Part shown: piece by piece, positions 1 through 64,000 of the stretch
How the letters are laid out: each line of letters starts with the position of its first letter
Numbering within the stretch: the first letter of the stretch is position 1
IMG/VR virus record: IMGVR_UViG_3300032236_001850
Location: 248,001-312,000 of that record
Length of the DNA: 64,000 nt
Reading direction: 5' to 3' (one strand)
Translations under genes and position numbers: made by a program
Notes under the pieces: model-generated
Databases searched by the model: none
What the model saw: the letters and a program-made list of their open reading frames with translations, nothing else
Told to the model about the DNA's origin: nothing

Positions 1-2
1 AA

Positions 3-293
3 GCAATGTGGATGATGTTACAGCAGGAAAAATCTGGAGATTATGTTTGTTCAACTGGCGTCTCGCATTCAGTGCAAGATCTTGTTGAGTATGTTTTTGG
101 AAAGCTTGGTCTAGATTGGAAACAATTCACTGAAACAGATCCCAAGTTTTTAAGACCAGAAGAACTGGAGGATCTTAAAGGTGATTCTACTAAACTTATA
201 AAAGAAACTGGATGGCAACCTAGATACACATTCGAATCAATGTTGGATGAAATGATAGAATATTGGTTAGATTATTATATGATTCCACAGTAA
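3..293 (+). CDS. gmd: GDP-mannose 4,6-dehydratase, C-terminal part (5' end outside window)
   Basis: AMWMMLQQEKSGDYVCSTGVSHSV...DPKFLRPEELEDLKGDSTK...GWQP matches the Gmd C-terminal pattern MWLMLQQ..P.DYV.ATGE.HSV...RP.EV..L.GD..K...LGW. Confidence 0.85.
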   Translation, partial: AMWMMLQQEKSGDYVCSTGVSHSVQDLVEYVFGKLGLDWKQFTETDPKFLRPEELEDLKGDSTKLIKETGWQPRYTFESMLDEMIEYWLDYYMIPQ

Positions 294-316
294 AGGTAAA
301 AATATCAGAAGCTAAC

Positions 317-350
317 AAAAACCATAACATATTACGTTATGGTTTTTTTT
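317..350 (+). terminator. Intrinsic terminator
   Basis: AAAAACCATAAC-atattac-GTTATGGTTTTT plus T-run after gmd. Confidence 0.75.
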
Positions 351-353
351 GTT

Positions 354-361
354 GATATATA
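354..361 (+). promoter_or_regulatory. Putative late promoter GATATATA
   Basis: Recurrent motif, about 25 nt upstream of ATG 386. Confidence 0.6.
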
Positions 362-385
362 CATTAAAAATTATACGTCATAAAT

Positions 386-1882
386 ATGAAAAGAGTATTA
401 GATTTTAGTGGATATAGCAAAATATTCGAAGCAGATACACCACCTGCACCTGCACCAGCGGGAGGAGCAACACCAGCTCCAACAACAGGAACAACACCTG
501 CACCAGCGGGAGGAGCAACACAAGCTCCAGCAACGGGAACAACACCTGCACCAGCGGGAGGAGCAACACCTGCACCAGCAGGCGATAAAAAAGAAGCTGC
601 TCCTGATAAAAAAGATGCCACTCCAGATAAAGCAAAATCATCCAATGCGCCAACAGCTGCCACATCAGTTGGGGATCAGCTATATAATGCTTTTATTGAC
701 ATATATTTCATATTAGTTTCAGGTATAGATGGGGGATATCCAGACGTGGTTGCTGATCTTCAAAGTGTTTCACAACAAACAGATGCAACTAAAAAAGGTG
801 ATGCAATGGCAGATGCTCTTAATAAGGTTTCGCAAAAATTAAATGCTGATTATAAATCACAAATAGGTGGAGATGTTAAAGGATTTAGCGACGATCTTAA
901 AAAAGCATACACTACACTTGTTACTTCTGACGAGGGTAAAAAATCATTGGATGGTATTAACAAGAGAATAGACGATTCGATTAATAAATATGTAACTGAA
1001 CTTGCTGCTGAGCTTAAAAAAGCAAAAGCACCTATTAAGGAATCATTCCAAGCTTGGAGAGAATCTGAACAATTAAACGAGGGATTATTTGATAAAAATC
1101 TATTTCCAGAAAGAAGACAAGAATTACTTAGCACCATAATAACTCCTAAAATGTCGCAATTTAAAACGATTGCTGACACCACGATGGATAGCGCTTACAA
1201 GCAAGCTGCTCAAACAGCATATGATGCAATGAGTAAGTTATCTGATGAATTATCCAAGGATGACACTTGGGACAAAATGAAGAGAAGAGAAAGAAAGGAT
1301 AGATTAGAAGCTATTCCTGGTGATGTTGATAAGATACAATCTGCAATGAATGATGCTACAACTAAATTTACTGCTCAACTTAAGATAGACAAGGATGTGA
1401 CTGATAGTCTTAAATCAGTTGATGATAAAGCTAAAGACATCAAATCAAAAGCAACGGAACTTGTTAATAAACAAGCTGCTGCTGAAGCTAAGAAAAAAGA
1501 AGAGGAAGAAAAGAAAAAAGGTGGTGATAAAAAAGAGGAAGATAAAAACGCTCCTAAAGAAATAAAATCGGGTAATATAGATAAAGATAATCTTAAGAAA
1601 ACTGGATCTAATTATCAAGCAATTAAAGACTTCCAAGGAAAACTTAATACAATTCTACCAGATAATCAGCAGATAAAAGCTGACGGTGGTTACGGTAAAA
1701 ATACAGAAGAAGCAATTAGAAGGGTTGCTAGACTTATAGGCGGTTCAACTGGTGAAGATCTAGTTAAGAGCACGGACGATGGTAAAAAACTAACACCAGA
1801 ATTCCAAACAATGGTTGCTAATTGGATAGATCCAAAGGTGCAGGCAAAAATGAAAGATCTAGTAAGCGGAAAGACATCATAA
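386..1882 (+). CDS. Putative internal virion protein with capsid-targeting-like N-terminus, Pro/Ala/Thr/Gly repeats, helical core and C-terminal peptidoglycan-binding-like domain
   Basis: N-terminus MKRVLDFSGYSKIFE|AD; C-terminal LKKTGSNYQAIKDFQGKLN...IKADGGYGKNTEEAIRR resembles PG_binding_1 (L..G......V..lQ..L.......DG.fG..T..A). Confidence 0.55.
   Translation: MKRVLDFSGYSKIFEADTPPAPAPAGGATPAPTTGTTPAPAGGATQAPATGTTPAPAGGATPAPAGDKKEAAPDKKDATPDKAKSSNAPTAATSVGDQLYNAFIDIYFILVSGIDGGYPDVVADLQSVSQQTDATKKGDAMADALNKVSQKLNADYKSQIGGDVKGFSDDLKKAYTTLVTSDEGKKSLDGINKRIDDSINKYVTELAAELKKAKAPIKESFQAWRESEQLNEGLFDKNLFPERRQELLSTIITPKMSQFKTIADTTMDSAYKQAAQTAYDAMSKLSDELSKDDTWDKMKRRERKDRLEAIPGDVDKIQSAMNDATTKFTAQLKIDKDVTDSLKSVDDKAKDIKSKATELVNKQAAAEAKKKEEEEKKKGGDKKEEDKNAPKEIKSGNIDKDNLKKTGSNYQAIKDFQGKLNTILPDNQQIKADGGYGKNTEEAIRRVARLIGGSTGEDLVKSTDDGKKLTPEFQTMVANWIDPKVQAKMKDLVSGKTS
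449..585 (+). repeat. Coding tandem repeat, about 48-bp period (PAPAGGATPAPTTGTT / PAPAGGATQAPATGTT / PAPAGGAT / PAPAG)
   Basis: cctgcaccagcgggaggagcaacac occurs three times. Confidence 0.9.
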
Positions 1883-2616
1883 TGGAAATTAAAAAATTCA
1901 GTGAATTTTCTGTTCTTCAAAGGGTATACGAAAAAAACGGAGACCCGGTTGAGCAGAACACACCAACAAAGACTGGCATAAAATATAGGGATAATATAAA
2001 TCTCCCAACCGAAGATACCGGAGACGACTCAGCGGGGCTATATACTATATTTCTAACACAAGCTTCATCTGTTATCAGTAGCATGTCAGATAATGTTGCA
2101 CCCATCAATCCAGATAAAGGGACTAAAGCAAGTAAAGACATAGCTGAATTAATAAAAAATCTGAAACCAACATATGAATCTCACAAGAATTTATGGAGTG
2201 AAATAGAAAAAATAAGTGACTATGTTGGCGGTGATTGGCAAAATATAAGCAAGGGGGAATTATCATCATTACATGCCTTTGATCCACAAGGAAATGTTTT
2301 GGGTACCTTTAAGCAGAATATGAAGAATCTTGATACTAGACTTAAATCAAAGGATATTACAGATTCACAATATGCAGACGAAGCTAAAAATCTTAGGATT
2401 GAAGCGAATAATAACCTGGATAGCTCAAGATCATTATACTATATGAAAATAGGTGAGGCTCTAGATTATTATATGCAGGCAACCAAGGTTTTTAAACAAG
2501 GAGCACTTTTATGCTTACAAAATATGGAATCTGAAGCAAAAGAAAATCCATCATCAGGAAAAAATTATCTGAATATTATAACGGAAAGTGCAAAAAACAT
2601 ACTAGGTCATAATTAA
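1882..2616 (+). CDS. Hypothetical protein, capsid-targeting-like N-terminus (start probably 1882, not 1822)
   Basis: TAATG stop-start overlap with upstream gene; MEIKKFSEFSVLQRVYE|KN. Confidence 0.65.
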   Translation: MEIKKFSEFSVLQRVYEKNGDPVEQNTPTKTGIKYRDNINLPTEDTGDDSAGLYTIFLTQASSVISSMSDNVAPINPDKGTKASKDIAELIKNLKPTYESHKNLWSEIEKISDYVGGDWQNISKGELSSLHAFDPQGNVLGTFKQNMKNLDTRLKSKDITDSQYADEAKNLRIEANNNLDSSRSLYYMKIGEALDYYMQATKVFKQGALLCLQNMESEAKENPSSGKNYLNIITESAKNILGHN

Positions 2617-3645
2617 ATGTCAAACATATCAAATAAAATAGTAAATGAAAGCTTTGGTTCTTGGCTTAATCAGGCAAGACAATGGGCAAGTGGTGTTGGT
2701 CAGGGTGCATTGAGTGGAACTGTATTTGACAAGGGAGACAAACAGGACTATAATGCACGAGTTCAGGATCAATTACAAAGAGCTGAAATATTACAAAGCG
2801 CAATTTTTGATGCAGGAAACACTATAGATAGTGTTCTTAATAGTCTAGAAGGCACAGATCTACAGAAAAAAGCAAAAAATGCTGCTTCTGATATGATATC
2901 ATTTCTACAGCAATCAATAAAAACTGTACAATCCATAATAAGCGAGGGAGGTCAGGGTGATATGACCAATAAATCTAGCTATGCAAATAATGGAGGATTG
3001 GATCCGGGTAGAAAAAAACAACTCGATGACGTTGCTGCAGGACTGGATAGAATCACTCAAAGAAGTGGGAGCAGCAAAGGCTATGAGAATAGTCCACTGG
3101 ATACATGGTGTAGAGAATTCTTAGGTAAACATAACGAGAACTTTGAATCCAACGAATATCTTTCAACGGGAAATTCACTTGTTGCTAAAGCACAATCCAT
3201 TATCAACGAAATAAGAAATGCAGCAGAGGTAGATAGAAAAATAGCAGAAAAAGACGTTGATAAGGTTATATCCAAAGGATTAAAACAGCTACAAAGATTT
3301 ATAGGTGGTAAAAGTGATACACAAGCAATATTAGTACCTAAACCAGGAAGTCAATTAGAGGAATTAATTAATAGGAATTCAAATAAGCCACAATCAGCAG
3401 CGGTACAGAAATTCAGAGAAGACCTAAGAAAACTCAACATTCAAACTTCAACCGAAGATGTTTGGTCAGAGAAGGACGATCCTTGTGCAGAAGAAGCTGC
3501 AACAGTCGTTAGTGCTATAACTAAGAAAAAATATGAACCTAAAGAAAAGGAGGGATTTAAAGAGTTACAGAGAGACGTTAAAACACTTGTGAAAAATCAA
3601 CCAAAGATAAAGGAGATATTAACACAAAAACCACCGAAAATTTAG
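2617..3645 (+). CDS. Hypothetical helical protein, possible internal virion protein
   Basis: Abuts previous stop; MSNISNKIVNE|SF resembles a prohead-protease site. Confidence 0.6.
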   Translation: MSNISNKIVNESFGSWLNQARQWASGVGQGALSGTVFDKGDKQDYNARVQDQLQRAEILQSAIFDAGNTIDSVLNSLEGTDLQKKAKNAASDMISFLQQSIKTVQSIISEGGQGDMTNKSSYANNGGLDPGRKKQLDDVAAGLDRITQRSGSSKGYENSPLDTWCREFLGKHNENFESNEYLSTGNSLVAKAQSIINEIRNAAEVDRKIAEKDVDKVISKGLKQLQRFIGGKSDTQAILVPKPGSQLEELINRNSNKPQSAAVQKFREDLRKLNIQTSTEDVWSEKDDPCAEEAATVVSAITKKKYEPKEKEGFKELQRDVKTLVKNQPKIKEILTQKPPKI

Positions 3646-3703
3646 GGTCCGTTAAAGTTTCGTTAAATAGTTAAAAAACCGAAACCAAAACGAAAAAACA
3701 CTG

Positions 3704-3850
3704 TAAGATAATTATCTTAATTTTCCCCCTGGTGAAGAATCTATTACTTATCTAATACATCTTAGAGCCCAAACTTTATTTTAAATAGATAAACATACCC
3801 CAATCTTAGACCCAGATTTTTAAATATAATAAAGATCCCCTAATCTTAAT
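3704..3850. repeat. 16-bp palindrome plus imperfect 40-44 bp tandem repeats in a non-coding gap
   Basis: TAAGATAATTATCTTA at 3704-3719; ATCTTA(G/A) units starting 3759, 3803 and 3843. Confidence 0.6.
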
Positions 3851-3918
3851 AATTCATTTAAAAAAGAAACAAAACACAAGATTTTCCATATTATAATAGA
3901 TAAAAATATTAATGTAAT

Positions 3919-5100
3919 ATGGCTAAAACAAACACAACAAAATCTTCATCCGGTTTTTCCTTTCTCAGCATGGACAAGGAGCTATCAAAAATATCCGGAT
4001 TTGAAACTGGATCAATCCTAGCAACAAATACTTTTAGTGAGGTTGACGAATGGATTCCAACAGGAAACTACCTATTAAATGCACAAATTTCTGGATCCCT
4101 ATTCGGCGGTGTACCAAACACTAGATCTTTTGGTGTTATGGGAGATCCTGGTACTGGTAAATCTTTCTTCTGTTTAAATGTGGTTAGGGAAGCACAAAAA
4201 ATTGGCTATGATGTTATCTATTGTGATACTGAAGGAGCCATTGATAAATCAGGAGCTGTTAAATTTGGTATAGATGTAAATAAGATTAGATACCAACCTA
4301 TACAAACTGTATCACAATTCCAGACTTTCGTTGCTAATGTTCTTGACATTGTCAAGAAAGCAAAAGCAAATGGTGATAATCCAAAAATCCTTATAGTTCT
4401 TGACTCCCTTGGTATGTTAAGTACTGATAAAGAATTGGCTGATGCAATGAAAGGTCATAACGCAGCAGATATGGGTGCTAAGGCTAAGGAACTTAGAAAG
4501 TTATTCAGAGTAATCACATTGGATCTTACTGCTGCTAAAATTCCGTTGATCTGTACCAATCACGTTTATGCTGGCGGTGGATATGTACCAACAAAAGAAA
4601 GCTCAGGTGGTGATGGACCTATCTTCGCTATGTCTGTTGTTGCTTTTCTTTCTAAAGCTCAATTGAAAGATGGATCTGGTACCAAAACTGGTATCGTTTG
4701 TACCTCGACATTAAAGAAAAGCAGATTCACTATACCTGAACAGATTAAATTCCATATATCATTCTCCCATGGTATGAATCCATATGTTGGGTTACAGGAT
4801 TATGTTACTTGGGAAGCATGCGGAATAGAAAGAGGTAAATTCGAGGAAGTTAAAAATGCTGATGGAAAGAAGGAATTGGTATTTAAACCAAGCGCATCTT
4901 CGACAAGATGGGGTGTTAGACATCTTGGTAAAACTGTTGCTTCCACTGAATTGTTTACTGATAAGGTTTTCACTATGGAAGTTCTTCAGCAACTTGATGT
5001 TAATGTAATAAAAGATAAGTTTAAATTTCCGGATCTTGCAGATCATTCAGAATTGCTTGACTCTATAGAGGATGAGGATTTAGAAGATGGAGAAGAATAA
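3919..5100 (+). CDS. uvsX: UvsX/RecA-like recombinase
   Basis: IPTGNYLLNAQISGSLFGG, Walker A GDPGTGKS, YCDTEGAID, IVLDSLGML, NHVY, SGGDG. Confidence 0.93.
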   Translation: MAKTNTTKSSSGFSFLSMDKELSKISGFETGSILATNTFSEVDEWIPTGNYLLNAQISGSLFGGVPNTRSFGVMGDPGTGKSFFCLNVVREAQKIGYDVIYCDTEGAIDKSGAVKFGIDVNKIRYQPIQTVSQFQTFVANVLDIVKKAKANGDNPKILIVLDSLGMLSTDKELADAMKGHNAADMGAKAKELRKLFRVITLDLTAAKIPLICTNHVYAGGGYVPTKESSGGDGPIFAMSVVAFLSKAQLKDGSGTKTGIVCTSTLKKSRFTIPEQIKFHISFSHGMNPYVGLQDYVTWEACGIERGKFEEVKNADGKKELVFKPSASSTRWGVRHLGKTVASTELFTDKVFTMEVLQQLDVNVIKDKFKFPDLADHSELLDSIEDEDLEDGEE

Positions 5101-5386
5101 AATAAAATTCAAATATATCATGGGTCTTTGGAAAACTCTTCCAAATTACCCAACAAAAGAGGATATAGTCTATGAGATTAGTCTATATCTTCTTAAGGAT
5201 AAAAGACCCAATGGTGAATTTTCTCCACAAACTTTTAATTCGATATTTGGTTCTAAATGGGAAAGTGGATCTCATGGGCTTGTAATCAAAAAAATGATTG
5301 AAGATGGTGATTTTATAGAAACAAAAAAAAGCACCGCAAGTAAGATATGGTATAAGATAAACAATAACCCTTATTATAAAAATTAA
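5087..5386 (+). CDS. Hypothetical protein
   Basis: 99-aa ORF overlapping uvsX stop, in operon with helicase. Confidence 0.65.
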   Translation: MEKNKIKFKYIMGLWKTLPNYPTKEDIVYEISLYLLKDKRPNGEFSPQTFNSIFGSKWESGSHGLVIKKMIEDGDFIETKKSTASKIWYKINNNPYYKN

Positions 5387-5388
5387 AA

Positions 5389-6687
5389 ATGGATTTAACA
5401 AACTCGGAAAATGTAATACTTAGGTATATTCTTCAAAATTCACCTTATCTCGACACGTGTAAACCCGACTTCTTCAAGAATGAATCTCTTGGTGTCATTT
5501 TTACCGGGGTCAAGGAGTTTTGGGACAGATACCATGAGATGCCCTCCGCTGAGCAGATGATAGAATCTTTTAAGATGAAAGGTGGGAATCTTGTGGATGC
5601 TTCCGAGATCAGATCAATCTATGCTATAGATCTTGCTAAGTACGAGGATGCTTGGTTAAAGGAAACAACCGAATTTTTTGTTGAGTATAAAAATCTAACA
5701 AAATCTGCTGTTGATGGATTAAAATATATTCAATCAACACCTGTTTCTTCTGAGAATATAAAAACTGTTATAGATACTTTCAAAAATATCATTGTTGAAA
5801 GAAACAGCATAAATTTTAGTTTTGATGAGGGACTAGATTTCTTCAATCCTGAAAACCATAAGCAGCTGACCCAAAATACCTTCTCTAGTGGATTTCCATT
5901 TATAGATACAGTTCTTGGTGGTGGATTTTCCGCTAAAGCTCTTTACGTTTTTATGGGTATGCCTAAGGTTGGAAAATCATTATGGCTGGGTAATATAGCA
6001 GCACAAGCGGTTAAGACTGGGCATAATGTTGCTGTTTTATCTTTAGAGATGAGTGATCGTAAATATGTTAAGAGAATGGGAGCTAATATACTTGGTGTTC
6101 CTGTATCTGAATATAATAAAATTGCTGACGATGAACAAGCAATGAAGAAAAAATTGGGATCGATGATGTATGACAATCTGAAGGTTCCTGGTCATTTAAC
6201 AATTAAGGAGTTTCCTACTTCACAAGCATCCGTTAATGACATTGAGAGATATTTGAAAAAAATGGAGGAAATTAAGGGTATCAAATTTAAGGTGATTGTG
6301 GTGGATTATATTAATATTATGAAGAACTGGAGGAATGCAAACTCCGAGAATACTTATATGAAGATCAAGCAAATTGCTGAGGATTTAAGAGGTATGGCCA
6401 TGCAAAACAATTGGTCAATCATTACCGCTACCCAAACTAAACAGGGTGATTTCGATGCTTCCGATTTAAGTATAAACTCGGCAGCTGAATCATCAGGTCT
6501 TGTTGCTACCGTTGACGGAATGTTCGGTATCATACAAGATCCAATTATGTATGCTAATAAGGAATATAAATTAAAAATTCTGGCAAACAGAGATGATGGC
6601 TATAAAAACGCCTACAAGGTATTTAGCGTTGATTACAGGTATATGAGAATTACCGAAGACGTGAATGTACCTATGCACGTAGAGTAA
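5389..6687 (+). CDS. gp41: Replicative DnaB-like helicase (T4 gp41-like)
   Basis: Walker A GMPKVGKS, SLEMS, IVVDYINIM, ITATQT, AESSGL..TVD. Confidence 0.92.
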   Translation: MDLTNSENVILRYILQNSPYLDTCKPDFFKNESLGVIFTGVKEFWDRYHEMPSAEQMIESFKMKGGNLVDASEIRSIYAIDLAKYEDAWLKETTEFFVEYKNLTKSAVDGLKYIQSTPVSSENIKTVIDTFKNIIVERNSINFSFDEGLDFFNPENHKQLTQNTFSSGFPFIDTVLGGGFSAKALYVFMGMPKVGKSLWLGNIAAQAVKTGHNVAVLSLEMSDRKYVKRMGANILGVPVSEYNKIADDEQAMKKKLGSMMYDNLKVPGHLTIKEFPTSQASVNDIERYLKKMEEIKGIKFKVIVVDYINIMKNWRNANSENTYMKIKQIAEDLRGMAMQNNWSIITATQTKQGDFDASDLSINSAAESSGLVATVDGMFGIIQDPIMYANKEYKLKILANRDDGYKNAYKVFSVDYRYMRITEDVNVPMHVE

Positions 6688-6703
6688 AAATAACCATTAA
6701 AAA

Positions 6704-7192
6704 ATGGAAGAAATCCAAGAAACCCCCGAGAATGAAAATGTAAATCCGGAGGTTGCAAAAAAACAGCTTGGTGATAAGATATTTGGAGCTCATAACAATC
6801 CAACAAAGGACAACGATTATAATGACAGTTTTGATATAGATCAGAGTCATAATATATTAAGCGAGTCCTATGATGAAGAGGAATATCTACATAGAAAAAA
6901 ATTAGAGGAATTGGTTTATGAAGCATTTCAAACTTCCAGATGGTTTCCTTTAAGTTACAAGAAGAAGATACCTAAGGATTTGGTACCTCATTTATTTCAA
7001 GAGATACTTGAAAAATTGGAGGATACTGAATTTTCATTTTCTGAAAAATTTGTTTCTATATGTGATTATGTTCAAATACCATACGCTAAAGCTTATGAAA
7101 TAACTCCTATCAAATATAAGGAGATTATTATAAACGAGCTGGAAGCAAAATACAGCATTTTAACAAAAAGAAAAATTAGAAAATTGTTTTAA
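6704..7192 (+). CDS. Hypothetical protein
   Basis: 162-aa ORF between helicase and gp47. Confidence 0.7.
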   Translation: MEEIQETPENENVNPEVAKKQLGDKIFGAHNNPTKDNDYNDSFDIDQSHNILSESYDEEEYLHRKKLEELVYEAFQTSRWFPLSYKKKIPKDLVPHLFQEILEKLEDTEFSFSEKFVSICDYVQIPYAKAYEITPIKYKEIIINELEAKYSILTKRKIRKLF

Positions 7193-7193
7193 T

Positions 7194-8312
7194 ATGAATG
7201 AGCCTATAAAATTAGTAAACGATAAAGCAAAAAGAGTTTGGTTTATAACGGATACTCATTTAGGTGTAAGAAACAATTCGAATGAATGGATAGACCAAAC
7301 AAGGGAATATTTCTTTGATTGGTTTTTTCCATTAGTTAGAAAAAATTATCAGCCGGGTGATATTCTTATTCATCTCGGCGATTTTTTTGATTCCAGACAA
7401 AGTATAAATTTAAAAGTGCTTAATCTTGGAATATCCATCGCCGAGGAAATGTCTTCCATATTCGTAGATGGTGTTTACGTGATAATTGGAAATCATGATA
7501 TTTTCGGTAAAAATACAAATGATGTTAACTCCCTTAAATCTATAAAATGGATTCCTGGAATAAATGTTTTAGAGGATCCCGTTACTCTTGAATTACCAGA
7601 TAAGAATTTCTTTTTAATGCCATGGAGGAGGGATCATAATGCAGAGATGGAAACACTCGATCTCATTAATCCGCATGATGTTCTTTGTTGTCATGCTGAT
7701 ATAAGAGGCTTGAAATTTAATAAATATGTTAATGTTGAATCAGGAGCAGATGTAACAAAATTTAGAAAATTCACAAAGGTGTATTCTGGTCATATCCATT
7801 ATGCTCAGAAGCATGAGAATATAACCATGCTTGGATCACCTTATGAACTGACCAGATCAGACATGGACAATCAAAAATCAATAACAGTTTTAAACATCAA
7901 GGATATGGTGGAAACTGTTTATGTTAATGATTTCTCTCCAAGGTTCAGAAAATTTTATTTCAGCGATATTTTGGAATCAACTCCTGAGGAACTTGAAATT
8001 AATTTCAGAAACAATTTTGTTGATATTATGATTGATCCTGTTATGGCTCTTAAAGCTCCTCTTAGCATGCTCACTGATATGGTGACCTCTCAGAGATTCC
8101 TAAAATTCCATCCGTATGATCCTGAAAAATCTACAAGTTTAACTGACCAGATTGTTGATTCTGATGGTGACACACAATTTAACGTTTTAGATTTCATTAA
8201 GACTTATGTTGAATCAATGGACTCCGACGAGGAGACAAAGAAAAAAATAATTGCTAGTTTATTTAAACTGCATACCATAGTAATAAACCAGGAACAAGAA
8301 AAGAAATTATAA
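7194..8312 (+). CDS. gp47: Recombination nuclease subunit, Mre11/SbcD-like (T4 gp47)
   Basis: Metallophosphoesterase motifs DTHLG, HLGDFFD, GNHD, GHIH, GSPY. Confidence 0.92.
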   Translation: MNEPIKLVNDKAKRVWFITDTHLGVRNNSNEWIDQTREYFFDWFFPLVRKNYQPGDILIHLGDFFDSRQSINLKVLNLGISIAEEMSSIFVDGVYVIIGNHDIFGKNTNDVNSLKSIKWIPGINVLEDPVTLELPDKNFFLMPWRRDHNAEMETLDLINPHDVLCCHADIRGLKFNKYVNVESGADVTKFRKFTKVYSGHIHYAQKHENITMLGSPYELTRSDMDNQKSITVLNIKDMVETVYVNDFSPRFRKFYFSDILESTPEELEINFRNNFVDIMIDPVMALKAPLSMLTDMVTSQRFLKFHPYDPEKSTSLTDQIVDSDGDTQFNVLDFIKTYVESMDSDEETKKKIIASLFKLHTIVINQEQEKKL

Positions 8313-9976
8313 TGAAAATACTGAAGATTGAATGGAGAAATTTCTCCTCTTATGGTAATAGATTACAAACTTTAGAATTTCCTAACGAGGCTTGTCTTTT
8401 TCAAATTGTTGGTGAAAATGGAGCAGGAAAAACTACAATATCTCAGGTAATAGCATTTGCTCTTTATGGAAAGGTAGAGGGTAAGAAACTTGGTGATATT
8501 CCTAATAGAATAAATGGACATGCATGGGTTAGGATAGAATTTGAAAATAATGGTAAAATAATATCAGTGGAGAGAGGTCTGGAGCCTTCTGTTTTCTCCC
8601 TTTCTATAAATGGTATACCCTATGATCAAGCAGGAAATAGTAATGTTCAATCTTATCTTGCCGACGATTTAATAGGTATTCCTTATTATGTTTTTAATAA
8701 TACAATATCCCTCTCAATAAATGATTTTAAATCTTTTGTGAAGATGTCACCTCAGGATAAAAGAGCCATTATAGATAAAATATTCGGGTTCAATATACTT
8801 AACCAAATGAGAGAATTATTAAAAGGAGAGATTAAAAAAATAAAGGAATCTTTGGACATTCTTTCAGGTAGCTTGGCTACTACTGAGTCAACCATTAATA
8901 AATCGACCGAGGAAATGGAATTATTAATAGAACAGATGGATGAGGATATAAAGAATGAAATGAGTTTGCTTTCTGAATCATTGGAGAAATTTCAGAATTT
9001 ACAAAAGCTTCATGCTGGTAAGATTACAGATTTCAAAGCAGAGGAATCAAAATTGGGTGATCTTATATACACATCAACAAAGGAACTTATAGAGATCAGA
9101 GGAAATATAGATACGTTAACAAATGGTCTAAAGTTATATGAGTCTGACATGTGTCCCACGTGCGAGAGCTCGCTCGAGGGGGAATTTCACAATCATAAGA
9201 AATCAATCATGGAATCTGATTTGGATTCATCAAAAAATAAATTGGATGAAGCTGAAGGTGTGATGGTTAAGCTAAGAGAGAAAGAATCAGAAATGATAAA
9301 AACCAAATCTGATCTTAGCGATAAAAATAATAAGATCCAGCAAAAAATAAGCGAAATCCTTAGAGATATAAAACTATTGAATGATAGAAAAAATGATGCA
9401 CAGGTAAAATCTCTAGAAAAAATTATAAAAAATCTGGAGGGCGAAAGAGATAGAATAAAAGAGGATGTTTTTAAATCTGCTGAAAAAAATGCTTGGATAA
9501 AAACTTTAGATGACATCTTAAGCGAGAAGGGTGTTAAGCAAATGGCTATAAAAACAATACTTCCCTCATTAAATTCCGAAATAATGGATCTACTAGAGGC
9601 TCTCCATCTGGATTATCAGGTTATTTTTGACGAAGAATTCAAAGCTTCCATTTATCAGATGGGTATAGAAATACCTGTCCAGACTCTAAGTACTGGTGAG
9701 ATGAAAAAGGTTGATTTCGTGGTTCTTATCGCCATAATGAAACTGATGAAATTAAAATTTAGTTCGATAAATCTTTTGTTTCTTGATGAATTATTCAGTT
9801 CTGTAGATCCTGATGGTGTAACATCAATACTTAGAATTCTACAAAAAAATTCTAGAGAGATGGGTCTTAATATATTCGTTATAAATCATGCTCCGATGCC
9901 ACATGAAATATTCGATTGGAAAATAGATATTAAAAAGACAAATAGTTTTTCTTCTATGACGATAGATCAATTTTAA
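8312..9976 (+). CDS. gp46: Recombination ATPase, Rad50/SbcC-like (T4 gp46)
   Basis: GENGAGKTT, coiled coil with zinc hook CPTC, LSTGE signature, LFLDE. Confidence 0.93.
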   Translation: MKILKIEWRNFSSYGNRLQTLEFPNEACLFQIVGENGAGKTTISQVIAFALYGKVEGKKLGDIPNRINGHAWVRIEFENNGKIISVERGLEPSVFSLSINGIPYDQAGNSNVQSYLADDLIGIPYYVFNNTISLSINDFKSFVKMSPQDKRAIIDKIFGFNILNQMRELLKGEIKKIKESLDILSGSLATTESTINKSTEEMELLIEQMDEDIKNEMSLLSESLEKFQNLQKLHAGKITDFKAEESKLGDLIYTSTKELIEIRGNIDTLTNGLKLYESDMCPTCESSLEGEFHNHKKSIMESDLDSSKNKLDEAEGVMVKLREKESEMIKTKSDLSDKNNKIQQKISEILRDIKLLNDRKNDAQVKSLEKIIKNLEGERDRIKEDVFKSAEKNAWIKTLDDILSEKGVKQMAIKTILPSLNSEIMDLLEALHLDYQVIFDEEFKASIYQMGIEIPVQTLSTGEMKKVDFVVLIAIMKLMKLKFSSINLLFLDELFSSVDPDGVTSILRILQKNSREMGLNIFVINHAPMPHEIFDWKIDIKKTNSFSSMTIDQF

Positions 9977-9991
9977 TAGGTTGATCTTTCG

Positions 9992-9999
9992 AATATATA
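9992..9999 (+). promoter_or_regulatory. Putative late promoter (AATATATA variant)
   Basis: Motif upstream of TTG 10015. Confidence 0.5.
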
Positions 10000-10014
10000 G
10001 AATAAAAAACTAAA

Positions 10015-11244
10015 TTGAGACCTAGACAATCAATAAGAGTAAATCCGGATCCCAAGGAGCTAAGTCCTAAACAGGAGAATGCACAAATAAAAAGCAATAA
10101 GGATCAAATTCCTGAGCTTATTAATGTTCCTGTTACTAGTTTTGAAATTCCTCCTTCCAACACCCAACAAAATATGCTTATAAAAAGCACAAAAAATAAG
10201 GTTGATGGAACTCAGGCTATTTCTATAGAGGACTTAAATGTTTTACCTTCTGAGACAAAACAGATGGGTATATTTGGTGTTGGTCTTCTTGCCCCTAGAA
10301 CAAATATACCTAATGAATATCTAACAAATGTTGTTTCACCAAGAAATATACCTGTTGTTTCTAAAGTTACTACGAGCACTTATTTTTTTATAATTTATGA
10401 TAATCCAAATATAGCTAGAGTTACAATAGAAAGCACAGTTAAATCTTTTGCTGTTATAGAAACCCTAAATCCGTGTACAGTTAGAGATTGTTCGGAGATG
10501 CTTAGATTGCATTATACAAACATAACTGCCATATCGGAATCTGATTATCTTACTGGGTTCTTTGAGCATCCAACTTATTGTAATGATTCTGGGTATCCCT
10601 TACAGATAAGGTATGCAGAAATTCCTATTATTAAACAGAAAACTCCGGGAAGATTGGATAATATTCCTTTAGGATATCCTAATTTTGATAGCACACCCGA
10701 TGGTGTCATAACAAGACAAGGTCCTGTTCCAACCCCTCCTTATACTAATTTTTCTTATTCTGGTAGTCCCAATGAATACATATCATATCCAGGTGCTACT
10801 AGTTCAGGATCTACAATCTATGTTTCGAGTACAATTGGATTAACTGCTGGTATGTACTTAACTATAACAACCCAAGGTGTAGGGACGCTTAGTCCAAATA
10901 CTAAGGTCATTAGTGTTTTGGATATTGGAAGATTTACAGTTAGTCCATCACCGCTTGTTCAACTTAGTGGAAAAAATAACGTTGTTACTGGGATCCTTCC
11001 TGCAAAAATAATACCGGGGGGAACGGTTCAATTTTCAGATACTAGTGTTAGAAACCCTTGGCAATTTGCTCCAACCGGATGGAAATGGACTTTTGGCCCT
11101 AGTGCTTCACCTACTGGTAGTACTGGAAGAAATCCACTTGTTACGTACGGAGCAACTGGTATCTATAGTGTTACGCTGACTGCATCTAATCAATCTGGTG
11201 CTACAACAAAAACAAAAACAAATTTTATAATAGTAACAAATTAA
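10015..11244 (+). CDS. Virion structural protein with C-terminal PKD (Ig-like) domain
   Basis: VQFSDTS...WKWTFG...NPLVTYGATGIYSVTLTASN is a typical PKD signature; TTG start uncertain. Confidence 0.7.
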   Translation: MRPRQSIRVNPDPKELSPKQENAQIKSNKDQIPELINVPVTSFEIPPSNTQQNMLIKSTKNKVDGTQAISIEDLNVLPSETKQMGIFGVGLLAPRTNIPNEYLTNVVSPRNIPVVSKVTTSTYFFIIYDNPNIARVTIESTVKSFAVIETLNPCTVRDCSEMLRLHYTNITAISESDYLTGFFEHPTYCNDSGYPLQIRYAEIPIIKQKTPGRLDNIPLGYPNFDSTPDGVITRQGPVPTPPYTNFSYSGSPNEYISYPGATSSGSTIYVSSTIGLTAGMYLTITTQGVGTLSPNTKVISVLDIGRFTVSPSPLVQLSGKNNVVTGILPAKIIPGGTVQFSDTSVRNPWQFAPTGWKWTFGPSASPTGSTGRNPLVTYGATGIYSVTLTASNQSGATTKTKTNFIIVTN

Positions 11245-11245
11245 T

Positions 11246-11992
11246 ATGTCTGGATTTTTAGAAAAGTTTAATATGGATGATGTGTATTTAAGAAACCTTA
11301 TAATAGGTTTACTTAGATCGCTAAATGATAAAGTTACTTATTTCCAAGTGAATGATCAGCAGGAAAAAATAGAGGTTTATGTTCCTTTCTTTTTCTCGCT
11401 TACCGGGGATGAAGCTTTTTTGGAAGATTCTTTCATAGAATATCAAAATTGTGTAACAGATCTTCCTCACGCCGAAGGAAATTATGATATTCTACCTAGA
11501 GGTGTGGTTTCTTATCAGTCAAGTTCAATTGATGCTCAAGCATTAACTAATAAATATGTTAGAATGTCTTATGCTGTTGAAGATGTTAAGGGTGAAATGA
11601 AAACATTGTCTGCACATACCACATCAATACCACTAAACATTACGTTTAACGTAGCTATGAAAATAGATACACTCCTTGATTCATTTAAGATGTATCAGAG
11701 TGTAATTAGAACTTTCTATAAAACTTATGGTTATAGTTTTGAATTTGAAGGTATGAGAATACCAGTTACTGTTGGATTTCCTGAGGAATATGAGTCTACA
11801 AAACAATATGAGTTTACTTACCAAAATGAGGAACCAATAACTTTTAACTTTTCAATAGCTCTTGAAACTTATTTTCCTGATAAGGATCTATCAACCGAAA
11901 GATTCAGAGGTAATCTTATGCAGGCTGGGCTTAAAGCTAAACAAGTAATATCTAAAAATACAAATCCACCTAATAACAGGGAGATACTATAA
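11246..11992 (+). CDS. gp15: Tail sheath stabiliser/terminator (T4 gp15-like)
   Basis: YLRNLIIGLL...EVYVPFF...ILPRG...IPLNITFNV pattern; located in neck/tail cluster. Confidence 0.6.
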   Translation: MSGFLEKFNMDDVYLRNLIIGLLRSLNDKVTYFQVNDQQEKIEVYVPFFFSLTGDEAFLEDSFIEYQNCVTDLPHAEGNYDILPRGVVSYQSSSIDAQALTNKYVRMSYAVEDVKGEMKTLSAHTTSIPLNITFNVAMKIDTLLDSFKMYQSVIRTFYKTYGYSFEFEGMRIPVTVGFPEEYESTKQYEFTYQNEEPITFNFSIALETYFPDKDLSTERFRGNLMQAGLKAKQVISKNTNPPNNREIL

Positions 11993-12005
11993 AAAAATTA
12001 AAAAC

Positions 12006-12296
12006 ATGGCAATAGACGATAGAATATTATCTATAGAAAATAGAATAATAGACGGAAGTGACAGTAAAACGAGAGACCAATTATATTTTATTGGTACTGG
12101 TGATGATTACGTTAGAAAAACTGATACCATAGAAATTATGACTGCTAAGTCGTCGGGGAATTTTTATTCCAATCCAAATCCAGTGGGTAAAGATTTTAGT
12201 GATATATTAGACGGCGGAGATTCGAGAAAAGGTGCATCACAATTTATTGCTCCTATAATCGGTGGGGTATTTCCAACAAGAAGAAGTGGGATATAA
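12006..12296 (+). CDS. Hypothetical protein
   Basis: 96-aa ORF in structural operon. Confidence 0.55.
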   Translation: MAIDDRILSIENRIIDGSDSKTRDQLYFIGTGDDYVRKTDTIEIMTAKSSGNFYSNPNPVGKDFSDILDGGDSRKGASQFIAPIIGGVFPTRRSGI

Positions 12297-12340
12297 TTGA
12301 AACAATAACAGCTAATATTAGTATAAATTAAAAAATAAAA

Positions 12341-12613
12341 ATGAGTCAAGAAATTAAACTAAGCGATGAGCTATTATTAGAGGTCCAAACATTAAAGGAC
12401 GAACTTACCGAAAATGTTGTAAAAATTGGTAGGTTGAATGTTCAGGTTTCTTTCTATGAAAGGGATTTGAAATTAATGAATCAGGAGCTTGAATACCTTT
12501 ATGAGGAAGCTGCTAAGATAAATATCAGAGAAGAGGAATTACAAGCTAAAGTTGTTGCTGAACACGGTGAAGGAAAACTGGATCTCATCAGCGGGATATA
12601 CAGAAAAGAGTAA
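12341..12613 (+). CDS. Hypothetical coiled-coil protein
   Basis: 90-aa ORF with heptad pattern, followed by terminator. Confidence 0.6.
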   Translation: MSQEIKLSDELLLEVQTLKDELTENVVKIGRLNVQVSFYERDLKLMNQELEYLYEEAAKINIREEELQAKVVAEHGEGKLDLISGIYRKE

Positions 12614-12631
12614 TTCTCACAAAACAGGTTT

Positions 12632-12662
12632 AAAAGAGGATCCATTGGATCCTCTTTTTTTG
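12632..12662 (+). terminator. Intrinsic terminator
   Basis: AAAAGAGGATCC-att-GGATCCTCTTTT plus T-run. Confidence 0.8.
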
Positions 12663-12682
12663 TTTATAGTCTAACATTTTTT

Positions 12683-12690
12683 GATATATA
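12683..12690 (+). promoter_or_regulatory. Putative late promoter GATATATA
   Basis: About 20 nt upstream of ATG 12710. Confidence 0.6.
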
Positions 12691-12709
12691 ATAAAAAGTA
12701 TAAACAAGA

Positions 12710-15202
12710 ATGAGTTTTTACCCAGAAAATAGATTTCCTAAGAAAGGTACTCCCGTATACAATACTGAGGGTGAACAATACGATATTTCCGATCCTAGAT
12801 ATGCATATCATGATGGACTTCAGAATACTGATAAAGTTCTTGAATCTTCGGTTGATAATATATTTAGCACTGAAGGTGGTGCAATGGCAAGAGCTAAACA
12901 AATAGGCTGTGGAGGATTTCACGAGGTTATTGTAAACGGCAATAAGATGTATATGCCATGCGAAAGCCCGGAGTATTATGGTTTAAGAATAGAGCAACTT
13001 GAAAGTGCCTTAAACTTCACCTATATAGGTAGTTACAGGGTATTAACATGGGATAAACCATTTGAAAATGTTACAAAGTTTAAAGGATGGATAATAGATA
13101 CTGTTTACTCCAATAATAATGGATCTATACTCGATTCCAATGATATAGCCATAGATTTTAGATATAGCATAGATGGAAAGACATGGTCGTTATGGACAAA
13201 TGTTGGTACAGCATTAAATGGATTAACAAACGATTTTTCTGATATATTCGTAATAAATCTTGATCCCTCTAATAAATTCTATCCGGAATTTAGATTCACC
13301 TCCGTTCTGATTGGTCCCGATGGCGGAATAATTTATAATAGTAACGAACCAATAGATCCATCCATAGTAATAGTTAGTTTTGATTTGGATCTTGAATTTG
13401 GTGATAGTCCAGAGAAAGTTCAAATTAAACCCGCACCTGTGTGTTCTGCTGAGATATCTAATCGCCCTGTTGTTTTTTCTGATTGCGGATTTACTTTCAA
13501 ACCTTATGCTGTTAATAAAGCTCTAAACATATATCAAGATTTAAGTCTTATGGTTAATAAAATGTTTGGACTGGATGCAAACTATTATTCTGTTCAACCA
13601 CAGGCTAGAGGTAGGGATGTTGTTCTTAGAGAATATACGCTGTTTAATGTTGTTGCTGAGAAGTGTGTTAAATTGATGGTAAATCAAAATCAGTTTCCTG
13701 ATAATAAAATCAATTTTGATCCATTCGGATTAAATTATGAGGATCCTTTTGAGGTTCAAATGGATAAAAGATATTTTGAATCTATCTTTGGTAAAGGATC
13801 TCAACCAAGAAAAAGAGATATTATATACTTCCCAATAACGAATAGGATATATGAAATAAATTCAACATATTTGTTTAGAGATTTCATGAATGCGCCAGTT
13901 TATTTTAAAATGGAGCTTAAGAAATATAATCCTAAGAGCAATACTTATTTCAGAGATCCGGCTCACAAGGAGGAACTTGATGGTATTAGCCTAACTACTA
14001 ATGATCTTTTTGGTGCTGAAGTTGAGAGTGAGGAATTAAAATTTGCTAATCCTCAACAATATGCAACAACAATAACACAGATGTCTCAGGATCCTATAAG
14101 ATCATATGTTTACAAGGATCTACAAATAATAGGATACGATCTTAATAATAATTGGACAATAGTATTTAATGATTATTATGATCTCTATGCAGCTTTTACC
14201 GATGATTCTGATTTTACCTATGATCCAAGACAATACAGACAAGCAATAAGATATAAGCTTCTTCCTAAAATAAGCATAGGTGAGGAACTAGCTTTTACTT
14301 CTTGGTTTAATATAAGAAATCTTTATAATAATCAGCAGTTATTGAAAAAACCATACCCTGTAATAAATGTTACCTTGGAATCTCATGATGATAATTATCT
14401 AACTTTTAATTCGTATCCAAGGAAGCATAATCTTCATAGATGGGAATCCTATAGTACAAATCCGGAGGGCTATGTTGCAATAAAAGGTGATGCTACACAC
14501 AGTGGTGGATATCAGGTTGAATTGGTATTGGATGAATATAGATTTACTGTTATAAATAAATCTCAGAATTTTTCATTACAACCAACAACCTGGAGAATGC
14601 AAAAAGCACAATCTAGAAATTTAATAAGTGGTCTATATCAAGATCAGAATGGCGATACTAAAGGATTTAGAGCTGATATAATACATTCCGGAATTATTGA
14701 CGAATTAACAAATCAATTTTTAGAAACAGGTAGTCTTGTTGTCAGATTTAATGATCTTATAATCAATTCTACTCTTCAGTTTGTTCCTCAAATTGATGAA
14801 TGGTATGGTATAGTTATAAATTTCTCCAATGTCTATAAACAAATATCGTCTATAATTTGGGGAATGACTTATGATCCAACAAATAGTTCACCTGACCAAT
14901 CTAGCAAATTACAGAAGCTTCACGAGGATTCTAGAATGTTTACTGATCATATAGTTTTTAATGCTCCTTCAGATATAGTAACTGATAAATTCAGTCCATA
15001 TTACGGAACGGATAATAATTCGTATAAAATATACACTGGACCAATATACCTTAGTAATATTAGATTATTCAAAAATATGATAGATATAGATAACCAGTCA
15101 ACTGTGCTTAATCAAAATATAGTTAGAGATTCACAGTTAGCACATATAATAGATAATGCTAAACCATTGCTAAATATACCAAAATTTGCAAGAAATAAAT
15201 AA
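12710..15202 (+). CDS. gp14: Neck protein, T4 gp14-like domain in a large multidomain protein
   Basis: FDPFGLNYEDPFEVQMDKRYF...PRKRDIIYFPITNRIYEI resembles gp14 (KFG...DE..F.I....F...P.EGDLIYFP....FEI); C-terminal beta-rich LamG-like part. Confidence 0.55.
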   Translation: MSFYPENRFPKKGTPVYNTEGEQYDISDPRYAYHDGLQNTDKVLESSVDNIFSTEGGAMARAKQIGCGGFHEVIVNGNKMYMPCESPEYYGLRIEQLESALNFTYIGSYRVLTWDKPFENVTKFKGWIIDTVYSNNNGSILDSNDIAIDFRYSIDGKTWSLWTNVGTALNGLTNDFSDIFVINLDPSNKFYPEFRFTSVLIGPDGGIIYNSNEPIDPSIVIVSFDLDLEFGDSPEKVQIKPAPVCSAEISNRPVVFSDCGFTFKPYAVNKALNIYQDLSLMVNKMFGLDANYYSVQPQARGRDVVLREYTLFNVVAEKCVKLMVNQNQFPDNKINFDPFGLNYEDPFEVQMDKRYFESIFGKGSQPRKRDIIYFPITNRIYEINSTYLFRDFMNAPVYFKMELKKYNPKSNTYFRDPAHKEELDGISLTTNDLFGAEVESEELKFANPQQYATTITQMSQDPIRSYVYKDLQIIGYDLNNNWTIVFNDYYDLYAAFTDDSDFTYDPRQYRQAIRYKLLPKISIGEELAFTSWFNIRNLYNNQQLLKKPYPVINVTLESHDDNYLTFNSYPRKHNLHRWESYSTNPEGYVAIKGDATHSGGYQVELVLDEYRFTVINKSQNFSLQPTTWRMQKAQSRNLISGLYQDQNGDTKGFRADIIHSGIIDELTNQFLETGSLVVRFNDLIINSTLQFVPQIDEWYGIVINFSNVYKQISSIIWGMTYDPTNSSPDQSSKLQKLHEDSRMFTDHIVFNAPSDIVTDKFSPYYGTDNNSYKIYTGPIYLSNIRLFKNMIDIDNQSTVLNQNIVRDSQLAHIIDNAKPLLNIPKFARNK

Positions 15203-15205
15203 ATT

Positions 15206-16003
15206 ATGCCAAGAAGAAAACCAAAACCGGAGAAAGTAATAGAGGAAAGAATAAAACAAAATCTTGATTCTATATTAATGGACGAGGGATTTAATGCTTC
15301 ATTCACTGCAGATTCTTTAGATCTACCAAGAATAAAAACAACAGATCTTATGGATTTTGCAGGAGCTCAGTCTTCTGCAGCTTCTGATGCTAAAGTTTTA
15401 ATGGATTCACTAGCTGAATTTTATGTTGATTTATCAACTGAGAATCAATCAGCTTTTCATGTCGAGCAGAAGAAAAAAATGGACACGATGAATGTTTCTG
15501 CCATGATGTTTCAACTAAAAACAGCACAACACACAATAACAAAGATTCTTGAGGAAATAGATCTTGGTAATACTAATCCAAGATTATTTGAGGTTTTAGC
15601 TCAAATGCAATCCCAGATAATGCAGATGCCTAAGGACTATCAGGCTTACCTCGAAAAGATGGAACAAAATTATAAGAAATCTAGAATTGAGATAGACGAG
15701 AAGAAACAATCCAATAGTGTTGTTATGAGTCAAGATTCCAATAGTGATTCATACAGTAGTCAATCTTCATCTGTTACTGAAAATGGCGGAATAAAATCAA
15801 GAGGAACTAGAGGTATAATGGAGGGTCTTAGGGATATAATAGGATCTGAGGTTGTTGATATCACGCCAGAGATAGTTGAACCAAATGCAGTAGTGAACGC
15901 TAAACATAAAAAAGTAATGGACCTTGATAATCCAAATGTTTCAAGAATTGATAACGATTCCGATGATTCGGATGGATTTATTATAGAGGATGATCTTTAT
16001 TAA
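15206..16003 (+). CDS. gp16: Probable terminase small subunit (T4 gp16-like)
   Basis: NPRLFEVLAQMQ resembles the gp16 PR..EV...L motif; directly upstream of the large terminase. Confidence 0.6.
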   Translation: MPRRKPKPEKVIEERIKQNLDSILMDEGFNASFTADSLDLPRIKTTDLMDFAGAQSSAASDAKVLMDSLAEFYVDLSTENQSAFHVEQKKKMDTMNVSAMMFQLKTAQHTITKILEEIDLGNTNPRLFEVLAQMQSQIMQMPKDYQAYLEKMEQNYKKSRIEIDEKKQSNSVVMSQDSNSDSYSSQSSSVTENGGIKSRGTRGIMEGLRDIIGSEVVDITPEIVEPNAVVNAKHKKVMDLDNPNVSRIDNDSDDSDGFIIEDDLY

Positions 16004-16005
16004 TA

Positions 16006-17832
16006 ATGGGTGAATTAATACAAAAGAAACAAGAACAGATAGAAACCTCTCTGTGGAACACCGAGAGAGTAAATGAGCTTCTTAGAAGAATAGATGAGGA
16101 GGGATTGGACTACAAAGATGTGGATAATCCTTTTTATGAACAAGATCCGGAATTAAAAAAACCTAGTCTTCAGTGGGAATATACTAGGGAGGAGGTTTTT
16201 GAGATGAAGAAGTGTGCAGAAGACGTCTCATATTTTGCAAAATATTGCAAAGTTATGACGGACGTTGGATTGGAATATATTCATCTTAGAGATTATCAGG
16301 AATCTGTTCTTAGAGAATATCAATCAAATAGATTCAACATATTTTTAGCTCCAAGACAGGTTGGTAAATCTATAACGTCTTCTATAATATTAGTTTGGTA
16401 TCTCCTTTTTAACCATGATAAAAATGCGATGATCCTTGCTAACGTCGGTGACACTGCGGAGGAGTTAATGGATAAGATAAAATCCATAATCAAAGGGCTT
16501 CCATTTTTTCTTAAACCTGGAATGATTATTAATAATGTGATGTCAATGCGTTTCGATAACGGATGTAGGGTATTAGCTAAAACAACCACGAAAACATCTG
16601 GTATTGGTTTTACCATTCACTTTCTATACATGGACGAGTTTGCACACATTAATGAAAACTTCATGGAAGCTTTCTTCAGATCAACCTATCCAACTGTATC
16701 TTCTTCCAAGGTTTCACGTATTATAATTACGTCAACCCCAAACGGGATGAATAAATTCTATGAGCTTTACCAGGGTGCATTAGATGGTGACAACAGTTTC
16801 AATCCGATAAGGGTTGACTGGTGGCAAGTACCTGGTAGAGATGAAGCTTGGAAACAAAGAGAAATTGGTAACCTTGGTAGTGAGGAGTTGTTCAACCAGG
16901 AGTATGGTAACCAGTTTTTAAGTTCATCCAGTTTATTATTAGGATCGGACGAACTAAAAAGAATCAAGAAAAACGAGACTGAATATGAATGGAAGGAAAT
17001 AAGTGAACTGCATAATAATAATATAAATTATGAAAACTTCAGATGGCATCCTAAATTCGATATTGATAAGTGTGATGAACCAGGCAAAAAGTTCGTTCTG
17101 TCTATAGATCTTAGTGGTGGTGGAAAGGGAGATTTTACAGTTATTAATATATTTAAAGTTACACCTCTTCCCAAAGTTATTATAGAAAAGATGACCGAAT
17201 ATGAGGATGAATCTGATTTCTTTGGATTGATTCAGGTTGGTGTGTTCAGAGACAATGAGATAAAACTAGAGGATGTTGTTAAGCTTCTTCAGATATTGTG
17301 CGAGAATGTATTCACTGTGGATAGGGTTAAAATAGCCCTTGAGATGAATTTTAAAGGTGAGCTTCTTTATGATAAATTAATATCTAGAGATGAATTTTTC
17401 GATGAAATGTTTCTTTTTACTAAACACACGGAGAGCGCAAGAACTCTAAAACCAGGCATAAAATACAACGAAAAAAACAAAATGAAATATTGTGAGTTGT
17501 TAAGAAGCTTGATAAGGGAAAACAGAATACTGGTAAATGAAAAGAAATGGACAATTCCTGAATTATTTACTTTTGGTTTAAATAACAGAGGAACTTATTC
17601 CAGTCAGAGTGGACATGATGACGTTGCGATGACTCTAGTTAATCTTCCTGGTTTATTGGATGGATACGATTTCAATCACATGGTCGGTGAGGTGTTTGAT
17701 GAAATGGTGGACAGTCCCTATAGGGATATAATAATTAGAAAACTTGAAGGTGATCAGATTTTTGATGAGGATAGGAAGGGACCTTCGACCAAGGAAGGTA
17801 AATCATATAGTGACTTCAATAACTTAATGTAG
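16006..17832 (+). CDS. gp17: Terminase large subunit (T4 gp17-like)
   Basis: LRDYQ, PRQVGKS, YMDEFAH, STPNGMNKFY, SIDLSGGGKGDF, HDDVAM. Confidence 0.96.
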   Translation: MGELIQKKQEQIETSLWNTERVNELLRRIDEEGLDYKDVDNPFYEQDPELKKPSLQWEYTREEVFEMKKCAEDVSYFAKYCKVMTDVGLEYIHLRDYQESVLREYQSNRFNIFLAPRQVGKSITSSIILVWYLLFNHDKNAMILANVGDTAEELMDKIKSIIKGLPFFLKPGMIINNVMSMRFDNGCRVLAKTTTKTSGIGFTIHFLYMDEFAHINENFMEAFFRSTYPTVSSSKVSRIIITSTPNGMNKFYELYQGALDGDNSFNPIRVDWWQVPGRDEAWKQREIGNLGSEELFNQEYGNQFLSSSSLLLGSDELKRIKKNETEYEWKEISELHNNNINYENFRWHPKFDIDKCDEPGKKFVLSIDLSGGGKGDFTVINIFKVTPLPKVIIEKMTEYEDESDFFGLIQVGVFRDNEIKLEDVVKLLQILCENVFTVDRVKIALEMNFKGELLYDKLISRDEFFDEMFLFTKHTESARTLKPGIKYNEKNKMKYCELLRSLIRENRILVNEKKWTIPELFTFGLNNRGTYSSQSGHDDVAMTLVNLPGLLDGYDFNHMVGEVFDEMVDSPYRDIIIRKLEGDQIFDEDRKGPSTKEGKSYSDFNNLM

Positions 17833-17857
17833 CATCAATAATTCTTATTTCTTTTTT

Positions 17858-17865
17858 GATATATA
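17858..17865 (+). promoter_or_regulatory. Putative late promoter GATATATA
   Basis: About 30 nt upstream of sheath ATG 17895. Confidence 0.6.
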
Positions 17866-17894
17866 GTACAGAAGTAAAAATATATTGAAAAATA

Positions 17895-20800
17895 ATGGCA
17901 AATAAGGTAAAAATAGACTATTCTCAATTTAGAGCATCTGGTGTCTATACGCTTGAATTTGACGCATCACAAAACGTCATACTTACATCACAAACAATAA
18001 GACTGGTTATAGGTTTCTCAAATAAGGGACCTTTCAATACTCCTGTCTATATTCCTGATGCAACAACGATGATATCAATCTTTGGTGACATTGACGCGTC
18101 TCTTGAAAATAAAGGATCTTTCTTCCATAGATCAATATTAACCTGTTTAAATGCTGGACCAGTTTTCGCATTGAATCTTTTAAAATTGAACGATAATTTG
18201 GAAACTTCTGATCCTGATATGGTTACGTATAGATCTTTTTCGGTTGATACTGAGGAATACAATGGCGAAGTTACTAGTGAATTATACTCTTCCTATTACA
18301 ATAAGGAGAGATTCTGGTTTGCAGATCCTAATTATTTCTTAGCAACTTTAAGTTTTGCAGATCAGGGTAAATTACTAAGTTTAACTAATCTTGGTAAATC
18401 ACCTATGAGTTTAATAATCAGAAAATCTACTGATTCAACTACACCTCTACTTGGATATAATATATTTGCCATTGATTGGTATGGTGCTAACAATGTACCT
18501 ACATTTATGCACCCATATGATTATATAAGTGATTATTTTATAGATGTAATAGCAGTTTATGGTAATTGGACAAATTACCAAGCATTGTCTGTAGATCCAT
18601 ATTGGGGAGCTACTGGCCTTCAAATGTTTACTAATAATGGATTTGTAAAGAACAAAATAGATCAATTCCTTGCTAATCCAAATGTTTCAATAGTTACTTC
18701 TGTTACTGGATGTATCATCCCAGATTTTGTTGATCTTAATGGTGTTAATAAATACATTCAAACCCTTATAAATAACAATACAGCATCAACAGGTTTATTC
18801 TGTGCAATAGATGAACAAGCCTTTGATGATCTTTGTAACAATCCATATAGAATTGATCTTGTTGGAAATCACTTAATAGATGAACTTAGCGGTGATAGGG
18901 ATCTTCCAAATCCAAGAATAAATTTCTTAAGTTACGATCAGGCATTAGAGGCTGATTACCTATACACACAAAATGTAGTTGGTATAACCGGTGCTACTGG
19001 ATTTGTTAGTCCTGTTGGGGTTACCGGTTTTACAAAAGGTGCTAAGGTTGGTACTCTATTTACTATAGGTGGAGGAACAGGAGCTACTGCTGGTGTTTAT
19101 CAGGGATCCTTTGTTACTTATGATCCAAATGCATATGATACAGGTATGCATTATCTTTTAACTAAAAGTATTACTGGTACAACCGGAGGTATTTTACAAA
19201 ATGCTGCTCAGAAAGCTGCTCTTAAATCTTTCCTTAGCGTAACCTCATCCGATGACGAAAAATTCATTCTTGGAGTTGTACAGGGTGTAGCTGGTTTAAC
19301 CGGAGCTCTTATAAGTCAATTCAACGAAGCTGATATAGTAAAACTTAAAGTTACTGGAACTAAGGATGTTAGTGGGGAATTACTTATTTGGTGGACTCAT
19401 CCTCTAGATACTGCACAATACAGATCTCAAGGAGTTACTGTTAAACCTACATATAACTTATCAACATACAACACTGGTGCTTCTGGAAGTAATAAACCAT
19501 ATTATCCTAATTCCTATCAGTTTGGTAATTCTGATTATTTTGATATAATAAGTTTAGCAACACCAACTGGAGCTACTGGACCTGGTGCTCCTACTGGTTA
19601 TACAAATTCTGTTGTTGCTTATAATGCATCAACATTCTTTCAGAATCACAAATATAAGGAGATAGTTGATGGAGATTCTATTTGGATCACACCAACGGGT
19701 ACACCGTACGAACAATATCTTGGATTCCAGAATACTGTTGATAGAGATCAATTTGATCTTACATATGCTAGAGCATATTCACAACAAGGTACTCTTGATT
19801 CTAGTACGATAGTAAATATTGCAGATTTCGGTACATCTTATGCTTCTAATAATATAGGTCTTCCCGTAAGTGCACAAAAGCTTGATATAATTTCTCAAAT
19901 AGGTTCAATCAATCAATTTATAGATTGTACTAAATTAGATGTTAGTAAATTTACAATAAACACTGTTAATAACGTTTCACCTTTATCTGTGGGAGATTGG
20001 GTAGTTTCTACGGATCTTGATATATGTGTGCCAGCTAATGGTAATAGACAAAGTAGACTTACTAAAGTTAAATCTGTTGCACAAACAGGAACTCCTGGTT
20101 TATTGAAAGTTGAAACTACGAGACCAGTTTTATATTATTCTGGCGTTGGTGGTGCTCTTAGAGTACAAAAATTCAAATCAATACCACAGTTTACAACATC
20201 TTTTGATTTTACATTCCTTAAAGGATTTACAATGAAGGAAAGACATAGACCTAATGGAACTGACGCAAGATTAAATGAGATACTTAACGTTTTATATGAT
20301 ACAAATATTGCTAAGACACTTGCTTCTAAGGATGTAATCTCATTCAGATATATCGTGGATACTTTTAGTGGTATTATAGGACCAGAATCTAAATCACAAT
20401 ATAGTAGACTTGCAAAAATGAGACAGCAAGCTTTGGCTATTATAAATGCGCCATCTATGGCACAATTTAGAGCTAGTACTGATCCTAGATTTACTGATGC
20501 AGCTACTGCTTCTAATCCTTATCCTCCACTAAATACAGCTTATATTGCTGATGGTGGTAATCTTTCATTGAATCCATCATACACATTTAGTTTACCGACT
20601 GAGGAAGATGGATCTAAATTCTGTGCATTCTATTCTCCTTATATAGTTATAAGAAATGGTAATAAGAATCTTAGTGTTCCACCAGCTGCTTACGTTTCTA
20701 ACAATTTCATTAGAAAATTTGCAAACGGTGAACCATATGCTATCGTTGCTGGTCAGAAAAGAGGTATCATAAGCGGTGGTAATATAGTTGGTGTTGAATA

Positions 20801-21263
20801 TGACTTTACTAATGAGGATAGAGGAAATCTTGAACCTTTTGGTATCAATCCAATTATTAAAAGAAAAGGCATCGGTGTGGTTATATACGGTAACCAAACA
20901 GCTTATCAGCAAGTAAACTCAGCATTCAACCTAGTTCATGTTAGAGATTTGTTGATCAGTATTGAGAATGACGTTCAGGAGATATTAGCAAACTATCTTT
21001 TTGATTTCAATGAAGATTCAATAAGATTGGAGATTAAGACATTAGTTGATAACTATCTTGATGGAGTTAGATCAGGTGGTGGTATTTATGCTTACCAAAC
21101 GATAATGGACTCGTCAAATAACACTCCAGCTATTATAGACATGAATATGGGTATAATAGACATCATAATCGAACCTGCTAGAGGTATTCATAAATTCATC
21201 AATAGAATTACAGTTACCAGAACAGGTGGAATAGCTGCTGGAGGATTTATACAGTTCGTATAA
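17895..21263 (+). CDS. gp18: Contractile tail sheath protein (T4 gp18-like) with large insertion
   Basis: SGVYTLEFD, GFSNKGPFNTP, INPII, GNQT, NVRDL-like HVRDLL, FDFNE..IR, IEPARG. Confidence 0.92.
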   Translation: MANKVKIDYSQFRASGVYTLEFDASQNVILTSQTIRLVIGFSNKGPFNTPVYIPDATTMISIFGDIDASLENKGSFFHRSILTCLNAGPVFALNLLKLNDNLETSDPDMVTYRSFSVDTEEYNGEVTSELYSSYYNKERFWFADPNYFLATLSFADQGKLLSLTNLGKSPMSLIIRKSTDSTTPLLGYNIFAIDWYGANNVPTFMHPYDYISDYFIDVIAVYGNWTNYQALSVDPYWGATGLQMFTNNGFVKNKIDQFLANPNVSIVTSVTGCIIPDFVDLNGVNKYIQTLINNNTASTGLFCAIDEQAFDDLCNNPYRIDLVGNHLIDELSGDRDLPNPRINFLSYDQALEADYLYTQNVVGITGATGFVSPVGVTGFTKGAKVGTLFTIGGGTGATAGVYQGSFVTYDPNAYDTGMHYLLTKSITGTTGGILQNAAQKAALKSFLSVTSSDDEKFILGVVQGVAGLTGALISQFNEADIVKLKVTGTKDVSGELLIWWTHPLDTAQYRSQGVTVKPTYNLSTYNTGASGSNKPYYPNSYQFGNSDYFDIISLATPTGATGPGAPTGYTNSVVAYNASTFFQNHKYKEIVDGDSIWITPTGTPYEQYLGFQNTVDRDQFDLTYARAYSQQGTLDSSTIVNIADFGTSYASNNIGLPVSAQKLDIISQIGSINQFIDCTKLDVSKFTINTVNNVSPLSVGDWVVSTDLDICVPANGNRQSRLTKVKSVAQTGTPGLLKVETTRPVLYYSGVGGALRVQKFKSIPQFTTSFDFTFLKGFTMKERHRPNGTDARLNEILNVLYDTNIAKTLASKDVISFRYIVDTFSGIIGPESKSQYSRLAKMRQQALAIINAPSMAQFRASTDPRFTDAATASNPYPPLNTAYIADGGNLSLNPSYTFSLPTEEDGSKFCAFYSPYIVIRNGNKNLSVPPAAYVSNNFIRKFANGEPYAIVAGQKRGIISGGNIVGVEYDFTNEDRGNLEPFGINPIIKRKGIGVVIYGNQTAYQQVNSAFNLVHVRDLLISIENDVQEILANYLFDFNEDSIRLEIKTLVDNYLDGVRSGGGIYAYQTIMDSSNNTPAIIDMNMGIIDIIIEPARGIHKFINRITVTRTGGIAAGGFIQFV

Positions 21264-21303
21264 TTTTCGTTCTTTTGATCATCAAAGATAAATATAAGTA
21301 ATT

Positions 21304-21858
21304 ATGGCAGGACTATCACATTATCAAAACTCACTATCAGCAATAAACAAGTATGAACCTGTTTATCTGAACCAATTTGAAGTAACAATAATACCTCCAG
21401 CTGCTGTGGCAGGGGGTAGTATTTTGTTACAGCACGTTAGCAAAGTTAATGGACTTTCGTTAGATAAAAATCCAGGAACAGTTCAACAAAAATATAAATT
21501 TGCTAAAAGGAATTATGCGGGATCAAAGCCTGAAAATACCTTTATGGATCTTAGTATCACTTTCAGTGTCAACCTTAATGATGCGAATTCAATGTACGTT
21601 TTTAAAACATTAAGACAGTGGTCTGATTTGATCTATAATCCATTAACTGGAGCAATGGGTCTAAAAAACGATTACACAGGAAGTATAATCATCTCTGTTT
21701 TTAATAAAGCTGGTGACGTTTATAGAAGAATAACATGTAAAGATACGTTTCCGACTAAACCTATCTCGCCAATGAACTTGAACTATACAAGTACTGATCT
21801 ATATAAAATAGATGATATGGTGTTTGCGGTTGATTATTGGGACGATCTATTCCTATAA
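21304..21858 (+). CDS. gp19: Tail tube protein, copy 1 (T4 gp19-like)
   Basis: Follows sheath; EPVYLNQFEV...WSDLIYNP.TG.MG...DY...FP pattern. Confidence 0.85.
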   Translation: MAGLSHYQNSLSAINKYEPVYLNQFEVTIIPPAAVAGGSILLQHVSKVNGLSLDKNPGTVQQKYKFAKRNYAGSKPENTFMDLSITFSVNLNDANSMYVFKTLRQWSDLIYNPLTGAMGLKNDYTGSIIISVFNKAGDVYRRITCKDTFPTKPISPMNLNYTSTDLYKIDDMVFAVDYWDDLFL

Positions 21859-21872
21859 AATAAAAAACATAA

Positions 21873-22448
21873 ATGGCTGGATTACCACATTTTACAAATT
21901 CTCTTGCAGGTATAAATAATTTTGAGCCTGTATACCTTAATCAGTTTGAGGTACTGATAAGCCCACCTGCTGCTATTGTTTCAGCAAGTACGACTTTCCA
22001 TGGTGAGAGTATATTAACTCAACAGGCTAAATCCATAACTGGATTAGCTGTTGATATTGCTCCAGCACAAACGGTAAACCAAAACTATAAGTTTGCAACT
22101 AGAAGATATGCTGGGGGTGAACCTCAAACGAGTGATATGAATTTAACCATTGAATTCGAGGTTAACCTTAACAAGTCAAATTCTATGGAACTTTATAAAA
22201 TTCTTAGACAATGGTCTGATTTGATCTATAATCCATTAACTGGAGCAATGGGTCTAAAAAACGATTATGTTGGTTCCATACTTATCTCAATATTCAACAA
22301 ACAAGGGGACGTTTTCAGAAGAATAAGAATTCCTTCGTGTTTTATAAGTGAACCTATAAACGCTATGGATCTTGATTACGAAACTCCTGCTATCTATACT
22401 ATAAGAACTTCGTGGGTCTGTGATTATTGGGAAGATCTATTCCTATAA
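21873..22448 (+). CDS. gp19: Tail tube protein, copy 2 (paralogue)
   Basis: Same motifs as copy 1; 56-bp identical tract shared. Confidence 0.85.
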   Translation: MAGLPHFTNSLAGINNFEPVYLNQFEVLISPPAAIVSASTTFHGESILTQQAKSITGLAVDIAPAQTVNQNYKFATRRYAGGEPQTSDMNLTIEFEVNLNKSNSMELYKILRQWSDLIYNPLTGAMGLKNDYVGSILISIFNKQGDVFRRIRIPSCFISEPINAMDLDYETPAIYTIRTSWVCDYWEDLFL

Positions 22449-22466
22449 GAAATAAAATTTTAGAAG

Positions 22467-22492
22467 AAGGTCAAATTTTGACCTTTTTTTTT
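22467..22492 (+). terminator. Intrinsic terminator
   Basis: AAGGTCAA-att-TTGACCTT plus T-run. Confidence 0.75.
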
Positions 22493-22525
22493 GTGGTATG
22501 TTATATAGAATAAAATTAATTTTTT

Positions 22526-23638
22526 ATGAATAATATGGACATATCACCGGAAGAGATATTAAAAAGAAGAGAGGAACTGAGCGGAATCGTTTACGATGAT
22601 CCGGTAGAAGACGAAGAAGTTCCAGTAATAAATCAACCAGTATTAAATCAGGAACCAGAAATTGTAAAAACACAAGATCAACCAATTTTCAAACAACCTG
22701 AGGTATTATCAACTCTTGGTAATATAAATGACGGTAAACCGGAACCTGAACCAATTACATCATTTGGTAAAGCTCAATCTTACGCCGATTCACCATCATT
22801 CGATATCGGATGGAAGAATCTTCCTGTGGATCTGTTACCTTCTGGTGGACTATTTTATCCAAGTGGAACAAAAATAGCTATTAGAGCTGCTGAGGTTAAA
22901 GAGATAAGACACTTCTCTGCTATTGACGAGGACGATAGACTTGATATAGAGGAAAAACTTGGTTATATTATTGAAAGATGTCTCAGAATGGATTTTCCTG
23001 GTGAAGGTGTGGTTTCTTTTAAAGATCTTGTTCAGGAAGATAGATTTTTTGCAATTATGGCTATAAGGGATTTAACCTTTATAAATGGTGAAAATTCAAT
23101 TATACTCATGCCTAAAATAAAATGTGATGATAATGCTGAATGTCCATTTTCTAGAGGTATTGAATTAAGAACGGGAGCATTGAGATCCTATGATTTGGAT
23201 CCTCAGATAACAAAATATTATAATCCATCCAGTAGAAGTTTTACATTCGATGTTAAAAAAATAGGAAAAACAATAGAGATGACTGTACCTACTATAGGTA
23301 TAAATAGAGCTATTAGTGATTTTATAGTTTATTGTTCTGCAAGAAGTATAGATATAGATGAGGGATTTTTAAAAATAGCACCTTTCATTCTTAAAGAATG
23401 GAGAGGACTAACAAATGAAAAGATTCTAATGAGAATGAGAGAGGCTGATTATTGGTCCAAAGAGGAATATAGTTTATATTTTGGGCTTTCTGAGAAAATA
23501 AAGATCGGCACAGAGATTGACGTAAAACAAGTTTGTCCGGTTTGTGGTAAGGAGGTCACTGCGGACATTGCCTTTCCCTCAGGGCTCAGATCTCTTTTCG
23601 TTATTTCAGATATCTTTGGAGAATTACTTGGAAATTAA
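22526..23638 (+). CDS. Baseplate hub / tail assembly chaperone (T4 gp26-like)
   Basis: LLPSGGLFYP...IRAAEVKE, C-terminal CPVCG and FPSGLRSLF; lies between tube and tape-measure genes. Confidence 0.6.
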   Translation: MNNMDISPEEILKRREELSGIVYDDPVEDEEVPVINQPVLNQEPEIVKTQDQPIFKQPEVLSTLGNINDGKPEPEPITSFGKAQSYADSPSFDIGWKNLPVDLLPSGGLFYPSGTKIAIRAAEVKEIRHFSAIDEDDRLDIEEKLGYIIERCLRMDFPGEGVVSFKDLVQEDRFFAIMAIRDLTFINGENSIILMPKIKCDDNAECPFSRGIELRTGALRSYDLDPQITKYYNPSSRSFTFDVKKIGKTIEMTVPTIGINRAISDFIVYCSARSIDIDEGFLKIAPFILKEWRGLTNEKILMRMREADYWSKEEYSLYFGLSEKIKIGTEIDVKQVCPVCGKEVTADIAFPSGLRSLFVISDIFGELLGN

Positions 23639-23804
23639 ATTCAGATTGTTTTATGAGCACGATTTAGACATGAATTGGGTAGAGAATGTTCCATACTACG
23701 AATATCAAATATTTCTAGCTAATCTCAATAAAAAGATAGAGGCTGAAAATCTGGAGAGTCAGGAAAGCGAAGGTCTTAAACAGCTATTCAACTTTTCCAA
23801 GTAA
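23544..23804 (+). CDS. T4 gp51-like hub assembly protein; start unclear, overlaps previous gene in +1 frame
   Basis: SLENYLEIKFRLFYEHDLDMNWVENVPYYEYQIFL resembles gp51-like SLENYY..NF.LM.HH..SL.EIE.M.PWE..IY. Confidence 0.55.
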   Translation: MVRRSLRTLPFPQGSDLFSLFQISLENYLEIKFRLFYEHDLDMNWVENVPYYEYQIFLANLNKKIEAENLESQESEGLKQLFNFSK

Positions 23805-23811
23805 ATTTTAA

Positions 23812-23819
23812 AATATATA
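23812..23819 (+). promoter_or_regulatory. Putative late promoter (AATATATA)
   Basis: Upstream of ATG 23832. Confidence 0.45.
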
Positions 23820-23831
23820 GAATAAACCTAA

Positions 23832-25406
23832 ATGGCTACAGACCAAAAACTTGTTGCTCAATTATTAGATCTTAGCAGAAATGTAGAGAAACTTTCTGGT
23901 GAGATAAAAAAGAATACAAGTGTAAATAAGGACCTAGTAAAATCCGATGCAGCAGAAACAAAATCTCCTGTTGAATCTAAGGATGCAGCAAAGATAGCGG
24001 AAGGATTAAAATCTCTTGATTTTAAGGGTCTTAAGGATGAATTTAAAGGACTTAAAGATGGATTAAAGGGTATAGATAAGCTTGACTTTAAAGGCCTTGA
24101 AAATGGTCTTAAAAGTCTTGATTTCAAAGGCCTTGAAAAAGGATTGAAAGGTTTAGATTTTAAAGGTCTTGAAGCTGGTTTAAAAGGATTTGATGTAAAG
24201 AGTATTACAGAATCATTTAAGGGCATCAGTGATCTCAAAAATATTGATATTGGTGGGATTACTAAAAACCTTGCTTCTGGCGGAGGAGTTAAGGATCTCA
24301 TATCTGGATCGATTGGTAATCTAGGAAAGGGACTTCTTGGCGGATTTGCAAGCGGAGGTGTTGTTAAAAATCCTGGTGCTTATTTAGTGGGAGAAAAAGG
24401 TCCAGAGATTGCTAATCTTCCAAAGGATGCCACTGTAATACCCAATGATAAAACTGAGGCCATTTTATCCGGAAATCCATCGTCAATAAATGCTAAGCTT
24501 AAAGCAAAGAATGGTACACAATATCCATCCAAGGAAGAAATAGAAGCAAAGAAAAGTGAACTTTTAAAAAGTGATCCAATTTTCTATTCTGATCCTACTG
24601 AACTCAATGATGAACTTGAGTATTACATTAATAATTATAAAGCAGTTAAACAATTAGATGCTTACAACAAAGGAGGTTTAGAACAGCTTGGTAAAAGTAC
24701 AGCTAAACCAGCAACAGAACAAACATCTGAGGTTAAAAAAACTGCAGATGAGTTAACAAAAGTTAATCCAATTCAAAATAAAAAAGAAACCAAGGCTGAG
24801 TCAGTCGAGAAAAAACCTGGACTTTTTTCCAAAATATTTTCCAAAGAAAATATTAAAAATATTGGGGGTAAGATTGAAGCAGGTGCAGCTGGTTTATTAG
24901 GTGGTGGATTAAAAGATAAGCTAACTGGTACATTGAAGGGATCTGCAGAATCATTGATTAATAAGGAAAGTTTAGGAATACCAGATTTTGCTAAAAGCTC
25001 GTTAGCATCGGGTCTTTCATTTCTCAATAAAGAACCAAAAAAACAGTCTGCTGATCTTGGTATTGCTGTGCCTGATATCAAACAGAATTTACCGTCTCTT
25101 TCTAATCTACCGATAGTAAAACCTAAAAATGAGCCTGTACAAAAAAATGAGCCACAAGCACCTGTTGCTAAAGCCGCGCCAGTAAATGATGCTCAGACAA
25201 ATCCGGTCGCAAGCGCTCCCGCGGGAGAAACAGAGTCTCCAGGTAGCAATATTACGGAAACGAAATCACAGGCAGAGTCACCAATAACAAAAAAAGATAT
25301 AGATACAATAATTTCCTTACTTTCCAGAATGGGATCTCTATTGGAAGGACCACTGAGCGTGGCATCTCTAGATTCTCCTTTTAGACCAGATTCCAGAAGA
25401 ATTTAA
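23832..25406 (+). CDS. Tape-measure-like tail protein
   Basis: 11-aa repeats GLK(S/G)LDFKGLE; GFASGGVV...LVGEKGPE motif common in tape-measure proteins; position after the chaperones. Confidence 0.6.
   Translation: MATDQKLVAQLLDLSRNVEKLSGEIKKNTSVNKDLVKSDAAETKSPVESKDAAKIAEGLKSLDFKGLKDEFKGLKDGLKGIDKLDFKGLENGLKSLDFKGLEKGLKGLDFKGLEAGLKGFDVKSITESFKGISDLKNIDIGGITKNLASGGGVKDLISGSIGNLGKGLLGGFASGGVVKNPGAYLVGEKGPEIANLPKDATVIPNDKTEAILSGNPSSINAKLKAKNGTQYPSKEEIEAKKSELLKSDPIFYSDPTELNDELEYYINNYKAVKQLDAYNKGGLEQLGKSTAKPATEQTSEVKKTADELTKVNPIQNKKETKAESVEKKPGLFSKIFSKENIKNIGGKIEAGAAGLLGGGLKDKLTGTLKGSAESLINKESLGIPDFAKSSLASGLSFLNKEPKKQSADLGIAVPDIKQNLPSLSNLPIVKPKNEPVQKNEPQAPVAKAAPVNDAQTNPVASAPAGETESPGSNITETKSQAESPITKKDIDTIISLLSRMGSLLEGPLSVASLDSPFRPDSRRI
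24002..24195 (+). repeat. Coding 33-bp (11-aa) amphipathic repeats
   Basis: GLKSLDFKGLK / LDFKGLEN / GLKSLDFKGLEK / GLKGLDFKGLEA. Confidence 0.8.
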
Positions 25407-25435
25407 AAATAATTCAAAAATAATTCAAAAATTAT

Positions 25436-25466
25436 TTTTTTATCCCGTATTTTTAATTTATATTTG
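25436..25466 (+). promoter_or_regulatory. Putative early promoter, Bacteroidota-type TAnnTTTG
   Basis: TTTTTTATCCCG then TATATTTG at 25459-25466, upstream of dCMP deaminase and ECF sigma. Confidence 0.6.
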
Positions 25467-25488
25467 TAGGTAATAAAAATTGTTCCCT

Positions 25489-26043
25489 ATGAAATTTGAA
25501 ATCTACCGAGATACCTCATTTATAACTGAGGATTTTCTCAAAAAACCTACCTGGAAAATTAAGAAAAATAAACTTGAGAATTATTTCGAGGTTTATTTTT
25601 CTGAATCAATAAATTCTAAGCTTGACTCAGAACCTAGAGAACACCAGAAGGACTCGATATACATGGAGATGTCCCAGGTGTGGGCTAAAAATTCTAAATG
25701 TAAGAGAATGCAGGTTGGATCCTTGATAGTTAAGGATAAATCTATCATATCCGATGGATATAATGGTTCACCCAGTGGATTCCCTAATATCTGTGAGGTT
25801 GATGATGTTACCCTACCTTATGTGCTTCATGCTGAAGCTAACGCAATAACAAAATTAGCCAGAGGAACTCAAAGTTCCGATGGCTCGACATTATATGTAA
25901 CCTTATCTCCCTGTTACGAATGTTCAAAACTCATAATACAATCAGGAATCAAGAGGGTTGTATTTTCAGAAATTTATAGAAAGCCAGAATCAATATCTTT
26001 TCTTGCTGAAGCCGGAATAGAGATTTTAAGAAAACCCAAATAA
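25489..26043 (+). CDS. dCMP deaminase (ATG 25489 preferred over TTG 25480)
   Basis: CKRMQVG, GYNGSPSG, HAEANAI, PCYECSKLIIQSGI. Confidence 0.92.
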   Translation: MKFEIYRDTSFITEDFLKKPTWKIKKNKLENYFEVYFSESINSKLDSEPREHQKDSIYMEMSQVWAKNSKCKRMQVGSLIVKDKSIISDGYNGSPSGFPNICEVDDVTLPYVLHAEANAITKLARGTQSSDGSTLYVTLSPCYECSKLIIQSGIKRVVFSEIYRKPESISFLAEAGIEILRKPK

Positions 26044-26044
26044 T

Positions 26045-26713
26045 ATGCAAGGAAAAGAAAAAAATATACAAAAATTAGCAAGTGAATTTATAAAACATAG
26101 AAATGACAGATCCTTTAGAAATCTATTTGAAAGATTAAAACCTGGTATATTAAATCATTGTTTTTTAATAGTAAAAGATCCTTCTCTTGCGGAGGATGCT
26201 TTTTTGAACACCATGTCAAAGATCTGGCAAAAGATAGATCAATATAATGACGAGAGAGGTAATTTTTCAACCTGGTGTTACAACATAGCAAGGAATGAAA
26301 CTTTACTTCTAATGAAGGAGGAAAAGAAGTATAATGCAAGAACAAGTCTGGAGATGGAATTTTTCTCTTCTAATAATGAAGTAGGTGATATTGGTGGAAC
26401 CTACAGCATGGAGGAGGATCAGACAAATTCTTTTTTCAACGAAACAAGTAAATTTGATGAAATATATGGTTCTGTTATAGATGAAATAGAAGGACTTCCG
26501 GATCTTTATAAGAATATTATGATTGATAGGGAGATCAATAATATGAAATATAAAGATATAGCTGAAAAATATGATTTAAAGAAAAGATCAGTAGCAACAA
26601 GAATTAGAAGGGCTAGAAGCAAAATTACAAAGAATGTTGGTACGGAAGCTGTTGAAATTATAACAGGTAAAAGCAGAAACGTTACGAGAAATTCAACATC
26701 AAAGAAACTTTAA
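26045..26713 (+). CDS. ECF-type sigma70 factor
   Basis: Region 2 AEDAF...IWQKIDQY...FSTWCYNIARN; region 4 LPD...KYKDIAEKYDL...VATRIRRAR. Confidence 0.88.
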   Translation: MQGKEKNIQKLASEFIKHRNDRSFRNLFERLKPGILNHCFLIVKDPSLAEDAFLNTMSKIWQKIDQYNDERGNFSTWCYNIARNETLLLMKEEKKYNARTSLEMEFFSSNNEVGDIGGTYSMEEDQTNSFFNETSKFDEIYGSVIDEIEGLPDLYKNIMIDREINNMKYKDIAEKYDLKKRSVATRIRRARSKITKNVGTEAVEIITGKSRNVTRNSTSKKL

Positions 26714-26745
26714 GTGATTTTTTCTGTATAAAATAATAAATTGTT

Positions 26746-27192
26746 ATGTTTAAATTGCATAGAGTAATTAAAGAAATAGCACTATATAGAGAATTTACTA
26801 AACAGATAAAATCTGAGGAACTCAATTCACCTTCATGGAGTAGAAGAAATTTAAGAAGAGATTATTTGAATAGAATATACACTGTGGTAAATCTACCACC
26901 TGAGGTTCTCCTGTCTAATGATCTACCAAAGGAAGCTAGACCTTCTTTCGTTCTTAATGAGATAAAACCAATAAACGATTATCTAAAATCTTTAAATCTA
27001 GAAGAAATACTGACACTTTGGATAGATCCAGTTAAAGGTACAAATGAGGAATCATATCTAGTTGTCTACCAGTTTGTTTTTAGAGAAATAAGTTGGTTAT
27101 GGATATTTAGATTTATTATCGAGCTTGGTGTTATTGGGTTTGCCGTTATAAAATGGCCATGGATTTCTAATCTATTACACCTTCCATGGTAG
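26746..27192 (+). CDS. Hypothetical protein with C-terminal membrane anchor
   Basis: Hydrophobic WLWIFRFIIELGVIGFAVIKW. Confidence 0.65.
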   Translation: MFKLHRVIKEIALYREFTKQIKSEELNSPSWSRRNLRRDYLNRIYTVVNLPPEVLLSNDLPKEARPSFVLNEIKPINDYLKSLNLEEILTLWIDPVKGTNEESYLVVYQFVFREISWLWIFRFIIELGVIGFAVIKWPWISNLLHLPW

Positions 27193-27998
27193 AGGCAATA
27201 GAGAAGGCAAGACTTGAGATAAATGCCAAGCTAAAGTTTTTTGAAGATAATAAATTCAATTTTGATGAGCCCAGTCATGTTTATAGATATAATGGAGTAA
27301 AGTTTGATTCTGTTACTACATATCTTAAAACATTTAAAACTCCGTTTGACAAGGAATATTGGTCCAAGAAGAAAGCTAGGGAGCAAGGAGTCGATCAATC
27401 CGTTATATTGAACGAATGGAAAAAGAAAGGAGATGTTGCTAATGATCTTGGAACAAGAGTACATAAATTTATAGAGGATTTCTGGAGTGGATTAAATCCT
27501 GAATTACCGGAGGAGGGAACTGAATATAGAACAAGAGTTGATAAATTTTTGGATTTATATAACAGAAAATTCCATTCTCTCGTCCCTTTAAAATCTGAAT
27601 TAAGAATATTTTCTAAGAAGTGGAGACTAGCAGGAACCATAGATCAACCATTTCTTTTTTGGGATTCTAAAAGAAATAGAGTACTCTTTATATTGGGTGA
27701 TTGGAAAACGAATGGTGAATTTAAGGATGACAACCATCCTAAGGGAAAATACAAAAAGCTTCTTAGACCATTTACATTCCTTTATGAAAATCACCATAAT
27801 GAGTATTCCATTCAAATATCCCTTTATAGATTAATATTGGAAGAAGAATTGGGTATAGAAACAGAGAGCGGATTTTTGTGTCATATTGGACCTGATGATG
27901 AGCCCAAAATATATCCTGCTAAAGATCTAAGAGAACCGTTAAAGGCATATTTGGATCAAAATAGATGTAATAATCTTGATATTTTTGATCTAGCATAG
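27186..27998 (+). CDS. PD-(D/E)XK exonuclease (lambda-exo/Cas4-like fold)
   Basis: SVTT, GTRVH, E-LRIF, AGTID, DWKT, Y..Q..LY motifs. Confidence 0.8.
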   Translation: MVEAIEKARLEINAKLKFFEDNKFNFDEPSHVYRYNGVKFDSVTTYLKTFKTPFDKEYWSKKKAREQGVDQSVILNEWKKKGDVANDLGTRVHKFIEDFWSGLNPELPEEGTEYRTRVDKFLDLYNRKFHSLVPLKSELRIFSKKWRLAGTIDQPFLFWDSKRNRVLFILGDWKTNGEFKDDNHPKGKYKKLLRPFTFLYENHHNEYSIQISLYRLILEEELGIETESGFLCHIGPDDEPKIYPAKDLREPLKAYLDQNRCNNLDIFDLA

Positions 27999-28024
27999 AA
28001 ACAAAAAATAAAAATCAACTAAAA
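27998..28024 (+). promoter_or_regulatory. Putative middle promoter GAAAC...AACTAAAA
   Basis: Shared motif class upstream of 28046. Confidence 0.45.
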
Positions 28025-28045
28025 ATATAAAATATAAAAACTATT

Positions 28046-28573
28046 ATGTCAAAACAAGGTAAAAAATTAGAAAAAATTGAGGCTATAAATGATGGCCCTG
28101 ACGCATCATCAGCTGTTGATTTTAACGATACAGATTTTGTTAGTACTCTTGATGATGCTTTAATTAAAGAATTAAAAGAAAAGCTTGAGAATAAAAAATC
28201 GGAAATCAGAACTAAAGTTTATGCTGTTTCTTGTACTAAAGAGATTTTCTCTCTATATAGCGACTTCATAAAAAATAAAGCTGAATGGGCTTCCACTGAA
28301 GCTCTTGGTATCATCCAAATCAACAAGGAGATTCAAAAAATTGAGAAAGACGGAATAAAAGATAATGTTATCTTTTTAGGAGCTCTTCCTCTTGAGGCTA
28401 GTCACTATTTCATATCTAAATCTAAAGGTATAGGAGTTGATAGTGCAACTGAATTTATTACACTTTATAAAGCTTTTGATCAGGCACTTTCTGATGCTAA
28501 GAAAGATGCAACAGAGGTTAAGGAGATTGAATCTCAGCTTAATGCAGCAATGCAAGGTGTATCATTGGGATAA
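28046..28573 (+). CDS. Hypothetical protein
   Basis: 175-aa ORF followed by terminator. Confidence 0.7.
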   Translation: MSKQGKKLEKIEAINDGPDASSAVDFNDTDFVSTLDDALIKELKEKLENKKSEIRTKVYAVSCTKEIFSLYSDFIKNKAEWASTEALGIIQINKEIQKIEKDGIKDNVIFLGALPLEASHYFISKSKGIGVDSATEFITLYKAFDQALSDAKKDATEVKEIESQLNAAMQGVSLG

Positions 28574-28593
28574 TAACAACACATACAAAAAAT

Positions 28594-28620
28594 AAAGCTA
28601 GGTTATCCTAGCTTTTTTTG
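28594..28620 (+). terminator. Intrinsic terminator
   Basis: AAAGCTAGG-ttat-CCTAGCTTT plus T-run. Confidence 0.8.
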
Positions 28621-28634
28621 TGATTATTTTTTTG

Positions 28635-28642
28635 GATATATA
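28635..28642 (+). promoter_or_regulatory. Putative late promoter GATATATA
   Basis: Upstream of ATG 28669. Confidence 0.55.
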
Positions 28643-28668
28643 AAAAATAAACATTTAAACTTGTGAAG

Positions 28669-28944
28669 ATGAACAAATTTTTAAACGAAAACGGAAACAA
28701 AATAATTATAGGACTTCTGATTCTGATATTTTTTAAGTCGTGTTTTAATGGCAGTGACATTAAATCAATAAGAAAGGAATTATCAAAAGTTGAATCTAAG
28801 GTTGATACATTAGCTACAAAAAAAGATATCACAATAGAGGGTCTTAGAGTTGAAAAAAGAATGATACAGTCCACTGACAGAAAAATACTTGATGTTAATA
28901 GACAAAGCGAGATTGACAAGGAAATATCTAGATTAAATAAATAA
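28669..28944 (+). CDS. Small membrane or lipoprotein-like protein with coiled coil
   Basis: MNKF...IIIGLLILIFFKSC followed by a heptad region. Confidence 0.6.
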   Translation: MNKFLNENGNKIIIGLLILIFFKSCFNGSDIKSIRKELSKVESKVDTLATKKDITIEGLRVEKRMIQSTDRKILDVNRQSEIDKEISRLNK

Positions 28945-29553
28945 TTGATGGAAAATAGGAGCAAACTGGTTAGAGGATTTGTTATAACTACATTTGTACT
29001 TTTATATCTGATTGTTTCCATCATTTCAACAATACATGTTATAGATTTCTTTAAATTGTCAAATCCTGAATGGCTTGCTATATCATTAGCATTGGCATTT
29101 GAGGTTGGTGCTGCTGCATCATTAGCTTCTTTGGTTGTTTTACATAAGATGAACAAATTTATAGTTTGGAGTCTTTTTATATTATTAACATTGGTACAAG
29201 CGATGGGTAATACATACTACGCTTATTCACATCTTGCCAATTTTAATAAATGGATAGAACTATTTGGTCTTGTTGATGAGGATGTAATCTATCAGAAAAG
29301 AATACTTTCTATAATAAGCGGTGCAATATTACCATTGGTTTCTTTGGGTTTTATTAAATCCCTTGTCGATTACATAAGACCGGAAGAACAAATGGAAAAT
29401 CAAATTGAGAATAGCGAACCTGAAGTTTTGGAAGATTCCCACAAGATAGAAGATATCGTGGATATAGAAAATCCACAGGAGAAAAAGATTACACCACTGA
29501 GAGATATGGTTTACACAGAAGCTCCACATATAGATCCAACTCTTCTTAGATAA
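28945..29553 (+). CDS. Integral membrane protein, about four TM helices
   Basis: Four hydrophobic segments in the N-terminal 140 aa. Confidence 0.7.
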   Translation: MMENRSKLVRGFVITTFVLLYLIVSIISTIHVIDFFKLSNPEWLAISLALAFEVGAAASLASLVVLHKMNKFIVWSLFILLTLVQAMGNTYYAYSHLANFNKWIELFGLVDEDVIYQKRILSIISGAILPLVSLGFIKSLVDYIRPEEQMENQIENSEPEVLEDSHKIEDIVDIENPQEKKITPLRDMVYTEAPHIDPTLLR

Positions 29554-29569
29554 AATAACAAATATAAAA

Positions 29570-30259
29570 GTGCAAAATTTAGAAACACCCAGCATTAACA
29601 ATTACGACGGTGGATCCTCAGCAAGTCCTGGAGGCAACGAAATATTCGGTGGAAATTCTGGATTTCCCATAGGTCCTGGACAATACCCAACAAACGGTGC
29701 TACTGGTTCTTTTAAAACAGAATATAAAAACATAGTAAATACTAGGGATCAATTTAAACTAATAGAGGCTACCTTTCAGAGGTTTAATGAACCAGTGGGA
29801 GTAAAATTTATAAAAGAATCTTTTGATGTTGTCTATCAGTCTCAGGTTTTAGATTTTCTTGATGTTGCTGAATTTTTTCATCCACTGCAGGATTTTTCAA
29901 ATTATCAAAAGCAAACAATAATAATAAATCCAACAACATCATTCAATCTTGATTCTGGATCATTTACTGACACAAATGGAGAAATATCTATGTTGATTGC
30001 AAGAGCTGAGTATCTACCAGAGGCTGCTAATAATGATAGAGTTTTATTATGGGACTATTTGGGTTCTCAGAGAAATTTAATGGGAGATTTTATGGTTCTA
30101 ACCGGAGCTATAAAAAAAGGATACAATTGGAAAGGATGGGATATAGATCCTTTCAGTAATTATGCACATAACGGATTAGCAAATAGTGCTAACGGTGGAT
30201 TTATATTTACCAATCCAACAAGTATGGTTGTAAAACTAACAATAATAACAGCAAACTAA
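29570..30259 (+). CDS. Putative structural protein, paralogue A
   Basis: GTG start; shares MGDFMVLTGA / GW / NGGFIFTNP motifs with the next gene. Confidence 0.6.
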   Translation: MQNLETPSINNYDGGSSASPGGNEIFGGNSGFPIGPGQYPTNGATGSFKTEYKNIVNTRDQFKLIEATFQRFNEPVGVKFIKESFDVVYQSQVLDFLDVAEFFHPLQDFSNYQKQTIIINPTTSFNLDSGSFTDTNGEISMLIARAEYLPEAANNDRVLLWDYLGSQRNLMGDFMVLTGAIKKGYNWKGWDIDPFSNYAHNGLANSANGGFIFTNPTSMVVKLTIITAN

Positions 30260-30260
30260 C

Positions 30261-30746
30261 ATGGCAACAAGACCAATAGCGTGTCCTTATGACGCACCTG
30301 AAGGATTTAGATTTTATAGAGATAATCTAGTTTTAGATGATGGTACAAAATCATCTCCTCCTAAATATCTTTCTATGAAGGATCTTTTTATTGGAGTTGA
30401 TTCTTTTTCGAAAAGTAGGGTTTCTTTAAATCCTGGTGAATCTTTTCTGTTGAGTCAAAGTGACATTGGTGATGATATGGGCTATGTTTCTTTTATTGCA
30501 ATAAAAGCAAAATTCCCGGACACTGTTGTTGAATCTAGGAAATATTTAACCTGGACATATAAGGGTCAAATGATGAATATGGGAGAGTTAATGATTCTTT
30601 CTGGTGCTAAACAATATGCAACAGATTCATCATACGATGGATGGAATTTATCTAAACCTAATGAATACCTTAATAATGGCGGAATGATATTTAATAATCC
30701 ACATACGGATTTTCAGATAAAATTAGAGATATTGATAGGTAGATAG
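30261..30746 (+). CDS. Putative structural protein, paralogue B
   Basis: MGELMILSGA / GW / NGGMIFNNP. Confidence 0.6.
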   Translation: MATRPIACPYDAPEGFRFYRDNLVLDDGTKSSPPKYLSMKDLFIGVDSFSKSRVSLNPGESFLLSQSDIGDDMGYVSFIAIKAKFPDTVVESRKYLTWTYKGQMMNMGELMILSGAKQYATDSSYDGWNLSKPNEYLNNGGMIFNNPHTDFQIKLEILIGR

Positions 30747-30798
30747 CAAAATATTTTGTTTAGTAAATATATAGTAAAAAGTTTCTTGTCCTTGTATG

Positions 30799-30806
30799 GA
30801 TATATA
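30799..30806 (+). promoter_or_regulatory. Putative late promoter GATATATA (second copy AATATATA at 30766)
   Basis: About 22 nt upstream of ATG 30829. Confidence 0.6.
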
Positions 30807-30828
30807 ATCAATAAAAAAAAAGTAAACC

Positions 30829-33402
30829 ATGGACTTTATAAATCAAGTTAAAAAAGTAAAAGAATCAACAAAATCTCCTGAGGTGAAGGCTTTATGTGAA
30901 AGTTACCTTAGTGGTGGTACAGTTTCTAGAGAGAAATTAGTACTTTTGATTAGTGAGAATAACGCATCCGTGGAATCAGATAATACTGGAAATAACATAC
31001 AAAATCATATGGATTTAATAAAAAGAGAAGAGTCGGAGATCTCTAAAAAAGCTGCTGCTTCCCTAATGGAATCATGGGGAGGATTAGGAAAATCTACAAC
31101 AGGTAGTAATTCTGGATCTTATAACGGTAAACCGAATGAGACCAAAAATGATGAAAACTCTCTTTATGAAAGTATTAGTAGTTTAGAATCTTTAGATCCT
31201 GCTGCAAAATCATTTATTGAAACACAGAGTATCAAAAATCTTGGTGTTAGAGGTGCTATAGAGAAAATAAAAGAATCTTCAATATACACATATCCTAAAG
31301 CAAAAATGGTTTGCGAACAATATCAGTACCTTTTGGAAAACAAAGGCATTCCTGAATTTTCACTTATTCATAATTTTGTAAATGAACTTGCTTCATTTTC
31401 TTGGGATTCTTCAATAGCTCCTATTGCTGAGGAACTTAAGGAAAAAACTAAAAAATTATCTAGAGAAATAGAGGTTGCTAAAGTTTTAGAATCTATTAAA
31501 GGAAGCGGAAGCTCTTCATTCTACTCTGAACTTTCTGATACCCTTAATACCTGGTTGGTTTCTGAGAGCAAATCTAATGGATTGTTAATTAGAAACATCT
31601 CTAAGTATTCATTTAACCCAGTAGTAAAAAATCTTATTAATTTCTTAAATATTCAAGAAAGTACAGATAGTAGAAAATTAGAGGTTCCTGTTAATGTACA
31701 AGGTGAATCTACGGTTTCTAAAGTTTATTCTCCCGTTCTTTTTGAAGGTGGAAGAACATTCTTCTTTATTGGCGGATGTATATTCGAAGCAACTTCAAAT
31801 TCATTAAGAAAGTTAGCAAAATCTGAGTATTCTGCTTTATCAGAAGGTTATTTAAGACTTTCTTTAACTACAATGAAACCACACGTTAAAATAAACGAAT
31901 CTGGTATTTCTGTTAAACTGGGTAACAAGATAGTTACTATGGTTGAAGAAAATGATAAAGTTTCTGTTTATCTTGGAAAAGATAAACTTAGATTTGGTGA
32001 CACAATAGGTTTAGCTAAGATCGTTGGTCTTGAATCCTCATCATATTTCGGAGTTAATGAATCTGAGGCTGTTGATGATATCATGACACTTTATACAAAC
32101 TATTCAAATGTTGTTGAATTGGATTTCGCTAAATCGATAACTTCCAATGTTTATGAAGGACTTGCTATTAATCTTTTCAAATGGAATGGACAAATTTATC
32201 TTCAGAAGATAAACGAGGCTATGAGAGAAAATTCACTTTATGAAGTTAATGGATCTCAAGCAGTTGCGATGGTTAAAAACTTTATGAGATATGATATATC
32301 TGAGGGATTAACAGAATTCTTAGAAGGTGAATCTAGAATTAAATCAGTAATGATTAATGATAGAAACAAGGTTCTTGAAAATATTTCTAAGATAGAAGGA
32401 GAAATCAATAAGGTTGAATCTCTTATGGAATCAAATCCATTATACAAAAACTCTAAGGAAATAAGAGTTGCTCATTCTATGTTGGAAAAAGAATTACAAT
32501 CGCTTAAAACTAAATGGAATCAAATAAACATAGAAATCCAAAAAATTGAGGAAGATATAGAGCTTCAGCCAAATCCGGATTTATTTGAGGATCAAAAATT
32601 CAATATTGGTTCTTTTGTGAAAGTTAAAGAATCTGGGGAAACTGGTAAAGTTATCTCTATAGATGGATCATCGGGAAGATACACAGTTCTTTTAGACAGC
32701 GGTAAAACTGCTGATCATCAAATAAACGAGCTTGCTGATTTAGACGAGGCTTTAAACAAAGCTGCTGATGATAATGCAGAATCTGCTGAGGATAACAATG
32801 ATGATGCTGGAGAAGTTAAAGAATCAAACAACCTTAATAAATCTCAGCTTCCTATAGGAGAGCAAAAGAAAATGCTTAAAAAACTTGCAGGAATGCACGG
32901 ATTCTCAAAAGCACCTGGTGCTAATAACGAGAAAATAGATATGGACGGTGATTCATTACATGGATACAACAGAACAATGAACGAGGGTAAAGCTGATCTT
33001 AAGAACGGAACACCTAAAACTAATTATTCTAAAGCTCCTGGTAACGATAAAAAAGCTCCCGCTTCAACTCCTAAAAATAAAACATTAGCAAGTGCTCCTA
33101 ATAAAAAAGGAAATTCTAAGCTTACTAAAGGAACAACAGATCCTAATTTTTCTGATGCTCCTGGTGATGATGTATTAGGCAAAGGTAAAAATGCAAATCC
33201 AAAAAAGAGTTTAGCTGTTGCTCCTGGTGATGGTGCTAGAATAAAAGCTAAAGAATACGGTAAGGATAAACTTAGAGAAGCACCAGATGATAAAAACGGT
33301 GATTTAAGATTTGACGTTTCTGGAGTTAGAGATGAAAAAGAGTACAAAGCTGGATACAATCTTAAGGATCTTAAAGAATCTGAAGAAGTAAAAAAAAACT
33401 AA
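30829..33402 (+). CDS. Large putative head/core protein with coiled coil, KOW/SH3-like module and KAPG-repeat tail
   Basis: FNIGSFVKVKESGETGKVISID..GRYTVLL; repeated (K/S/D)AP(G) motifs; ends at A-AAA-AAC-TAA. Confidence 0.65.
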   Translation: MDFINQVKKVKESTKSPEVKALCESYLSGGTVSREKLVLLISENNASVESDNTGNNIQNHMDLIKREESEISKKAAASLMESWGGLGKSTTGSNSGSYNGKPNETKNDENSLYESISSLESLDPAAKSFIETQSIKNLGVRGAIEKIKESSIYTYPKAKMVCEQYQYLLENKGIPEFSLIHNFVNELASFSWDSSIAPIAEELKEKTKKLSREIEVAKVLESIKGSGSSSFYSELSDTLNTWLVSESKSNGLLIRNISKYSFNPVVKNLINFLNIQESTDSRKLEVPVNVQGESTVSKVYSPVLFEGGRTFFFIGGCIFEATSNSLRKLAKSEYSALSEGYLRLSLTTMKPHVKINESGISVKLGNKIVTMVEENDKVSVYLGKDKLRFGDTIGLAKIVGLESSSYFGVNESEAVDDIMTLYTNYSNVVELDFAKSITSNVYEGLAINLFKWNGQIYLQKINEAMRENSLYEVNGSQAVAMVKNFMRYDISEGLTEFLEGESRIKSVMINDRNKVLENISKIEGEINKVESLMESNPLYKNSKEIRVAHSMLEKELQSLKTKWNQINIEIQKIEEDIELQPNPDLFEDQKFNIGSFVKVKESGETGKVISIDGSSGRYTVLLDSGKTADHQINELADLDEALNKAADDNAESAEDNNDDAGEVKESNNLNKSQLPIGEQKKMLKKLAGMHGFSKAPGANNEKIDMDGDSLHGYNRTMNEGKADLKNGTPKTNYSKAPGNDKKAPASTPKNKTLASAPNKKGNSKLTKGTTDPNFSDAPGDDVLGKGKNANPKKSLAVAPGDGARIKAKEYGKDKLREAPDDKNGDLRFDVSGVRDEKEYKAGYNLKDLKESEEVKKN

Positions 33403-33560
33403 GCCGCAACTTCTATTTCGCTCCTAAGGGCGAGAATCAGGATAAACCTGGACAACCATTCGTTCAATCGATGAAGGGAAAATTCGCTAAAGCACCCACG
33501 GGTAAGGACACCAATCCCAAGGATGAGGAGGAAGATGATTCAGGCGAAAAGAAACAATAA
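33399..33560 (+). CDS. Putative -1 frameshift extension of the 857-aa protein (53 aa)
   Basis: -1 frame reads LSRNFYFAPKGENQDKPGQPFVQSMKGKFAKAPTGKDTNPKDEEEDDSGEKKQ*, continuing the KAP motifs. Confidence 0.55.
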   Translation, partial: LSRNFYFAPKGENQDKPGQPFVQSMKGKFAKAPTGKDTNPKDEEEDDSGEKKQ

Positions 33561-33566
33561 TTTATA

Positions 33567-33600
33567 AGAATGTAGTATTTTTTACTACATTCTTTTTTTA
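33567..33600 (+). terminator. Intrinsic terminator
   Basis: AAGAATGTAGTA-ttttt-TACTACATTCTT plus T-run, placed just after the -1 frame stop. Confidence 0.8.
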
Positions 33601-33605
33601 TGAAT

Positions 33606-33633
33606 GAAATCTTTTAGCATTTAGCAACTAAAA
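33606..33633 (+). promoter_or_regulatory. Putative middle promoter GAAAT...AACTAAAA upstream of gp55-like gene
   Basis: Shared motif class. Confidence 0.45.
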
Positions 33634-33664
33634 TACTAAATACCCAAATATAACCCAAATATTA

Positions 33665-34024
33665 ATGGCAAAAGTTTATGTAAAGAATAGTGAACTCATG
33701 GCAGCAGTGATTGAATCAAAAAATGCTGGAAAATTGACACCCGAAACTATAGAGATGTTCAATCTTATGATTGAAGGTATATCTAAGAAGATGTCATACA
33801 AAGATCCTGAGGATAAAGAGGATTGTATGGCTTTTGCCATGGAAGATCTTTGTAAATATTGGAATAGATTCAATCCAGAAAAATCAAATAATCCATTTGC
33901 TTATTTTACTCAGATAGCAAAACACGGATTTGCTAAGGGATGGAAAAAATTACATCCACCAAAAAATCCAGTAACGATACCATTTAGTTATATTACTGGT
34001 GATGATAATTCATATAACGTATAG
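33665..34024 (+). CDS. gp55: Minimal late sigma factor (T4 gp55-like)
   Basis: RFNPEKSNNPFAYFTQIA matches the gp55 FDP.KS.NPFAYFTQ signature; only 119 aa. Confidence 0.8.
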   Translation: MAKVYVKNSELMAAVIESKNAGKLTPETIEMFNLMIEGISKKMSYKDPEDKEDCMAFAMEDLCKYWNRFNPEKSNNPFAYFTQIAKHGFAKGWKKLHPPKNPVTIPFSYITGDDNSYNV

Positions 34025-34027
34025 ATT

Positions 34028-34513
34028 ATGACTGATATTAAAAAGATAAAACCTAACGGTGAATATAAATCTGGTAAATATGATCCAAAAAATCCAGAAA
34101 AGTATATAGGCGATATCCATAATATCATATACAGATCATCATGGGAATATAGATTCTGTACATATTGTGACACTAATGAAGCAATATTAAAATGGAGTTC
34201 TGAACCCGTGGTTATACCATATTATAATCCTCTTGATAAAAAAGACCATAATTATAATGTCGATTTCTATATTAAGGTTTTGAAAGAAGATAATAGTGAG
34301 CAGGAATGGATCATAGAGATAAAACCTGAAAAACAAACGGTTAAACCTATAATGGAAGGGGTTGTAACGATGGCTAAATTGAAATCCTATAATAGAAATA
34401 TGCAAATATGGATAACAAATCAAGCTAAATTTAAAGCAGCCAAGGAATGGGCTGATAAAAGAGGATATAGATTTGGTGTTATCGATGAAAACTTCCTATT
34501 CAAGAGCAGATAA
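34028..34513 (+). CDS. gp4: Head completion nuclease (T4 gp4-like, TnsA N-terminal fold)
   Basis: KYIGD..NIIYRSSWE...WSSE...IPY...DFYI...IEIKP...NQAKF.AA. Confidence 0.85.
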   Translation: MTDIKKIKPNGEYKSGKYDPKNPEKYIGDIHNIIYRSSWEYRFCTYCDTNEAILKWSSEPVVIPYYNPLDKKDHNYNVDFYIKVLKEDNSEQEWIIEIKPEKQTVKPIMEGVVTMAKLKSYNRNMQIWITNQAKFKAAKEWADKRGYRFGVIDENFLFKSR

Positions 34514-34523
34514 CAAAAATATC

Positions 34524-34531
34524 GATATATA
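34524..34531 (+). promoter_or_regulatory. Putative late promoter GATATATA
   Basis: About 20 nt upstream of portal ATG 34552. Confidence 0.6.
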
Positions 34532-34551
34532 CATATCAAATAATAAATTAA

Positions 34552-36186
34552 ATGGCAGGTTTTGTAGATAATAATAAACCATCAGAGTCACCGGTTATAC
34601 AGAGGATAAGGGAATCAGTTAAAAAATTGAGTACCTTTGGTATGAAGTATGATGACATGGTAATAAGAAATTCGCAAGCTGTCGGTGTAACTGAAGCTGC
34701 ATTTCTTAACAAGAATAAAGCTAACGTTGAAGACGAAAGCATGCTATGGTCTCTAGCCAAGCAGGATATTACATCCAGACAATTCATAGGTTACTTTGAC
34801 AAGGATTATAAGGGAAAAAGAGATTTTCTAAGAATGTTTTCTTTGAATCCTGAAGTTGAATGGGTTCTTGATACCATTTGTGACGAGGCTATAACATATG
34901 ATCCAGCAAACTTTTTTGCGTACCCAGATTTTATAGATCTTTCCGATGTAAACGAAAAGGTAAAAGACGAGCTTTATGACGTTTATAAGAACCTATACGA
35001 TATATGGGGATTCTCCGATGATATAACAGCATGGCAATATTTTAGACAGTTTATAATTGATGGATTTCTAGCTTTTGAAATTGTTTACGATGACAGCGGA
35101 AAAAATATAGTTGGCTTCAAGGAACTTGATCCTATAACATTAATTCCTAGCGTTGAAAAACAACTTGATGGAAGTTTTGTTAGTACATGGACACAATATC
35201 CGCAAGATCCTAAAAAGAAGCGTACTCTCTACGATCCACAAATAATCTATATCTCATATGCTAAGGGTAACTCCATATCGAGAGTTAGTTACATTGAAAG
35301 ATTAATAAGACCTTATAATATATTAAGAATTATAGAATATACTAGGGTTATATGGTCTGTAATGAACGCTTCATTCAAATTGAAAATGACCGTTCCAATT
35401 GGTACCAAATCTCAACAGAAAGGCATGCAAACTCTGGGTGAACTTATGAGTGTATATAAGGAGGACATACAACTTAATGATGAGAGTGGTGAACTTACAG
35501 TTGATGGTAGACCTAAGATTCAATTTTATAAAAATTACCTTATGCCATCAGGTGTTAATGGTACACCAACAATAGAACCAATTAATACGGAGGGACCTAA
35601 TCTTAACGATCCAGCTCCTCTTACATATTTCTTTGATAAATTCATACTTGAATCTAAGGTTCCACCTTCAAGATTTCATAACCCAGATGGTGGTAGCACT
35701 TCACCATATTCAAATGGAGCTGAAGGTCTAGATAAAGAGGAGATAAGATTTTATAAATTTATTTCTAGACTGAGATCAGTGTTTCAGGAGATATTGGTTA
35801 AACCTATGTGGATACAAATGGTTAAAAAATATCCTCATTTAGAAAAGGATTTTCTTTTCAAAAGTCAACTTGGACTTAATTATTGGTCTGATAATCCATT
35901 TAAGGAAAATCAGGAAATTGGTAAAATGACTCAAAGAAAAGAAACAATTACCGGTCTTGGTGCTCTTATGAACGATGACGGTAAACCTTTCTTCTCGAAT
36001 GCTTTTCTTATAGAGGAATTTTTAGGTATGTCTAAACAAGACATAGCAGCAAACAAAGAGGCTAAAGAAAGAAAAATAAAGGAAAAAGCAGCAGCTGAGA
36101 AAAAAGCAGCAGGAGCAACTGGAGCAGCAGGCGGCGGGGGTAAAAAAGAAGGCGGTGAAGAAAAACCACCACAAGTAACACTATAG
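34552..36186 (+). CDS. gp20: Portal vertex protein, copy 1 (T4 gp20-like)
   Basis: FRQFIIDG, ELDP, SYIERLIRPYN.LRI.E...VIW, KNYLMP, EEIRF.KFI.RLR. Confidence 0.9.
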   Translation: MAGFVDNNKPSESPVIQRIRESVKKLSTFGMKYDDMVIRNSQAVGVTEAAFLNKNKANVEDESMLWSLAKQDITSRQFIGYFDKDYKGKRDFLRMFSLNPEVEWVLDTICDEAITYDPANFFAYPDFIDLSDVNEKVKDELYDVYKNLYDIWGFSDDITAWQYFRQFIIDGFLAFEIVYDDSGKNIVGFKELDPITLIPSVEKQLDGSFVSTWTQYPQDPKKKRTLYDPQIIYISYAKGNSISRVSYIERLIRPYNILRIIEYTRVIWSVMNASFKLKMTVPIGTKSQQKGMQTLGELMSVYKEDIQLNDESGELTVDGRPKIQFYKNYLMPSGVNGTPTIEPINTEGPNLNDPAPLTYFFDKFILESKVPPSRFHNPDGGSTSPYSNGAEGLDKEEIRFYKFISRLRSVFQEILVKPMWIQMVKKYPHLEKDFLFKSQLGLNYWSDNPFKENQEIGKMTQRKETITGLGALMNDDGKPFFSNAFLIEEFLGMSKQDIAANKEAKERKIKEKAAAEKKAAGATGAAGGGGKKEGGEEKPPQVTL

Positions 36187-36190
36187 TAAC

Positions 36191-37843
36191 ATGGCAGGAT
36201 TTTTAGACTTTTTAAAACCCAATCAAGCAGCTTTGGGTAACATACTTAAAAATTTGGGTAGCATATCCAAATTTGGTATGCAGTACGATGACATGGTTGT
36301 TAGAAATTCGCAGGCTATTGGTAGAACCGAGGGTGCTTTTTTCAATCAGGAAGGAACAGGATATACTAAGGATAGCGCATTTCAATGGACAGCTTCGTAT
36401 CATGACACTAAGGTAAGAAAATACATAGCTTATTTTGATAAATCATATGGAGAAAAAAGAGATTATTTAAGAAAGTTTTCCATAAATGGTGAGATAGAAT
36501 TCATACTGGATATCATAACAGATGAGGCCATAGTATATGACGATAGAAACTATTTTGCGCAGCCTTCATTTTCCAATCTTGATCTTAAGGACAAAGTTAA
36601 GGAGAGGGTAAGCACACATTTCAATAGACTTTATAATATATTTCAGTTCCAGAATACAGTATTGGGCTGGCAATATTTCAGACAATTTATAATAGATGGA
36701 TTCTTGGCTTTTGAGATAATCTATGATAATAAGGGAAAGGAGATAATAGGATTCAAGGAACTTGATGCTATTTCTTTACAACCAACGGTAGAAAAAGTTG
36801 GTGAAAATGAATATAAGCAGTTCTGGATACAATATCCAAGTAATCCACAAATGTTTAGAAAACTTACTAATGAACAAGTTATCTACATATCATATGCGAA
36901 GGGTAATACTATATCAAGAACAAGTTACGTTGAAAGACTTGTAAGATCTTATAACATTCTAAGAATTATGGAGAATTCTAGAGTTATCTGGAACGTAATG
37001 AATGCCAGTTATAGAATGAAATTCATAATTCCCATAGGAACACAGTCTCCACAAAAAGCCATGCAAACTTTGGGACAACTTATGTCCAACTATAAGGAAG
37101 AGATTAGCATAAATGATTCATCCGGAGAATTAACAGTAAACGGTAGACCTAAGGTTCAATTCTATAAGAATTATTTATTTCCCGAACAGAATGGAGTTTC
37201 ACCAGAGATATCTTCTCTGAATCCAGCTGGACCTGATTTCAATGTTATGGATAATGTTCTTTATTTCTTCAATAAATTAAAAATGGATTCTAAAATCCCA
37301 TATGCTAGATTTGCTGCAAAAAATGGAACACCTGCTAATTACCAAATAGCAATAGATCAGCTTGAAAGAGATGAAATAAGATTCGAAAAGTTTCTAAGAA
37401 GACTTCGTTCAATATTCCAGGAAATCCTGGTTAAACCACTCTATATACAAATGTGTTTGGAATACCCAGAATTGGCTAAAGATAGAAATTTTAAAACCAA
37501 CATAGGTTTAAATTTTAATAGAGATCTTGAATTCGAGGATCAGGTTGAAATGACTAATCTTAAAAAGAAAAGTGAATTTGTAACTGCTCTTTCAGATTTA
37601 AAGGTAAAAGCTGGGGAGGAGGATGTACCTTATTTCGATAATGACTTTCTGATACAGAGATTTTTAGGTATGTCTCCTGATCAATTGAAATTGAACGAGG
37701 AATACAAGAAAAAAGAGGAAAAAGCCGGAGCTGCACCTCCTGCTGCTGGCGGAGAATCAGCACCCGCTGCCGGATCGGCTGCTCCCGCGGGAGAAACCCC
37801 ACCAGCAGGTGGCGAAGCAAAAGCACCACAGGTAACACTATAA
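36191..37843 (+). CDS. gp20: Portal vertex protein, copy 2 (paralogue)
   Basis: Same motifs: FRQFIIDG, SYVERLVRSYN, KNYLFP, DEIRFEKFLRRLR. Confidence 0.9.
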   Translation: MAGFLDFLKPNQAALGNILKNLGSISKFGMQYDDMVVRNSQAIGRTEGAFFNQEGTGYTKDSAFQWTASYHDTKVRKYIAYFDKSYGEKRDYLRKFSINGEIEFILDIITDEAIVYDDRNYFAQPSFSNLDLKDKVKERVSTHFNRLYNIFQFQNTVLGWQYFRQFIIDGFLAFEIIYDNKGKEIIGFKELDAISLQPTVEKVGENEYKQFWIQYPSNPQMFRKLTNEQVIYISYAKGNTISRTSYVERLVRSYNILRIMENSRVIWNVMNASYRMKFIIPIGTQSPQKAMQTLGQLMSNYKEEISINDSSGELTVNGRPKVQFYKNYLFPEQNGVSPEISSLNPAGPDFNVMDNVLYFFNKLKMDSKIPYARFAAKNGTPANYQIAIDQLERDEIRFEKFLRRLRSIFQEILVKPLYIQMCLEYPELAKDRNFKTNIGLNFNRDLEFEDQVEMTNLKKKSEFVTALSDLKVKAGEEDVPYFDNDFLIQRFLGMSPDQLKLNEEYKKKEEKAGAAPPAAGGESAPAAGSAAPAGETPPAGGEAKAPQVTL

Positions 37844-37870
37844 AGGAATATTCATATATTCCTTTTTTTG
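37842..37870 (+). terminator. Intrinsic terminator
   Basis: AAAGGAATAT-tcat-ATATTCCTTT plus T-run. Confidence 0.75.
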
Positions 37871-37880
37871 TGTCTATTAT

Positions 37881-37910
37881 TTTTTTATCCGAATAATTTT
37901 ATTAAATTTG
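37881..37910 (+). promoter_or_regulatory. Putative early promoter, Bacteroidota-type TAnnTTTG
   Basis: TTTTTTATCCG then TAAATTTG at 37903-37910, upstream of ligase. Confidence 0.6.
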
Positions 37911-37931
37911 TAGAGAATTAAAAAATTAAAC

Positions 37932-39269
37932 ATGATAGAGAAATTAAAACTTTTTAAAGAGCTTGAATCATTAACAGGCAACGGGTCACAAAAATCAAAA
38001 CAGGATTTAATCAGAAGTAACATTGACGATGAACTAAAGTATATTCTTGATGTTTGCTTCAACCCATTCGTGACAACAAAACTTCATAAGATTACTTTTA
38101 ATGAAACTATATCGGAAAGTAATCATAATCTATGGGAAGATTTTAGATCTCTCTTAGAGGAGCTTAAAACAGCTCCAGCAGCAAACGATTTCCTTAGAGG
38201 TAGAGCAAGCAACCTCATTTCATCAAGAATTAGTGATGATCCCAAAGAGGATCTTGAACTTAGATCCATTTTGATGAAGATCATAACTAAAAGAATGAAT
38301 ATAGGAATCGGTGCTAAATTAATAAACAAAGCACTTTCCTATGAGCTTATACCAGATCCTTCCGTGATGCTTGCTACTGATGACCAGGAAACAATTGAAT
38401 CGTGGAAAAAAATATATTGTGAGGAAAAATATGACGGTGTAAGAGTTATTGCTATATGTAAATCTGGTGAAATCTCATACTTTACCAGGGCTTTCAATGA
38501 GCTTGATCCAACTTGTCTTTCCCGTATTTCTTTCTCGTTAAAAACAGCCATGATTAATAGTGGACAAGGAATATTGGGAGACTGGTTCTTTGATGGCGAA
38601 TTGACAGATCTTAATAGAAAATCGGTAAGTGGTAAGGTGACACAAATACTAAAGGGAACAGCACCTAAAAACATAGATGATAATATGTTATTTAATGTTT
38701 TTGATTTTGAGGAAGTTTCAACACTAACTCATGGATCTGGTGTTCTAGATTATCTTACAAGAAGAGCAACCCTAGAAAAGGTCACTTCTTTCCTTCCTGA
38801 GAATAGTCCGGTAGTTCTTGCTAGAATGTGGGAGCTTGATAATTCTGCGGATGTTACTGAGATTTATAAAAAAATAGTTGCTGATGGTGGTGAGGGTGTT
38901 ATCTGTAAAAGCAACTCGGTTTATGAATGTAAAAGATCTAAAACATGGATCAAGCTGAAAGAAGTTAATGATTGTGATTTAGTTGTTAGTGGATGGTATC
39001 CAGGTGAAGGTAAAAGGGAGGGATTTATAGGTGGTTTCATTTGTACCGATGCATCGGGAACACTGAACGTGAAGGTTGGTTCCGGTTTTACCGATAATGA
39101 TCTTAAAACTTTAAGTGAAACACCGGATCAGCATATCGGTAAAATAATTGCAGTTCAATATAATGTTACGATAGAAGACAAGCATGGTAATAGATCTTTA
39201 TTTTTACCTAGATTTATCGAAATAAGAAATGATAAGGATACTGCTGATGATTTAAGTAATAAATTTTAA
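37932..39269 (+). CDS. ATP-dependent DNA ligase
   Basis: EEKYDGVR, FDGE, FDFE, EGVICK, WIKLK, GSG. Confidence 0.95.
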   Translation: MIEKLKLFKELESLTGNGSQKSKQDLIRSNIDDELKYILDVCFNPFVTTKLHKITFNETISESNHNLWEDFRSLLEELKTAPAANDFLRGRASNLISSRISDDPKEDLELRSILMKIITKRMNIGIGAKLINKALSYELIPDPSVMLATDDQETIESWKKIYCEEKYDGVRVIAICKSGEISYFTRAFNELDPTCLSRISFSLKTAMINSGQGILGDWFFDGELTDLNRKSVSGKVTQILKGTAPKNIDDNMLFNVFDFEEVSTLTHGSGVLDYLTRRATLEKVTSFLPENSPVVLARMWELDNSADVTEIYKKIVADGGEGVICKSNSVYECKRSKTWIKLKEVNDCDLVVSGWYPGEGKREGFIGGFICTDASGTLNVKVGSGFTDNDLKTLSETPDQHIGKIIAVQYNVTIEDKHGNRSLFLPRFIEIRNDKDTADDLSNKF

Positions 39270-39276
39270 TTAATAC

Positions 39277-40221
39277 ATGATACAAGAATTATTAACAGAA
39301 AAGCTCCGACCAAAGAAGCTGGAGCATATGATATTACCATCCAGAATATCAAAGGTTTTTGAAAATGGATTGGGTCAGAATGTTTTATTAAGTGGATCTC
39401 CAGGATGTGGCAAAACTACATTAGCAAAAATATTAGCCTCCCCATTTCCCCATTTATTTATAAATGTATCCGATGAGAGCTCTGTGGAGGTCATCAGAAC
39501 TAAAATAACGGACTTTTGTTCAACTATATCCGTTATGGATGGTAAATCTTCCAAAAAGGTTGTCGTATTGGATGAGTTTGATGGTGCATCTGATCAATTT
39601 TATAAAGCATTAAGAGGAACTGTTGAAAAATATGCAGCAAACACAAGATTCATAGCAACCTGTAACTACATAAATAAAGTTCCGGATGCTATGCAAAGCC
39701 GATTTGAAGTTATTGACTTCAATCCAATAAGTACCTCTGAGGATGAAGCTTTGAAAGGGGAATGGTCGAATAGAGTAAAACTCATTCTTGGTAAGATTAA
39801 CGTTACTATAGAGGAGGAAGCACTTTCTGAATTTCAAAAGAGTTATTATCCAGATTTCAGAGCAGCACTAAATAAGATTCAAGCATGGATGATTGAAGGT
39901 GTTACTAATATAGATTCAGCTAGAGTTAAGGAGTTTGGCTGGTCATATGAACATCTTTACAATTTATTAGTTTCATCTAAGGATCCGGTTAAGAATTACC
40001 AGATGCTTGTCGGTGAATATCAAGGAAAAACTGATGATGTCATGTCAGCTCTTGGCGAAGAGTTCATAAATTGGATAATAAACAATAAACCAGAATTATC
40101 TAAAATTATACCAGCAGTTATCGTTCTCGTTGCTGAACATCAGGCTCAGAGGATCCAAGTAATAGATCCAATGGTTTCTTTGCTATCCTTATTCTTTCAA
40201 ATTCAGAAACTTATAGAATAA
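39277..40221 (+). CDS. gp44: Clamp loader ATPase subunit (T4 gp44/RFC-like)
   Basis: GSPGCGKTT, VVVLDEFD, FIATCNY, QSRF, YPDFR. Confidence 0.9.
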   Translation: MIQELLTEKLRPKKLEHMILPSRISKVFENGLGQNVLLSGSPGCGKTTLAKILASPFPHLFINVSDESSVEVIRTKITDFCSTISVMDGKSSKKVVVLDEFDGASDQFYKALRGTVEKYAANTRFIATCNYINKVPDAMQSRFEVIDFNPISTSEDEALKGEWSNRVKLILGKINVTIEEEALSEFQKSYYPDFRAALNKIQAWMIEGVTNIDSARVKEFGWSYEHLYNLLVSSKDPVKNYQMLVGEYQGKTDDVMSALGEEFINWIINNKPELSKIIPAVIVLVAEHQAQRIQVIDPMVSLLSLFFQIQKLIE

Positions 40222-40742
40222 TGGATAATAAAAGAATTATATTAGTTGGAAAGGGTGCATGTGGTAAAGATTATGCAAGACAACAATTAGAAAATTACGG
40301 CTTTAGATACTGTGTTTCCCATACAACCAGACCTCCTAGGGAAGGTGAAATAAATGGTACCGATTATCATTTTATAAGTTTGGATTCTGCAATACATCAT
40401 TTTATTGCAAAGAATCTGTTTTACGAGTATGTAGAATTTAATGGCTGGATATATGGGACTACCATAGAGGAATTTCAAAAATCTAATCTTTTTATCATGA
40501 CTCCAGGGGGTATAAGTAAATTAAAAACCTTTGATAGGGAGGAATCATGGATAGTCTATATAGATATACCAGAAAACATCAGAAGGGAGAGACTACTCAA
40601 ACGTAACGATGCTGATGATGTCGAGAGAAGATTGGCTGCTGACGAAAAAGATTTTGAAAACTTTACTGATTTTGACGCTAGAATAACTGATCCTAACTTT
40701 AATATAGAAGGTGAATTAAAATGGATAAACTTATCCAATTAA
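40221..40742 (+). CDS. gmk: Guanylate kinase
   Basis: GKGACGKD, VSHTTRPPREGEINGTDYHF. Confidence 0.85.
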   Translation: MDNKRIILVGKGACGKDYARQQLENYGFRYCVSHTTRPPREGEINGTDYHFISLDSAIHHFIAKNLFYEYVEFNGWIYGTTIEEFQKSNLFIMTPGGISKLKTFDREESWIVYIDIPENIRRERLLKRNDADDVERRLAADEKDFENFTDFDARITDPNFNIEGELKWINLSN

Positions 40743-40758
40743 TTAAAAAAAATTAATA

Positions 40759-41913
40759 ATGATAAACATATGTATAGATGGTAATCACCATTTCCATAAA
40801 ACCTTTGGAGTTTTTGCAGGTTATGGAAATCTTGATCCAGGAAAGGTCCTTAAGGAAAAATCGGAACAAGCTGCTTTTATAAGAAAAGTTGCTACTGATC
40901 TTTGTGCATCTCTTAAAATGCTTCCACAAGGTGGAAGAATGATATTTACTGCGGATAGCAGAAGTTGGAGAAAGGACGTTGAGATAGAGGATGGCGGGTA
41001 TAAATCAGGGAGAGTAAAAGATGAAAATGTGGATTGGACTATATTCTTTGAACTTATGGCATCCTTTGGTGAGCAATTAGAAAAAATGGGATTTATATTT
41101 TCAAGGGTTGAAGGAGCGGAGGGAGACGATCTTCTGATGTTTTGGTCCGATTATTTCAATTTGCTTGGTGAAAACTGTTTAATTATAAGCGGGGATCACG
41201 ATATGCACCAATTAGCAAAAATGAATGATAAGGCTTGGACTGCTGTTTGGAATACAAATTCTAAAAAGAATATGCTTTCTGTGCATGGTGGATGGGAGAA
41301 TGAATGGTTGAATAAGAATGAATCTGTTGGAATGAGTATATTTAATATGTCATCCGCAATTTCACCAGAGAAGGATAGATTTAAGGAATTTCTAAAAAAA
41401 GTAAATATAGAAAAAATTGATAGCTACGCTTTTATATTTCATAAGATACTAATTGGTGATGATGGTGATTCTGTTCCTAGTGTTTGGGAATATAAAGTTA
41501 AGGACAAAAATGGTGAAGATAAGGTTGTTAGGTTTACTGACAGTAAAGCAAAGAAAGTTTATTCTGCATTTCTTGAAACTGAATGGATTAATATACCATT
41601 TGATAAACTAATTAAAAATCAGGATTTTCTTAATTGGATAAGCGGTTTAATTCTGAGAACAACTAAAGATCTTGATAGCATGGACAATAGAAAGAAAGTT
41701 TCTAGTAATCTTGAAAGAAATTTAATTCTTATGTGGCTTAATCATAAAGTTATTCCGCAGTTTGTCATTAAGGGTGCATCTCAAGAAATTTTAAGAGGGA
41801 TGGAGATGCAAAAGAAAAATGTTACTCTCGATCGCATAAAAATACTTGAAGGTAGCGAATGGGTAACTTCTGGATATCAACCGAAAGGATTTGATCCTTT
41901 CTCATATTTATAA
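40759..41913 (+). CDS. 5'-3' exonuclease / RNase H (FEN/PIN fold)
   Basis: IDGN, D..SWRK, YK..R, EGDD, SGDHD..QL, ILIGD.GD.VP. Confidence 0.8.
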   Translation: MINICIDGNHHFHKTFGVFAGYGNLDPGKVLKEKSEQAAFIRKVATDLCASLKMLPQGGRMIFTADSRSWRKDVEIEDGGYKSGRVKDENVDWTIFFELMASFGEQLEKMGFIFSRVEGAEGDDLLMFWSDYFNLLGENCLIISGDHDMHQLAKMNDKAWTAVWNTNSKKNMLSVHGGWENEWLNKNESVGMSIFNMSSAISPEKDRFKEFLKKVNIEKIDSYAFIFHKILIGDDGDSVPSVWEYKVKDKNGEDKVVRFTDSKAKKVYSAFLETEWINIPFDKLIKNQDFLNWISGLILRTTKDLDSMDNRKKVSSNLERNLILMWLNHKVIPQFVIKGASQEILRGMEMQKKNVTLDRIKILEGSEWVTSGYQPKGFDPFSYL

Positions 41914-41915
41914 AA

Positions 41916-42338
41916 ATGGAACTTTTTGATATAGTAAAAAATATATTCTCAAAAAATCAAAGAATCTGGGATTCCGTAGGAAAAAACGACAAGACTCGTA
42001 ATTTTTTTATGATCAACAGAATAATGGCTATACAGTTTCCTGTACAAGCAAACCAATTCAACAAAATGAGGGTTACTCCACATTTTGTTGTCGATTGGTG
42101 GAGAAACACATTATCTAATAGATTTTCAAAACCACCAACCTGGATATACACGAAAACAATAAAGAAAGAAACTGTAAATAAAAAAACAAAAACATCAGAT
42201 TATAGCGAAGTTGAAAATTTTATTTGTGATAAATATAAGATATCCAAGAGGGATCTTCTGCAAATAAAGGAATTCTATCCCGATAGATATAATGCCTGGA
42301 TGATTGACGTTGCAGATCAGTTAGGTTTAAAAAAATAG
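41916..42338 (+). CDS. Probable clamp loader small subunit (T4 gp62-like)
   Basis: FMINRIMA...ANQFN...W..K...ICDKYKIS resembles gp62 (FIINR.LS...ANEMN...KW.K...EYYGYS). Confidence 0.5.
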   Translation: MELFDIVKNIFSKNQRIWDSVGKNDKTRNFFMINRIMAIQFPVQANQFNKMRVTPHFVVDWWRNTLSNRFSKPPTWIYTKTIKKETVNKKTKTSDYSEVENFICDKYKISKRDLLQIKEFYPDRYNAWMIDVADQLGLKK

Positions 42339-42349
42339 ATATATAGAGG

Positions 42350-42886
42350 ATGAAAAAGGAAACCGATAAAGTTATTGATAAGATCCTTTCCGGGATGGAT
42401 TGGGATGTTATATTTGAGGTTAATAAATGTTTTAAACATGGTGTCGGTGACGGGGTATCTGTCATTCCTGGTGTTAAAAGAAAAGCATTTGCCGACGGAA
42501 TCACTAAAAATGATTTAAAAAATGAATTAAAAAGTCTCCTTAAGTATGTCATAGAAAACAATATTCCTGAATTAATATACGGTTATTGGATGATATTTTG
42601 GAATAATCCTTTATGGACTGATGAATATCTTGATGAAATCAAGGAAGAAATGGGTGAGGATGAGAGTGATCTAATAGGAGATCTTATAATAGATCCAACA
42701 TTAGAGGTAATATATTCTCCTCAAAGAATGTACATCATAGCTAATAATATAAAAAATCAACAGGAGACTGTAAGTACAGATTCCGATGCTCTTGAGACAA
42801 TGTTAAATAAAGCACTTGGTGATGAAAAATTTGAACTTGCTGCTAAGATAAGAGACGTTATCAATTTGCAGAAGGATCAAAAGTAA
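42350..42886 (+). CDS. Hypothetical protein with C-terminal UVR (UvrB/UvrC) motif
   Basis: LNKALGDEKFELAAKIRDVI. Confidence 0.65.
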   Translation: MKKETDKVIDKILSGMDWDVIFEVNKCFKHGVGDGVSVIPGVKRKAFADGITKNDLKNELKSLLKYVIENNIPELIYGYWMIFWNNPLWTDEYLDEIKEEMGEDESDLIGDLIIDPTLEVIYSPQRMYIIANNIKNQQETVSTDSDALETMLNKALGDEKFELAAKIRDVINLQKDQK

Positions 42887-42901
42887 AATAATAATCTTTA
42901 G

Positions 42902-43381
42902 ATGAAACACATTAAGAGCATATACGAGTACCTTGACGGCGGAGTATTTGGTGACACGTACGGTCTAGGTAGCGGTAACGGTGTTATGAAAGTTAGTTAT
43001 AAACCATATAACGATCTTTCAGTATCCGTTGGTCCTGATCCTAATATAGATAGAACTGTGAAAGGTTCAGAATTTCAGCTTGGTGATGTTGTAGAATCAC
43101 AACCCTTGGATTCTAAGAAAAAGGTTATTGGTGTTATAGTGAGATGTTTCAGAAACCCAGACAATAAGCAATATAGATACTTTATACAAGCTTATTATAA
43201 GGGTAAGAAAAGTAAGAAAATCATAGAAATAAAATCAGATTGTATTAAATTTGCTGAAGGTGGAGATCATGGAAACATGGAAACAATATCAAAATCTAAA
43301 GCAAGTGATATACCAGGATCAGCTTATAATTCTAAAACTGTTTATGGATCTAGTGAATTAGGTCAAGAAAACAACGTTTAG
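42902..43381 (+). CDS. Hypothetical protein, capsid-targeting-like N-terminus
   Basis: MKHIKSIYE|YL. Confidence 0.6.
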   Translation: MKHIKSIYEYLDGGVFGDTYGLGSGNGVMKVSYKPYNDLSVSVGPDPNIDRTVKGSEFQLGDVVESQPLDSKKKVIGVIVRCFRNPDNKQYRYFIQAYYKGKKSKKIIEIKSDCIKFAEGGDHGNMETISKSKASDIPGSAYNSKTVYGSSELGQENNV

Positions 43382-43382
43382 A

Positions 43383-43410
43383 GAAACCAATTCAATCATT
43401 TATAGTACAA
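43383..43410 (+). promoter_or_regulatory. Putative middle promoter GAAAC...AGTACAA
   Basis: Shared motif class upstream of 43427. Confidence 0.45.
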
Positions 43411-43426
43411 ATAAGAAACCCTATAG

Positions 43427-44332
43427 ATGATATTCGGACACAATCAAACAAACATATCGTATCTTGGTATCCCCAAGAAATCAATAACAGTAGACAAGAG
43501 GATATGCTCATATGAGGATATCCTCGATCTTATTTTGGCACTATGCATTGTCAATTCTAAAATATCCTCAAAAATAGTTTGTCTAAATCTTGGTGAACTT
43601 GAAATAACTGGTGAATTCCTGAATTCTGATTTTATAGAGGAGGAAGATCCAATTATATCCGAAAGAATAAACGAGATAAACTCCATAATAAATAAGAACT
43701 CCATGAGAGTTGTATTTTTTATAGGAAAGGATTATTTTTTAGGTAGTCAGCTTGAGGAGGTTAAGGAAAAAACAATAAAAGTTTTAAACAAACTTTCGGA
43801 TGTCCTAGAAGCTATAGGTATGAATGGTCCATCAATTGTTATAAGAATTGGATCAGCATACGGGAACAGAAAAAGAACAATGTCCGAGTTTTGTACCATG
43901 ACCAAGAAGCTGAATTATTCAACAATACAAAGATTGACCGTAATGAATGACGAGAAACCTAGTTTATTCTCTATTACGGATCTACTCTCTGGGGTTTACT
44001 ACGAAACCGGTATTCCTTTATGTTTTAGAATATTACCACATCAATTTAACGACGGTGGTTTAACAATAAGGGAAGCCATGTTTCTTGCAGCTTCAACATG
44101 GAAAGTTAATTCAAAACCTTTCTTTTTTCATTCGGAAGCATCTGATATTGATAGCAATGGTAAAGCATTATCTCCCGAATGTTCAGATTCACTAACTATG
44201 AGAATACCAACATTCGGTCTTGATATTGATGTTATAATCGATTCACCAAGCAGAGAACTTTGCTATCTTGGTTACCTGAAATCCCATAGAGGTTTACCTC
44301 CAACTGTTATTAATAAAATTTCAAAGAAATAA
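43427..44332 (+). CDS. UvdE/UvsE UV-damage endonuclease homologue with degenerate active site
   Basis: IGSAYGNRK, RLTVMNDEK.SLFS, IPLCF, GGL..REA..LA.STW, GLDIDVII follow the UvdE pattern. Confidence 0.7.
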   Translation: MIFGHNQTNISYLGIPKKSITVDKRICSYEDILDLILALCIVNSKISSKIVCLNLGELEITGEFLNSDFIEEEDPIISERINEINSIINKNSMRVVFFIGKDYFLGSQLEEVKEKTIKVLNKLSDVLEAIGMNGPSIVIRIGSAYGNRKRTMSEFCTMTKKLNYSTIQRLTVMNDEKPSLFSITDLLSGVYYETGIPLCFRILPHQFNDGGLTIREAMFLAASTWKVNSKPFFFHSEASDIDSNGKALSPECSDSLTMRIPTFGLDIDVIIDSPSRELCYLGYLKSHRGLPPTVINKISKK

Positions 44333-44335
44333 TTT

Positions 44336-44363
44336 TTATTTCCGTAATTATTGATTATATTTG
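44336..44363 (+). promoter_or_regulatory. Putative early promoter, Bacteroidota-type TAnnTTTG
   Basis: TTATTTCCG then TATATTTG at 44356-44363, upstream of the 3'-5' exonuclease. Confidence 0.55.
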
Positions 44364-44378
44364 GATAAAATTATAATT

Positions 44379-45077
44379 ATGTTCAAACTAGAAACAATAG
44401 AAAATTACCTTTATTTTGATGTTGAAACAGTCTGCTCAGAGAAGGATCTTTCAACACTACAGATTAAAAATCCAAGACTTGCTGAGCTATGGAAAAAAAG
44501 AGCCACTTATTACAGAGGTGCCAATCCTGAGATCTCACAATGGAGTGATGATGATGTATATCTAGCTAAGGCATCACTGGAACCTGAATTTTCTAGAGTT
44601 GTTTGTGTTTCCTTTGGATCTTTTAGTAATGGAGAAAAAGTTTTTAAATCTTTTTACGGAACCGATGAAATAGACATTTTAGAAAAAAGTAACAAAGTTT
44701 TTAATAACGCATTGGCAAAAAATTGGAAATTATGTGGACATAACATAAAGGGTTTTGATGTACCTTGTTTAGGTAAGAGAATGGTTTATAATGGTATAAA
44801 TCCATCTTTAAATTTGCAGGTATGGGATAAAAAACCCTGGGAAATACCTTATATTGATACCTCAGATGTTTTTGCTTTTGGAAGCTGGACTCAACAAAAA
44901 TACCTAAGTCTGGATCTTCTCTCGTGTTCACTTGGTATTAAATCACCCAAAGAAAATATGGATGGCTCCAAAGTTAATGAACATTTTTGGAATAATCAAG
45001 CATATGAGGAGATAAAGGATTATTGCGAGATAGATGTCAGAACAGTCATGGACGTTCTCCAGAAAGTCTGCTTCTAA
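44379..45077 (+). CDS. 3'-5' exonuclease (DnaQ/PolB-exo-like)
   Basis: FDVETV, GHNIKGFDVP, YCEIDV (DEDD motifs). Confidence 0.85.
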   Translation: MFKLETIENYLYFDVETVCSEKDLSTLQIKNPRLAELWKKRATYYRGANPEISQWSDDDVYLAKASLEPEFSRVVCVSFGSFSNGEKVFKSFYGTDEIDILEKSNKVFNNALAKNWKLCGHNIKGFDVPCLGKRMVYNGINPSLNLQVWDKKPWEIPYIDTSDVFAFGSWTQQKYLSLDLLSCSLGIKSPKENMDGSKVNEHFWNNQAYEEIKDYCEIDVRTVMDVLQKVCF

Positions 45078-45095
45078 AAAACAATCAAATACATT

Positions 45096-45132
45096 AAAGC
45101 TTTCCTTGGATATATAAAGGAAAGCTTTTTTT
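45096..45132 (+). terminator. Terminator hairpin whose loop is the late promoter motif
   Basis: AAAGCTTTCCTT-GGATATATA-AAGGAAAGCTTT plus T-run. Confidence 0.7.
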
Positions 45133-45948
45133 GTGGACAAAATATTCAATTTTAATTTATTTATAGAAAATGATGGTGACTCAATTTTTGAAAAGAAAGT
45201 TGGAGCATTCTATCATGATGAATTAAATCCAATTTTCTGGAAAAAGAAAAAGGATAAAAATGGAAATATCGAATGGGTATTCGATCAGCGAGTTAGAAGA
45301 AAACTTTTAAGAATAGCTAACGATTTCTATGAAAAATACTCCGAATTGTTAAAAGGAAGAGTAATAAAGGACATCCAACTAACCGGATCCTTATCTAATT
45401 ATAACTACACTAATTTCTCTGATCTTGATGTACATATCATTGTAAATCTTGATGGTATAGATGACGAGAATCCAAAAATACTTAAGACTGCCATTGATGG
45501 TATAAGATTTGTCTGGAATCTTAGACATAATATATCAATTAGAGGATATGACACCGAACTATATCTTCAGAGTGAGGATGAACCACATGACTCATCCGGT
45601 CTTTTCTCACTATTAAATAATGAATGGATAAAGACACCAGTATTTTCACCGCCTGTAGTGGATGAGATGGATGTGAATAAAAAGTATGGATCCATAGTTT
45701 TTGAGATAGACAAATTACAAACGAAATTAAGAGATCTTTCGGATCTTCCAAGTAATGCCAAGTCTTTATACAAAAGATGTATTAAACTTAAAGATAAGAT
45801 CCAAAAAATGAGGAAAGAAAGCCTTTCTAGAGACGGTGAGATGTCAATTGGTAATCTTGTATTTAAAAAGCTAAGAAATGAGGGATATATAGAAAAATTA
45901 ATAGATACCATATCTAAATCTTACGATAAAATTTACACTGAAAAATAA
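45133..45948 (+). CDS. Pol-beta-superfamily nucleotidyltransferase with capsid-targeting-like N-terminus
   Basis: LTGSLSNYNYTNFSDLDVHI (GS...DxD) and GYDTELY; N-terminus MDKIFNFNLFIE|ND (GTG start). Confidence 0.7.
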   Translation: MDKIFNFNLFIENDGDSIFEKKVGAFYHDELNPIFWKKKKDKNGNIEWVFDQRVRRKLLRIANDFYEKYSELLKGRVIKDIQLTGSLSNYNYTNFSDLDVHIIVNLDGIDDENPKILKTAIDGIRFVWNLRHNISIRGYDTELYLQSEDEPHDSSGLFSLLNNEWIKTPVFSPPVVDEMDVNKKYGSIVFEIDKLQTKLRDLSDLPSNAKSLYKRCIKLKDKIQKMRKESLSRDGEMSIGNLVFKKLRNEGYIEKLIDTISKSYDKIYTEK

Positions 45949-45956
45949 TTTGAATT

Positions 45957-48740
45957 ATGAATATAATTTTACCTAAAGCTGGAAAATATAACATGGGTGA
46001 TGACTTTCCTATGATAAGTATTCCAACTGATATATCATCACTTAACCCAGAGGAAAAAACATTCGATGATTTTCAATGGTGGGCACAAACAAGTGAGTTC
46101 AAAAAGTGGATGGACAAAAATAAGAGAGAATGGCAAGCTGATTCTGAGGATATGTCTAAATATGGTGGTTCAATAACAGATATAATTAAGGAACATGTTG
46201 AATCATACATTCTTGATAATCAATTGAATGAATCTGATGTTCTTTCTTTTAATGAATTTGATACCATTAACGAGGCTGACGAGAATGCTCTTTCTGAGGA
46301 TGCAAAAAAAGGTATTAAATTTCATTATGCTTACAATAAACTCAAATCAGAAGGAAAATTAAAAAATATAACAAATGTTGATGCAGATTTTCCTACTGGT
46401 GCTGAAAAAGCAGTTTTTATAAGTATGGAAGATCAGGAGACTAAAAAAAATATAGATGAGACATTGAAAGCCTTCAAAATGATAGGTTTACAAAGCTCTT
46501 CTGAATCAAAAGTAAAAATAATTTCAGTTACTGAATCTCTACCTGGCGGAAAATTAGATCCTGATACAACTATGCAGGAACTTGTTGAGGGAATGTTAAA
46601 AACAGCTGGTGAATATGCTGCTATTGGTGTTGGTGTAGGTATAGCATGGGCGGTATTAAAAAGAGTTGGTTACGGGGTTAGCGCTGGATATGTTCTTAAA
46701 AAAATAAAAGGCCTTGCTCCTGTAGCCAAGGAAGGCGAGGAAGTGGTAAAAACAACAGGGGCTTTAGCTAAAGCCGGTAAATATGTTAAGGGTCTTGCAT
46801 CCGGAGGTATTAAAAAAGTTAAAGTTCTTGGTAGTGGATTGGTGGATCTTGCTCAATTTAAGAATATAAGAAATGCGGGGGTTGGTGCTTATAAGGGTTT
46901 TACATCATCCTTTAAATTTACTAGAGGTCAATCGTCAGCAACAAGAATAGGAAAGGCTTTATTAAAGGGTAAAAATTTAGGTGCCGAGGGTGCTGTTAAA
47001 ATAGCAACAGAAGCCGGTGCTAAGGGAGCTTCTAGATTTATCCCCTTTGTCGGCGAAGTTCTTTTAGCAATAGACGCCATTGGGTCAACTTTCAACTGGT
47101 TTGGTACAAATCAAGCACCAAAATGGGATGAAATTGAAGGAACTATTGCAACAGGTAAGGGTGGTAAAGAATTCGATCCTGGTAAAATAGCGGATGGTAC
47201 TTCAATTACGATATGCTGGAGACAACCGGCAGGAACCGGTCTTGGTATCGCTGCAAGTTTTGCTTGGAATAATGATACAAGAACAACAGCCGAATTATTT
47301 AAGATTGGTAAGGGTAAGGATGGTGATTCCATATTTATATTAACTGCAATAAATTCTAAGGAATACCAAAAAGCTCTATCCGATCATGCAGTTACGTTAG
47401 TATCCATTAAGAATGGTCCTATAAATTCACAGAGTGGATTTTCAGCATTAAGAAGAATCGTTGATAATGAGGATATGGACGTTAAAGTAGCTTATTTAGA
47501 TACTCCAGATAAGATTGCAAGTAGTTTTAATTTTATGGGTATATGTGACTGGAATCTTCTTATGCAATATTACGATCAGGCATCTGATCAGTATTTAATA
47601 ACAGATAGTAATGCTCCAGAAACATACGAATATTACTATCAGACAGCAAGAAAGGATTATGTGAACGTTTCTGGTAAGCTTCTAAATAATGAAGAATTAG
47701 GTGCAAAAAGTATTACTGATATAGATGAAATATTCGCAGATTCTAATAAAAAATTAAATAATAAAAAGCCTGAGGAGAAAGAAACTGAAAAAAAGAAGGA
47801 AAAACATGTTGTTAATCCTGGAGATAATGGACCACCTAAATACGATGAAAAGAAGCAGGGTGCAACAGGATCTTCTGAGCCTAAGGTAAATGATTCCGAA
47901 AATAACAAGGAACTTTGGATGGTTCCTATGATCTCTGAAGCATCTAATAGTGGTTTAGTTATTCGTAAGTTTTCTGAATTTGAGGATGTTCTTGAATATG
48001 TAAATACCATAGGTAAATACCCGGAACATATGAAAATTAACGAGAGTAAAGGTGATGATGTATTAAGACCGACCGCGGAGGAAGCATCAGGCCCTGCCAA
48101 ACTAGCAGTATATGACGTTACAAGTATGCAATATGCAAACCCTGCAGATAAACAATATACACCAAATGCCTTCAAATACTTCATCATAGGTCCTGATGAT
48201 TTTGATGCCAAAGTTGGATCCAGTATAGAGGTAGGTATTAGTACAGATGAGACCTTAATAGATCCTAGAAGAGGTGTTTATGAATACAAGGAAGAGGTTA
48301 AGAAGAAAGACGAGGAAGAAGGAAAAACGTCAACGAATCCTGAAGAGAATCCAAAACAAAATGACGAAGAATCTGGTGACGACCAAACAAAGCCTAGAAA
48401 GGATGATTACTTCATAACAGCAGATCCTGATGATATAAGCATTAAAAACAGAAAGAATGCTACAGTGATAAGGGATCATAATTTCAAGGGCGGTATAAAC
48501 ATTGTGGACGAATTCCTTACAGATAAGGAAAAAGAAGTTTTAGGAATACCTACATGGAAAGCAATAACATTAGCTAAAACATTCATGAATGGACAAGGTG
48601 AAGTTATAAAAGTTAAGCTTAAAAATAGATATGCTCCTATGTTTAATACTGTAAAAACATATGAAGTTAGGGATGGTGAAGCTTTCCAAATTGCTAAAAA
48701 ATTCGCTAAAGAGGTTGAAGATAGAATAAAATTTCAATAA
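45957..48740 (+). CDS. Large putative internal virion/ejection protein
   Basis: Gly/Ala-rich hydrophobic segments (AAIGVGVGIAWAVL; IPFVGEVLLAIDAIG); several (L/I)NE sites. Confidence 0.55.
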   Translation: MNIILPKAGKYNMGDDFPMISIPTDISSLNPEEKTFDDFQWWAQTSEFKKWMDKNKREWQADSEDMSKYGGSITDIIKEHVESYILDNQLNESDVLSFNEFDTINEADENALSEDAKKGIKFHYAYNKLKSEGKLKNITNVDADFPTGAEKAVFISMEDQETKKNIDETLKAFKMIGLQSSSESKVKIISVTESLPGGKLDPDTTMQELVEGMLKTAGEYAAIGVGVGIAWAVLKRVGYGVSAGYVLKKIKGLAPVAKEGEEVVKTTGALAKAGKYVKGLASGGIKKVKVLGSGLVDLAQFKNIRNAGVGAYKGFTSSFKFTRGQSSATRIGKALLKGKNLGAEGAVKIATEAGAKGASRFIPFVGEVLLAIDAIGSTFNWFGTNQAPKWDEIEGTIATGKGGKEFDPGKIADGTSITICWRQPAGTGLGIAASFAWNNDTRTTAELFKIGKGKDGDSIFILTAINSKEYQKALSDHAVTLVSIKNGPINSQSGFSALRRIVDNEDMDVKVAYLDTPDKIASSFNFMGICDWNLLMQYYDQASDQYLITDSNAPETYEYYYQTARKDYVNVSGKLLNNEELGAKSITDIDEIFADSNKKLNNKKPEEKETEKKKEKHVVNPGDNGPPKYDEKKQGATGSSEPKVNDSENNKELWMVPMISEASNSGLVIRKFSEFEDVLEYVNTIGKYPEHMKINESKGDDVLRPTAEEASGPAKLAVYDVTSMQYANPADKQYTPNAFKYFIIGPDDFDAKVGSSIEVGISTDETLIDPRRGVYEYKEEVKKKDEEEGKTSTNPEENPKQNDEESGDDQTKPRKDDYFITADPDDISIKNRKNATVIRDHNFKGGINIVDEFLTDKEKEVLGIPTWKAITLAKTFMNGQGEVIKVKLKNRYAPMFNTVKTYEVRDGEAFQIAKKFAKEVEDRIKFQ

Positions 48741-48777
48741 TTCAATAAAAAATCGAAAAAATACAGATATATCCGTT

Positions 48778-48785
48778 GATATATA
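48778..48785 (+). promoter_or_regulatory. Putative late promoter GATATATA
   Basis: Upstream of ATG 48799/48808. Confidence 0.6.
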
Positions 48786-48798
48786 AGTAACATAAAAT

Positions 48799-50763
48799 AT
48801 GTACAAAATGCCAACAACTAAAAAATTAAACGAAGAATTAGTTTTCATTCTAGAAAGACAATCATCCGTTCTTGAATCTTCAAGAAACGATAATGATGAT
48901 TATGTCCTTGAAGGTATTGCTGCTGTTTTCGGTAAAGAGAACAACAATAATAGAATATATGAAGAAGCTGAATATCTTCCTCACTTAAACTATCTTAATG
49001 AGAAAATAGCTCAGAGAAGATTGGTTGGAGAATTGGATCATCCTGAAAAATTTGACGTTTCTCTTAAAAACATTTCCCATATAATCGAAAAACTTGATTA
49101 TGATAAAAATGGAAGAGAAATTAAAATTAAAGTTAGACTTTTAGATACACCAATGGGTCAGATAGCTAAAAATCTTGTTGATGCAGGAGTTCCTCTTTCT
49201 ATTTCTTCCAGAGCAGCTGGTTCTGTTGGTAATGATAAAAAAGTTCAAATTAAAAAAATATTCACATATGACCTAGTTGCTGATCCTGGTTTTCAAGACG
49301 CACAACTAGAAAGAGTATATGAAAGCGCTGGTTATCATTTTAGTGATTTCTTCGAAATGAGAAATAAAAGTGTAACTAACGATCTACTTTGTGTAAATGA
49401 ATCATTAGGTCTAAAAAATGATTCAGATGTGAAGATATATAAAGTTGAAAATAACGAAGAATTTAATAACCTCGTATCAAAATCAGATAAAAATAAGACG
49501 ATCCTCATGGAGAATAATGAATTTGTGACTGCAGAAGAATTAAACCAATATTCTGTTTTCTTGAAAAAAGAGATGGAAGCAATGAATTCTAAAATTGCAG
49601 AAATTAAAGAACAAAAGCAAGTATTAACTGAATCTAGCTTTGAAGATAAAAATTCAAACCTTGAAGAAAGAGTTGCTAAATTAGAAAAATATTCTGAGTA
49701 TTTAGCTGAGAATTTAGATAATGCTATTAAGTATGGTGAATACCTTGCTGAAAACTTAGACGAGAGTATAAGTTATAGCAAATATTTAGCTGAAAACTTA
49801 GATAAGAATATTTCTTATTCTAAATATCTTGCTGAAAATGTTGACAAATCAATTTCTTATACTGAGTACGTTGCTGAATCAACAGATAAAGGTATAGAGT
49901 ACACTAAATATCTTGCTGAGAAATTAGATCAGAACATTCAATACTCTGAGTACTTAGCAGAAAACTTAGACAAAGGTATTTCTTATTCTGAATATCTTGG
50001 TGAGAACTTAGACAAAGGTATAGCTTACTCTGAGTACCTAGCAGAAAAATTAAATGATGGTATCGAGTATTCCGAATACCTTGCAGAGAATCTTAACAAG
50101 AATATCCAATATTCCGATTACCTAGCAGAAAATGTTAATAAAGGTTTAGATTATTCTGATTACTTAGCAGAAAAATTGAAAAAATCAATCTCTTACAGTG
50201 AATATATAGCTGAGACAGTTAATACAACTAAATACAAAGCTACTGACTCATTAAGAGAAAGTGTAGATCTTTCAGCTTCAGCAGGATTAAATGAATCAGG
50301 ATTTGCTGGAGATTATACAGATCTTACAACAAGAATAGATAGTTTGATAGAATCAGTTAAAACACAAAAAACTGAGTCAAATATAAATGAAGCTTCTAAA
50401 TCAATGAAGCAAACAGCCAACACACAAAAGGCAGACGAAGTTCTTAACGAAAATGAGAACAAAAACAAAACAGGTCTTAATTTTATTGACACAATGCCTG
50501 AAGAATACACACAAGTTTGGGAATCACTTACTGAAGGACACAAGCAATCAATTATTGCTCAAAGTAACTTCTATAGATTAGATACACCTTACCAAGTGAA
50601 AAACTTCTGGTCAACACGTCAATTAGGAACTGCACCAGTTGGAGTTCAAAAATTAGACGAGAGCGAAAATATCGCAATGCCTAATGCACAAACAAGCGGT
50701 TATTCTAACGAATATATGAACGCTATTGCTGCTGCATTAGAGAAAAAATTTCAAACAAGATAA
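48799..50763 (+). CDS. gp21: Prohead protease (T4 gp21-like) fused to scaffold/core domain
   Basis: NNNNRIY, GELDHP, ISHII, LDTPMG, SSRAAG, TYDLVADPG; C-terminal coiled-coil repeats. Confidence 0.9.
   Translation: MYKMPTTKKLNEELVFILERQSSVLESSRNDNDDYVLEGIAAVFGKENNNNRIYEEAEYLPHLNYLNEKIAQRRLVGELDHPEKFDVSLKNISHIIEKLDYDKNGREIKIKVRLLDTPMGQIAKNLVDAGVPLSISSRAAGSVGNDKKVQIKKIFTYDLVADPGFQDAQLERVYESAGYHFSDFFEMRNKSVTNDLLCVNESLGLKNDSDVKIYKVENNEEFNNLVSKSDKNKTILMENNEFVTAEELNQYSVFLKKEMEAMNSKIAEIKEQKQVLTESSFEDKNSNLEERVAKLEKYSEYLAENLDNAIKYGEYLAENLDESISYSKYLAENLDKNISYSKYLAENVDKSISYTEYVAESTDKGIEYTKYLAEKLDQNIQYSEYLAENLDKGISYSEYLGENLDKGIAYSEYLAEKLNDGIEYSEYLAENLNKNIQYSDYLAENVNKGLDYSDYLAEKLKKSISYSEYIAETVNTTKYKATDSLRESVDLSASAGLNESGFAGDYTDLTTRIDSLIESVKTQKTESNINEASKSMKQTANTQKADEVLNENENKNKTGLNFIDTMPEEYTQVWESLTEGHKQSIIAQSNFYRLDTPYQVKNFWSTRQLGTAPVGVQKLDESENIAMPNAQTSGYSNEYMNAIAAALEKKFQTR
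49690..50235 (+). repeat. 13 tandem 42-bp (14-aa) coding repeats, consensus YSEYLAENLDK.I.
   Basis: Counted directly in the translation. Confidence 0.9.
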
Positions 50764-50780
50764 AAAAAAGTAAATAAATC

Positions 50781-52505
50781 ATGAAATTGATTAACGAACA
50801 AGAAATCTACGATACATGGTCACCGCTTATCGAGAGCAAAGCTGGTATCACAGATGAAGGAAAAAAAGGGTGGTTAACTAAATATTGCCACTATCACTCA
50901 TTAAACGAGTCTGCTGGTGCTTATAACACTTTAGGTGTTGTAAATGGTATGGGTAACGTTGCTCCTCCTGCATTCCCAGGAATGAATATGGGTGGTACAA
51001 CATTATCTACACAAGCTAATGCTGGTTTCTACAACACACAATGGCAAGGTTCAGGTGATAAATTCCCATCATTATTACCTTTAGCAATTCAAGTTGCTGC
51101 AAAAACTATCGGTTTCGACATCGTTCCGGTTATCCCTATGTCAGGTCCAACTGGTATCTTATCATACTTGGATTATGTTTATGCTGGTGGTAAAATTGCT
51201 GCTGCTGCTGGTACTGATGCTGCTTCTCAGTTAGCTAGTGCCCCATCAATGATCAAATTCCCAGTTTATCAGTCATCTACTGGTGCTACTGGTGCTACTG
51301 GTGCTACTGCAGGTACATTTACAGCTGGTGCTACTGGTAACATTGGAACATTAAACTTAACATTCATAGGTCTTTCTAGAATTGATGGTTTCCCAATCTT
51401 CCAAGTAACTGGTATGGCTGCTGGTTCTAACATTGCTAGCTATATTAACGGTACTCCTACTGTACTTACTAACTTTGGTTCTAGTGGTTTCTATACTGGT
51501 GCTACATATTCTAGTAACGGTTATACAGCTCAATTAGTTAAAGCTTTAGAGGATCACATCCAAGGTTTCTCTGGTGCTGGTTTTAATAATACTGATGCTT
51601 GGCAAGGTCCTTACGTTGATGGTACTAAAACTTACAATCCTATGTTAAGAGGTGTTGGTGAGTCTACTTACTTCAACTCAATGGGTCTTTCGACTTTCAC
51701 TAAATTCGTTGAAGCTGAGACATTCCAAGTAGCTGCTTCTGTTACAACAGAGCAAATACAAGACCTTAACAAACAATTCGGTATCGATGTTATTTCAATG
51801 ATCGAGAACGCATTGGTTAATGAGGTATCTCAAGCTATTAACAAACACATCTTAGCAAGAGCATTTGCTTTAGGTTGGTCAAATCACGTTTTATTCAACA
51901 GTGTTGAAAACCAAAACTTGAACTTAAACCTTGTGATCAACGGTTCTGCTGGTACAACATTCTCTTACATCAACAAAATTGATGCTAACGTTGCAATGGC
52001 AATTCCAGCTGGTCCTGCTTCAGGCGGTTATGAGAACTTATCAACTCTTCAAAGAAGATTATTCTCAAGAATCCTTGCAGCTGCAAACGTAGTAGCTAAC
52101 AGAGGTAGAAGAGGTCCTGCTAACTTCATCGTTACTAACGCTGCTGTAGCAAGTGCACTTCAAGATATCTCTCAGTTCACTTTCGCTCCATTCTCTAACA
52201 CATTAACTCAAAACAATGGTACTTTATACCCTGTAGGTTCTCTTGCTGGTATGACTGTTTACGTTGATCAGAATATGCAGTATTCTGATACGAGAGTATT
52301 AGTTGGAAGAAAAGGTGGTGATGATGAACCAGGATTAAAATTCATGCCTTACATGATGGCAGAGTCTATTCAGACAATCTCTGAAGGTACTATGTCACCT
52401 AAGATCGCAGTTAAATCTAGATATGCTTTAGTAGAAGCTGGTTTCTTACCAGAAACTATGTACTTAACATTCTTTGTTAACGTACCTGCTGGTGGTTTAG
52501 CATAA
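50781..52505 (+). CDS. gp23: Major capsid protein (T4 gp23-like)
   Basis: W.PLIE, LNE|SAG propeptide, VIPMSGPTG, QDL..QFGID, RGRRGPANF, MPY, KSRY. Confidence 0.95.
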   Translation: MKLINEQEIYDTWSPLIESKAGITDEGKKGWLTKYCHYHSLNESAGAYNTLGVVNGMGNVAPPAFPGMNMGGTTLSTQANAGFYNTQWQGSGDKFPSLLPLAIQVAAKTIGFDIVPVIPMSGPTGILSYLDYVYAGGKIAAAAGTDAASQLASAPSMIKFPVYQSSTGATGATGATAGTFTAGATGNIGTLNLTFIGLSRIDGFPIFQVTGMAAGSNIASYINGTPTVLTNFGSSGFYTGATYSSNGYTAQLVKALEDHIQGFSGAGFNNTDAWQGPYVDGTKTYNPMLRGVGESTYFNSMGLSTFTKFVEAETFQVAASVTTEQIQDLNKQFGIDVISMIENALVNEVSQAINKHILARAFALGWSNHVLFNSVENQNLNLNLVINGSAGTTFSYINKIDANVAMAIPAGPASGGYENLSTLQRRLFSRILAAANVVANRGRRGPANFIVTNAAVASALQDISQFTFAPFSNTLTQNNGTLYPVGSLAGMTVYVDQNMQYSDTRVLVGRKGGDDEPGLKFMPYMMAESIQTISEGTMSPKIAVKSRYALVEAGFLPETMYLTFFVNVPAGGLA

Positions 52506-52527
52506 TCTTAGGATTAACAAATATATC

Positions 52528-52557
52528 AAAAGTCCCGGATATACCGGGACTTTTTTT
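52528..52557 (+). terminator. Intrinsic terminator
   Basis: AAAAGTCCCGG-atata-CCGGGACTTTT plus T-run. Confidence 0.85.
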
Positions 52558-52590
52558 ATGACCTGAACTTAAATAAAAAATCTCTGTTGG

Positions 52591-52598
52591 GATATATA
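52591..52598 (+). promoter_or_regulatory. Putative late promoter GATATATA
   Basis: About 22 nt upstream of ATG 52621. Confidence 0.6.
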
Positions 52599-52620
52599 GA
52601 TGATAAAAATAAATCAATTT

Positions 52621-53775
52621 ATGAAATGTATTCCATCTTTTGAGGATTTTGAAGAATATGAGGGTCTTATCGAAAATCTAGATCCTTCGCTACTTAAAGA
52701 ATTAAGATCCATAGAAATACCAGAATTAGAATCTCCTATAAACGAGGGAAGAATAGCAAATTTTCTAACAAATAAACTTTCCAGATTCCTTCTTGGATCA
52801 TTTTCTGGTGTTGGTATGATAGATGAAGCTATTAGAGCAATTCTTTCAATTGAACTTGATCTTATAAGAAAAAATAGTGATTTCAAAAAAGTTATAGCTA
52901 AGTATGATGATCAAATAGATCAACTTGCTAAAGAAGGAAATAAAGATAAAATCTCTGCAGTTTCAAAGGAAAGAGAAGCTAAAACTAACGAGTTTGATGC
53001 ATATGAAAAAGCTCAGAATCTTAAACTTAAGAAAGCTAAAGAGCTAGCTAAACATATTGTTAATGGTAATGCGAGAAGAAAAGAATATATTGAGTCTTGC
53101 TATGCTGAAAATGAAATAGAAATGGCTGAACTTGAATATAAATTAGCTAAGGAGAGATCCGAGGATCAGACAGCATTAAAAGCTTATGAGGAAAGAATAG
53201 CTAAAGCTAAGGAAGAAGCAGAAGCTAAAGCTAAGGAAATAGAAGATCAGATGAAGGATGCAGAGGAGAACGAACCAAAAGAATCCAAATCCGATGTTTC
53301 TATGGATGTGGAGAAGGAGAAAAAGGTTATTTCTAGAAAAAGAGGTGGTGACGTGATTAAAAGAAAAAATGAATTGGAGAAGGAAATAGCTGATATTAAA
53401 TCCGACATGGAAAGAAAGCTAAATCAAATATCCAATAAAATTAAAAAGTCTCAAAAGCCTTTAACTGAAAGATATCTTGAAAACGCTAAGCTTGATCTAA
53501 TAGAGATGGCTACAGCTTTGGATTATAAAAAAGAGCTTCTAACAACATTTAGAAATCTTGGCAAAAATGCAGCAGAAATCGAGAAGAAATTAGATAATAA
53601 TAAAGAATTCAAGGATGCTATTGAGAAAATCAATAGAGGTGCAGGTAATGCTAAACAAATCAAGGGTGAGGTATTAAAAGCATTTAGAGATGCTTTCTCG
53701 TCGGTTGGTATAGGTAAATCTGGGGTTTTAACCACAGAAATTATAGACAAACTTAAGGAAAAATTAAATAACTAA
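52621..53775 (+). CDS. Coiled-coil putative internal head protein, paralogue A (start 52621 preferred)
   Basis: MKCIPSFEDFEEYEGLIE...INE|GR. Confidence 0.6.
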   Translation: MKCIPSFEDFEEYEGLIENLDPSLLKELRSIEIPELESPINEGRIANFLTNKLSRFLLGSFSGVGMIDEAIRAILSIELDLIRKNSDFKKVIAKYDDQIDQLAKEGNKDKISAVSKEREAKTNEFDAYEKAQNLKLKKAKELAKHIVNGNARRKEYIESCYAENEIEMAELEYKLAKERSEDQTALKAYEERIAKAKEEAEAKAKEIEDQMKDAEENEPKESKSDVSMDVEKEKKVISRKRGGDVIKRKNELEKEIADIKSDMERKLNQISNKIKKSQKPLTERYLENAKLDLIEMATALDYKKELLTTFRNLGKNAAEIEKKLDNNKEFKDAIEKINRGAGNAKQIKGEVLKAFRDAFSSVGIGKSGVLTTEIIDKLKEKLNN

Positions 53776-53777
53776 TC

Positions 53778-54680
53778 ATGACTTTAAAATTTAAGGAGTG
53801 GGATCAGCTTAATGAAGCTAGCTTAATCGATAAAGTAAAAAATTGGTTTAGTAGTAAATTTGGTGGTCCGGTGGGCAAGATTGACGACCTTATAGAGGAG
53901 TACAAGTCCGCGGAAAGTGACTATGTTGATGAATGGGAAAAATTACAATCCGAACTTGATAAGCTTGACCTAGAAAAAGGACAAACTAAAAGCGATCCTG
54001 CTGAATTAAAAAGAATTGAAAAATTCATAGATAAGAATACTCATGCACTCGAAGCTGGTGAAAAAGCACACGCTAAGAGAATAGATCTTTTGATGGCTAA
54101 GGTTAAACAAGAAATCAATGGTGACACAAAACTCAAGAAGTATTGGGAATTCAATAAAACAAAAGTTGATGCTGAAATTGCAGAGGACATGTATAAGAGA
54201 GCTAAAAATTTAGCGGATGCAACTTTAGGTAAATCCCTCTATAATAAATACAAAGCAACAGTACTTAGAGCAAAAGAAAAAGATGCTGAATTTAGAAAAC
54301 TGTATGGTGATCTAATAAATGGTACCGGAAGAGACAGGGAAAATGAACCAAATTCAAAAGTACCAGGTGGAGGATCTACAGGTTTAAGTGATTCTCAGAT
54401 GGAGCAATTCCTAAACATGTCAATAACCGAATTTGCCAAGGAGGTAAGAACAATGGAAAAAGGTGATATAAGAGAACTTGTTTCTTTTCTTATAAGAAAA
54501 AGAAATGATCTTTATGTGCAAATGGACACTGAAAGAGATGCACTCAATGAATTGATTGCTAAGAAACAAGGTGCAGGTGCAACCAAAGAAAGCGCAGCAG
54601 CTAAGCTTAAAGAAATCCGTGAAAAATACATGGACAAGATTAGAGATCTTAGAGGAAAAATAACAATAGTTAGAAGATGA
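53778..54680 (+). CDS. Coiled-coil putative internal head protein, paralogue B
   Basis: MTLKFKEWDQLNE|AS. Confidence 0.6.
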   Translation: MTLKFKEWDQLNEASLIDKVKNWFSSKFGGPVGKIDDLIEEYKSAESDYVDEWEKLQSELDKLDLEKGQTKSDPAELKRIEKFIDKNTHALEAGEKAHAKRIDLLMAKVKQEINGDTKLKKYWEFNKTKVDAEIAEDMYKRAKNLADATLGKSLYNKYKATVLRAKEKDAEFRKLYGDLINGTGRDRENEPNSKVPGGGSTGLSDSQMEQFLNMSITEFAKEVRTMEKGDIRELVSFLIRKRNDLYVQMDTERDALNELIAKKQGAGATKESAAAKLKEIREKYMDKIRDLRGKITIVRR

Positions 54681-54937
54681 TAACATTTAATACTTTCAGA
54701 TTATTGGAGGATGATTCCGAAGCAACAAAGGTTCAGGAACTCAGATTACAATTATCACAAAATTTTGATGAACTAACAGATGCTAAAGCTCTTAAGAAGG
54801 AAGGTGATCCTGCTTCGGAATCTGCAAGTTTAGATAAGCAATCTGCTATTTATGTACAGATATCAAACACAATGAAGGCTCTTTCTGCCGAAATCAAAAA
54901 ACAACAAACAACAGTAGCAACGCCTACTACAACATAA
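54677..54937 (+). CDS. Small putative internal head protein
   Basis: MITFNTFRLLE|DD. Confidence 0.55.
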   Translation: MITFNTFRLLEDDSEATKVQELRLQLSQNFDELTDAKALKKEGDPASESASLDKQSAIYVQISNTMKALSAEIKKQQTTVATPTTT

Positions 54938-54949
54938 AAAGATAAAGAG

Positions 54950-57526
54950 ATGAATCAATATTTAAAAAATAATCCAGTAGCTAGAGCAATCTTTGAAAAC
55001 CATAGAGCTGAAAGACTATTTGAAAATGAAGCTGTTGATAATGTTTTAAGAACAATTACTGATGCTTGTATGGGCATATATCAGAAATTAGTTTTTGATA
55101 TGGCACCTTCCAGAGAAAGAAATCCCGATGGTACAAGAACTAAGCTTTCTCCAATAATAGATGCAAAGGATATCGATGGATTAGTGGCAGTACTTAGAAA
55201 CGATTCAGCAGAAAGCGGGGTTAAATCCACAAATTATACCGAAGCTAAGAATTTATATTTACAAGCATTAGAAAAATATACCGAAGCTTTAGTAAGTGCA
55301 TGTAAGGTAAACAAGGCTAATGAAAAATTCATTCTTGATTATGCTAAAAATAGTGCACAGACTATGCAGAGGAGAACTGAACAACTTGCAAAATCTGCTA
55401 AGGAGGAAAACGAAGCTAAGATGAATGATTCAGAATCTTTTTATTTTAATGGAGAACTTTCACGTCTCTACGAGAGCGGAATTTTTACTGGTTATAAAGG
55501 AAGAGTTGAGGATCTTAGAAAACTTTTAGCTAATCTTATACTTGCTTCAAATGGTAAAACATCCAAAAATGGCTATGGAAGGGATTGGCAAACAACATTT
55601 GTTGATCTGGACGAAAAAAGAAAATCCCTTGATACATCTAAAGGTGCATTTGGGGAAAAGGATAAAAAAGCACTTGATGACCTTGAAGCTCAAGTTGATA
55701 AATACAGACTTGAGTTTATAAAGGCTTCTAATGCTGCAGTGGATAAATCTTTAGCTGCTGTTGAAAGTGACGAGGAGCTTAATGGTTCGTATGGTGACGT
55801 TAATACCCTTTGTGACGAGGCTAAATTGCTTAAGACAAGAGCAGATTCACAATATGCAACAGCTCTAACAACAATAAAGGATGATCACAAGGAGAAGGAA
55901 GAGGTTTTCAATAAAACATTATTTCCTATAAAGAAAGGTGACACCGATGCTGATGATAAATTCAAAGATAGTGGATTGATATTTGCTATACAAAAAGCTC
56001 TTTGTGACGGAATACCTGCAGCTGGTAAATTAATAAAATCAAAAGGTGGACCTAATGGTAAATATGGTCCAGCTACAAAATCTGTTATTGCAACATTACA
56101 AAAAATGGAGGGTAATAAGAATGTTAATGGTGATTTGGATCAGGCATTACTTTCTGATATTCTTTCATCCGATTGGGTTTCTGACGAGAACAAAAAGGCT
56201 GTACACAAAGCACTCGATATAGCAAAGGTAAAGATGAATGAAAGTTTATCGACAGTTTTTTCTTTTGCTGATTTTGCTAAATCCTCTACGATTAATGAGA
56301 ATAAGATTGTTTTCAATAATGATGATTTTTCTAAGGAACTTGATGCTCAGTATAAAGAAACTGTTTCAAGTGAACCTCTTTCTCAGGAAGGTGGGACAGA
56401 CACAAAAGAAGGTGATGATAAATCAGAATCTAATAAGTCTGCTGATGTTGATAAATTATCCAAATTACTTAGAGTAATATATGGTGTTATTAAGGAGCCT
56501 GAAACTTTCAATAGAGAAAATGGATCACTTAAACAAGCATATAGTCCCAATTTTATAAAAGCTTGGATATCTGCACTAGAAAGTGTTAAGGACAAGGAAC
56601 CTAAAAGTTATGCATATTTTTTCTATGATGGTGGATTATACAGAATAGATTCAATCAAGACTTCACTGAAGTCACCATGTAACTGGCCTAAGTTTGAGAA
56701 GGTTGATGATACTGATGATCCTAAATTGTTCCTTACAAATTATCTAAAACCTTTTGACGATAAGCCTATTGGAAGTCTTGGTTTAATAAACGGAGAAAAT
56801 AGACTCGCTGCGGTAAAGAAACTTATGGATGCAAGTAGCTCAGCTGAAGATTCAAATGATATACTACGTACAGGTGGGATGGGCAGGGTATATGGAAAAT
56901 TATCCGCTTTTATTGTTAATAAGGAAATGCCATATATCACTATAGACGATCTTAAGGAGGTAAAGGATGCTTTCAAGAAAGCAATTGATGATTATAGTGA
57001 TGATCCAGACATGGGATATGAGAATTTTATAGCTCTAAACAATCTGATGGTTATATCTGCAAATATGATAGCTTATAATAAAAACAAGGATAATTTTGTG
57101 AGTGTTGTAAAATGGCTACATGATAATTTATTGACTGAGACTGTTATTGACAGAATAATGAATGATAATATAATGAGTTCTCCATCATGGGCGAAAAATA
57201 GAAACTCACCGTCCATACTTAAATTTGATGGTAAGGGAGGAATAGTCATGGTCAGCTTTAATGATTATCAGAATTATATAGCTAAACATCAATTTACTAA
57301 ATTTGATTTAACTAAGGATCTTTCAGGTTTCAGTAAAGCAGTAAACTATGAAAGCAAAAATAGTAATGCTGATAAATCTGTACCAAGAAATGCATTTGTT
57401 ATAAACCTAAGAAAAATAGCTAGCAGTATCTATCCTAATTTAAAAATCCAATTAAGAAGGATAAATTCACAGCAGTTTTCTGATGTGCCACAGCCTGGTA
57501 AATTTAATTGTACTGAAGTAAAATGA
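54950..57526 (+). CDS. Large putative internal virion protein with peptidoglycan-binding-like domain
   Basis: IKKGD...IFAIQKAL...PNGKYGPATKSVI; RAIFE/RLFE and internal NE sites. Confidence 0.55.
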   Translation: MNQYLKNNPVARAIFENHRAERLFENEAVDNVLRTITDACMGIYQKLVFDMAPSRERNPDGTRTKLSPIIDAKDIDGLVAVLRNDSAESGVKSTNYTEAKNLYLQALEKYTEALVSACKVNKANEKFILDYAKNSAQTMQRRTEQLAKSAKEENEAKMNDSESFYFNGELSRLYESGIFTGYKGRVEDLRKLLANLILASNGKTSKNGYGRDWQTTFVDLDEKRKSLDTSKGAFGEKDKKALDDLEAQVDKYRLEFIKASNAAVDKSLAAVESDEELNGSYGDVNTLCDEAKLLKTRADSQYATALTTIKDDHKEKEEVFNKTLFPIKKGDTDADDKFKDSGLIFAIQKALCDGIPAAGKLIKSKGGPNGKYGPATKSVIATLQKMEGNKNVNGDLDQALLSDILSSDWVSDENKKAVHKALDIAKVKMNESLSTVFSFADFAKSSTINENKIVFNNDDFSKELDAQYKETVSSEPLSQEGGTDTKEGDDKSESNKSADVDKLSKLLRVIYGVIKEPETFNRENGSLKQAYSPNFIKAWISALESVKDKEPKSYAYFFYDGGLYRIDSIKTSLKSPCNWPKFEKVDDTDDPKLFLTNYLKPFDDKPIGSLGLINGENRLAAVKKLMDASSSAEDSNDILRTGGMGRVYGKLSAFIVNKEMPYITIDDLKEVKDAFKKAIDDYSDDPDMGYENFIALNNLMVISANMIAYNKNKDNFVSVVKWLHDNLLTETVIDRIMNDNIMSSPSWAKNRNSPSILKFDGKGGIVMVSFNDYQNYIAKHQFTKFDLTKDLSGFSKAVNYESKNSNADKSVPRNAFVINLRKIASSIYPNLKIQLRRINSQQFSDVPQPGKFNCTEVK

Positions 57527-57548
57527 TAATTTTTTTTAAAATAAAGCA

Positions 57549-57577
57549 AGGAGGATCTTAAAAATCCTCCTTTTTTT
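57549..57577 (+). terminator. Intrinsic terminator
   Basis: AAGGAGGAT-cttaaaa-ATCCTCCTT plus T-run. Confidence 0.8.
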
Positions 57578-57595
57578 GTGTAATTTTATAGGGTC

Positions 57596-57623
57596 GAAAT
57601 CAAATTAATTTTTGCATCTATAA
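57596..57623 (+). promoter_or_regulatory. Putative middle promoter GAAAT...ATCTATAA
   Basis: Shared motif class upstream of kinase 57629. Confidence 0.45.
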
Positions 57624-57628
57624 TATTT

Positions 57629-58183
57629 ATGATATACGTATTTGAAGGACCTAGAAATTCTGGCAAGAGCTATCTTTCCAAAGCTATAGAAAAAAGCTTG
57701 ATTATACCAAGATTCCAATTTGACTTTGGAAGTTATTTTAATATGCTTGAACTAAAAAGCAAAGATAACAGGGAGGCTCATTCTTTCTCTATGGGTAAGG
57801 AACTTATGATAATGCAAATAGCTAAAGATCTTAAAAGATCCCTTCCTGATTACATACATGATAGAGGTATATTAACTGTACTGGCTTGGGGTTTATCCGA
57901 GAATAGAATAACTGAGGATGATGTTATAAAACAGATAGAATTTATAAAGGAACATGATCTCATGTCAGAAATTACAGTTATCTATGTCAATGGTGACAAT
58001 CCTGATAAATCCAACAGAAATAAAGATCAGTGGGATTATGCAGAACTTGATGATAAGGAAAGATCAGCTTTTAAATTTGTTATCTTTAAATTTATGGAAC
58101 TCGGATTCCAAAATATAAAGATTTTTGAAAATAAGTTTGATGACGAAAGTGTTGAGAGATTAAAGAATTATATAAACGATTAA
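57629..58183 (+). CDS. P-loop (d)NMP kinase, thymidylate-kinase-like
   Basis: FEGPRNSGKS and HDRG (DR motif). Confidence 0.7.
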   Translation: MIYVFEGPRNSGKSYLSKAIEKSLIIPRFQFDFGSYFNMLELKSKDNREAHSFSMGKELMIMQIAKDLKRSLPDYIHDRGILTVLAWGLSENRITEDDVIKQIEFIKEHDLMSEITVIYVNGDNPDKSNRNKDQWDYAELDDKERSAFKFVIFKFMELGFQNIKIFENKFDDESVERLKNYIND

Positions 58184-58193
58184 ATAGAAATAT

Positions 58194-59600
58194 ATGTGTG
58201 GTATCATATTAACTACCGGAGCTAAGACAAATCCTGAAATATTAGATTCCATAAAACATAGAGGTATAGAGAGTCATAGTGAGTCTTTTGGAAATGTAAC
58301 TTTATGTCACCATAGGCTTCCAATTCAAACCTTGGATGGTGATGATTGGGGTCAACCGATTAATGTCTCTAAAGACATCTATATGATGTTTAACGGTGAG
58401 ATATTCAATTACGATCAAAAACAATTCTCCTCAGATACCGAATATCTTTGTAATTTGTTTTCCAAACTTGATGGTACCAATCTTGAATTTTTTGCTGCGA
58501 TGTATATTCCACATATTTGTACATGGGATGGTTTCTGGTCGATAGTTCTATATAGTACTGTAACTGGTCAAGTGATAGCATTTACAGATCCACTTGGAAA
58601 GAAATGTCTTTATAAGAATGAGCTTGGTGAAGTTTGCTCGGAGATAAAAGGTTTATACACTAGCAATTCTAAAATGGATGAGAAATTCATAAGCACTGTC
58701 AGAAAGTTTGGTTATAATACAGATAATAGAACTGCTTACACCAACATAAAAAGATTGCTACCAAACACGATATATTCATGGAATATGGGATCTCCGATGT
58801 TCGAACAAACCTATAACGAGTATTATAGAATATGGGATACACCAATACCTGAACTGGTTGGGGAGGATTATGAAACACATAAGGATTGGCTATGGGATAG
58901 GATGTTTGAGAGCGTTAACAATAGATTGGTATCCAGAAACTATCCTATATCAATATTGGTTTCTGGTGGACTGGATTCTGCTATAATCGCAGCAATTCTA
59001 AAGGAATTAAATGCTGATGTTAAATGGTTCAGCATAGAGAATGGAGAAACCCCCTTTGTTAATGATTTAGAAGCTCATTTAGGCACTTCTACAAATTTTC
59101 TAGGATATGATATGGATCCGGAAAAAAATGCTCTTATATACGCCCAATGGAATGAATCTCCAATAGATCTAGGATCCGTGATTCCACAATTCCATCTCTT
59201 TGAAACTATCAGAAAAAATACCGACTATAGAATAGTTTTAAGCGGTGATGGTTCTGATGAGTTATTCGGCGGGTACTCACGCATACACGAGTACGACTCT
59301 CAGAAATCTGACATCTTTCAAGAATTAAGTTTTTATCATTTACCTAGACTTGATAAAATGTCCATGGCCCACACCCTTGAATTGAGATCACCATTCCTAA
59401 ATAATGATATAGTGAGATTTGCGATGCATCTTCCACTGGAATGGAGAACTGATAAAAAAATACTTAAGGACACCTTTGGTCCTATGCTTCCCGATTCCGT
59501 TGTCAATAGAAAAAAAGAAGCTCTAAAAAATCCTGAAATAAAGGAGGATAAATTAGCCTACAGACAGAAGGCCGTTGATCTTTTTCTTTCTAAAGCATAG
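58194..59600 (+). CDS. asnB: Asparagine synthetase B-like glutamine amidotransferase
   Basis: N-terminal MCGI, HRL.I, NGEIFN, SDTE, SGGLDS, SGDGSDELFGGY, RSPFL. Confidence 0.88.
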   Translation: MCGIILTTGAKTNPEILDSIKHRGIESHSESFGNVTLCHHRLPIQTLDGDDWGQPINVSKDIYMMFNGEIFNYDQKQFSSDTEYLCNLFSKLDGTNLEFFAAMYIPHICTWDGFWSIVLYSTVTGQVIAFTDPLGKKCLYKNELGEVCSEIKGLYTSNSKMDEKFISTVRKFGYNTDNRTAYTNIKRLLPNTIYSWNMGSPMFEQTYNEYYRIWDTPIPELVGEDYETHKDWLWDRMFESVNNRLVSRNYPISILVSGGLDSAIIAAILKELNADVKWFSIENGETPFVNDLEAHLGTSTNFLGYDMDPEKNALIYAQWNESPIDLGSVIPQFHLFETIRKNTDYRIVLSGDGSDELFGGYSRIHEYDSQKSDIFQELSFYHLPRLDKMSMAHTLELRSPFLNNDIVRFAMHLPLEWRTDKKILKDTFGPMLPDSVVNRKKEALKNPEIKEDKLAYRQKAVDLFLSKA

Positions 59601-59624
59601 TCTTTATTAATCTGAATCTTCTTG

Positions 59625-59632
59625 GATATATA
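59625..59632 (+). promoter_or_regulatory. Putative late promoter GATATATA
   Basis: About 20 nt upstream of ATG 59652. Confidence 0.6.
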
Positions 59633-59651
59633 CATAAATAAAAATCTAAGA

Positions 59652-60302
59652 ATGACAAGAATAGTTAAGGATTTTGATTCTTTCTACAATGAAGAACCAA
59701 TTCATGAAGACTTTGATATAATGGGATTACTTGGTAAAACCATTGGATATTTAGGTGATGGTTTTATTGACACAATAAAGCAGAAATTTGCAGCTATGTT
59801 GATGGAAAAACTTGGAATAAGAGAAAAATCCATAGCTTCTGAGTTTGTGCAACAGGTTGTTTCGAGTATAGACATGAAAGAATGGCCAGGTATACTTAGT
59901 GGAGAAAACGACAATAAGAAATTCTTTATACCTAAAATTGCAGAAGCGATACAATACACATTAGAAAGAAAGGGATTTGAAGGGATTGCAAATTCTATTG
60001 GTCTTGAATCCGAGGGATTGATAATGAGAACTTTAATAAATACGATACAGAATAAAGCAACAGGTAAAGCTAAAATAGAAAAATTTCTTTTTGATCTTTT
60101 TGGTGACGAGAATGTTGGTGGAAATATCATATCCTCTCTAGATAGCAAAGATAAACAACAATTTAGTGATGCTCTTTCTAAAGCAGCAAGTAAAAAAGTA
60201 AATTACAAACCAGGATCTTCTAATTCTGATGGTGGTGAATCGTTTATTGGTAATATAATGGGAGGTTTACTAGGCGGTAGCAAAGGAATAGCAACAGCAT
60301 AA
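59652..60302 (+). CDS. Putative internal head protein (start 59652 preferred)
   Basis: MTRIVKDFDSFYNE|EPIHE. Confidence 0.6.
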   Translation: MTRIVKDFDSFYNEEPIHEDFDIMGLLGKTIGYLGDGFIDTIKQKFAAMLMEKLGIREKSIASEFVQQVVSSIDMKEWPGILSGENDNKKFFIPKIAEAIQYTLERKGFEGIANSIGLESEGLIMRTLINTIQNKATGKAKIEKFLFDLFGDENVGGNIISSLDSKDKQQFSDALSKAASKKVNYKPGSSNSDGGESFIGNIMGGLLGGSKGIATA

Positions 60303-60317
60303 AATAAAAGATAAGCA

Positions 60318-60653
60318 ATGAATCAAAAAGATGTAAGCAAAAGAGATATATTGGACTTTGAAAAGTTTTTGACAAAGGTTCATGATGACAAATATAAACC
60401 ATTTGCTCCTGTAAATCAAGAAGATAGGGAGGATGCTAATGGTTTATCCAAAATAAAAAGAGAGGCAAGATACGATTTTGTTGGCTATGCTGATGCAGTA
60501 TTTGGACATAATTCAAAAATAAATGTACCTGGATATAGAGTTGATGTCGGAGGTAAACCTGGTATGGCAGATGCTGGTGCATTTGGTACTGCTTTCAATA
60601 CAAGTGAATCTGAAAACAATGATAGCTTTATTAAGAAACTATCGGATTTCTAA
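60318..60653 (+). CDS. Hypothetical protein
   Basis: 111-aa ORF; contains ILDFEKF near N-terminus. Confidence 0.6.
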   Translation: MNQKDVSKRDILDFEKFLTKVHDDKYKPFAPVNQEDREDANGLSKIKREARYDFVGYADAVFGHNSKINVPGYRVDVGGKPGMADAGAFGTAFNTSESENNDSFIKKLSDF

Positions 60654-60667
60654 TCGAATGCAATTAT

Positions 60668-60699
60668 AAAAAAAAGAGAGCATCTGCTCTCTTTTTTTA
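60668..60699. terminator. Bidirectional terminator between convergent genes
   Basis: A-run GAGAGCA-tc-TGCTCTC T-run. Confidence 0.8.
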
Positions 60700-61422
60700 T
60701 GTGATTGTTTCTATAAATTTTTCTTTTGCTAGTTTGTAGATATCAGAATCTTCATCGAAATCCTCATATATTTCTATAACAAAAAGTTCAGGAGATACGT
60801 TTTTTTCTATTGAAAATTCTTCCAGAATCTCGTGGTATATGAATTCATAATTCATCGAGTATCTTGAATTTTTCAAATTTATCCTTTTTAGAACACATAT
60901 TTGTTTGTTACCGTGCTCAGTTTTCATTGTAACTGCACCTTGCCAGTAGTATGGTATGATTTTATCCGTTACCATGTTTCTTATGATGAGTATACCAGAA
61001 TTAGCTGGTTCCTTCTTCTCCGCATTGAATTTAGATTGAACCTTAAATATTTTGATCTTAGATTCCTCATCCTTTAGCATATCCAAAAATATTTCTGAAT
61101 ATTCATAGAGTGTTTCTAGGGATGATTCTATAATTGATTCGATGGTATCCCTTTTTTCTTTGCTTAGCTTTTTGAAATCGAAATTATTTATGTACTCTCT
61201 TTCCTCTTCGGTTAGCTGGGAAATTATAGTTTTTCCTATAGTGTTGTTTTTCTTAAATTCGTTAAGAGATTTAACTATCTTGGAAACAGCCCGTAATATT
61301 GGATAACAGTTTTTTGAATTTATATTTTTGCTTATAGATTTTAGGTAATCTAAAAGAACATATTCTTTATGTTCTGTGTCTATTGGTTCCTTAATAAACC
61401 AAATTGTGCTTAAATTTTTCAT
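60697..61422 (-). CDS. Hypothetical protein, the only credible minus-strand gene
   Basis: 241-aa ORF filling a gap with no + strand ORF; bidirectional terminator at its 3' end. Confidence 0.75.
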   Translation of the reverse strand: MKNLSTIWFIKEPIDTEHKEYVLLDYLKSISKNINSKNCYPILRAVSKIVKSLNEFKKNNTIGKTIISQLTEEEREYINNFDFKKLSKEKRDTIESIIESSLETLYEYSEIFLDMLKDEESKIKIFKVQSKFNAEKKEPANSGILIIRNMVTDKIIPYYWQGAVTMKTEHGNKQICVLKRINLKNSRYSMNYEFIYHEILEEFSIEKNVSPELFVIEIYEDFDEDSDIYKLAKEKFIETIT

Positions 61423-61449
61423 CTTTAACTTTTAAAAGTTGGATCCTAT

Positions 61450-61488
61450 TATATATTTACATTCTAATTTTTTCAAAATGGATATATA
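61450..61488. promoter_or_regulatory. Divergent late promoters
   Basis: AATATATA on the - strand (61450-61457) and GATATATA on the + strand (61481-61488). Confidence 0.5.
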
Positions 61489-61508
61489 CTTTAAAATATT
61501 TTCTAGAG

Positions 61509-61955
61509 ATGAAAAGAATCAACGAGGGAAGAATTTATGATTATTCTGCTTTTACCGATAGTAAAAAACCAACTAATAGCAATGATTATACATTTGGTAT
61601 AGAATTGGGATATACTGATATAGACATAACCAATAGGCCTGACGAATACGAGGACATATCCGATGCTAAGATATTTATAGATTACTCAGTAAATTTGATC
61701 ATTAAGAAAAGTGGAATAGATGCTATTGATATGGTTGTGAACTCAATGGAACTTGATTTTGAAGTTGATGATTATCCTAATGAAACTAAGGAATTTGATA
61801 TAGATCTAATACCTGGTAGAACTGTAGATTATAATCAGATAGAGATTGATAAGAACGATATACTTATACCAACCTATCCAAAATCTGTTCAAATTGATAT
61901 GAATAAATCAACGGAAGCTAAAAATTTTAAAATAAACGTGGTTTTTGGATCATAA
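61509..61955 (+). CDS. Hypothetical acidic protein (start 61509 preferred)
   Basis: MKRINE|GRIYDYSAF. Confidence 0.6.
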   Translation: MKRINEGRIYDYSAFTDSKKPTNSNDYTFGIELGYTDIDITNRPDEYEDISDAKIFIDYSVNLIIKKSGIDAIDMVVNSMELDFEVDDYPNETKEFDIDLIPGRTVDYNQIEIDKNDILIPTYPKSVQIDMNKSTEAKNFKINVVFGS

Positions 61956-61966
61956 TAAATAAAAAC

Positions 61967-62929
61967 ATGAGAATTTTAGACTTTAGAAATTTTATATTAA
62001 ACGAGGAGGCTTCTCCCATGTATGACGAGATACCAGAAGTAAAATCAATATCTGATGATGGATATGAGATAGAGGCAGAAAGATTTGATGATGAAAATCA
62101 GGATCCACCATTTGGTAAGGTGTTACTAACAAAGGATTCTCCTAAAAATGTTAGACTTTCCTTTCATAACTATAAAGGTAAAAAAATTAAGGATTTGTGG
62201 ATACCTAAGGATCATTGCCAGATTAAGGACGGTAAGGATGATTCGTGTTTGGTGACAATACCTGGTGATAGCAATTGGTTAAATTCTGATGAGAATAGAA
62301 ATAAACTTGAGGATTTTATAGAGGGATTATATAATAGTAAGATGAGGGATAAGCTTTATTCCGATGATATAATTGAAACCATAAAAAATGACGTGTATCA
62401 TATAATGGATATGATCGGTATACCTTGTGAGGTTGTAAGTGTTAATAAACTTGATGGTGATAACGAATATGAGGTTGTGTTGGATAATGATATTTCAATA
62501 GACGTTAATAAAAAATCAGCAAAAGAGCTTCTTGGAAATTTTAAGATGTACAAGAACAATAGAGAAACATCTCCTTCGGTTGAGATAAAAAGCAAGGGTG
62601 GAAAGCATAATTTTTATTTCTATAACGAAGATTTGCCAAATTTAGAGGATGAATCAGATTTAATAGACGTTAAGAAGAATCATAGATTATATTACTTGCT
62701 TAAAAAATCATTAGGTGTTGATAATAATGAGGATAGAGAAATTTTTTACAATCATTTTGAGGCGAAATCTAAAAATTTTAACAATGAGAATGGCGAAAAA
62801 CTAAATCCTGAAATGAAAAGAATGAGAATTGAGGACGGTAAAAAGTTAAAAGATCTTAAGAATATTGCAAGTACTTTTAAACCAGAGAATGAAATAATAA
62901 AAATATTTCCAAAAAACTTAGTAAATTAG
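61967..62929 (+). CDS. Hypothetical protein, capsid-targeting-like N-terminus
   Basis: MRILDFRNFILNE|EA. Confidence 0.65.
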   Translation: MRILDFRNFILNEEASPMYDEIPEVKSISDDGYEIEAERFDDENQDPPFGKVLLTKDSPKNVRLSFHNYKGKKIKDLWIPKDHCQIKDGKDDSCLVTIPGDSNWLNSDENRNKLEDFIEGLYNSKMRDKLYSDDIIETIKNDVYHIMDMIGIPCEVVSVNKLDGDNEYEVVLDNDISIDVNKKSAKELLGNFKMYKNNRETSPSVEIKSKGGKHNFYFYNEDLPNLEDESDLIDVKKNHRLYYLLKKSLGVDNNEDREIFYNHFEAKSKNFNNENGEKLNPEMKRMRIEDGKKLKDLKNIASTFKPENEIIKIFPKNLVN

Positions 62930-62939
62930 TAAAAATAAC

Positions 62940-62990
62940 GAAACAAAACTCCATTATGTAATCTACAATGTTTATGTAATGGAGTTTTTG
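62940..62990 (+). promoter_or_regulatory. Putative middle promoter GAAAC...ATCTACAA inside a terminator-like hairpin
   Basis: Arms AAAACTCCATTA (62945) and TAATGGAGTTTT (62977). Confidence 0.45.
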
Positions 62991-63031
62991 TATGTGAAGA
63001 ACTCGAAAAAGAAAAAAGAAACTCTAAAATA

Positions 63032-63688
63032 ATGATATCAGGTATTAAAAATCTTTTTTCCTCAAAAAATAAAAAACCTAAAAGAATGAATTTAGCTGAA
63101 ATTAAAACTATTGATGAAGTAAAAGCGCTTTATAACAATATGGAATTCCAATGGATCAAGGGTGATGATGTTGGTGCTATTGAATCTTATAAGAATGTGA
63201 CATCTGTTGGTGATGATTTTTTCCTTGAGTTTAACAGTGGCAAAAGAATGAATGTGAATCTTGTGGATGAGTTTCTGATGTACTATCCAGCCCCACCTAA
63301 ACAGGATCTTGGAATAAAAGCTGAATTTGTTGAGGTCTCTAAACCTTCAAGTGTTACGTCAATAATCTATAATGACACTCCGACTAGAAATGAATTCGAA
63401 GAATCACCGATATATAAGCTGTTAAAAAAGCAGAAAAAAAATTCTGTTGAGGTTGGAATAAAACTCAAATTAAACCTTCCATCAAAAGAACTCTATGGCG
63501 TTTTATCAAGTTCATTTGAAGATGCGGAGAAAGAAATAATAGATTTTGTTCTCTCTGGTGTTGATATAGATGATATTAAGGCATCACTTGCTGATTCGAT
63601 AAAAAGAACCTATTACGTTTCTGAAGATAAAAAGGAAACAGTGAAACCTGCTAGAGGTCAAGCAAATAAAAAAGAAACAAATGAGTAA
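63032..63688 (+). CDS. Hypothetical protein
   Basis: 218-aa ORF overlapping the next start. Confidence 0.65.
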   Translation: MISGIKNLFSSKNKKPKRMNLAEIKTIDEVKALYNNMEFQWIKGDDVGAIESYKNVTSVGDDFFLEFNSGKRMNVNLVDEFLMYYPAPPKQDLGIKAEFVEVSKPSSVTSIIYNDTPTRNEFEESPIYKLLKKQKKNSVEVGIKLKLNLPSKELYGVLSSSFEDAEKEIIDFVLSGVDIDDIKASLADSIKRTYYVSEDKKETVKPARGQANKKETNE

Positions 63689-64000
63689 AGAAAAAATATT
63701 ACTTGAAACCCCCAAATTTGATGTTGTAGAAAGAGGTGAAAAACCTGGTGTAGTTTCAAGAGTTGAGACTGTTATGATCCTCCCCTTTATAAGCGACGAT
63801 CAGGGGCTACCTTTAATGATTGGTGTTCTTAAAGAACAAAATCTTTTCAGAGATGGCGGAAATGCTCAAAGTCTAATAACAGGAACATGTGACGAGGAGG
63901 ATCCTGATTATTTAGCAACAGCAAAAAGGGAGCTTCTTGAGGAATCAGGCTATGATGTACCTGATAATAATAAGTGGTATTTTTTAGGTACAGTTTCCGG
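63681..64000 (+). CDS. Nudix hydrolase, 3' end outside window (not in ORF track)
   Basis: My translation: MSKEKILLETPKF...ITGTCDEEDPDYLATAKRELLEESGY (Nudix box). Confidence 0.8.
   Translation, partial: MSKEKILLETPKFDVVERGEKPGVVSRVETVMILPFISDDQGLPLMIGVLKEQNLFRDGGNAQSLITGTCDEEDPDYLATAKRELLEESGYDVPDNNKWYFLGTVS

What the first reader, a model, noticed from the sequence alone, without database searches (positions are those of the whole stretch)
25436..34024. Self-consistent three-tier transcription cascade: host sigma -> phage ECF sigma -> minimal gp55
Seen: the ECF sigma (26045) is second gene behind a host-type TAnnTTTG promoter (25459). The gp55-like gene (33665) sits behind a GAAAT...AACTAAAA motif of ECF-like architecture (33606). 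Structural genes sit behind GATATATA. Known: T4 uses MotA/AsiA rather than an ECF sigma for middle genes, whereas SPO1 uses successive phage sigmas. Inference: a T4-type virion combined with an SPO1-like sigma relay, each regulator placed under the previous promoter class.
Basis: inference. Interest (0 to 1): 0.75.

Follow-up and report, generated by a model that had tools for sequence, protein, structure and literature searches.

The report
Sigma-factor relay in a Bacteroidota megaphage
A 434-kb phage of a Bacteroidota-type host carries three sigma factors and at least three interleaved promoter classes arranged so that each regulator gene sits behind the previous class; this is a conserved, testable sigma relay, but which sigma reads which promoter is still inferred.

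Summary
All three observations hold at the stated coordinates. The dCMP-deaminase/ECF-sigma operon follows TATATTTG (25459). That element is conserved in every relative examined and belongs to a family of roughly 60 promoters with a T7 run upstream. The gp55-like gene (33665) follows a terminator and then TGAAAT-N17-CTAAAAT (33605-33634). In 32 distinct related sequences TGAAAT and TA are invariant at fixed spacing, while the spacer is only 53% identical. GATATATA occurs 92 times in the genome, and 80 copies lie within 90 nt of an ORF-opening ATG. It has no -35 partner and precedes sheath, portal, protease and capsid genes.

- The GAAAY-N16/17-STA class is not private to gp55. It is also conserved before p175 (27998) and the SSB gene, and candidate sites precede helicase and RNR genes, so it looks like a middle class.
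- A third phage sigma, 300 aa and RpoD/RpoS-like, lies 69 kb upstream, also behind a TAnnTTTG promoter.

The motif resembles ECF promoters (tGAAACnTTTt/CGTA). It could also be read as -13C plus TAnAAT by the RpoS-like sigma. No AsiA, MotA, gp33 or gp45 homologue was detected. The gene and promoter layout is confirmed; the sigma-to-promoter assignments are inferred. I class it as a new variant of a known kind.

The parts
25435..25466 (+). Early ('class B') promoter: TTTTTTTAT run, 15 nt, then the -7 element TATATTTG (25459-25466)
   Evidence: The TAnnTTTG element is conserved upstream of the deaminase/ECF operon in all relatives examined. It belongs to a family of about 60 such promoters in the genome. 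It matches the Bacteroidota consensus TTTG/TANNTTTG (PMC6847099).
25480..26043 (+). dCMP deaminase, first gene of the operon (the likely start is the ATG at 25489)
   Evidence: Pfam PF00383 at 7e-26; phrog_174 at 2e-54.
26045..26713 (+). ECF-type sigma factor, 222 aa
   Evidence: Sigma70_r2 42 bits plus r4_2 36 bits. TIGR02937 scores 61 bits against a cut-off of 42.9, and the best subfamily is Bacteroidetes-type TIGR02985. The best solved relative is B. subtilis SigW, 5wuq, E 1e-7. It is the only r4_2 match above cut-off in the genome.
26746..27192 (+). p148: small protein with a C-terminal hydrophobic helix, always directly downstream of the ECF sigma; candidate partner or anti-sigma, untested
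   Evidence: No family hit. The ECF-p148 gene pair is kept in a distant clade at 35% and 29% identity. The complex prediction gave no answer.
27186..27998 (+). Exonuclease, last gene of the ECF operon
   Evidence: phrog_298 at 8e-30.
27998..28024 (+). Middle-type ('class M') promoter: GAAAC-N16-CTAAAA, upstream of p175
   Evidence: A matching motif is present in 29 of 35 distinct relatives' upstream regions.
28046..28573 (+). p175: phage-only protein of unknown function behind a class M promoter
28594..28615 (+). Terminator-like hairpin followed by a T run, closing the early/middle block
28635..28642 (+). Late promoter GATATATA, upstream of genes 28663-30746
30799..30806 (+). Late promoter GATATATA, upstream of the 857-aa gene
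   Evidence: Present in 38 of 39 distinct relatives. Metatranscriptome contigs of relatives begin at 30807-30829, and one 2720-nt contig begins at 30813.
30829..33402 (+). 857-aa late protein (p857) of unknown function; a conserved -1-frame extension runs to 33560
33566..33601 (+). Intrinsic terminator: 12-bp stem followed by T7, insulating gp55 from the late operon upstream
   Evidence: The hairpin is conserved in relatives, with compensating sequence changes visible in the alignment.
33605..33634 (+). Class M promoter: TGAAAT-N17-CTAAAAT, upstream of the gp55-like gene
   Evidence: TGAAAT and TA are 100% conserved in 32 distinct sequences. In the 31 that meet the fuller pattern, the spacer is 17 nt in 29 and 16 nt in 2. 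Spacer pairwise identity is 53%. The site scores 23.8 bits in a PWM scan of the genome, against 17.1 for the next hit, which lies in coding DNA.
33665..34024 (+). gp55-like minimal sigma, 119 aa, sigma domain 2 only
   Evidence: phrog_234 at 2e-15. T4 gp55 7d7c_F at E 2.5e-4, residues 5-96 aligned to 10-113. Pfam r2 at 23 bits.
34028..34513 (+). gp4-like head-completion protein, co-transcribed with gp55 (3-nt gap)
   Evidence: phrog_218 at 3e-48; PF08722.
34524..34531 (+). Late promoter GATATATA, upstream of the portal genes
   Evidence: Present in 39 of 40 distinct relatives.
34552..37843 (+). Two tandem T4-type portal (gp20) paralogues
   Evidence: PF07230 at 5e-56 and 2e-67.

Best explanation
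The region is part of a sigma-factor relay in a 434.5-kb myovirus-like megaphage whose promoters are of the Bacteroidota type.

**Step 1.** Host RNA polymerase starts at TAnnTTTG promoters, carrying the host primary sigma and possibly, later, the phage's own RpoD/RpoS-like sigma. One of these promoters (25435-25466) drives the operon dCMP deaminase, ECF sigma, p148, exonuclease.

**Step 2.** The ECF-type sigma directs core polymerase to a bipartite class M promoter, (T)GAAAY-N16/17-(C/G)TA(A/G)AA. This class sits in front of the gp55-like gene (33605-33634) and p175 (27998-28024). Elsewhere in the genome it sits in front of the SSB gene and probably the helicase and RNR genes. It therefore behaves as a middle class that includes the late regulator, much as T4 gene 55 is a pre-late gene.

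**Step 3.** The 119-aa gp55-like sigma has domain 2 only. It directs polymerase to the single-element promoter GATATATA, found 12 or 21-37 nt before the start codons of sheath, portal, protease/capsid and other late genes. A strong terminator directly before the gp55 promoter keeps late read-through out of the regulator gene.

**Shown:** the proteins' family assignments, the motifs, their positions, their enrichment and their conservation.
**Inferred:** which sigma reads which motif, and the temporal order.
For: - **Proteins.** ECF sigma. gp55-like.
- **Early class.** TATATTTG is enriched 14-fold in intergenic DNA. It is conserved before the ECF operon in all relatives. The family has about 60 members. 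It matches the Bacteroidota consensus (PMC6847099).
- **Class M footprint.** TGAAAT and TA are invariant, the spacing is fixed and the spacer diverges.
- **Class M at other genes.** It is conserved before p175 in 29 of 35 relatives, before the portal gene in 25 of 40 relatives, and before the SSB gene in 4 of 5 relatives.
- **Class M positional bias.** In the own genome, 11 of 34 hits with spacer 16 or 17 fall in the 10% of the genome that lies 28-110 nt upstream of starts. For spacers 15, 18 and 19 the figure is 2 of 24. The downstream genes are SSB, helicase and RNR.
- **ECF-like architecture.** TGAAATnTTT with (C/G)TA 17 nt downstream parallels the B. subtilis ECF consensus tGAAACnTTTt with CGTA (PMC5758882). 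SigW is the closest solved relative of the phage ECF sigma.
- **Late class.** 92 copies, 80 of them before an ORF-opening ATG, with no upstream element. It is conserved before p857 and the portal gene. RNA contigs of relatives start 1-23 nt after the motif.
- **No T4 middle system.** AsiA and MotA were not detected.
- **Wider occurrence.** The three sigmas co-occur in relatives and in Lak and other huge phages.
Against: - No experiment or start-site data link the ECF sigma to class M.
- The ECF gene is not preceded by its own promoter class. Only 1 of 34 relatives shows a match, so the autoregulation usual for ECF sigmas is absent.
- The -10 part of class M is longer than typical ECF -10 elements: seven positions are conserved as acTA.AA. 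It also reads as -13C plus TAnAAT, a feature of RpoS-type promoters (PMC5758882), and the phage has an RpoS/RpoD-like sigma.
- In one subgroup of relatives (L060-L070) the gp55 upstream motif is degenerate although the ECF gene is present.
- gp33 and gp45 homologues were not detected, so the late step may differ from T4's.
- The RNA libraries are from relatives and have no DNA control.
Confidence: 0.5

Rival explanations
1. The class M promoters, including the one before gp55, are read by the phage's 300-aa RpoD/RpoS-like sigma (genome 204386-205288, minus strand). The ECF sigma then has a different, small or conditional regulon. The relay would run host sigma, then phage RpoS-like sigma, then gp55.
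For: - The 300-aa protein is a full-length group 1/2-type sigma. Its RpoS model match covers 7-283 of 285 positions at E 9e-40. It also matches phrog_351.
- It too sits behind a TAnnTTTG promoter.
- The class M -10 region reads (C/G)TAnAA(T/A), that is -13C plus a TATAAT-like hexamer. A -13C and tolerance of odd spacers and weak -35 elements are RpoS traits (PMC5758882).
- Many relatives have TTGAAAT, five of six matches to TTGACA.
Against: - With hexamers TTGAAA and TAAAAT the spacer is 19 nt, and with TGAAAT it is 18 nt, both longer than the usual 17.
- The last -10 position is T in only 66% of sequences, which is low for group 1/2 sigmas.
- The sites before p175 and SSB have AGAAAC with no TTG.
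- A relative estimated 92% complete has the ECF and gp55 genes and keeps class M promoters but shows no RpoD-like gene. That absence is not proven.
Confidence: 0.27
2. Class M is read by a host alternative sigma or needs a phage activator rather than a phage sigma. The ECF sigma would then serve another purpose, such as host takeover or envelope-stress mimicry, so the gene order only looks like a relay.
For: - No autoregulatory class M promoter precedes the ECF gene.
- Bacteroidota genomes encode many ECF sigmas that recognise GAAAC-type -35 elements (general knowledge of the family, not tested here).
- More distant phages with both genes (LR756500, Lak) show no such motif before gp55.
Against: - The ECF gene, its position 7.6 kb upstream of gp55 and the class M promoter are all conserved across the whole clade.
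- A lytic megaphage would be relying on a conditional host sigma for its late master regulator.
- Two huge phages with ECF homologues (LR756502, LR745206) have TAAAC-N16-C(G/T)TATAAC after a terminator, upstream of gp55.
Confidence: 0.13
3. The motifs are compositional or translational signals of AT-rich leaders, not promoters. The genes would be transcribed as long read-through units from a few early promoters.
For: - The genome is 35% G+C and its leaders are A-rich.
- The degenerate GAAAY pattern is not enriched by count in the window.
Against: - The bipartite spacing is fixed while the spacer diverges.
- The motifs sit immediately after strong terminators.
- All 15 GATATATA copies in the window are on the coding strand, against 6.2 expected on both strands.
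- RNA contigs of relatives start just downstream of GATATATA, with a step in depth from 4 to 27.
Confidence: 0.05

Closest known systems
Bacillus phage SPO1 sigma cascade (host sigma A, then gp28, then gp33/gp34)
   Same: Successive phage-encoded sigma factors redirect host core RNAP, and the gene for each regulator is transcribed by the preceding class (SPO1 switch described in PMC13401047; details from general knowledge).
   Different: The final sigma here is a T4 gp55-type, domain-2-only protein reading a single 8-bp element. The intermediate candidate is a bona fide ECF-family sigma. The host system is the Bacteroidota TTTG/TAnnTTTG type. None of the steps has been tested.
T4 late transcription (gp55 with gp33 and the gp45 sliding clamp; late promoter TATAAATA)
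   Same: The protein is homologous to gp55. The late promoter is a single A/T-rich 8-mer near -10 with no -35 element. It lies in front of T4-type virion genes: two gp20 portals, a gp4-like gene, sheath, and gp21/gp23-like genes.
   Different: The protein is 119 aa against 185 aa and lacks a counterpart of T4 residues 114-185. gp33, gp45, MotA and AsiA were not detected by HMM. The motif is GATATATA. Many sites lie only 4 nt before the ATG, which implies leaderless or near-leaderless mRNAs.
phiEco32 / phage 7-11 phage-encoded sigma with middle and late promoters
   Same: A lytic phage encodes a divergent sigma that takes over middle and late transcription after host-sigma-driven early expression. 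Its promoters are few and well conserved (PMC4331800).
   Different: Those phages use one phage sigma plus an inhibitor of host RNAP, and the sigma gene is also served by its own promoters. Here there are three phage sigmas, and the ECF gene has no own-class promoter.
Bacterial ECF sigma factors of the SigW type (ECF01), promoter tGAAACnTTTt ... CGTA
   Same: Domain architecture of sigma 2 plus sigma 4. SigW is the closest solved relative. Class M has TGAAA(T/C), a T tract after it, and (C/G)TA 16-17 nt downstream. A small membrane-anchored protein is encoded immediately downstream.
   Different: There is no autoregulatory promoter. The linker between sigma 2 and sigma 4 is long, about 45 aa. 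The -10 conservation is extended. The anti-sigma role of p148 is unproven.
Group 2 jumbo phages sensu Iyer et al. 2021 (including Lak megaphages)
   Same: These phages have no RNAP of their own but encode a minimal sigma and an RpoD-like sigma (PMC7824862). The same trio of sigma homologues is found in Lak and in the LR7565xx huge phages.
   Different: In the passages retrieved by the term search, that survey reports gene content only; the terms ECF and gp55 do not occur in it, and no promoter classes or hierarchy appear there. It also reports gp33 orthologues in group 2 phages, which were not detectable here.

Membership tests
ECF (group 4) sigma-70 family | Only sigma domains 2 and 4; no regions 1.1 or 3 | tested here: met
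   Pfam r2 covers residues 27-87 and r4_2 covers 144-194. No r3 match. The protein is 222 aa.
ECF (group 4) sigma-70 family | Scores above the curated cut-off of the ECF superfamily model | tested here: met
   TIGR02937 scores 61.1 bits against a cut-off of 42.9.
ECF (group 4) sigma-70 family | Co-transcribed cognate anti-sigma factor | tested here: inconclusive
   p148 is directly downstream, has a C-terminal hydrophobic helix, and the pairing is kept in a distant clade. It has no family match, and the complex prediction gave no answer.
ECF (group 4) sigma-70 family | Positive autoregulation from its own promoter type | tested here: not met
   The operon is preceded by TAnnTTTG, not GAAAY-N17-STA. 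Only 1 of 34 relatives has a class M match before the ECF gene.
ECF (group 4) sigma-70 family | Cognate promoter with an AAC-type -35, a 14-17 nt spacer and a short CGT-like -10 | not testable with these tools
   A candidate class, (T)GAAAY-N16/17-(C/G)TA, exists and is conserved. Recognition by this sigma was not measured.
T4 gp55 late sigma family | Sequence homology to gp55 / sigma region 2 | tested here: met
   phrog_234 at 2e-15. 7d7c_F gp55 at E 2.5e-4. Pfam r2 at 23.2 bits, just under the 24-bit cut-off.
T4 gp55 late sigma family | No sigma domain 4; promoter is a single -10-like octamer without a -35 element | tested here: met
   The protein is 119 aa with no r4 match. At 73 aligned GATATATA sites, the only information outside the octamer is a weak T run upstream and an A-rich stretch downstream.
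T4 gp55 late sigma family | Works with the gp33 co-activator and the gp45 sliding clamp | tested here: not met
   phrog_254 (gp33), PF09116 and PF02916 (gp45) gave no match at E <= 1 in the complete genome. Divergent analogues are not excluded.
T4 gp55 late sigma family | Hydrophobic and acidic C-terminal clamp-binding epitope | tested here: inconclusive
   The alignment to T4 gp55 ends at residue 96 of 119. The C-terminal tail contains FSYITGDD, which is conserved in relatives (pattern used), but no clamp is known to test it against. The epitope is described in PMC2988020.
Bacteroidota primary-sigma promoter (-33 TTTG / -7 TAnnTTTG) | -7 element TAHHTTTG a few nt upstream of the start site | tested here: met
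   TATATTTG lies at 25459-25466 and is conserved in relatives. Consensus from PMC6847099. The start site itself was not mapped.
Bacteroidota primary-sigma promoter (-33 TTTG / -7 TAnnTTTG) | -33 element TTTG/TTG about 18-19 nt upstream of the -7 element | tested here: not met
   Class B has a T7-AT run in that position instead. A separate subclass A of about 19 promoters (genome 180-193 kb) does have TTG 18 nt upstream. In F. johnsoniae the -33 motif is weak and AT-rich tracts dominate.
T4 middle-mode (MotA/AsiA sigma appropriation) | Presence of AsiA and MotA | tested here: not met
   PF09010 and PF09114 gave no match at E <= 1.
SPO1-type phage sigma cascade | Each phage sigma gene is transcribed from the promoter class of the preceding regulator | tested here: inconclusive
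   The promoter positions fit. The assignment of sigmas to classes and the timing were not measured.

The most novel reading that the evidence does not exclude
In a widespread clade of freshwater and gut Bacteroidota megaphages, the switch from middle to late transcription is gated by a true ECF sigma and a membrane-anchored partner (ECF-p148). Release of the ECF sigma from p148, in response to a membrane or envelope cue, would turn on a GAAAY-type middle regulon that includes the gene for a clamp-independent, minimal gp55-type late sigma. A second phage sigma (RpoD/RpoS-like) would in parallel replace the host primary sigma at TAnnTTTG promoters. This would be a four-tier, signal-gated sigma network in a virus.
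Probability: 0.15. Interest if true: 0.8.

Novelty: new variant of a known kind. Interest (0 to 1): 0.6.

Why it matters
Phage sigma relays such as SPO1's and the T4 gp55 late system are textbook paradigms, but both were worked out in Firmicutes and Proteobacteria hosts.

Here a large uncultured clade combines an ECF-family sigma, an RpoD/RpoS-like sigma and a minimal gp55. More than 100 related contigs were recovered, and more distant homologues occur in Lak megaphages. The promoter classes are cleanly separable and phylogenetically footprinted, in a host phylum whose transcription signals differ from the E. coli model.

If the assignments hold, three things follow:
- It shows how T4-type late control was re-wired without MotA, AsiA, gp33 or gp45.
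- It supplies orthogonal sigma/promoter pairs for Bacteroidota.
- It allows temporal classes of megaphage genes to be predicted from sequence alone.

Tried and rejected
- **Near-identity search.** A megablast of the region against 50,697 phage records found nothing. No cultured relative carries the ECF homologue.
- **Strict class M search.** The pattern TGAAAT-N16-18-STARAW and a PWM built from gp55 sites alone found only the gp55 site. This suggested a private promoter. I dropped that reading when relatives showed GAAAC variants before p175, SSB and the portal gene.
- **Natural ECF loss.** I looked for relatives lacking the ECF gene, to correlate with loss of the motif. Every locus with enough flank keeps the ECF gene.
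- **G003.** One relative estimated 92% complete lacks a detectable RpoD-like sigma while keeping class M. The neighbours of that gene are not syntenic across relatives, so true absence could not be shown.
- **RNA runs.** No public RNA run holds this phage. Four metatranscriptomes hold relatives. They gave contig starts just after one late promoter but nothing at the gp55 promoter.
- **ECF with p148.** The complex prediction returned no answer.
- **p148 and p175.** Atlas look-ups found only phage hypothetical proteins.
- **T4 factors.** HMM searches for gp33, gp45, AsiA and MotA were negative.
- **Classical promoters.** TTGACA/TATAAT promoter scans are at chance level, 57 against 59.9 expected.
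- **Distant phages.** LR756500, Lak-A1/B5 and Chryseobacterium phage MA9V-2 show no class M motif before gp55. LR756502 and LR745206 show TAAAC-N16-C(G/T)TATAAC.

Full report
**Context.** The window is bases 248001-312000 of a 434,509-bp viral record with direct terminal repeats, 35% G+C, and almost all genes on the + strand. It carries T4-type virion genes: two gp20-type portals, a gp4-like head-completion protein, a tail sheath, a prohead protease and a gp23-like capsid protein. DNA-metabolism genes are interspersed. No near-identical phage record exists. More than 100 related contigs were recovered from IMG/VR. Public DNA runs that hold the sequence are pond, aquatic and viral metagenomes.

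**Check of the observation.** All three statements are correct at the stated coordinates.
- TATATTTG lies at 25459-25466, preceded by TTTTTTTAT at 25435-25443.
- The ECF gene (26045-26713) begins 1 nt after the dCMP deaminase stop. It has sigma domains 2 and 4 and passes the curated ECF superfamily cut-off.
- GAAAT (33606) and AACTAAAA (33626) follow a 12-bp-stem terminator with a T7 tail.
- The 119-aa product of 33665-34024 matches the late-sigma family phrog_234 and T4 gp55 itself.
- GATATATA occurs 15 times in the window, always on the + strand, against 6.2 expected.

**Early class.** Oriented intergenic k-mer statistics over the whole genome pick out three signals: GATATATA (25.7-fold), TATATTTG(C) (14-fold), and the leader GTAATTAA(A) that follows many TAnnTTTG sites. 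TAnnTTTG promoters fall into two subclasses.
- Subclass A has about 19 members, clustered at genome 180-193 kb. It has TTG 18 nt upstream, which is the canonical Bacteroidota -33/-7 arrangement (PMC6847099), plus a further upstream ACTTTAACG box.
- Subclass B has about 60 members. It has AATAATTTTTTTATT in place of the -33 element.

The ECF operon promoter is subclass B, as is the promoter of DNA ligase at 37880. The TAnnTTTG element before the deaminase/ECF operon is present in every relative examined, down to about 56% deaminase identity.

**A third sigma.** A search of the whole genome with Sigma70_r2 finds three genes: the ECF, the gp55-like gene, and a 300-aa protein at 204386-205288 on the minus strand. 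The 300-aa protein aligns end to end with RpoS and RpoD models below their cut-offs. It also sits behind a subclass B promoter with TATCTTTG. It means that a TAnnTTTG promoter need not imply the host sigma at all times, and that there are two candidates for the next tier. It is present in 4 of 5 large relatives.

**The promoter before gp55.** I aligned the 110 nt upstream of gp55 from the window and 80 related loci, giving 44 distinct sequences. The common layout is a terminator hairpin, a T run, TGAAAT, 17 nt, then (C/G)TA(A/G)A(A/T).
- In 32 distinct sequences TGAAAT and TA are 100% conserved. Spacer pairwise identity is 53%, and the 10 nt downstream are 43% identical. Among the 31 that meet the fuller pattern, the spacer is 17 nt in 29 and 16 nt in 2.
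- One subgroup has CGAAAC-N16-ACTAAAAA. Another (L060-L070) has a degenerate version.

This is a classic phylogenetic footprint of a bipartite promoter. A PWM from these sites scores the window site at 23.8 bits, with the next genomic hit at 17.1 bits inside a gene. At first sight the promoter therefore looked unique.

**It is a class, not a single site.** A relaxed pattern, GAAAY-N16/17-STA, turned up further conserved sites.
- Before p175 in 29 of 35 distinct relatives. The window site is 27998-28024, AGAAAC-N16-CTAAAAA.
- Between GATATATA and the portal ATG in 25 of 40 relatives, though not in the window.
- In the own genome, 11 of 34 hits with spacer 16 or 17 lie in the 10% of sequence that is 28-110 nt upstream of a start. 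For spacers 15, 18 and 19 the figure is 2 of 24.
- The genes downstream include the gp32-like SSB, a helicase operon and nrdB/nrdA.
- The SSB site is retained in 4 of 5 relatives, although its distance to the ATG shifts from -81 to -49.

Class M thus looks like a middle class of DNA-metabolism genes plus the late regulator.

**Which sigma reads class M?**

For the ECF sigma:
- The -35 is GAAAC or GAAAT and is followed by nTTT. The -10 core, (C/G)TA, lies 16-17 nt downstream. This matches the B. subtilis ECF pattern tGAAACnTTTt with CGTA (PMC5758882).
- SigW is the closest solved relative of the phage protein.
- The gene is conserved in position across the clade.
- Two huge phages with ECF homologues show TAAAC-N16-C(G/T)TATAAC after a terminator, upstream of gp55.

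Against the ECF sigma:
- There is no autoregulatory promoter.
- The -10 conservation extends over seven positions and can be read as -13C plus TAnAAT, an RpoS-type signature. The phage has an RpoS-like sigma.

I put the ECF reading at about 0.5, the 300-aa sigma at about 0.27, and a host factor or other reader at about 0.13. A complex prediction of ECF with the downstream p148 gave no answer. The ECF-p148 gene pair is nevertheless conserved at 35% and 29% identity in a distant clade, and p148 ends in a hydrophobic helix. A sigma/anti-sigma relation is therefore a reasonable but untested idea.

**Late class.** Of 92 GATATATA copies, 80 are followed within 90 nt by an ATG that opens an ORF of at least 40 codons. 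Distances peak at 12 nt (14 cases) and at 21-37 nt. Aligned sites show no -35 element, only a T run upstream and an A-rich leader. This is the T4 late-promoter logic (PMC2988020). The motif is conserved before p857 in 38 of 39 relatives and before the portal gene in 39 of 40.

In four metatranscriptomes that hold relatives, RNA contigs covering p857 begin at 30807-30829. One 2720-nt contig at depth 27 starts at 30813, 7 nt after the motif. The upstream contig at depth 4 ends at 30818. This is weak support, because the data are from relatives, are contigs rather than reads, and have no DNA control.

The T4 partners gp33 and gp45, and the middle-mode factors AsiA and MotA, were not detectable. 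The protein lacks a counterpart of T4 gp55 residues 114-185. It therefore works like gp55 in promoter type, but clamp coupling is not shown.

**Operon map of the finding's span.**
1. Class B promoter (25435-25466), then deaminase, ECF sigma, p148 and exonuclease.
2. Class M promoter (27998-28024), then p175 and a terminator (28594-28615).
3. Late promoter (28635), then four genes.
4. Late promoter (30799), then p857 and a terminator (33566-33601).
5. Class M promoter (33605-33634), then the gp55-like and gp4-like genes.
6. Late promoter (34524), then two portal genes, followed by a class B promoter (37880) and the ligase gene.

Three classes are interleaved within 12 kb, each unit bounded by terminators where the class changes.

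**Comparison and novelty.** Sigma relays (SPO1), gp55-type late control (T4) and phage sigmas with few, well-conserved promoters (phiEco32 and 7-11, PMC4331800) are known. Iyer et al. noted minimal and RpoD-like sigmas in group 2 jumbo phages, including Lak (PMC7824862). My searches of the held literature found no description of the following:
- an ECF-family sigma in this phage group;
- the four promoter classes;
- the placement of the gp55 gene behind an ECF-type promoter;
- the apparent absence of gp33, gp45, MotA and AsiA.

I class the finding as a new variant of a known kind. The architecture is solid. The sigma-to-promoter assignments remain inference.

Noticed in passing
window 33385-33562: The 857-aa late ORF ends inside G GTA AAA AAA AAC TAA, an A9 run containing the heptamer A_AAA_AAC. 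In the -1 frame a peptide continues to 33560 (…SRNFYFAPKGENQDKPGQPFVQSMKGKFAKAPTGK…), repeating the ORF's own xxKAPG motif. The same stop plus -1-frame peptide is present in all 9 relatives checked, despite 50-85% protein identity. This is a conserved candidate for programmed -1 frameshifting, not an assembly error.
   Followed up: partly
window 34552-36186 and 36191-37843: Two tandem full-length T4-type portal (gp20, PF07230) paralogues lie behind a single late promoter.
   Followed up: no
genome 204386-205288, minus strand (L118:2386-3288), outside the window: A third phage sigma factor of 300 aa, RpoD/RpoS-like, lies behind a TATCTTTG promoter with the T7 upstream run. It is followed by a DUF7336 gene and is present in 4 of 5 large relatives.
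   Followed up: partly
genome 180-193 kb, outside the window: A cluster of about 19 stereotyped early promoter cassettes, ACTTTAACG-N5-7-ATCGTTG-N18-TTATATTTGC-N3-GTAATTAAAA-N8-12-ATG, precedes small genes. It looks like an immediate-early block, with an extra upstream box of unknown function.
   Followed up: partly
genome-wide, e.g. window 42338: Fourteen GATATATA sites lie exactly 12 nt before the ATG (GATATATAnnnnATG). This implies leaderless or near-leaderless late mRNAs.
   Followed up: partly
window 26746-27192; L113:5611-6114: p148 is a phage-only protein with a C-terminal hydrophobic helix. It stays directly downstream of the ECF sigma even in a clade where the sigma is only 35% identical. 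It is a candidate anti-sigma or partner.
   Followed up: partly
L005-L047 and others, about 60 nt upstream of the portal ATG: In most relatives the portal gene has both GATATATA and, about 20 nt downstream, CGAAAT-N17-(C/G)TAGAAT, that is, tandem late and class M promoters. The window's closest group has only the late one, and a shorter gap between the gp4-like and portal genes.
   Followed up: partly
window 30813-33100: Homologues of the 857-aa gene are among the best covered stretches in riverine, wastewater and freshwater metatranscriptomes of relatives, with depth up to 27.
   Followed up: no

What the first reader, a model, noticed from the sequence alone, without database searches (positions are those of the whole stretch)
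33388..33560. Candidate programmed -1 frameshift at A-AAA-AAC immediately before a stop
Seen: the 857-aa ORF ends GTA AAA AAA AAC TAA. The -1 frame stays open for 53 codons (LSRNFYFAPKGENQDKPGQPFVQSMKGKFAKAPTGK...), continues the protein's own KAP(G/T) motifs, and ends just before the terminator at 33567. A hairpin TCGCTC-ctaa-GGGCGA lies at 33418-33433, further downstream than the usual 5-9 nt. Known: A-AAA-AAC fits the X-XXY-YYZ slippery pattern. Inference: two C-terminal isoforms of a head/core protein.
Basis: partly seen in the sequence, partly recalled or inferred. Interest (0 to 1): 0.68.

Follow-up and report, generated by a model that had tools for sequence, protein, structure and literature searches.

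The report
Conserved A9 slippage site, huge phage
A run of nine A's at the end of a large late gene of a 434-kb phage is kept unchanged in all its relatives, and it most likely lets a fraction of the protein carry a conserved 53-residue tail read from the -1 frame, through slipping by the RNA polymerase or the ribosome.

Summary
ORF 30829-33402 (857 aa) ends GTA AAA AAA AAC TAA, and the -1 frame stays open for 53 codons to 33560.

This is not chance or a homopolymer error. Across 46 distinct junction sequences from relatives (40-88% protein identity), the run is A9 in 44 and A10 in 2. A stop follows directly in 41. The -1 ORF (50-60 codons) is conserved at the amino-acid level. A pattern scan found 56 of 56 metagenomic contigs with exactly A9. 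One derived subclade has the tail in frame or as a separate small ORF, and it still keeps A9.

Two C-terminal isoforms are therefore well supported (about 0.9). The mechanism is open:
- I favour transcriptional slippage at A9 (about 0.55). Nine A's are conserved where a heptamer needs only six. The genome purges A9 or longer from coding sequence (1 observed, 26.6 expected). No stimulatory RNA structure is conserved.
- Ribosomal -1 frameshifting at A_AAA_AAC is the close rival (about 0.35).

"Head/core protein" is untested. The protein is an orphan family behind a late-type promoter, with a disordered motif-rich tail. RNA reads could not be obtained.

The parts
30799..30807 (+). GATATATAA, a T4-late-like promoter motif 21 nt before the start codon
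   Evidence: Conserved upstream of the gene in relatives. The motif GATATATA[AG] occurs 67 times in the 434-kb genome, and 54 copies have an ORF of 50 aa or more starting within 80 nt, including the tail sheath gene. Position read.
30813..30821 (+). A9 run in the 5' leader, 7 nt before the ATG. Its length varies among relatives.
   Evidence: Relatives have A7, A8, A9 or A10 here, or no run. This serves as an internal control for the invariant run at the 3' end.
30829..33402 (+). Main ORF, 857 aa (short isoform). It has a helical N-terminal region, a beta-rich domain, a long helical hairpin, a small SH3/KOW-like domain and a disordered motif-rich tail (about residue 651-857).
   Evidence: AlphaFold model (pLDDT 66.5 overall; central domain 90.3 when folded alone). 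291 homologues. No family assignment.
33390..33398 (+). A9 tract, the proposed slippage site. It starts at codon position 3 of GTA.
   Evidence: The run is A9 in 44 and A10 in 2 of 46 distinct relatives. The three synonymous positions inside the run are A in 41 of 41, while neighbouring third positions have a consensus of 0.37-0.85. 56 of 56 contigs have A9. It is the only sense-strand A9 or longer in 220 long ORFs of the genome, against 26.6 expected.
33393..33399 (+). A_AAA_AAC, an in-phase X_XXY_YYZ heptamer embedded in the run (site of the rival ribosomal mechanism)
   Evidence: The last base is C in 34 and G in 7 of the 41 canonical relatives.
33400..33402 (+). TAA stop of the short isoform, directly after the run
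   Evidence: A stop (TAA or TAG) is at this position in 41 of 46 distinct relatives.
33399..33560 (+). -1 frame extension: 53 codons plus TAA. It carries two more hydrophobic-x-x-A-P motifs and an acidic end.
   Evidence: It is conserved at 50-60 codons in relatives, with motifs (F/W)xFAP and (S/A)(K/V)AP(T/D)GK. Third codon positions vary most. It is in frame in three diverged relatives and a stand-alone 73-aa ORF in L041-L043.
33416..33435 (+). It is present in this genome but not conserved, and probably has no role.
33566..33601 (+). Intrinsic terminator (12-pair stem, T-run), placed after the extension rather than after the 0-frame stop
   Evidence: A comparable hairpin plus T-run lies 25-55 nt after the extension's stop in 34 of 46 distinct relatives, with different stem sequences.

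Best explanation
The 857-aa late gene is decoded into two proteins.

Most transcripts carry A9 and give the 857-residue form that ends ...EEVKKN. The run of nine A's (nine T's in the template) fills the RNA-DNA hybrid of the bacterial RNA polymerase, which this phage redirects with its own sigma factors. A fraction of transcripts therefore gains one extra A. Ordinary translation of those A10 mRNAs runs past the stop into the -1 frame. It yields a form of about 910 residues, ...EEVKKK-LSRNFYFAPK...KAPTGK...acidic end.

The extension adds two more copies of the hydrophobic-x-x-A-P motif that is already repeated in the disordered tail, plus an acidic C-terminus. The two isoforms therefore differ in the number of motifs and in their C-terminal end.

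**Shown:** the run, the stop, the frame arrangement and the extension peptide are under purifying selection across the family.

**Inferred:** the slipping machine is the polymerase, the ratio of isoforms, and what the tail binds.

The general claim (two isoforms by recoding at the run) has about 0.9 confidence. The figure given here is for the transcriptional mechanism specifically.
For: 1. **Run length.** The conserved feature is the length of the run, not the heptamer. It is A9 in 44 and A10 in 2 of 46 distinct junctions spanning 40-88% protein identity. All three synonymous sites in the run are A in 41 of 41, while third positions of the five preceding codons have a consensus of only 0.37-0.85.
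2. **Known threshold.** Nine A's or T's is the length at which bacterial RNA polymerase slips efficiently in vivo, and the length used by Thermus dnaX (PMC5009743). A conserved A9 plus a conserved ORF arrangement in non-identical homologues is the published criterion for functional slippage (PMC1088944).
3. **Genome-wide avoidance.** The genome avoids such runs in a length-dependent way. In 220 long ORFs, sense-strand runs of A9 or longer number 1 (this site) against 26.6 +/- 3.9 in codon-usage-preserving shuffles. For A8 or longer the figures are 12 against 71, and for A7 or longer 139 against 189. Only 7 A/T runs of 9 or more exist in 434.5 kb.
4. **No stimulator.** No conserved RNA structure or SD-like element flanks the site.
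5. **Last base.** It is C in 34 of 41. In E. coli, A_AAA_AAC is much less shift-prone than A_AAA_AAG (PMC5009743). The phage carries both tRNA-Lys(UUU) and tRNA-Lys(CUU).
6. **Run kept in other arrangements.** A9 is kept when the phase or arrangement changes. In L020 the run starts at codon position 2. Three diverged in-frame relatives keep A9, with a -1-frame stop 2-4 codons later. The stand-alone ORF of L041 also keeps it.
7. **Host polymerase.** The phage encodes sigma factors, including a gp55-like late sigma next door, so a bacterial multisubunit polymerase transcribes the gene.
8. **Internal control.** The leader A-run of the same gene varies from A7 to A10 among relatives, whereas the 3' run does not.
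Against:
- Any A9 run also contains an in-phase slippery heptamer, so every comparative observation is also compatible with ribosomal -1 frameshifting.
- A9 followed by C would additionally let E-, P- and A-site tRNAs all re-pair in the -1 frame. This is my inference and could explain nine A's on a ribosomal model.
- The stop directly after the run (41 of 46) is a classical helper of ribosomal shifts and has no role in polymerase slippage.
- Programmed polymerase slippage was listed only for RNA viruses in the 2016 review, so the prior for a dsDNA phage is low. -1 frameshifting is common in phage late genes.
- The purge of long A runs could also reflect replication slippage or ribosome sliding.
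Confidence: 0.55

Rival explanations
1. Programmed ribosomal -1 frameshifting at A_AAA_AAC (33393-33399). tRNA-Lys and tRNA-Asn slip back one base, helped by the stop codon waiting directly downstream and possibly by E-site re-pairing on the extended run. The product is ...KKN-LSRNFYF...
For: - A perfect in-phase heptamer is present in all canonical relatives.
- A 0-frame stop is immediately 3' in 41 of 46.
- IS1 uses A_AAA_AAC with no established stimulator (PMC4066793).
- -1 frameshifts that add C-terminal extensions are well known in phage late genes, such as T7 gene 10 (PMC5009743).
- Seven relatives have the highly shifty A_AAA_AAG.
Against: - It does not by itself explain why three extra A's 5' of the heptamer are invariant at synonymous sites.
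- No stimulatory structure is conserved.
- C as the last base is weak for bacterial ribosomes in E. coli tests.
- At A9 a bacterial polymerase is expected to slip anyway, so a purely ribosomal mechanism would need that slippage to be suppressed.
Confidence: 0.35
2. Homopolymer sequencing or assembly error. The true gene has A10 (or A7) and is one continuous ORF of about 910 codons.
For: A9 runs are error-prone on some platforms. Three relatives do have the tail in frame.
Against: - 44 of 46 distinct junctions from independent metagenomes have A9, and 41 of them also have the stop directly after the run.
- 56 of 56 contigs matched a pattern that allowed A8-A11, and all had A9.
- An independent ENA assembly at 99% identity calls the same 857-aa ORF.
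- The only in-frame proteins among 5.8 billion are one subclade, which is in frame through an extra C (CCCC against CCC) and still has A9.
Confidence: 0.01
3. The -1 ORF is an independent small gene, or a decaying remnant of a once-fused tail, and is not joined to the 857-aa protein.
For: In L041-L043 the peptide is a separate 73-aa ORF with its own ATG. So it may be able to act in trans.
Against: - In the window the -1 frame is closed by TGA five codons before the run, with no start codon. The only ATG (33471) is not conserved.
- The conserved peptide starts right at the run.
- Purifying selection at 40% overall divergence excludes a remnant.
- The split form is in a derived clade.
Confidence: 0.03
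4. DNA-level phase variation. Replication slippage at A9 creates A10 sub-populations of genomes that make only the long form.
For: Long A/T runs are mutable, and the genome avoids them.
Against: All consensus assemblies are A9. No A10 lineage is fixed anywhere outside the two A10 variants, which also keep the out-of-frame arrangement. Replication slippage rates are too low to supply a structural or stoichiometric isoform in every burst (established knowledge).
Confidence: 0.03

Closest known systems
Thermus thermophilus dnaX (tau/gamma) by transcriptional slippage at A9
   Same: An uninterrupted run of nine A's inside a gene. Slippage by a bacterial multisubunit RNA polymerase gives two C-terminally different products from one gene, with nearby stops in the alternative frames (PMC5009743). 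The in-frame relatives here (A9 followed by a -1-frame stop after 2-4 codons) have exactly that layout.
   Different: In the window the default product is the short one and slippage gives the long one. The gene is a phage late gene of unknown function. Slippage here is inferred and not measured.
IS1 insAB' and E. coli dnaX: ribosomal -1 frameshifting at A_AAA_AAC / A_AAA_AAG
   Same: The same slippery heptamer. IS1 has no established stimulator (PMC4066793). Both give two products in a set ratio.
   Different: Those sites have six A's and are not extended to nine. dnaX has an SD-like element and a stem-loop. Here nine A's are invariant and no flanking element is conserved.
Phage T7 gene 10A/10B and lambda-type tail chaperone G/GT frameshifts
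   Same: A phage late gene in which a minority of molecules receives a C-terminal extension from the -1 frame. In T7 gene 10 this happens near the end of the ORF (PMC5009743; details of sizes are from my own knowledge).
   Different: The shift sites differ (G_GUU_UUC and G_GGA_AAG against a homopolymer). The protein is not a capsid protein or tail chaperone by any search. Its gene is not between tail tube and tape measure.
Shigella mxiE (T9), Citrobacter tssM (A-run) and IS elements with A9: productive transcriptional slippage in bacteria
   Same: Conserved homopolymer of 9 or more at the ORF overlap, with the fused product made by standard translation of slipped mRNA (PMC1088944; PMC4256274, listed).
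   Different: Those are cellular or mobile-element genes. I found no described case in a dsDNA phage.

Membership tests
Programmed -1 ribosomal frameshift site | In-phase X_XXY_YYZ slippery heptamer at the ORF overlap | tested here: met
   A_AAA_AAC at 33393-33399. A_AAA_AA(C/G/A) is present in all relatives. However, any A9 run contains one.
Programmed -1 ribosomal frameshift site | Stimulatory element: a downstream stem-loop or pseudoknot 5-9 nt away, or an upstream SD-like sequence, conserved among relatives | tested here: not met
   The hairpin is 16-18 nt away with z = -0.9. RNAalifold predicts 0 consensus pairs. 67.1% of cells are paired against 66.0% in shuffles. Upstream GAGG is not conserved. 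An adjacent stop codon is conserved and could act as a weak stimulator.
Programmed -1 ribosomal frameshift site | Conserved, coding -1 ORF downstream | tested here: met
   The ORF is 50-60 codons in all relatives. Codon-position differences are 0.345/0.289/0.574.
Programmed -1 ribosomal frameshift site | Trans-frame product made from a homogeneous mRNA | not testable with these tools
   This needs in vitro translation or MS of the junction peptide.
Programmed transcriptional slippage (bacterial RNA polymerase) | Uninterrupted A or T run of about 9 or more in the transcribed gene | tested here: met
   A9 at 33390-33398. The threshold is from PMC5009743.
Programmed transcriptional slippage (bacterial RNA polymerase) | Run length and ORF organisation conserved in non-identical homologues (criterion of Baranov et al. 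2005) | tested here: met
   44 of 46 have A9 and 2 of 46 have A10. 41 have the same stop and -1 ORF layout. 56 of 56 contigs have A9. The criterion was read.
Programmed transcriptional slippage (bacterial RNA polymerase) | Such runs are selected against elsewhere in the genome's coding sequence | tested here: met
   1 observed against 26.6 +/- 3.9 expected for A9 or longer. Run-count ratios fall from about 0.4 to 0.2 at length 8 and 0.09 at length 9.
Programmed transcriptional slippage (bacterial RNA polymerase) | Heterogeneous run length in mRNA but not in DNA | not testable with these tools
   There is no PHROG or Pfam family and no PDB sequence match. Foldseek and VIA-align give only generic helical-hairpin and small beta-barrel matches. 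BFVD hits are uncharacterised proteins. Virion data are not available.

The most novel reading that the evidence does not exclude
A whole clade of uncultivated huge phages uses programmed transcriptional slippage by the host RNA polymerase at an invariant A9 tract to set the ratio of two isoforms of a late protein. Some lineages have evolutionarily flipped which isoform is the default, as in dnaX. As far as the literature searched here shows, this would be the first programmed polymerase-slippage site described in a dsDNA phage.
Probability: 0.5. Interest if true: 0.75.

Novelty: new member of a known kind. Interest (0 to 1): 0.6.

Why it matters
- **Annotation.** Gene callers truncate this gene in every one of several hundred metagenomic contigs and leave a 160-nt "intergenic" gap that actually codes for a conserved peptide. 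Recognising the site corrects the annotation of a widespread huge-phage family.
- **A natural experiment on recoding.** The same A9 tract is kept while the arrangement changes: tail out of frame, tail in frame, or tail on its own ORF. This argues that the ratio of two products is the selected trait.
- **A possible new class of phage recoding.** If the polymerase is the slipping machine, homopolymer scans, not only heptamer scans, become relevant for finding phage recoding. That matters especially in AT-rich genomes that otherwise purge such runs.
- **A handle on function.** The conserved 53-residue peptide with two hydrophobic-x-x-A-P motifs gives a defined tool (pull-downs, deletions) for studying an orphan late protein.

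Tried and rejected
- **DNA similarity to known phages.** None found. By protein, only Lak megaphages and one 462-kb uncultured phage match residues of about 170-563 at 23-25% identity. Their homologues have no A-run, no disordered tail and no extension, so the site is specific to the closer family.
- **Function of the 857-aa protein.**
  - PHROGs gives nothing. Pfam gives only a sub-threshold MSSS SH3-like hit at 593-626.
  - A PDB profile search gives nothing.
  - Foldseek against PDB has no E-value of 0.001 or better.
  - VIA-align gives only generic coiled-coil hairpins (Z about 10) for 500-583. The central domain folded alone (pLDDT 90) reaches at most Z 6.2.
  - ESM Atlas returns "hypothetical protein".
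- **Does the extension dock on the folded body (residues 110-650)?** One complex-prediction job gave no verdict, which is neither support nor evidence against.
Rejected.
- **Read-through of TAA or a +1 shift.** Rejected. Those frames are short and not conserved (20-36 and 1-14 codons in the canonical loci).
- **Search for fused A10 versions.** The region search of the in-frame tail found only the three known in-frame clusters. That search sees only proteins of 0.55-1.75 times 876 aa, so short stand-alone ORFs or fragments would be missed.
- **The idea that the GYN(L/I)xE repeats are T4-type prohead-protease sites.** Considered, but I found no way to test it here, so it is not claimed.
- **L040's in-frame TAG.** No alternative genetic code was applied to it.
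Full report
**Observation.** The window is part of a single 434,509-bp contig (window = bases 248001-312000) with 35% GC and 31 tRNA genes. It carries T4-like late functions:
- tail sheath and two tail-tube paralogues;
- a sigma factor and a gp55-like late sigma;
- a gp4-like head-completion protein;
- two portal paralogues, a ligase and a clamp loader.

It is a huge phage. ORF 30829-33402 (857 aa) ends GTA AAA AAA AAC TAA, with an A9 run at 33390-33398. From 33399 the -1 frame is open for 53 codons, ending 6 nt before a strong terminator hairpin at 33566-33594. The -1 frame is closed by TGA five codons before the run and has no start codon there. The +1 frame closes after 8 codons and read-through after 23.

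**Is it more than chance or error?** A protein search gave 291 homologues. Of the 120 listed, nearly all end in (E/D)(V/L)KKN or KKK followed by a stop, whatever their length (723-988 aa).

I fetched 80 of 171 matching loci from IMG/VR. I located the junction in 75, which gave 46 distinct junction sequences spanning 40-88% protein identity:
- The run is A9 in 44 and A10 in 2.
- In 41 the layout is the same as in the window: the run starts at codon position 3, then C (34) or G (7), then TAA or TAG.
- The three synonymous positions inside the run are A in 41 of 41. Third positions of the five preceding codons have a consensus frequency of only 0.37-0.85.
- The -1 ORF is 50-60 codons everywhere, with a conserved peptide: LSRNFYFAPK..QNKPG..FV.S..GKLSKAPTGK plus an acidic end. 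The distant clade has ILSKVW(A/S)FAPTG...MSVAPDGK.
- Pairwise differences by codon position are 0.345/0.289/0.574, as expected for a frame that is translated.
- In the canonical loci the +1 frame is 1-14 codons and read-through is 20-36 codons, and neither is conserved.

A pattern allowing A8 to A11 before the conserved downstream sequence matched 32 viral and 24 metagenomic contigs. All 56 have A9, in 37 distinct contexts. An independent ENA assembly at 99% identity calls the same 857-aa ORF. The flanking genes are in the same order wherever a locus reaches them (74 of 80 for each immediate neighbour). In 34 of 46 distinct loci a hairpin plus T-run follows the stop of the extension, not the 0-frame stop, and the stem sequences differ between loci. 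A homopolymer error is excluded, and the extension is a translated, selected part of the gene.

**Informative variants.** One derived clade (100% SH-aLRT in a quick ML tree; A9+CTAA lies on both sides of the deepest split) has rearranged the junction in four ways:
- L020/L054 have A9 followed by CCC. The run starts at codon position 2 and the 0-frame stop is 14 codons later. A -1 change is still needed.
- L029 has A10 followed by GCT TAA.
- P0096, P0070 and P0099 are three diverged sequences from NCBI, Logan and ENA. They have A9 followed by CCCC or CCCT, which puts the tail in frame. The -1 frame then stops after 2-4 codons.
- In L041-L043 the main ORF ends earlier. The tail, still preceded by ...NEENADVKKN and an in-frame A9, is a stand-alone 73-aa ORF with its own ATG.

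These in-frame proteins are the only ones among 5.8 billion with the tail in frame (only proteins of 0.55-1.75 times the query length are seen). The run is therefore kept whether slippage would lengthen or shorten the product. This argues that producing two forms is the selected trait, as in dnaX.

**Mechanism.** Two known mechanisms fit: -1 ribosomal frameshifting on the embedded A_AAA_AAC, and transcriptional slippage that adds one A.

*For the polymerase:*
- Nine A's are conserved where six suffice for the heptamer.
- Nine is the length at which bacterial RNA polymerase slips efficiently in vivo and which Thermus dnaX exploits (PMC5009743).
- The case meets the published comparative criterion for functional slippage (PMC1088944).
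- The phage encodes sigma factors, so a bacterial polymerase transcribes the gene.
- The genome purges long A runs from coding sequence in a length-dependent way. Sense-strand counts in 220 long ORFs are 139 against 189 for A7 or longer, 12 against 71 for A8 or longer, and 1 against 26.6 +/- 3.9 for A9 or longer. The single A9 is this site.
- The window has 3 A9 runs against 16.2 expected. The whole genome has 7 A/T runs of 9 or more.
- No RNA structure or SD-like element is conserved.
- The commonest last base, C, is a poor one for bacterial ribosomes in E. coli tests.
- A9 survives a change of phase in L020.
- The variable leader run of the same gene (A7-A10, or no run, among relatives) shows that A-runs in this lineage drift when they are not constrained.

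*For the ribosome:*
- The heptamer is always in phase, but any A9 contains one.
- The stop directly after it is conserved, a classical aid to shifting.
- IS1 uses A_AAA_AAC without a known stimulator (PMC4066793).
- -1 shifts are common in phage late genes.
- A9 followed by C would let three tRNAs re-pair (my inference).

I put transcriptional slippage at about 0.55 and ribosomal frameshifting at about 0.35. The two are not mutually exclusive. The RNA-read test could not be run.

**What the protein is.** No family could be assigned.

The AlphaFold model shows:
- a helical N-terminal region (1-277);
- a beta-rich domain (295-473; pLDDT 90 when folded alone);
- a long helical hairpin (491-575);
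- a small SH3/KOW-like barrel (596-637; weak Pfam MSSS hit);
- a disordered tail from about 651.

Fold searches give only generic matches. The best viral matches are uncharacterised proteins of uncultured myoviruses and of Tenacibaculum phages, which hints at a Bacteroidota-phage lineage, as do the weak Lak matches.

The tail has a variable number of repeats with hydrophobic-x-x-A-P-(G) and GYN(L/I)xE motifs.

Hints to a late, possibly envelope-directed role are:
- a conserved GATATATAA motif 21 nt before the ATG, which precedes 54 ORFs in the genome including the sheath gene;
- one subclade has one or two PG_binding_1 domains inserted in the N-terminal disordered loop.

'Head/core protein' remains a guess. 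A complex prediction of the extension against the folded body gave no verdict.

**Comparison and novelty.** The site works like known recoding sites that give two C-terminal isoforms: dnaX, IS1, T7 gene 10 and the phage G/GT chaperones. It is a new member of that kind, in an orphan gene of an uncultivated huge-phage clade. I found no description of it. The 2016 review lists viral polymerase slippage only for RNA viruses. If the polymerase mechanism is confirmed, it would be a first for dsDNA phages.

**Caveats.**
- All evidence is comparative. No transcript or protein data were available.
- The tree is a quick search with midpoint rooting.
- L040, rows under 600 aa and loci whose ORF ran off the contig were left out of it.

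Noticed in passing
window 34552-36186 and 36191-37843: Two adjacent portal-protein paralogues (544 and 550 aa) both match phrog_213 (E 3.5e-55 and 5.1e-68). A duplicated portal gene is unusual for a tailed phage.
   Followed up: no
window 21304-21858 and 21873-22448: Two adjacent tail-tube-like paralogues (184 and 191 aa, phrog_32623/3629) lie directly after a 1122-aa tail sheath gene (17895-21263).
   Followed up: no
window 30799-30821 and genome-wide (G000): The motif GATATATA[AG] resembles the T4 late promoter TATAAATA. It occurs 67 times, and 54 copies have an ORF start within 80 nt. In many cases the ATG is only 3 nt after the motif, which suggests leaderless or near-leaderless late mRNAs. 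Two leaders carry A9-A10 runs right after the motif: this gene, and a 108-aa ORF at genome position about 236353-236362 on the minus strand. That is a possible setting for reiterative transcription.
   Followed up: partly
L040, codon 254 of the homologous gene (IMGVR_UViG_3300009184_000053): An in-frame TAG interrupts the homologue, with 676 further open codons behind it. It could be a sequencing error, a pseudogene or stop-codon reassignment in that phage. I did not apply another code.
   Followed up: no
G000:C1:316913-319294 (about 5 kb beyond the window's end): A 793-aa ORF carries about nine tandem 23-residue repeats (DLGVPNRIYPAPGGDEYPTSPGP). The next ORF looks like a gp5/VgrG-type hub N-terminus. 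It is the only other protein in the genome with six hydrophobic-x-x-A-P-G motifs.
   Followed up: partly
P0096, P0070, P0115 (relatives L038-L043), residues about 121-172: A subclade of the family has one or two PG_binding_1 (PF01471) domains inserted in the loop that is disordered in the window's protein. This suggests contact with the cell wall at some stage.
   Followed up: partly
G000:C1:210278-228985 (outside the window): A cluster of 31 tRNA genes includes both tRNA-Lys(UUU) and tRNA-Lys(CUU) and two tRNA-Asn(GUU). These are the tRNAs that decode the slippery run.
   Followed up: no
window 34028-34513: The gp4-like head-completion protein also matches endonuclease PHROGs. Its homologues carry PF08722 (Tn7 TnsA-like N-terminal endonuclease fold) in the precomputed tables.
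   Followed up: no
L005-L033 and others, between the gp4-like gene and the portal gene: In most relatives the portal match starts about 600 nt after the gp4-like gene, whereas in the window the gap is 39 nt. This could be an extra small gene or a diverged portal N-terminus in those phages.
   Followed up: no

What the first reader, a model, noticed from the sequence alone, without database searches (positions are those of the whole stretch)
34552..37843. Two full-length tandem portal genes, both ending in PQVTL
Seen: two diverged gp20-like ORFs (544 and 550 aa), both intact, both starting MAGF, and both ending in a different low-complexity Ala/Gly/Pro/Lys linker followed by the same PQVTL-stop. 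Known: tailed phages normally build one homododecameric portal from one gene. Inference: a hetero-oligomeric portal, or a second portal-like vertex. The conserved tip beyond divergent linkers suggests a shared docking peptide.
Basis: partly seen in the sequence, partly recalled or inferred. Interest (0 to 1): 0.72.

Follow-up and report, generated by a model that had tools for sequence, protein, structure and literature searches.

The report
Two conserved portal genes in megaphage
A 434-kb freshwater phage and all its known relatives carry two adjacent, equally well-conserved copies of the portal gene, the gene for the ring through which DNA enters and leaves the head. This hints at a mixed-subunit portal, which the searches run here did not find reported for any tailed phage, but only experiments can confirm it.

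Summary
Window 34552-36186 (A, 544 aa) and 36191-37843 (B, 550 aa) are intact T4-gp20-type portal genes, 49% identical and 4 nt apart. Both start MAGF and end PQVTL.

- **Age and spread.** This is an old, fixed duplication, not a recent or decaying copy. Every informative related contig (more than 80, with portals down to about 52% identity) has the same A-then-B pair. A and B form mirror-image clades. Single-copy megaphages (LR756500, LR756502, Lak) branch outside.
- **Selection.** Both copies are under equally strong purifying selection (dN/dS about 0.02-0.05).
- **Where they differ.** Fixed A/B differences cluster in the stem, clip and tunnel loop. The capsid-facing wing and the N-terminus stay shared.
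- **The tip.** The C-terminal tip is this clade's version of a hydrophobic C-terminus common in gp20-type portals. B almost always has it, A in only 35 of 57 genomes, and A/B tips are repeatedly homogenised within genomes.
- **Best reading (inferred, about 0.45).** Both proteins are subunits of one hetero-oligomeric portal ring. Separate rings cannot be excluded.
- **What is missing.** No expression or virion data were obtainable.
- **Tail tube.** The tail-tube gene is duplicated in tandem too; in the six genomes checked, the four two-portal genomes have two copies and the two single-portal genomes have one.

The parts
34552..36186 (+). Portal paralogue A (544 aa), a T4 gp20-type portal protein. 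The stop is TAG, followed in frame by TAA.
   Evidence: ORF. PF07230 E 4.9e-56. phrog_213. The AlphaFold model's best PDB matches are T4 gp20 chains (E 9e-17). Orthologues are 52-96% identical in all related contigs.
36191..37843 (+). Portal paralogue B (550 aa), a T4 gp20-type portal protein.
   Evidence: ORF. PF07230 E 2.3e-67. phmmer against PDB hits T4 gp20 at E 3e-20. The AlphaFold model's best PDB matches are T4 gp20 chains (E 4.5e-21). Orthologues are 51-94% identical in all related contigs.
36187..36190 (+). 4-nt spacer between the stop of A and the ATG of B (sequence ...CTA TAG TAAC ATG...). This points to co-transcription and probably coupled translation.
   Evidence: Sequence read directly. 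The spacing is -1 to 23 nt in 57 non-redundant genomes. No + strand terminator-like site lies between 33594 and the end of B.
36109..36183 (+). Flexible low-complexity C-terminal tail of A (residues 520-544, Ala/Gly/Lys/Glu-rich). It ends in the tip PQVTL (36169-36183).
   Evidence: pLDDT is below 50 for residues 520-544. An in-frame 3-nt indel among strains lies at 36136.
37730..37840 (+). Flexible low-complexity C-terminal tail of B (residues 514-550, Ala/Pro/Gly/Glu-rich). It ends in the tip PQVTL (37826-37840).
   Evidence: pLDDT is below 50 for residues 514-550. The last 21 nt match those of A at 19 of 21 positions.
37844..37869 (+). Terminator-like hairpin directly after B: AGGAATAT / loop TCAT / ATATTCCT, followed by a T run.
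   Evidence: Read directly. It was not reported by the consensus scan, which requires 3 or more G-C pairs, so this is a weaker call.
34028..34513 (+). T4 gp4-like head-completion (head closure) nuclease, immediately upstream of A.
   Evidence: phrog_218 E 3.2e-48.
33665..34024 (+). T4 gp55-like late sigma factor, the first gene after the + strand terminator-like site at 33566-33594.
   Evidence: phrog_234 E 2e-15. Terminator scan.
48799..50763 (+). Prohead maturation protease (gp21-like domain at the N-terminus of a 654-aa protein). Head-module context and a candidate interior partner of the portal tails.
   Evidence: phrog_207 E 1.2e-39. PF03420 match.
50781..52505 (+). Major capsid protein (gp23-like). 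Head-module context.
   Evidence: PF07068 E 1.7e-41. phrog_138 and phrog_28442.

Best explanation
Shown: the two ORFs are functional paralogues of the T4 gp20-type portal protein. They arose by one ancient tandem duplication at the base of a widespread clade of freshwater, pond and other environmental phages with genomes of about 320-434 kb. Both have been kept intact, adjacent and under equally strong purifying selection ever since. Inferred: both proteins are true portal subunits seated in the capsid vertex, because both keep the invariant MAGF N-terminus and the same conserved wing. They most likely co-assemble into one hetero-oligomeric dodecamer, the simplest form being alternating A6B6. 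The fixed differences lie in the stem, clip and tunnel loop. In T4 these parts line the DNA channel, form the beta-sheet shared between neighbouring subunits, and dock the terminase and neck. An alternating ring would give the channel and the outer docking face a built-in six-fold pattern while the capsid-facing side stays uniform. The disordered C-terminal tails project from the crown into the head interior. Their hydrophobic tip is the clade's form of a family-wide C-terminal anchor. It is obligatory on B, dispensable on A, and is repeatedly copied between B and A.
For: - **One old duplication.** A-type and B-type genes are each monophyletic (SH-aLRT 100 and 100) and together exclude single-copy portals (98). 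Their subtrees mirror each other. A careful tree with deeper two-copy lineages (L102, L104, L106, L108) gives the two-copy clade 100/99 and the first genes 100/97. LR756500, LR756502 and Lak-A1 have one portal each.
- **Both functional.** dN/dS is 0.02-0.05 for both, mean dN is 0.178 against 0.183, r = 0.98. SNPs between strains fall at third codon positions in 12 of 12 cases (A) and 19 of 21 (B). Positions conserved in only one paralogue are balanced, 27 against 32.
- **Co-expression is likely.** The spacer is -1 to 23 nt in 57 genomes, and a hairpin plus T-run occurs only after B.
- **Shared capsid side, diverged channel and clip side.** Of 32 sites fixed differently in A and B, 24 lie in the 146 columns aligned to T4 stem+clip+tunnel (residues 255-398), against 8 of 384 elsewhere (Fisher p = 1e-8). 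Among columns conserved in both, p = 1.6e-4. The first wing segment has 52 identical conserved sites and 1 differing site. T4 structural papers assign the clip to the inter-subunit beta-sheet and to gp17 and gp13 docking, the tunnel loops to neighbour contacts, and the N-whisker to capsid contact (PMC4493910, PMC7136217, PMC12929629).
- **Rate covariation.** A and B distances correlate at r = 0.96 (partial 0.69-0.80). Each correlates less with the linked gp4, ligase and clamp-loader genes (0.85-0.92; partial 0.19-0.61).
- **Tails behave as if they meet the same partner.** The last five residues are identical in A and B in 22 of 32 genomes, against 8.1 on shuffling (maximum 16 in 5000). Exact A/B nucleotide matches of 20-37 nt lie in or at the 3' end of the otherwise fast-evolving tail in L043, L011, L015, L045 and L006.
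Against: - There is no direct evidence of co-assembly. The one complex prediction allowed (A 14-510 with B 14-513) scored 0.02 and counts neither way.
- No RNA run was listed and no proteomic data exist, so even co-expression is inferred.
- Every comparative signal (equal constraint, rate covariation, shared wing, tail homogenisation) would also be expected if A and B formed two separate homododecamers that contact the same capsid, scaffold or terminase.
- Rate covariation between two paralogues of one fold is expected to be high anyway.
- The mapping of fixed differences onto T4 domains rests on an alignment at about 18% identity.
- The monomer models are poor in the clip (pLDDT 35-65).
- No heteromeric portal turned up in the literature searches run here, so the prior is low.
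Confidence: 0.45

Rival explanations
1. Two separate homododecameric rings. A and B each form their own portal-type ring with a distinct role. Examples would be a second special vertex on a very large capsid, or one ring that nucleates prohead assembly and another that serves packaging and tail attachment.
For: Both keep every portal domain, the N-terminus and the wing, so each could sit in a vertex on its own. The fixed differences lie in the channel lining and the clip, which would give two rings different channels and different docking partners. The tail-tube gene is also duplicated, so a second conduit-like structure is conceivable.
Against: Only one large terminase was noticed in the window, only one gp13/gp14-type neck match was found in the genome, and the genome-wide paralogue scan lists no duplicate of the terminase or neck gene. 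A second working vertex might be expected to need its own partners. Tight operon spacing and equal constraint suggest matched dosage. No tailed phage with two portal vertices turned up in the literature searches. None of this is decisive.
Confidence: 0.3
2. One true portal plus a moonlighting paralogue. One copy (probably B, which is closer to the Pfam profile and always carries the tip) is the portal. The other has taken a different ring or assembly role: a stacked ring under or over the portal, an internal head component, or an assembly factor or decoy.
For: B scores higher against PF07230 (228 against 191 bits). A has lost the hydrophobic tip in 22 of 57 genomes while B keeps a hydrophobic end in all of them.
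Against: A shows no sign of a shifted constraint pattern. It has the same dN and the same number of uniquely conserved sites. The MAGF N-terminus is invariant, the first wing segment has 52 shared conserved sites against 1 differing, and the clip, stem and tunnel regions are all still present. Post-duplication branch lengths are symmetric at 0.47 and 0.50.
Confidence: 0.15
3. Interchangeable or conditional isoforms. Either paralogue can build the portal alone, and the pair is kept for dosage, for different hosts or temperatures, or to escape a host defence that targets portal proteins.
For: Portal proteins are known triggers of some anti-phage defence systems (general knowledge, not tested here). 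The two genes are full-length and similar in every domain.
Against: The duplication predates the divergence of portals down to about 52% identity, and no copy was lost in more than 80 contigs. There are 32 positions fixed differently and conserved at 90% or more within each paralogue. Simple redundancy or dosage does not maintain such a pattern. Co-transcription argues against conditional use.
Confidence: 0.08
4. Artefact or decaying duplicate. The pair is an assembly error, or one copy is a pseudogene in the making.
For: None found.
Against: Contigs from runs of three other studies bridge the junction. The pair is present in a second complete genome, G001, and in 78 of 80 related loci. Both frames are open everywhere, and dN/dS is 0.02-0.05.
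Confidence: 0.01

Closest known systems
Bacteriophage T4 portal protein gp20 (Pfam PF07230; PDB 3JA7, 6UZC, 9MKB)
   Same: Both A and B match the family profile end to end, and their models hit T4 gp20 first. The domain order is the same. Both have a short conserved N-terminus and a disordered acidic or low-complexity C-terminal tail ending in a hydrophobic residue (T4 ends ...EQEDF). The window keeps a T4-like core gene order: neck, large terminase, sheath, tube..., gp4, portal..., protease, major capsid protein.
   Different: T4, and all 1318 GenBank phage records that match A, have one full-length portal gene. Here there are two, 49% identical, fixed across a clade. The identity of either to T4 gp20 is only about 18-22%.
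Single-copy portals of related huge phages (LR756500.1 at 462 kb; LR756501-4 at 634-735 kb; Prevotella Lak phages at about 540-550 kb)
   Same: These are the nearest sequenced relatives (44-46% identity to LR756500, 34-37% to the others). LR756500 and its relative L114 also start MAGF. All have a low-complexity tail with a hydrophobic or aromatic end.
   Different: They carry one portal gene. LR756500 and LR756502, the two checked, also carry one tail-tube gene. They branch outside the A+B clade.
T4 gp23/gp24 (major capsid protein and its vertex paralogue)
   Same: This is a precedent within T4-type heads for an old duplication of a structural gene whose two products are built into one assembly at defined, different positions (established knowledge; gene annotation). 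This genome also has a gp23-like and a shorter gp23-family gene.
   Different: gp24 occupies separate capsomers (the pentons), not alternating places in one ring. That the portal copies share one ring here is inferred, not shown.
Hetero-oligomeric rings that evolved from homo-oligomers by duplication (for example eukaryotic CCT, proteasome alpha and beta rings, MCM2-7, the fungal V-ATPase proteolipid ring)
   Same: The evolutionary pattern is the same: duplication of a ring subunit, both copies retained for a long time, and fixed differences concentrated near inter-subunit surfaces. The analogy comes from general knowledge.
   Different: Co-assembly is demonstrated experimentally in those systems. 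It is not demonstrated here. They are cellular machines, not viral portals.

Membership tests
T4-type portal protein (gp20; Pfam PF07230) | Significant full-length match to the family profile | tested here: met
   A: 190.7 bits, profile positions 9-430 of 433. B: 228.1 bits, positions 6-433 of 433. The cut-off is 22.9 bits. phrog_213 portal protein at E 3.5e-55 and 5.1e-68.
T4-type portal protein (gp20; Pfam PF07230) | Portal fold (wing, stem, clip, crown) resembling solved gp20 | tested here: met
   The top Foldseek PDB hits for both AlphaFold models are T4 gp20 chains (A: E 8.8e-17; B: E 4.5e-21), followed by other phage portals. Caveat: mean pLDDT is 65.6 and 62.7, and the clip is poorly modelled in the monomers.
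T4-type portal protein (gp20; Pfam PF07230) | Genomic context within a T4-like morphogenesis gene set | tested here: met
   A gp4-like head-completion nuclease lies directly upstream. Neck, large terminase, sheath, tube, prohead protease and gp23-like capsid genes are in the same window.
T4-type portal protein (gp20; Pfam PF07230) | Assembles as a dodecameric ring at one capsid vertex | not testable with these tools
A 12-mer exceeds the size limit.
T4-type portal protein (gp20; Pfam PF07230) | Single gene per genome giving a homo-oligomer (the usual state of the family) | tested here: not met
   This genome and G001 each have two full-length genes. None of 1318 matching GenBank phage records has two.
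Hetero-oligomeric ring built from paralogous subunits | Both paralogues retained under purifying selection across the clade | tested here: met
Hetero-oligomeric ring built from paralogous subunits | Co-expression of the paralogues | tested here: inconclusive
   The operon-like spacing of -1 to 23 nt and the lack of an internal terminator support it. No RNA run was listed.
Hetero-oligomeric ring built from paralogous subunits | Physical co-assembly in one ring with defined stoichiometry | not testable with these tools
   Complex prediction gave no answer. No proteomic or structural data are available.
   B carries the tip in 54 of 57 genomes by a strict pattern, and the other three also end hydrophobic. 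A carries it in only 35 of 57. The deep lineage L108 lacks it on both, and L106 lacks it on B.
   No partner was identified. No other protein in the genome carries the linker plus tip.

The most novel reading that the evidence does not exclude
The two proteins form an obligate alternating A6B6 portal, which would be a heteromeric portal not found in the literature searched here. It would hard-wire six-fold symmetry into the DNA channel and into the terminase and neck docking face. It may have arisen together with the parallel duplication of the tail-tube gene, as a remodelling of the whole DNA conduit in phages that package 320-434 kb.
Probability: 0.4. Interest if true: 0.85.

Novelty: new variant of a known kind. 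Interest (0 to 1): 0.62.

Why it matters
The portal is the textbook case of a homo-dodecamer placed in a five-fold vertex. It nucleates head assembly, docks the packaging motor, senses headful packaging and joins the tail. A clade in which two diverged portal subunits have been kept together since before their portals diverged to about 52% identity offers a natural experiment. It bears on how symmetry mismatches (12:5 with the capsid and motor, 12:6 with the tail) can be handled, and on how a homomeric ring becomes heteromeric. The clade is common in pond, lake and virome data sets, so material for proteomics or cryo-EM exists. For annotation, it warns that 'one portal per phage' rules used by marker-gene counts and completeness estimates fail for this group.

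Tried and rejected
- **Complex prediction.** A 14-510 with B 14-513, using my own alignments, scored 0.02. The tool's verdict was 'no answer', so it is not used as evidence.
- **Expression evidence.** No RNA run was listed for the 3.3-kb stretch. The second run search found only DNA runs.
- **Literature.** Three full-text searches for duplicated, paralogous or hetero-oligomeric portal genes found nothing relevant. The jumbo-phage comparative paper PMC7824862 mentions the portal only as a single gp20 orthologue.
- **A second portal in LR756501 and LR756503.** It is only a 101-aa fragment at 22 bits.
- **Tip codons constrained by an overlapping signal.** The sequences after the two stops differ (TAGTAACATGG against TAAAGGAATATTC...), with no T4 late-promoter TATAAATA and no Shine-Dalgarno sequence. 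This idea is rejected.
- **Read-through or frameshift fusion of A and B.** A ends with two in-frame stops (TAG TAA) and B is in another frame. Rejected.
- **The tip as a general capsid-targeting tag.** No other predicted protein of the genome has a low-complexity linker plus the tip.
- **First structure job.** They were left out and the job was rerun.
- **Megablast of the region against GenBank phages.** No match.
Full report
**1. The observation.** The window holds two adjacent + strand ORFs, 34552-36186 (A, 544 aa) and 36191-37843 (B, 550 aa). They are 49% identical over their whole length. Both match Pfam Portal_T4 (PF07230) almost end to end, at 190.7 and 228.1 bits against a cut-off of 22.9, and both match PHROG 213 'portal protein'. 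Both begin MAGF and end PQVTL after unlike low-complexity tails. The window is bases 248001-312000 of a 434,509-bp IMG/VR virus genome with direct terminal repeats, rated 100% complete. These are its only two portal matches.

**2. Not an artefact, and rare.**
- Logan contigs from runs of three other studies (two pond metagenomes, one virome) hold a strain about 98% identical, with contigs that bridge the A/B junction.
- tblastn of A against 50,697 GenBank phage records found 1318 records with a match and 1320 places.
- The two extra places belong to LR756501 and LR756503 and are a 101-aa fragment.
- So no sequenced phage in that collection has two full-length gp20-type genes.
- Three full-text literature searches found no report of duplicated or heteromeric portals.

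**3. Relatives.**
- The nearest GenBank records are uncultured huge phages: LR756500 (462 kb, 44-46% identity), LR756501-4 and LR745206 (634-735 kb, 34-36%), and the Prevotella Lak phages (about 36%).
- LR756500, LR756502 and Lak-A1 each have a single portal.
- In IMG/VR, a search with B returned 129 relatives, of which 80 were kept (65-94% identity).
- An ORF and BLASTP scan showed the same arrangement in every locus with enough upstream DNA. An A-orthologue (65-96% identical to A, about 50% to B) is followed directly by a B-orthologue, and both are intact. That holds for 78 of 80 loci; the other two contigs start at B.
- A second search found deeper two-copy lineages: L102, L104, L106 and L108/L109. 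In L108 the two genes are only 52% and 51% identical to A and B.
- Relatives of LR756500 (L114-L118) are single-copy.
- A protein-database search showed the family to be abundant in JGI, ENA and Logan assemblies, always named 'hypothetical protein'. One copy is filed under a Chitinophagia MAG.

**4. Phylogeny.**
- With 57 non-redundant genome pairs and four outgroups, A and B are reciprocally monophyletic (SH-aLRT 100 and 100).
- Together they exclude the single-copy portals (98), and their internal topologies mirror each other.
- The stem branches are symmetric at 0.47 and 0.50.
- A careful tree with the deeper lineages gives the two-copy clade 100/99 and the first genes (including L108) 100/97. 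L108's second gene sits in an unresolved position at the base of that clade.
- The result is one old duplication followed by strict co-inheritance.

**5. Selection.**
- Nei-Gojobori estimates give dN/dS of 0.02-0.04 for A and 0.02-0.05 for B in every dS bin.
- Mean pairwise dN is 0.178 for A and 0.183 for B, with r = 0.98.
- Between strains, the listed SNPs lie at third codon positions in 12 of 12 cases in A and 19 of 21 in B (positions, read against the frames).

**6. Expression signals.**
- A ends CTA TAG TAA, followed by C and then the ATG of B. An 8-bp hairpin plus a T run follows B only.
- The consensus scan finds a + strand terminator-like site at 33566-33594 and none between there and the end of B.
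- gp55-like sigma factor, gp4-like nuclease, A and B may therefore form one transcription unit.
- The A-to-B spacing is -1 to 23 nt in all 57 genomes.
- No RNA run could be listed, so co-expression remains an inference.

**7. Where the paralogues differ.**
- I aligned 114 A and B sequences with T4 gp20 and used the T4 domain limits from PMC4493910.
- There are 32 columns conserved at 90% or more in A and in B but with different residues.
- Of these, 24 fall in the 146 columns aligned to T4 stem+clip+tunnel loop (residues 255-398), against 8 in the other 384 columns (Fisher p = 1e-8). Among columns conserved in both paralogues the test gives p = 1.6e-4.
- Twelve fall in the 50 columns aligned to the channel loop, stem helix alpha7 and tunnel loop (p = 7e-6).
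- The first wing segment has 52 identically conserved columns and one differing column. The N-terminal region has 23 and 2.
- Sites conserved in only one paralogue are balanced, 27 against 32.
- In T4, the clip forms the only main-chain beta-sheet between neighbouring subunits and is where gp17 and gp13 bind. The tunnel loops touch their neighbours. The wing and the N-terminal whisker contact gp23, and the whisker is essential.
- The invariant MAGF start is shared with single-copy LR756500 and L114, so it is ancestral.
- AlphaFold models of both proteins have the same order of secondary-structure elements, well-modelled wings, poor clips and disordered tails. Both retrieve T4 gp20 first.
- Caveat: the T4 mapping rests on about 18-22% identity.

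**8. The tails.**
- B ends in a hydrophobic-x-hydrophobic tip (VTL, FTL, VTI, ATL and similar) in 54 of 57 genomes by a strict pattern. The other three also end hydrophobic.
- A has such a tip in only 35 of 57. In whole subclades it ends in acidic or proline-rich sequences such as ...PPQE...TPPAT or ...NKEDK.
- In L108 neither copy has the tip, and in L106 B lacks it.
- Within genomes the A and B tips tend to be identical: 22 of 32 genomes, against 8.1 on shuffling (maximum 16 in 5000; related genomes are not independent). The matching pairs come in six forms: PQVTL, PEVTL, PAVTL, PAVTI, EAVTL and (last four residues) TATL.
- In L043, L011, L015, L045 and L006 the longest exact nucleotide match between A and B (20-37 nt) lies in the otherwise fast-evolving tail or at its 3' end.
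- In the window the last 21 nt agree at 19 positions. Both tips use the minority codons GTA (23% of Val codons) and CTA (16% of Leu codons).
- This is concerted evolution, most simply explained by repeated gene conversion of the 3' tip.
- A hydrophobic or aromatic last residue after an acidic or Gly-rich tail is also found in 9 of 10 single-copy gp20-type portals sampled. These are T4 ...EQEDF, S-RIM8 ...RGEF, pT24 ...NFGF, MA9V-2 ...NQGY, PAU ...KYRI, LR756500 ...TSGY, LR756501 ...APTF, LR756502 ...EFEF and L114 ...DLGL. PTm1 is the exception.
- No other protein of this genome carries the linker plus tip.
- The tip is therefore the clade's version of a family-wide C-terminal feature whose role is unknown even in T4. 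By position it sits on the crown, inside the head.

**9. Further comparative signals.**
- Distances among A orthologues and among B orthologues covary more tightly with each other (r = 0.96; partial 0.69-0.80) than with the linked gp4, ligase or clamp-loader genes (0.85-0.92; partial 0.19-0.61). This is suggestive but expected to some degree for paralogues.
- A genome-wide paralogue scan found few tandem pairs.
- One is a pair of tail-tube (gp19-like) genes at window 21304-21858 and 21873-22448, 57% identical.
- In the six genomes checked it follows the same distribution as the portal pair: two copies in G000-G003, one in LR756500 and LR756502.
- The large terminase, sheath, neck gene, protease and gp23-like capsid gene have no tandem copy. 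A shorter gp23-family gene lies elsewhere in the genome.

**10. Interpretation.**
- Shown: an ancient, clade-wide, tandem pair of functional portal paralogues with symmetric constraint, a shared capsid-facing side, and fixed divergence in the channel, clip and inter-subunit parts.
- Inferred: both are vertex-seated portal subunits.
- The most economical model is one hetero-oligomeric ring, in its simplest form alternating A6B6. It would need only the single terminase and neck genes found and would use the matched dosage of an operon. It would also explain fixed differences at neighbour-contacting elements and why both tails track the same tip. I put this at about 0.45.
- Two separate homododecamers, that is a second special vertex or a division of labour (about 0.3), are not excluded by any result here.
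- One portal plus a moonlighting copy (about 0.15) fits the loss of the tip on A but not the symmetric constraint.
- Redundant or conditional isoforms (about 0.08) fit poorly with the age of the pair and the 32 fixed differences.
- An artefact is excluded.

**11. Novelty and verdict.** The proteins are ordinary members of the gp20 family by sequence, fold and context. What departs from the family is copy number and, probably, subunit composition of the ring. I therefore class it as a new variant of a known kind. No report of such a pair was found in the searchable literature. Interest is 0.62: the genomic facts are solid and unusual, but the striking reading remains unproven. If the mixed ring is confirmed, it would deserve about 0.85.

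Noticed in passing
window 21304-21858 and 21873-22448 (+): A tandem pair of tail-tube (gp19-like) paralogues, 57% identical (phrog_32623, phrog_3629). It is two-copy in the same clade (G000-G003) and single-copy in LR756500 and LR756502, the same distribution as the portal pair in those six genomes.
   Followed up: partly
window 12710-22448 and 48799-52505: A T4-like core gene order is preserved with insertions: neck (gp13/14-like, 830 aa), large terminase, a 1122-aa sheath, tube x2, then gp55, gp4 and portal x2, and later a 654-aa protease fusion and the gp23-like capsid gene. Replication genes (ligase, clamp loader, guanylate kinase, exonuclease) sit between the portal and the protease.
   Followed up: partly
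window 36169-36195 and 37826-37843: The Val codon of the tip is GTA in the large majority of the A and B genes listed (genome usage 23%), giving a recurrent GTAACA. The same hexamer occurs again directly before B's ATG (GTAACATGG). No explanation beyond gene conversion was found.
   Followed up: partly
window 36136: A 3-nt in-frame deletion in the low-complexity tail of A in the strains of three other sequencing runs. The tails tolerate length changes.
   Followed up: no
window 29570-30259 and 30261-30746 (+): Two adjacent ORFs (229 and 161 aa) with visibly similar C-terminal halves (...LMGDFMVLTGA... against ...NMGELMILSGA...). They have no PHROG match and were not detected as paralogues at E 1e-8. 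They may be another diverged tandem pair.
   Followed up: no
window 30829-33402 (+): An 857-aa protein with no PHROG match. It has a coiled-coil-like middle and a long Lys/Pro/Gly/Asn-rich low-complexity C-terminal third. Homologues occupy the same position upstream of the portals in related loci.
   Followed up: no
genome G000:C1 116883-122746, 201730-203992, 354007-361133: Other tandem paralogue sets lie outside the window. One is an 871/1074-aa pair at 65% identity with no PHROG match, whose first member ends ...GFTL. Another is a 382/370-aa pair at 39% identity with no match. A third is a set of three proteins with tail-fibre-like N-termini.
   Followed up: partly
protein P0011; runs X1-X14: One A-orthologue is deposited under a 'Chitinophagia bacterium' MAG. 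The phage or near strains occur in pond, freshwater and viral metagenomes of several studies. This hints at a freshwater Bacteroidota host, or it may be mis-binning.
   Followed up: no
G001, G002, G003 (genomes of L005, L026, L031): Related genomes rated 100% complete span 319-430 kb, so genome size varies by more than 100 kb within the two-portal clade.
   Followed up: no
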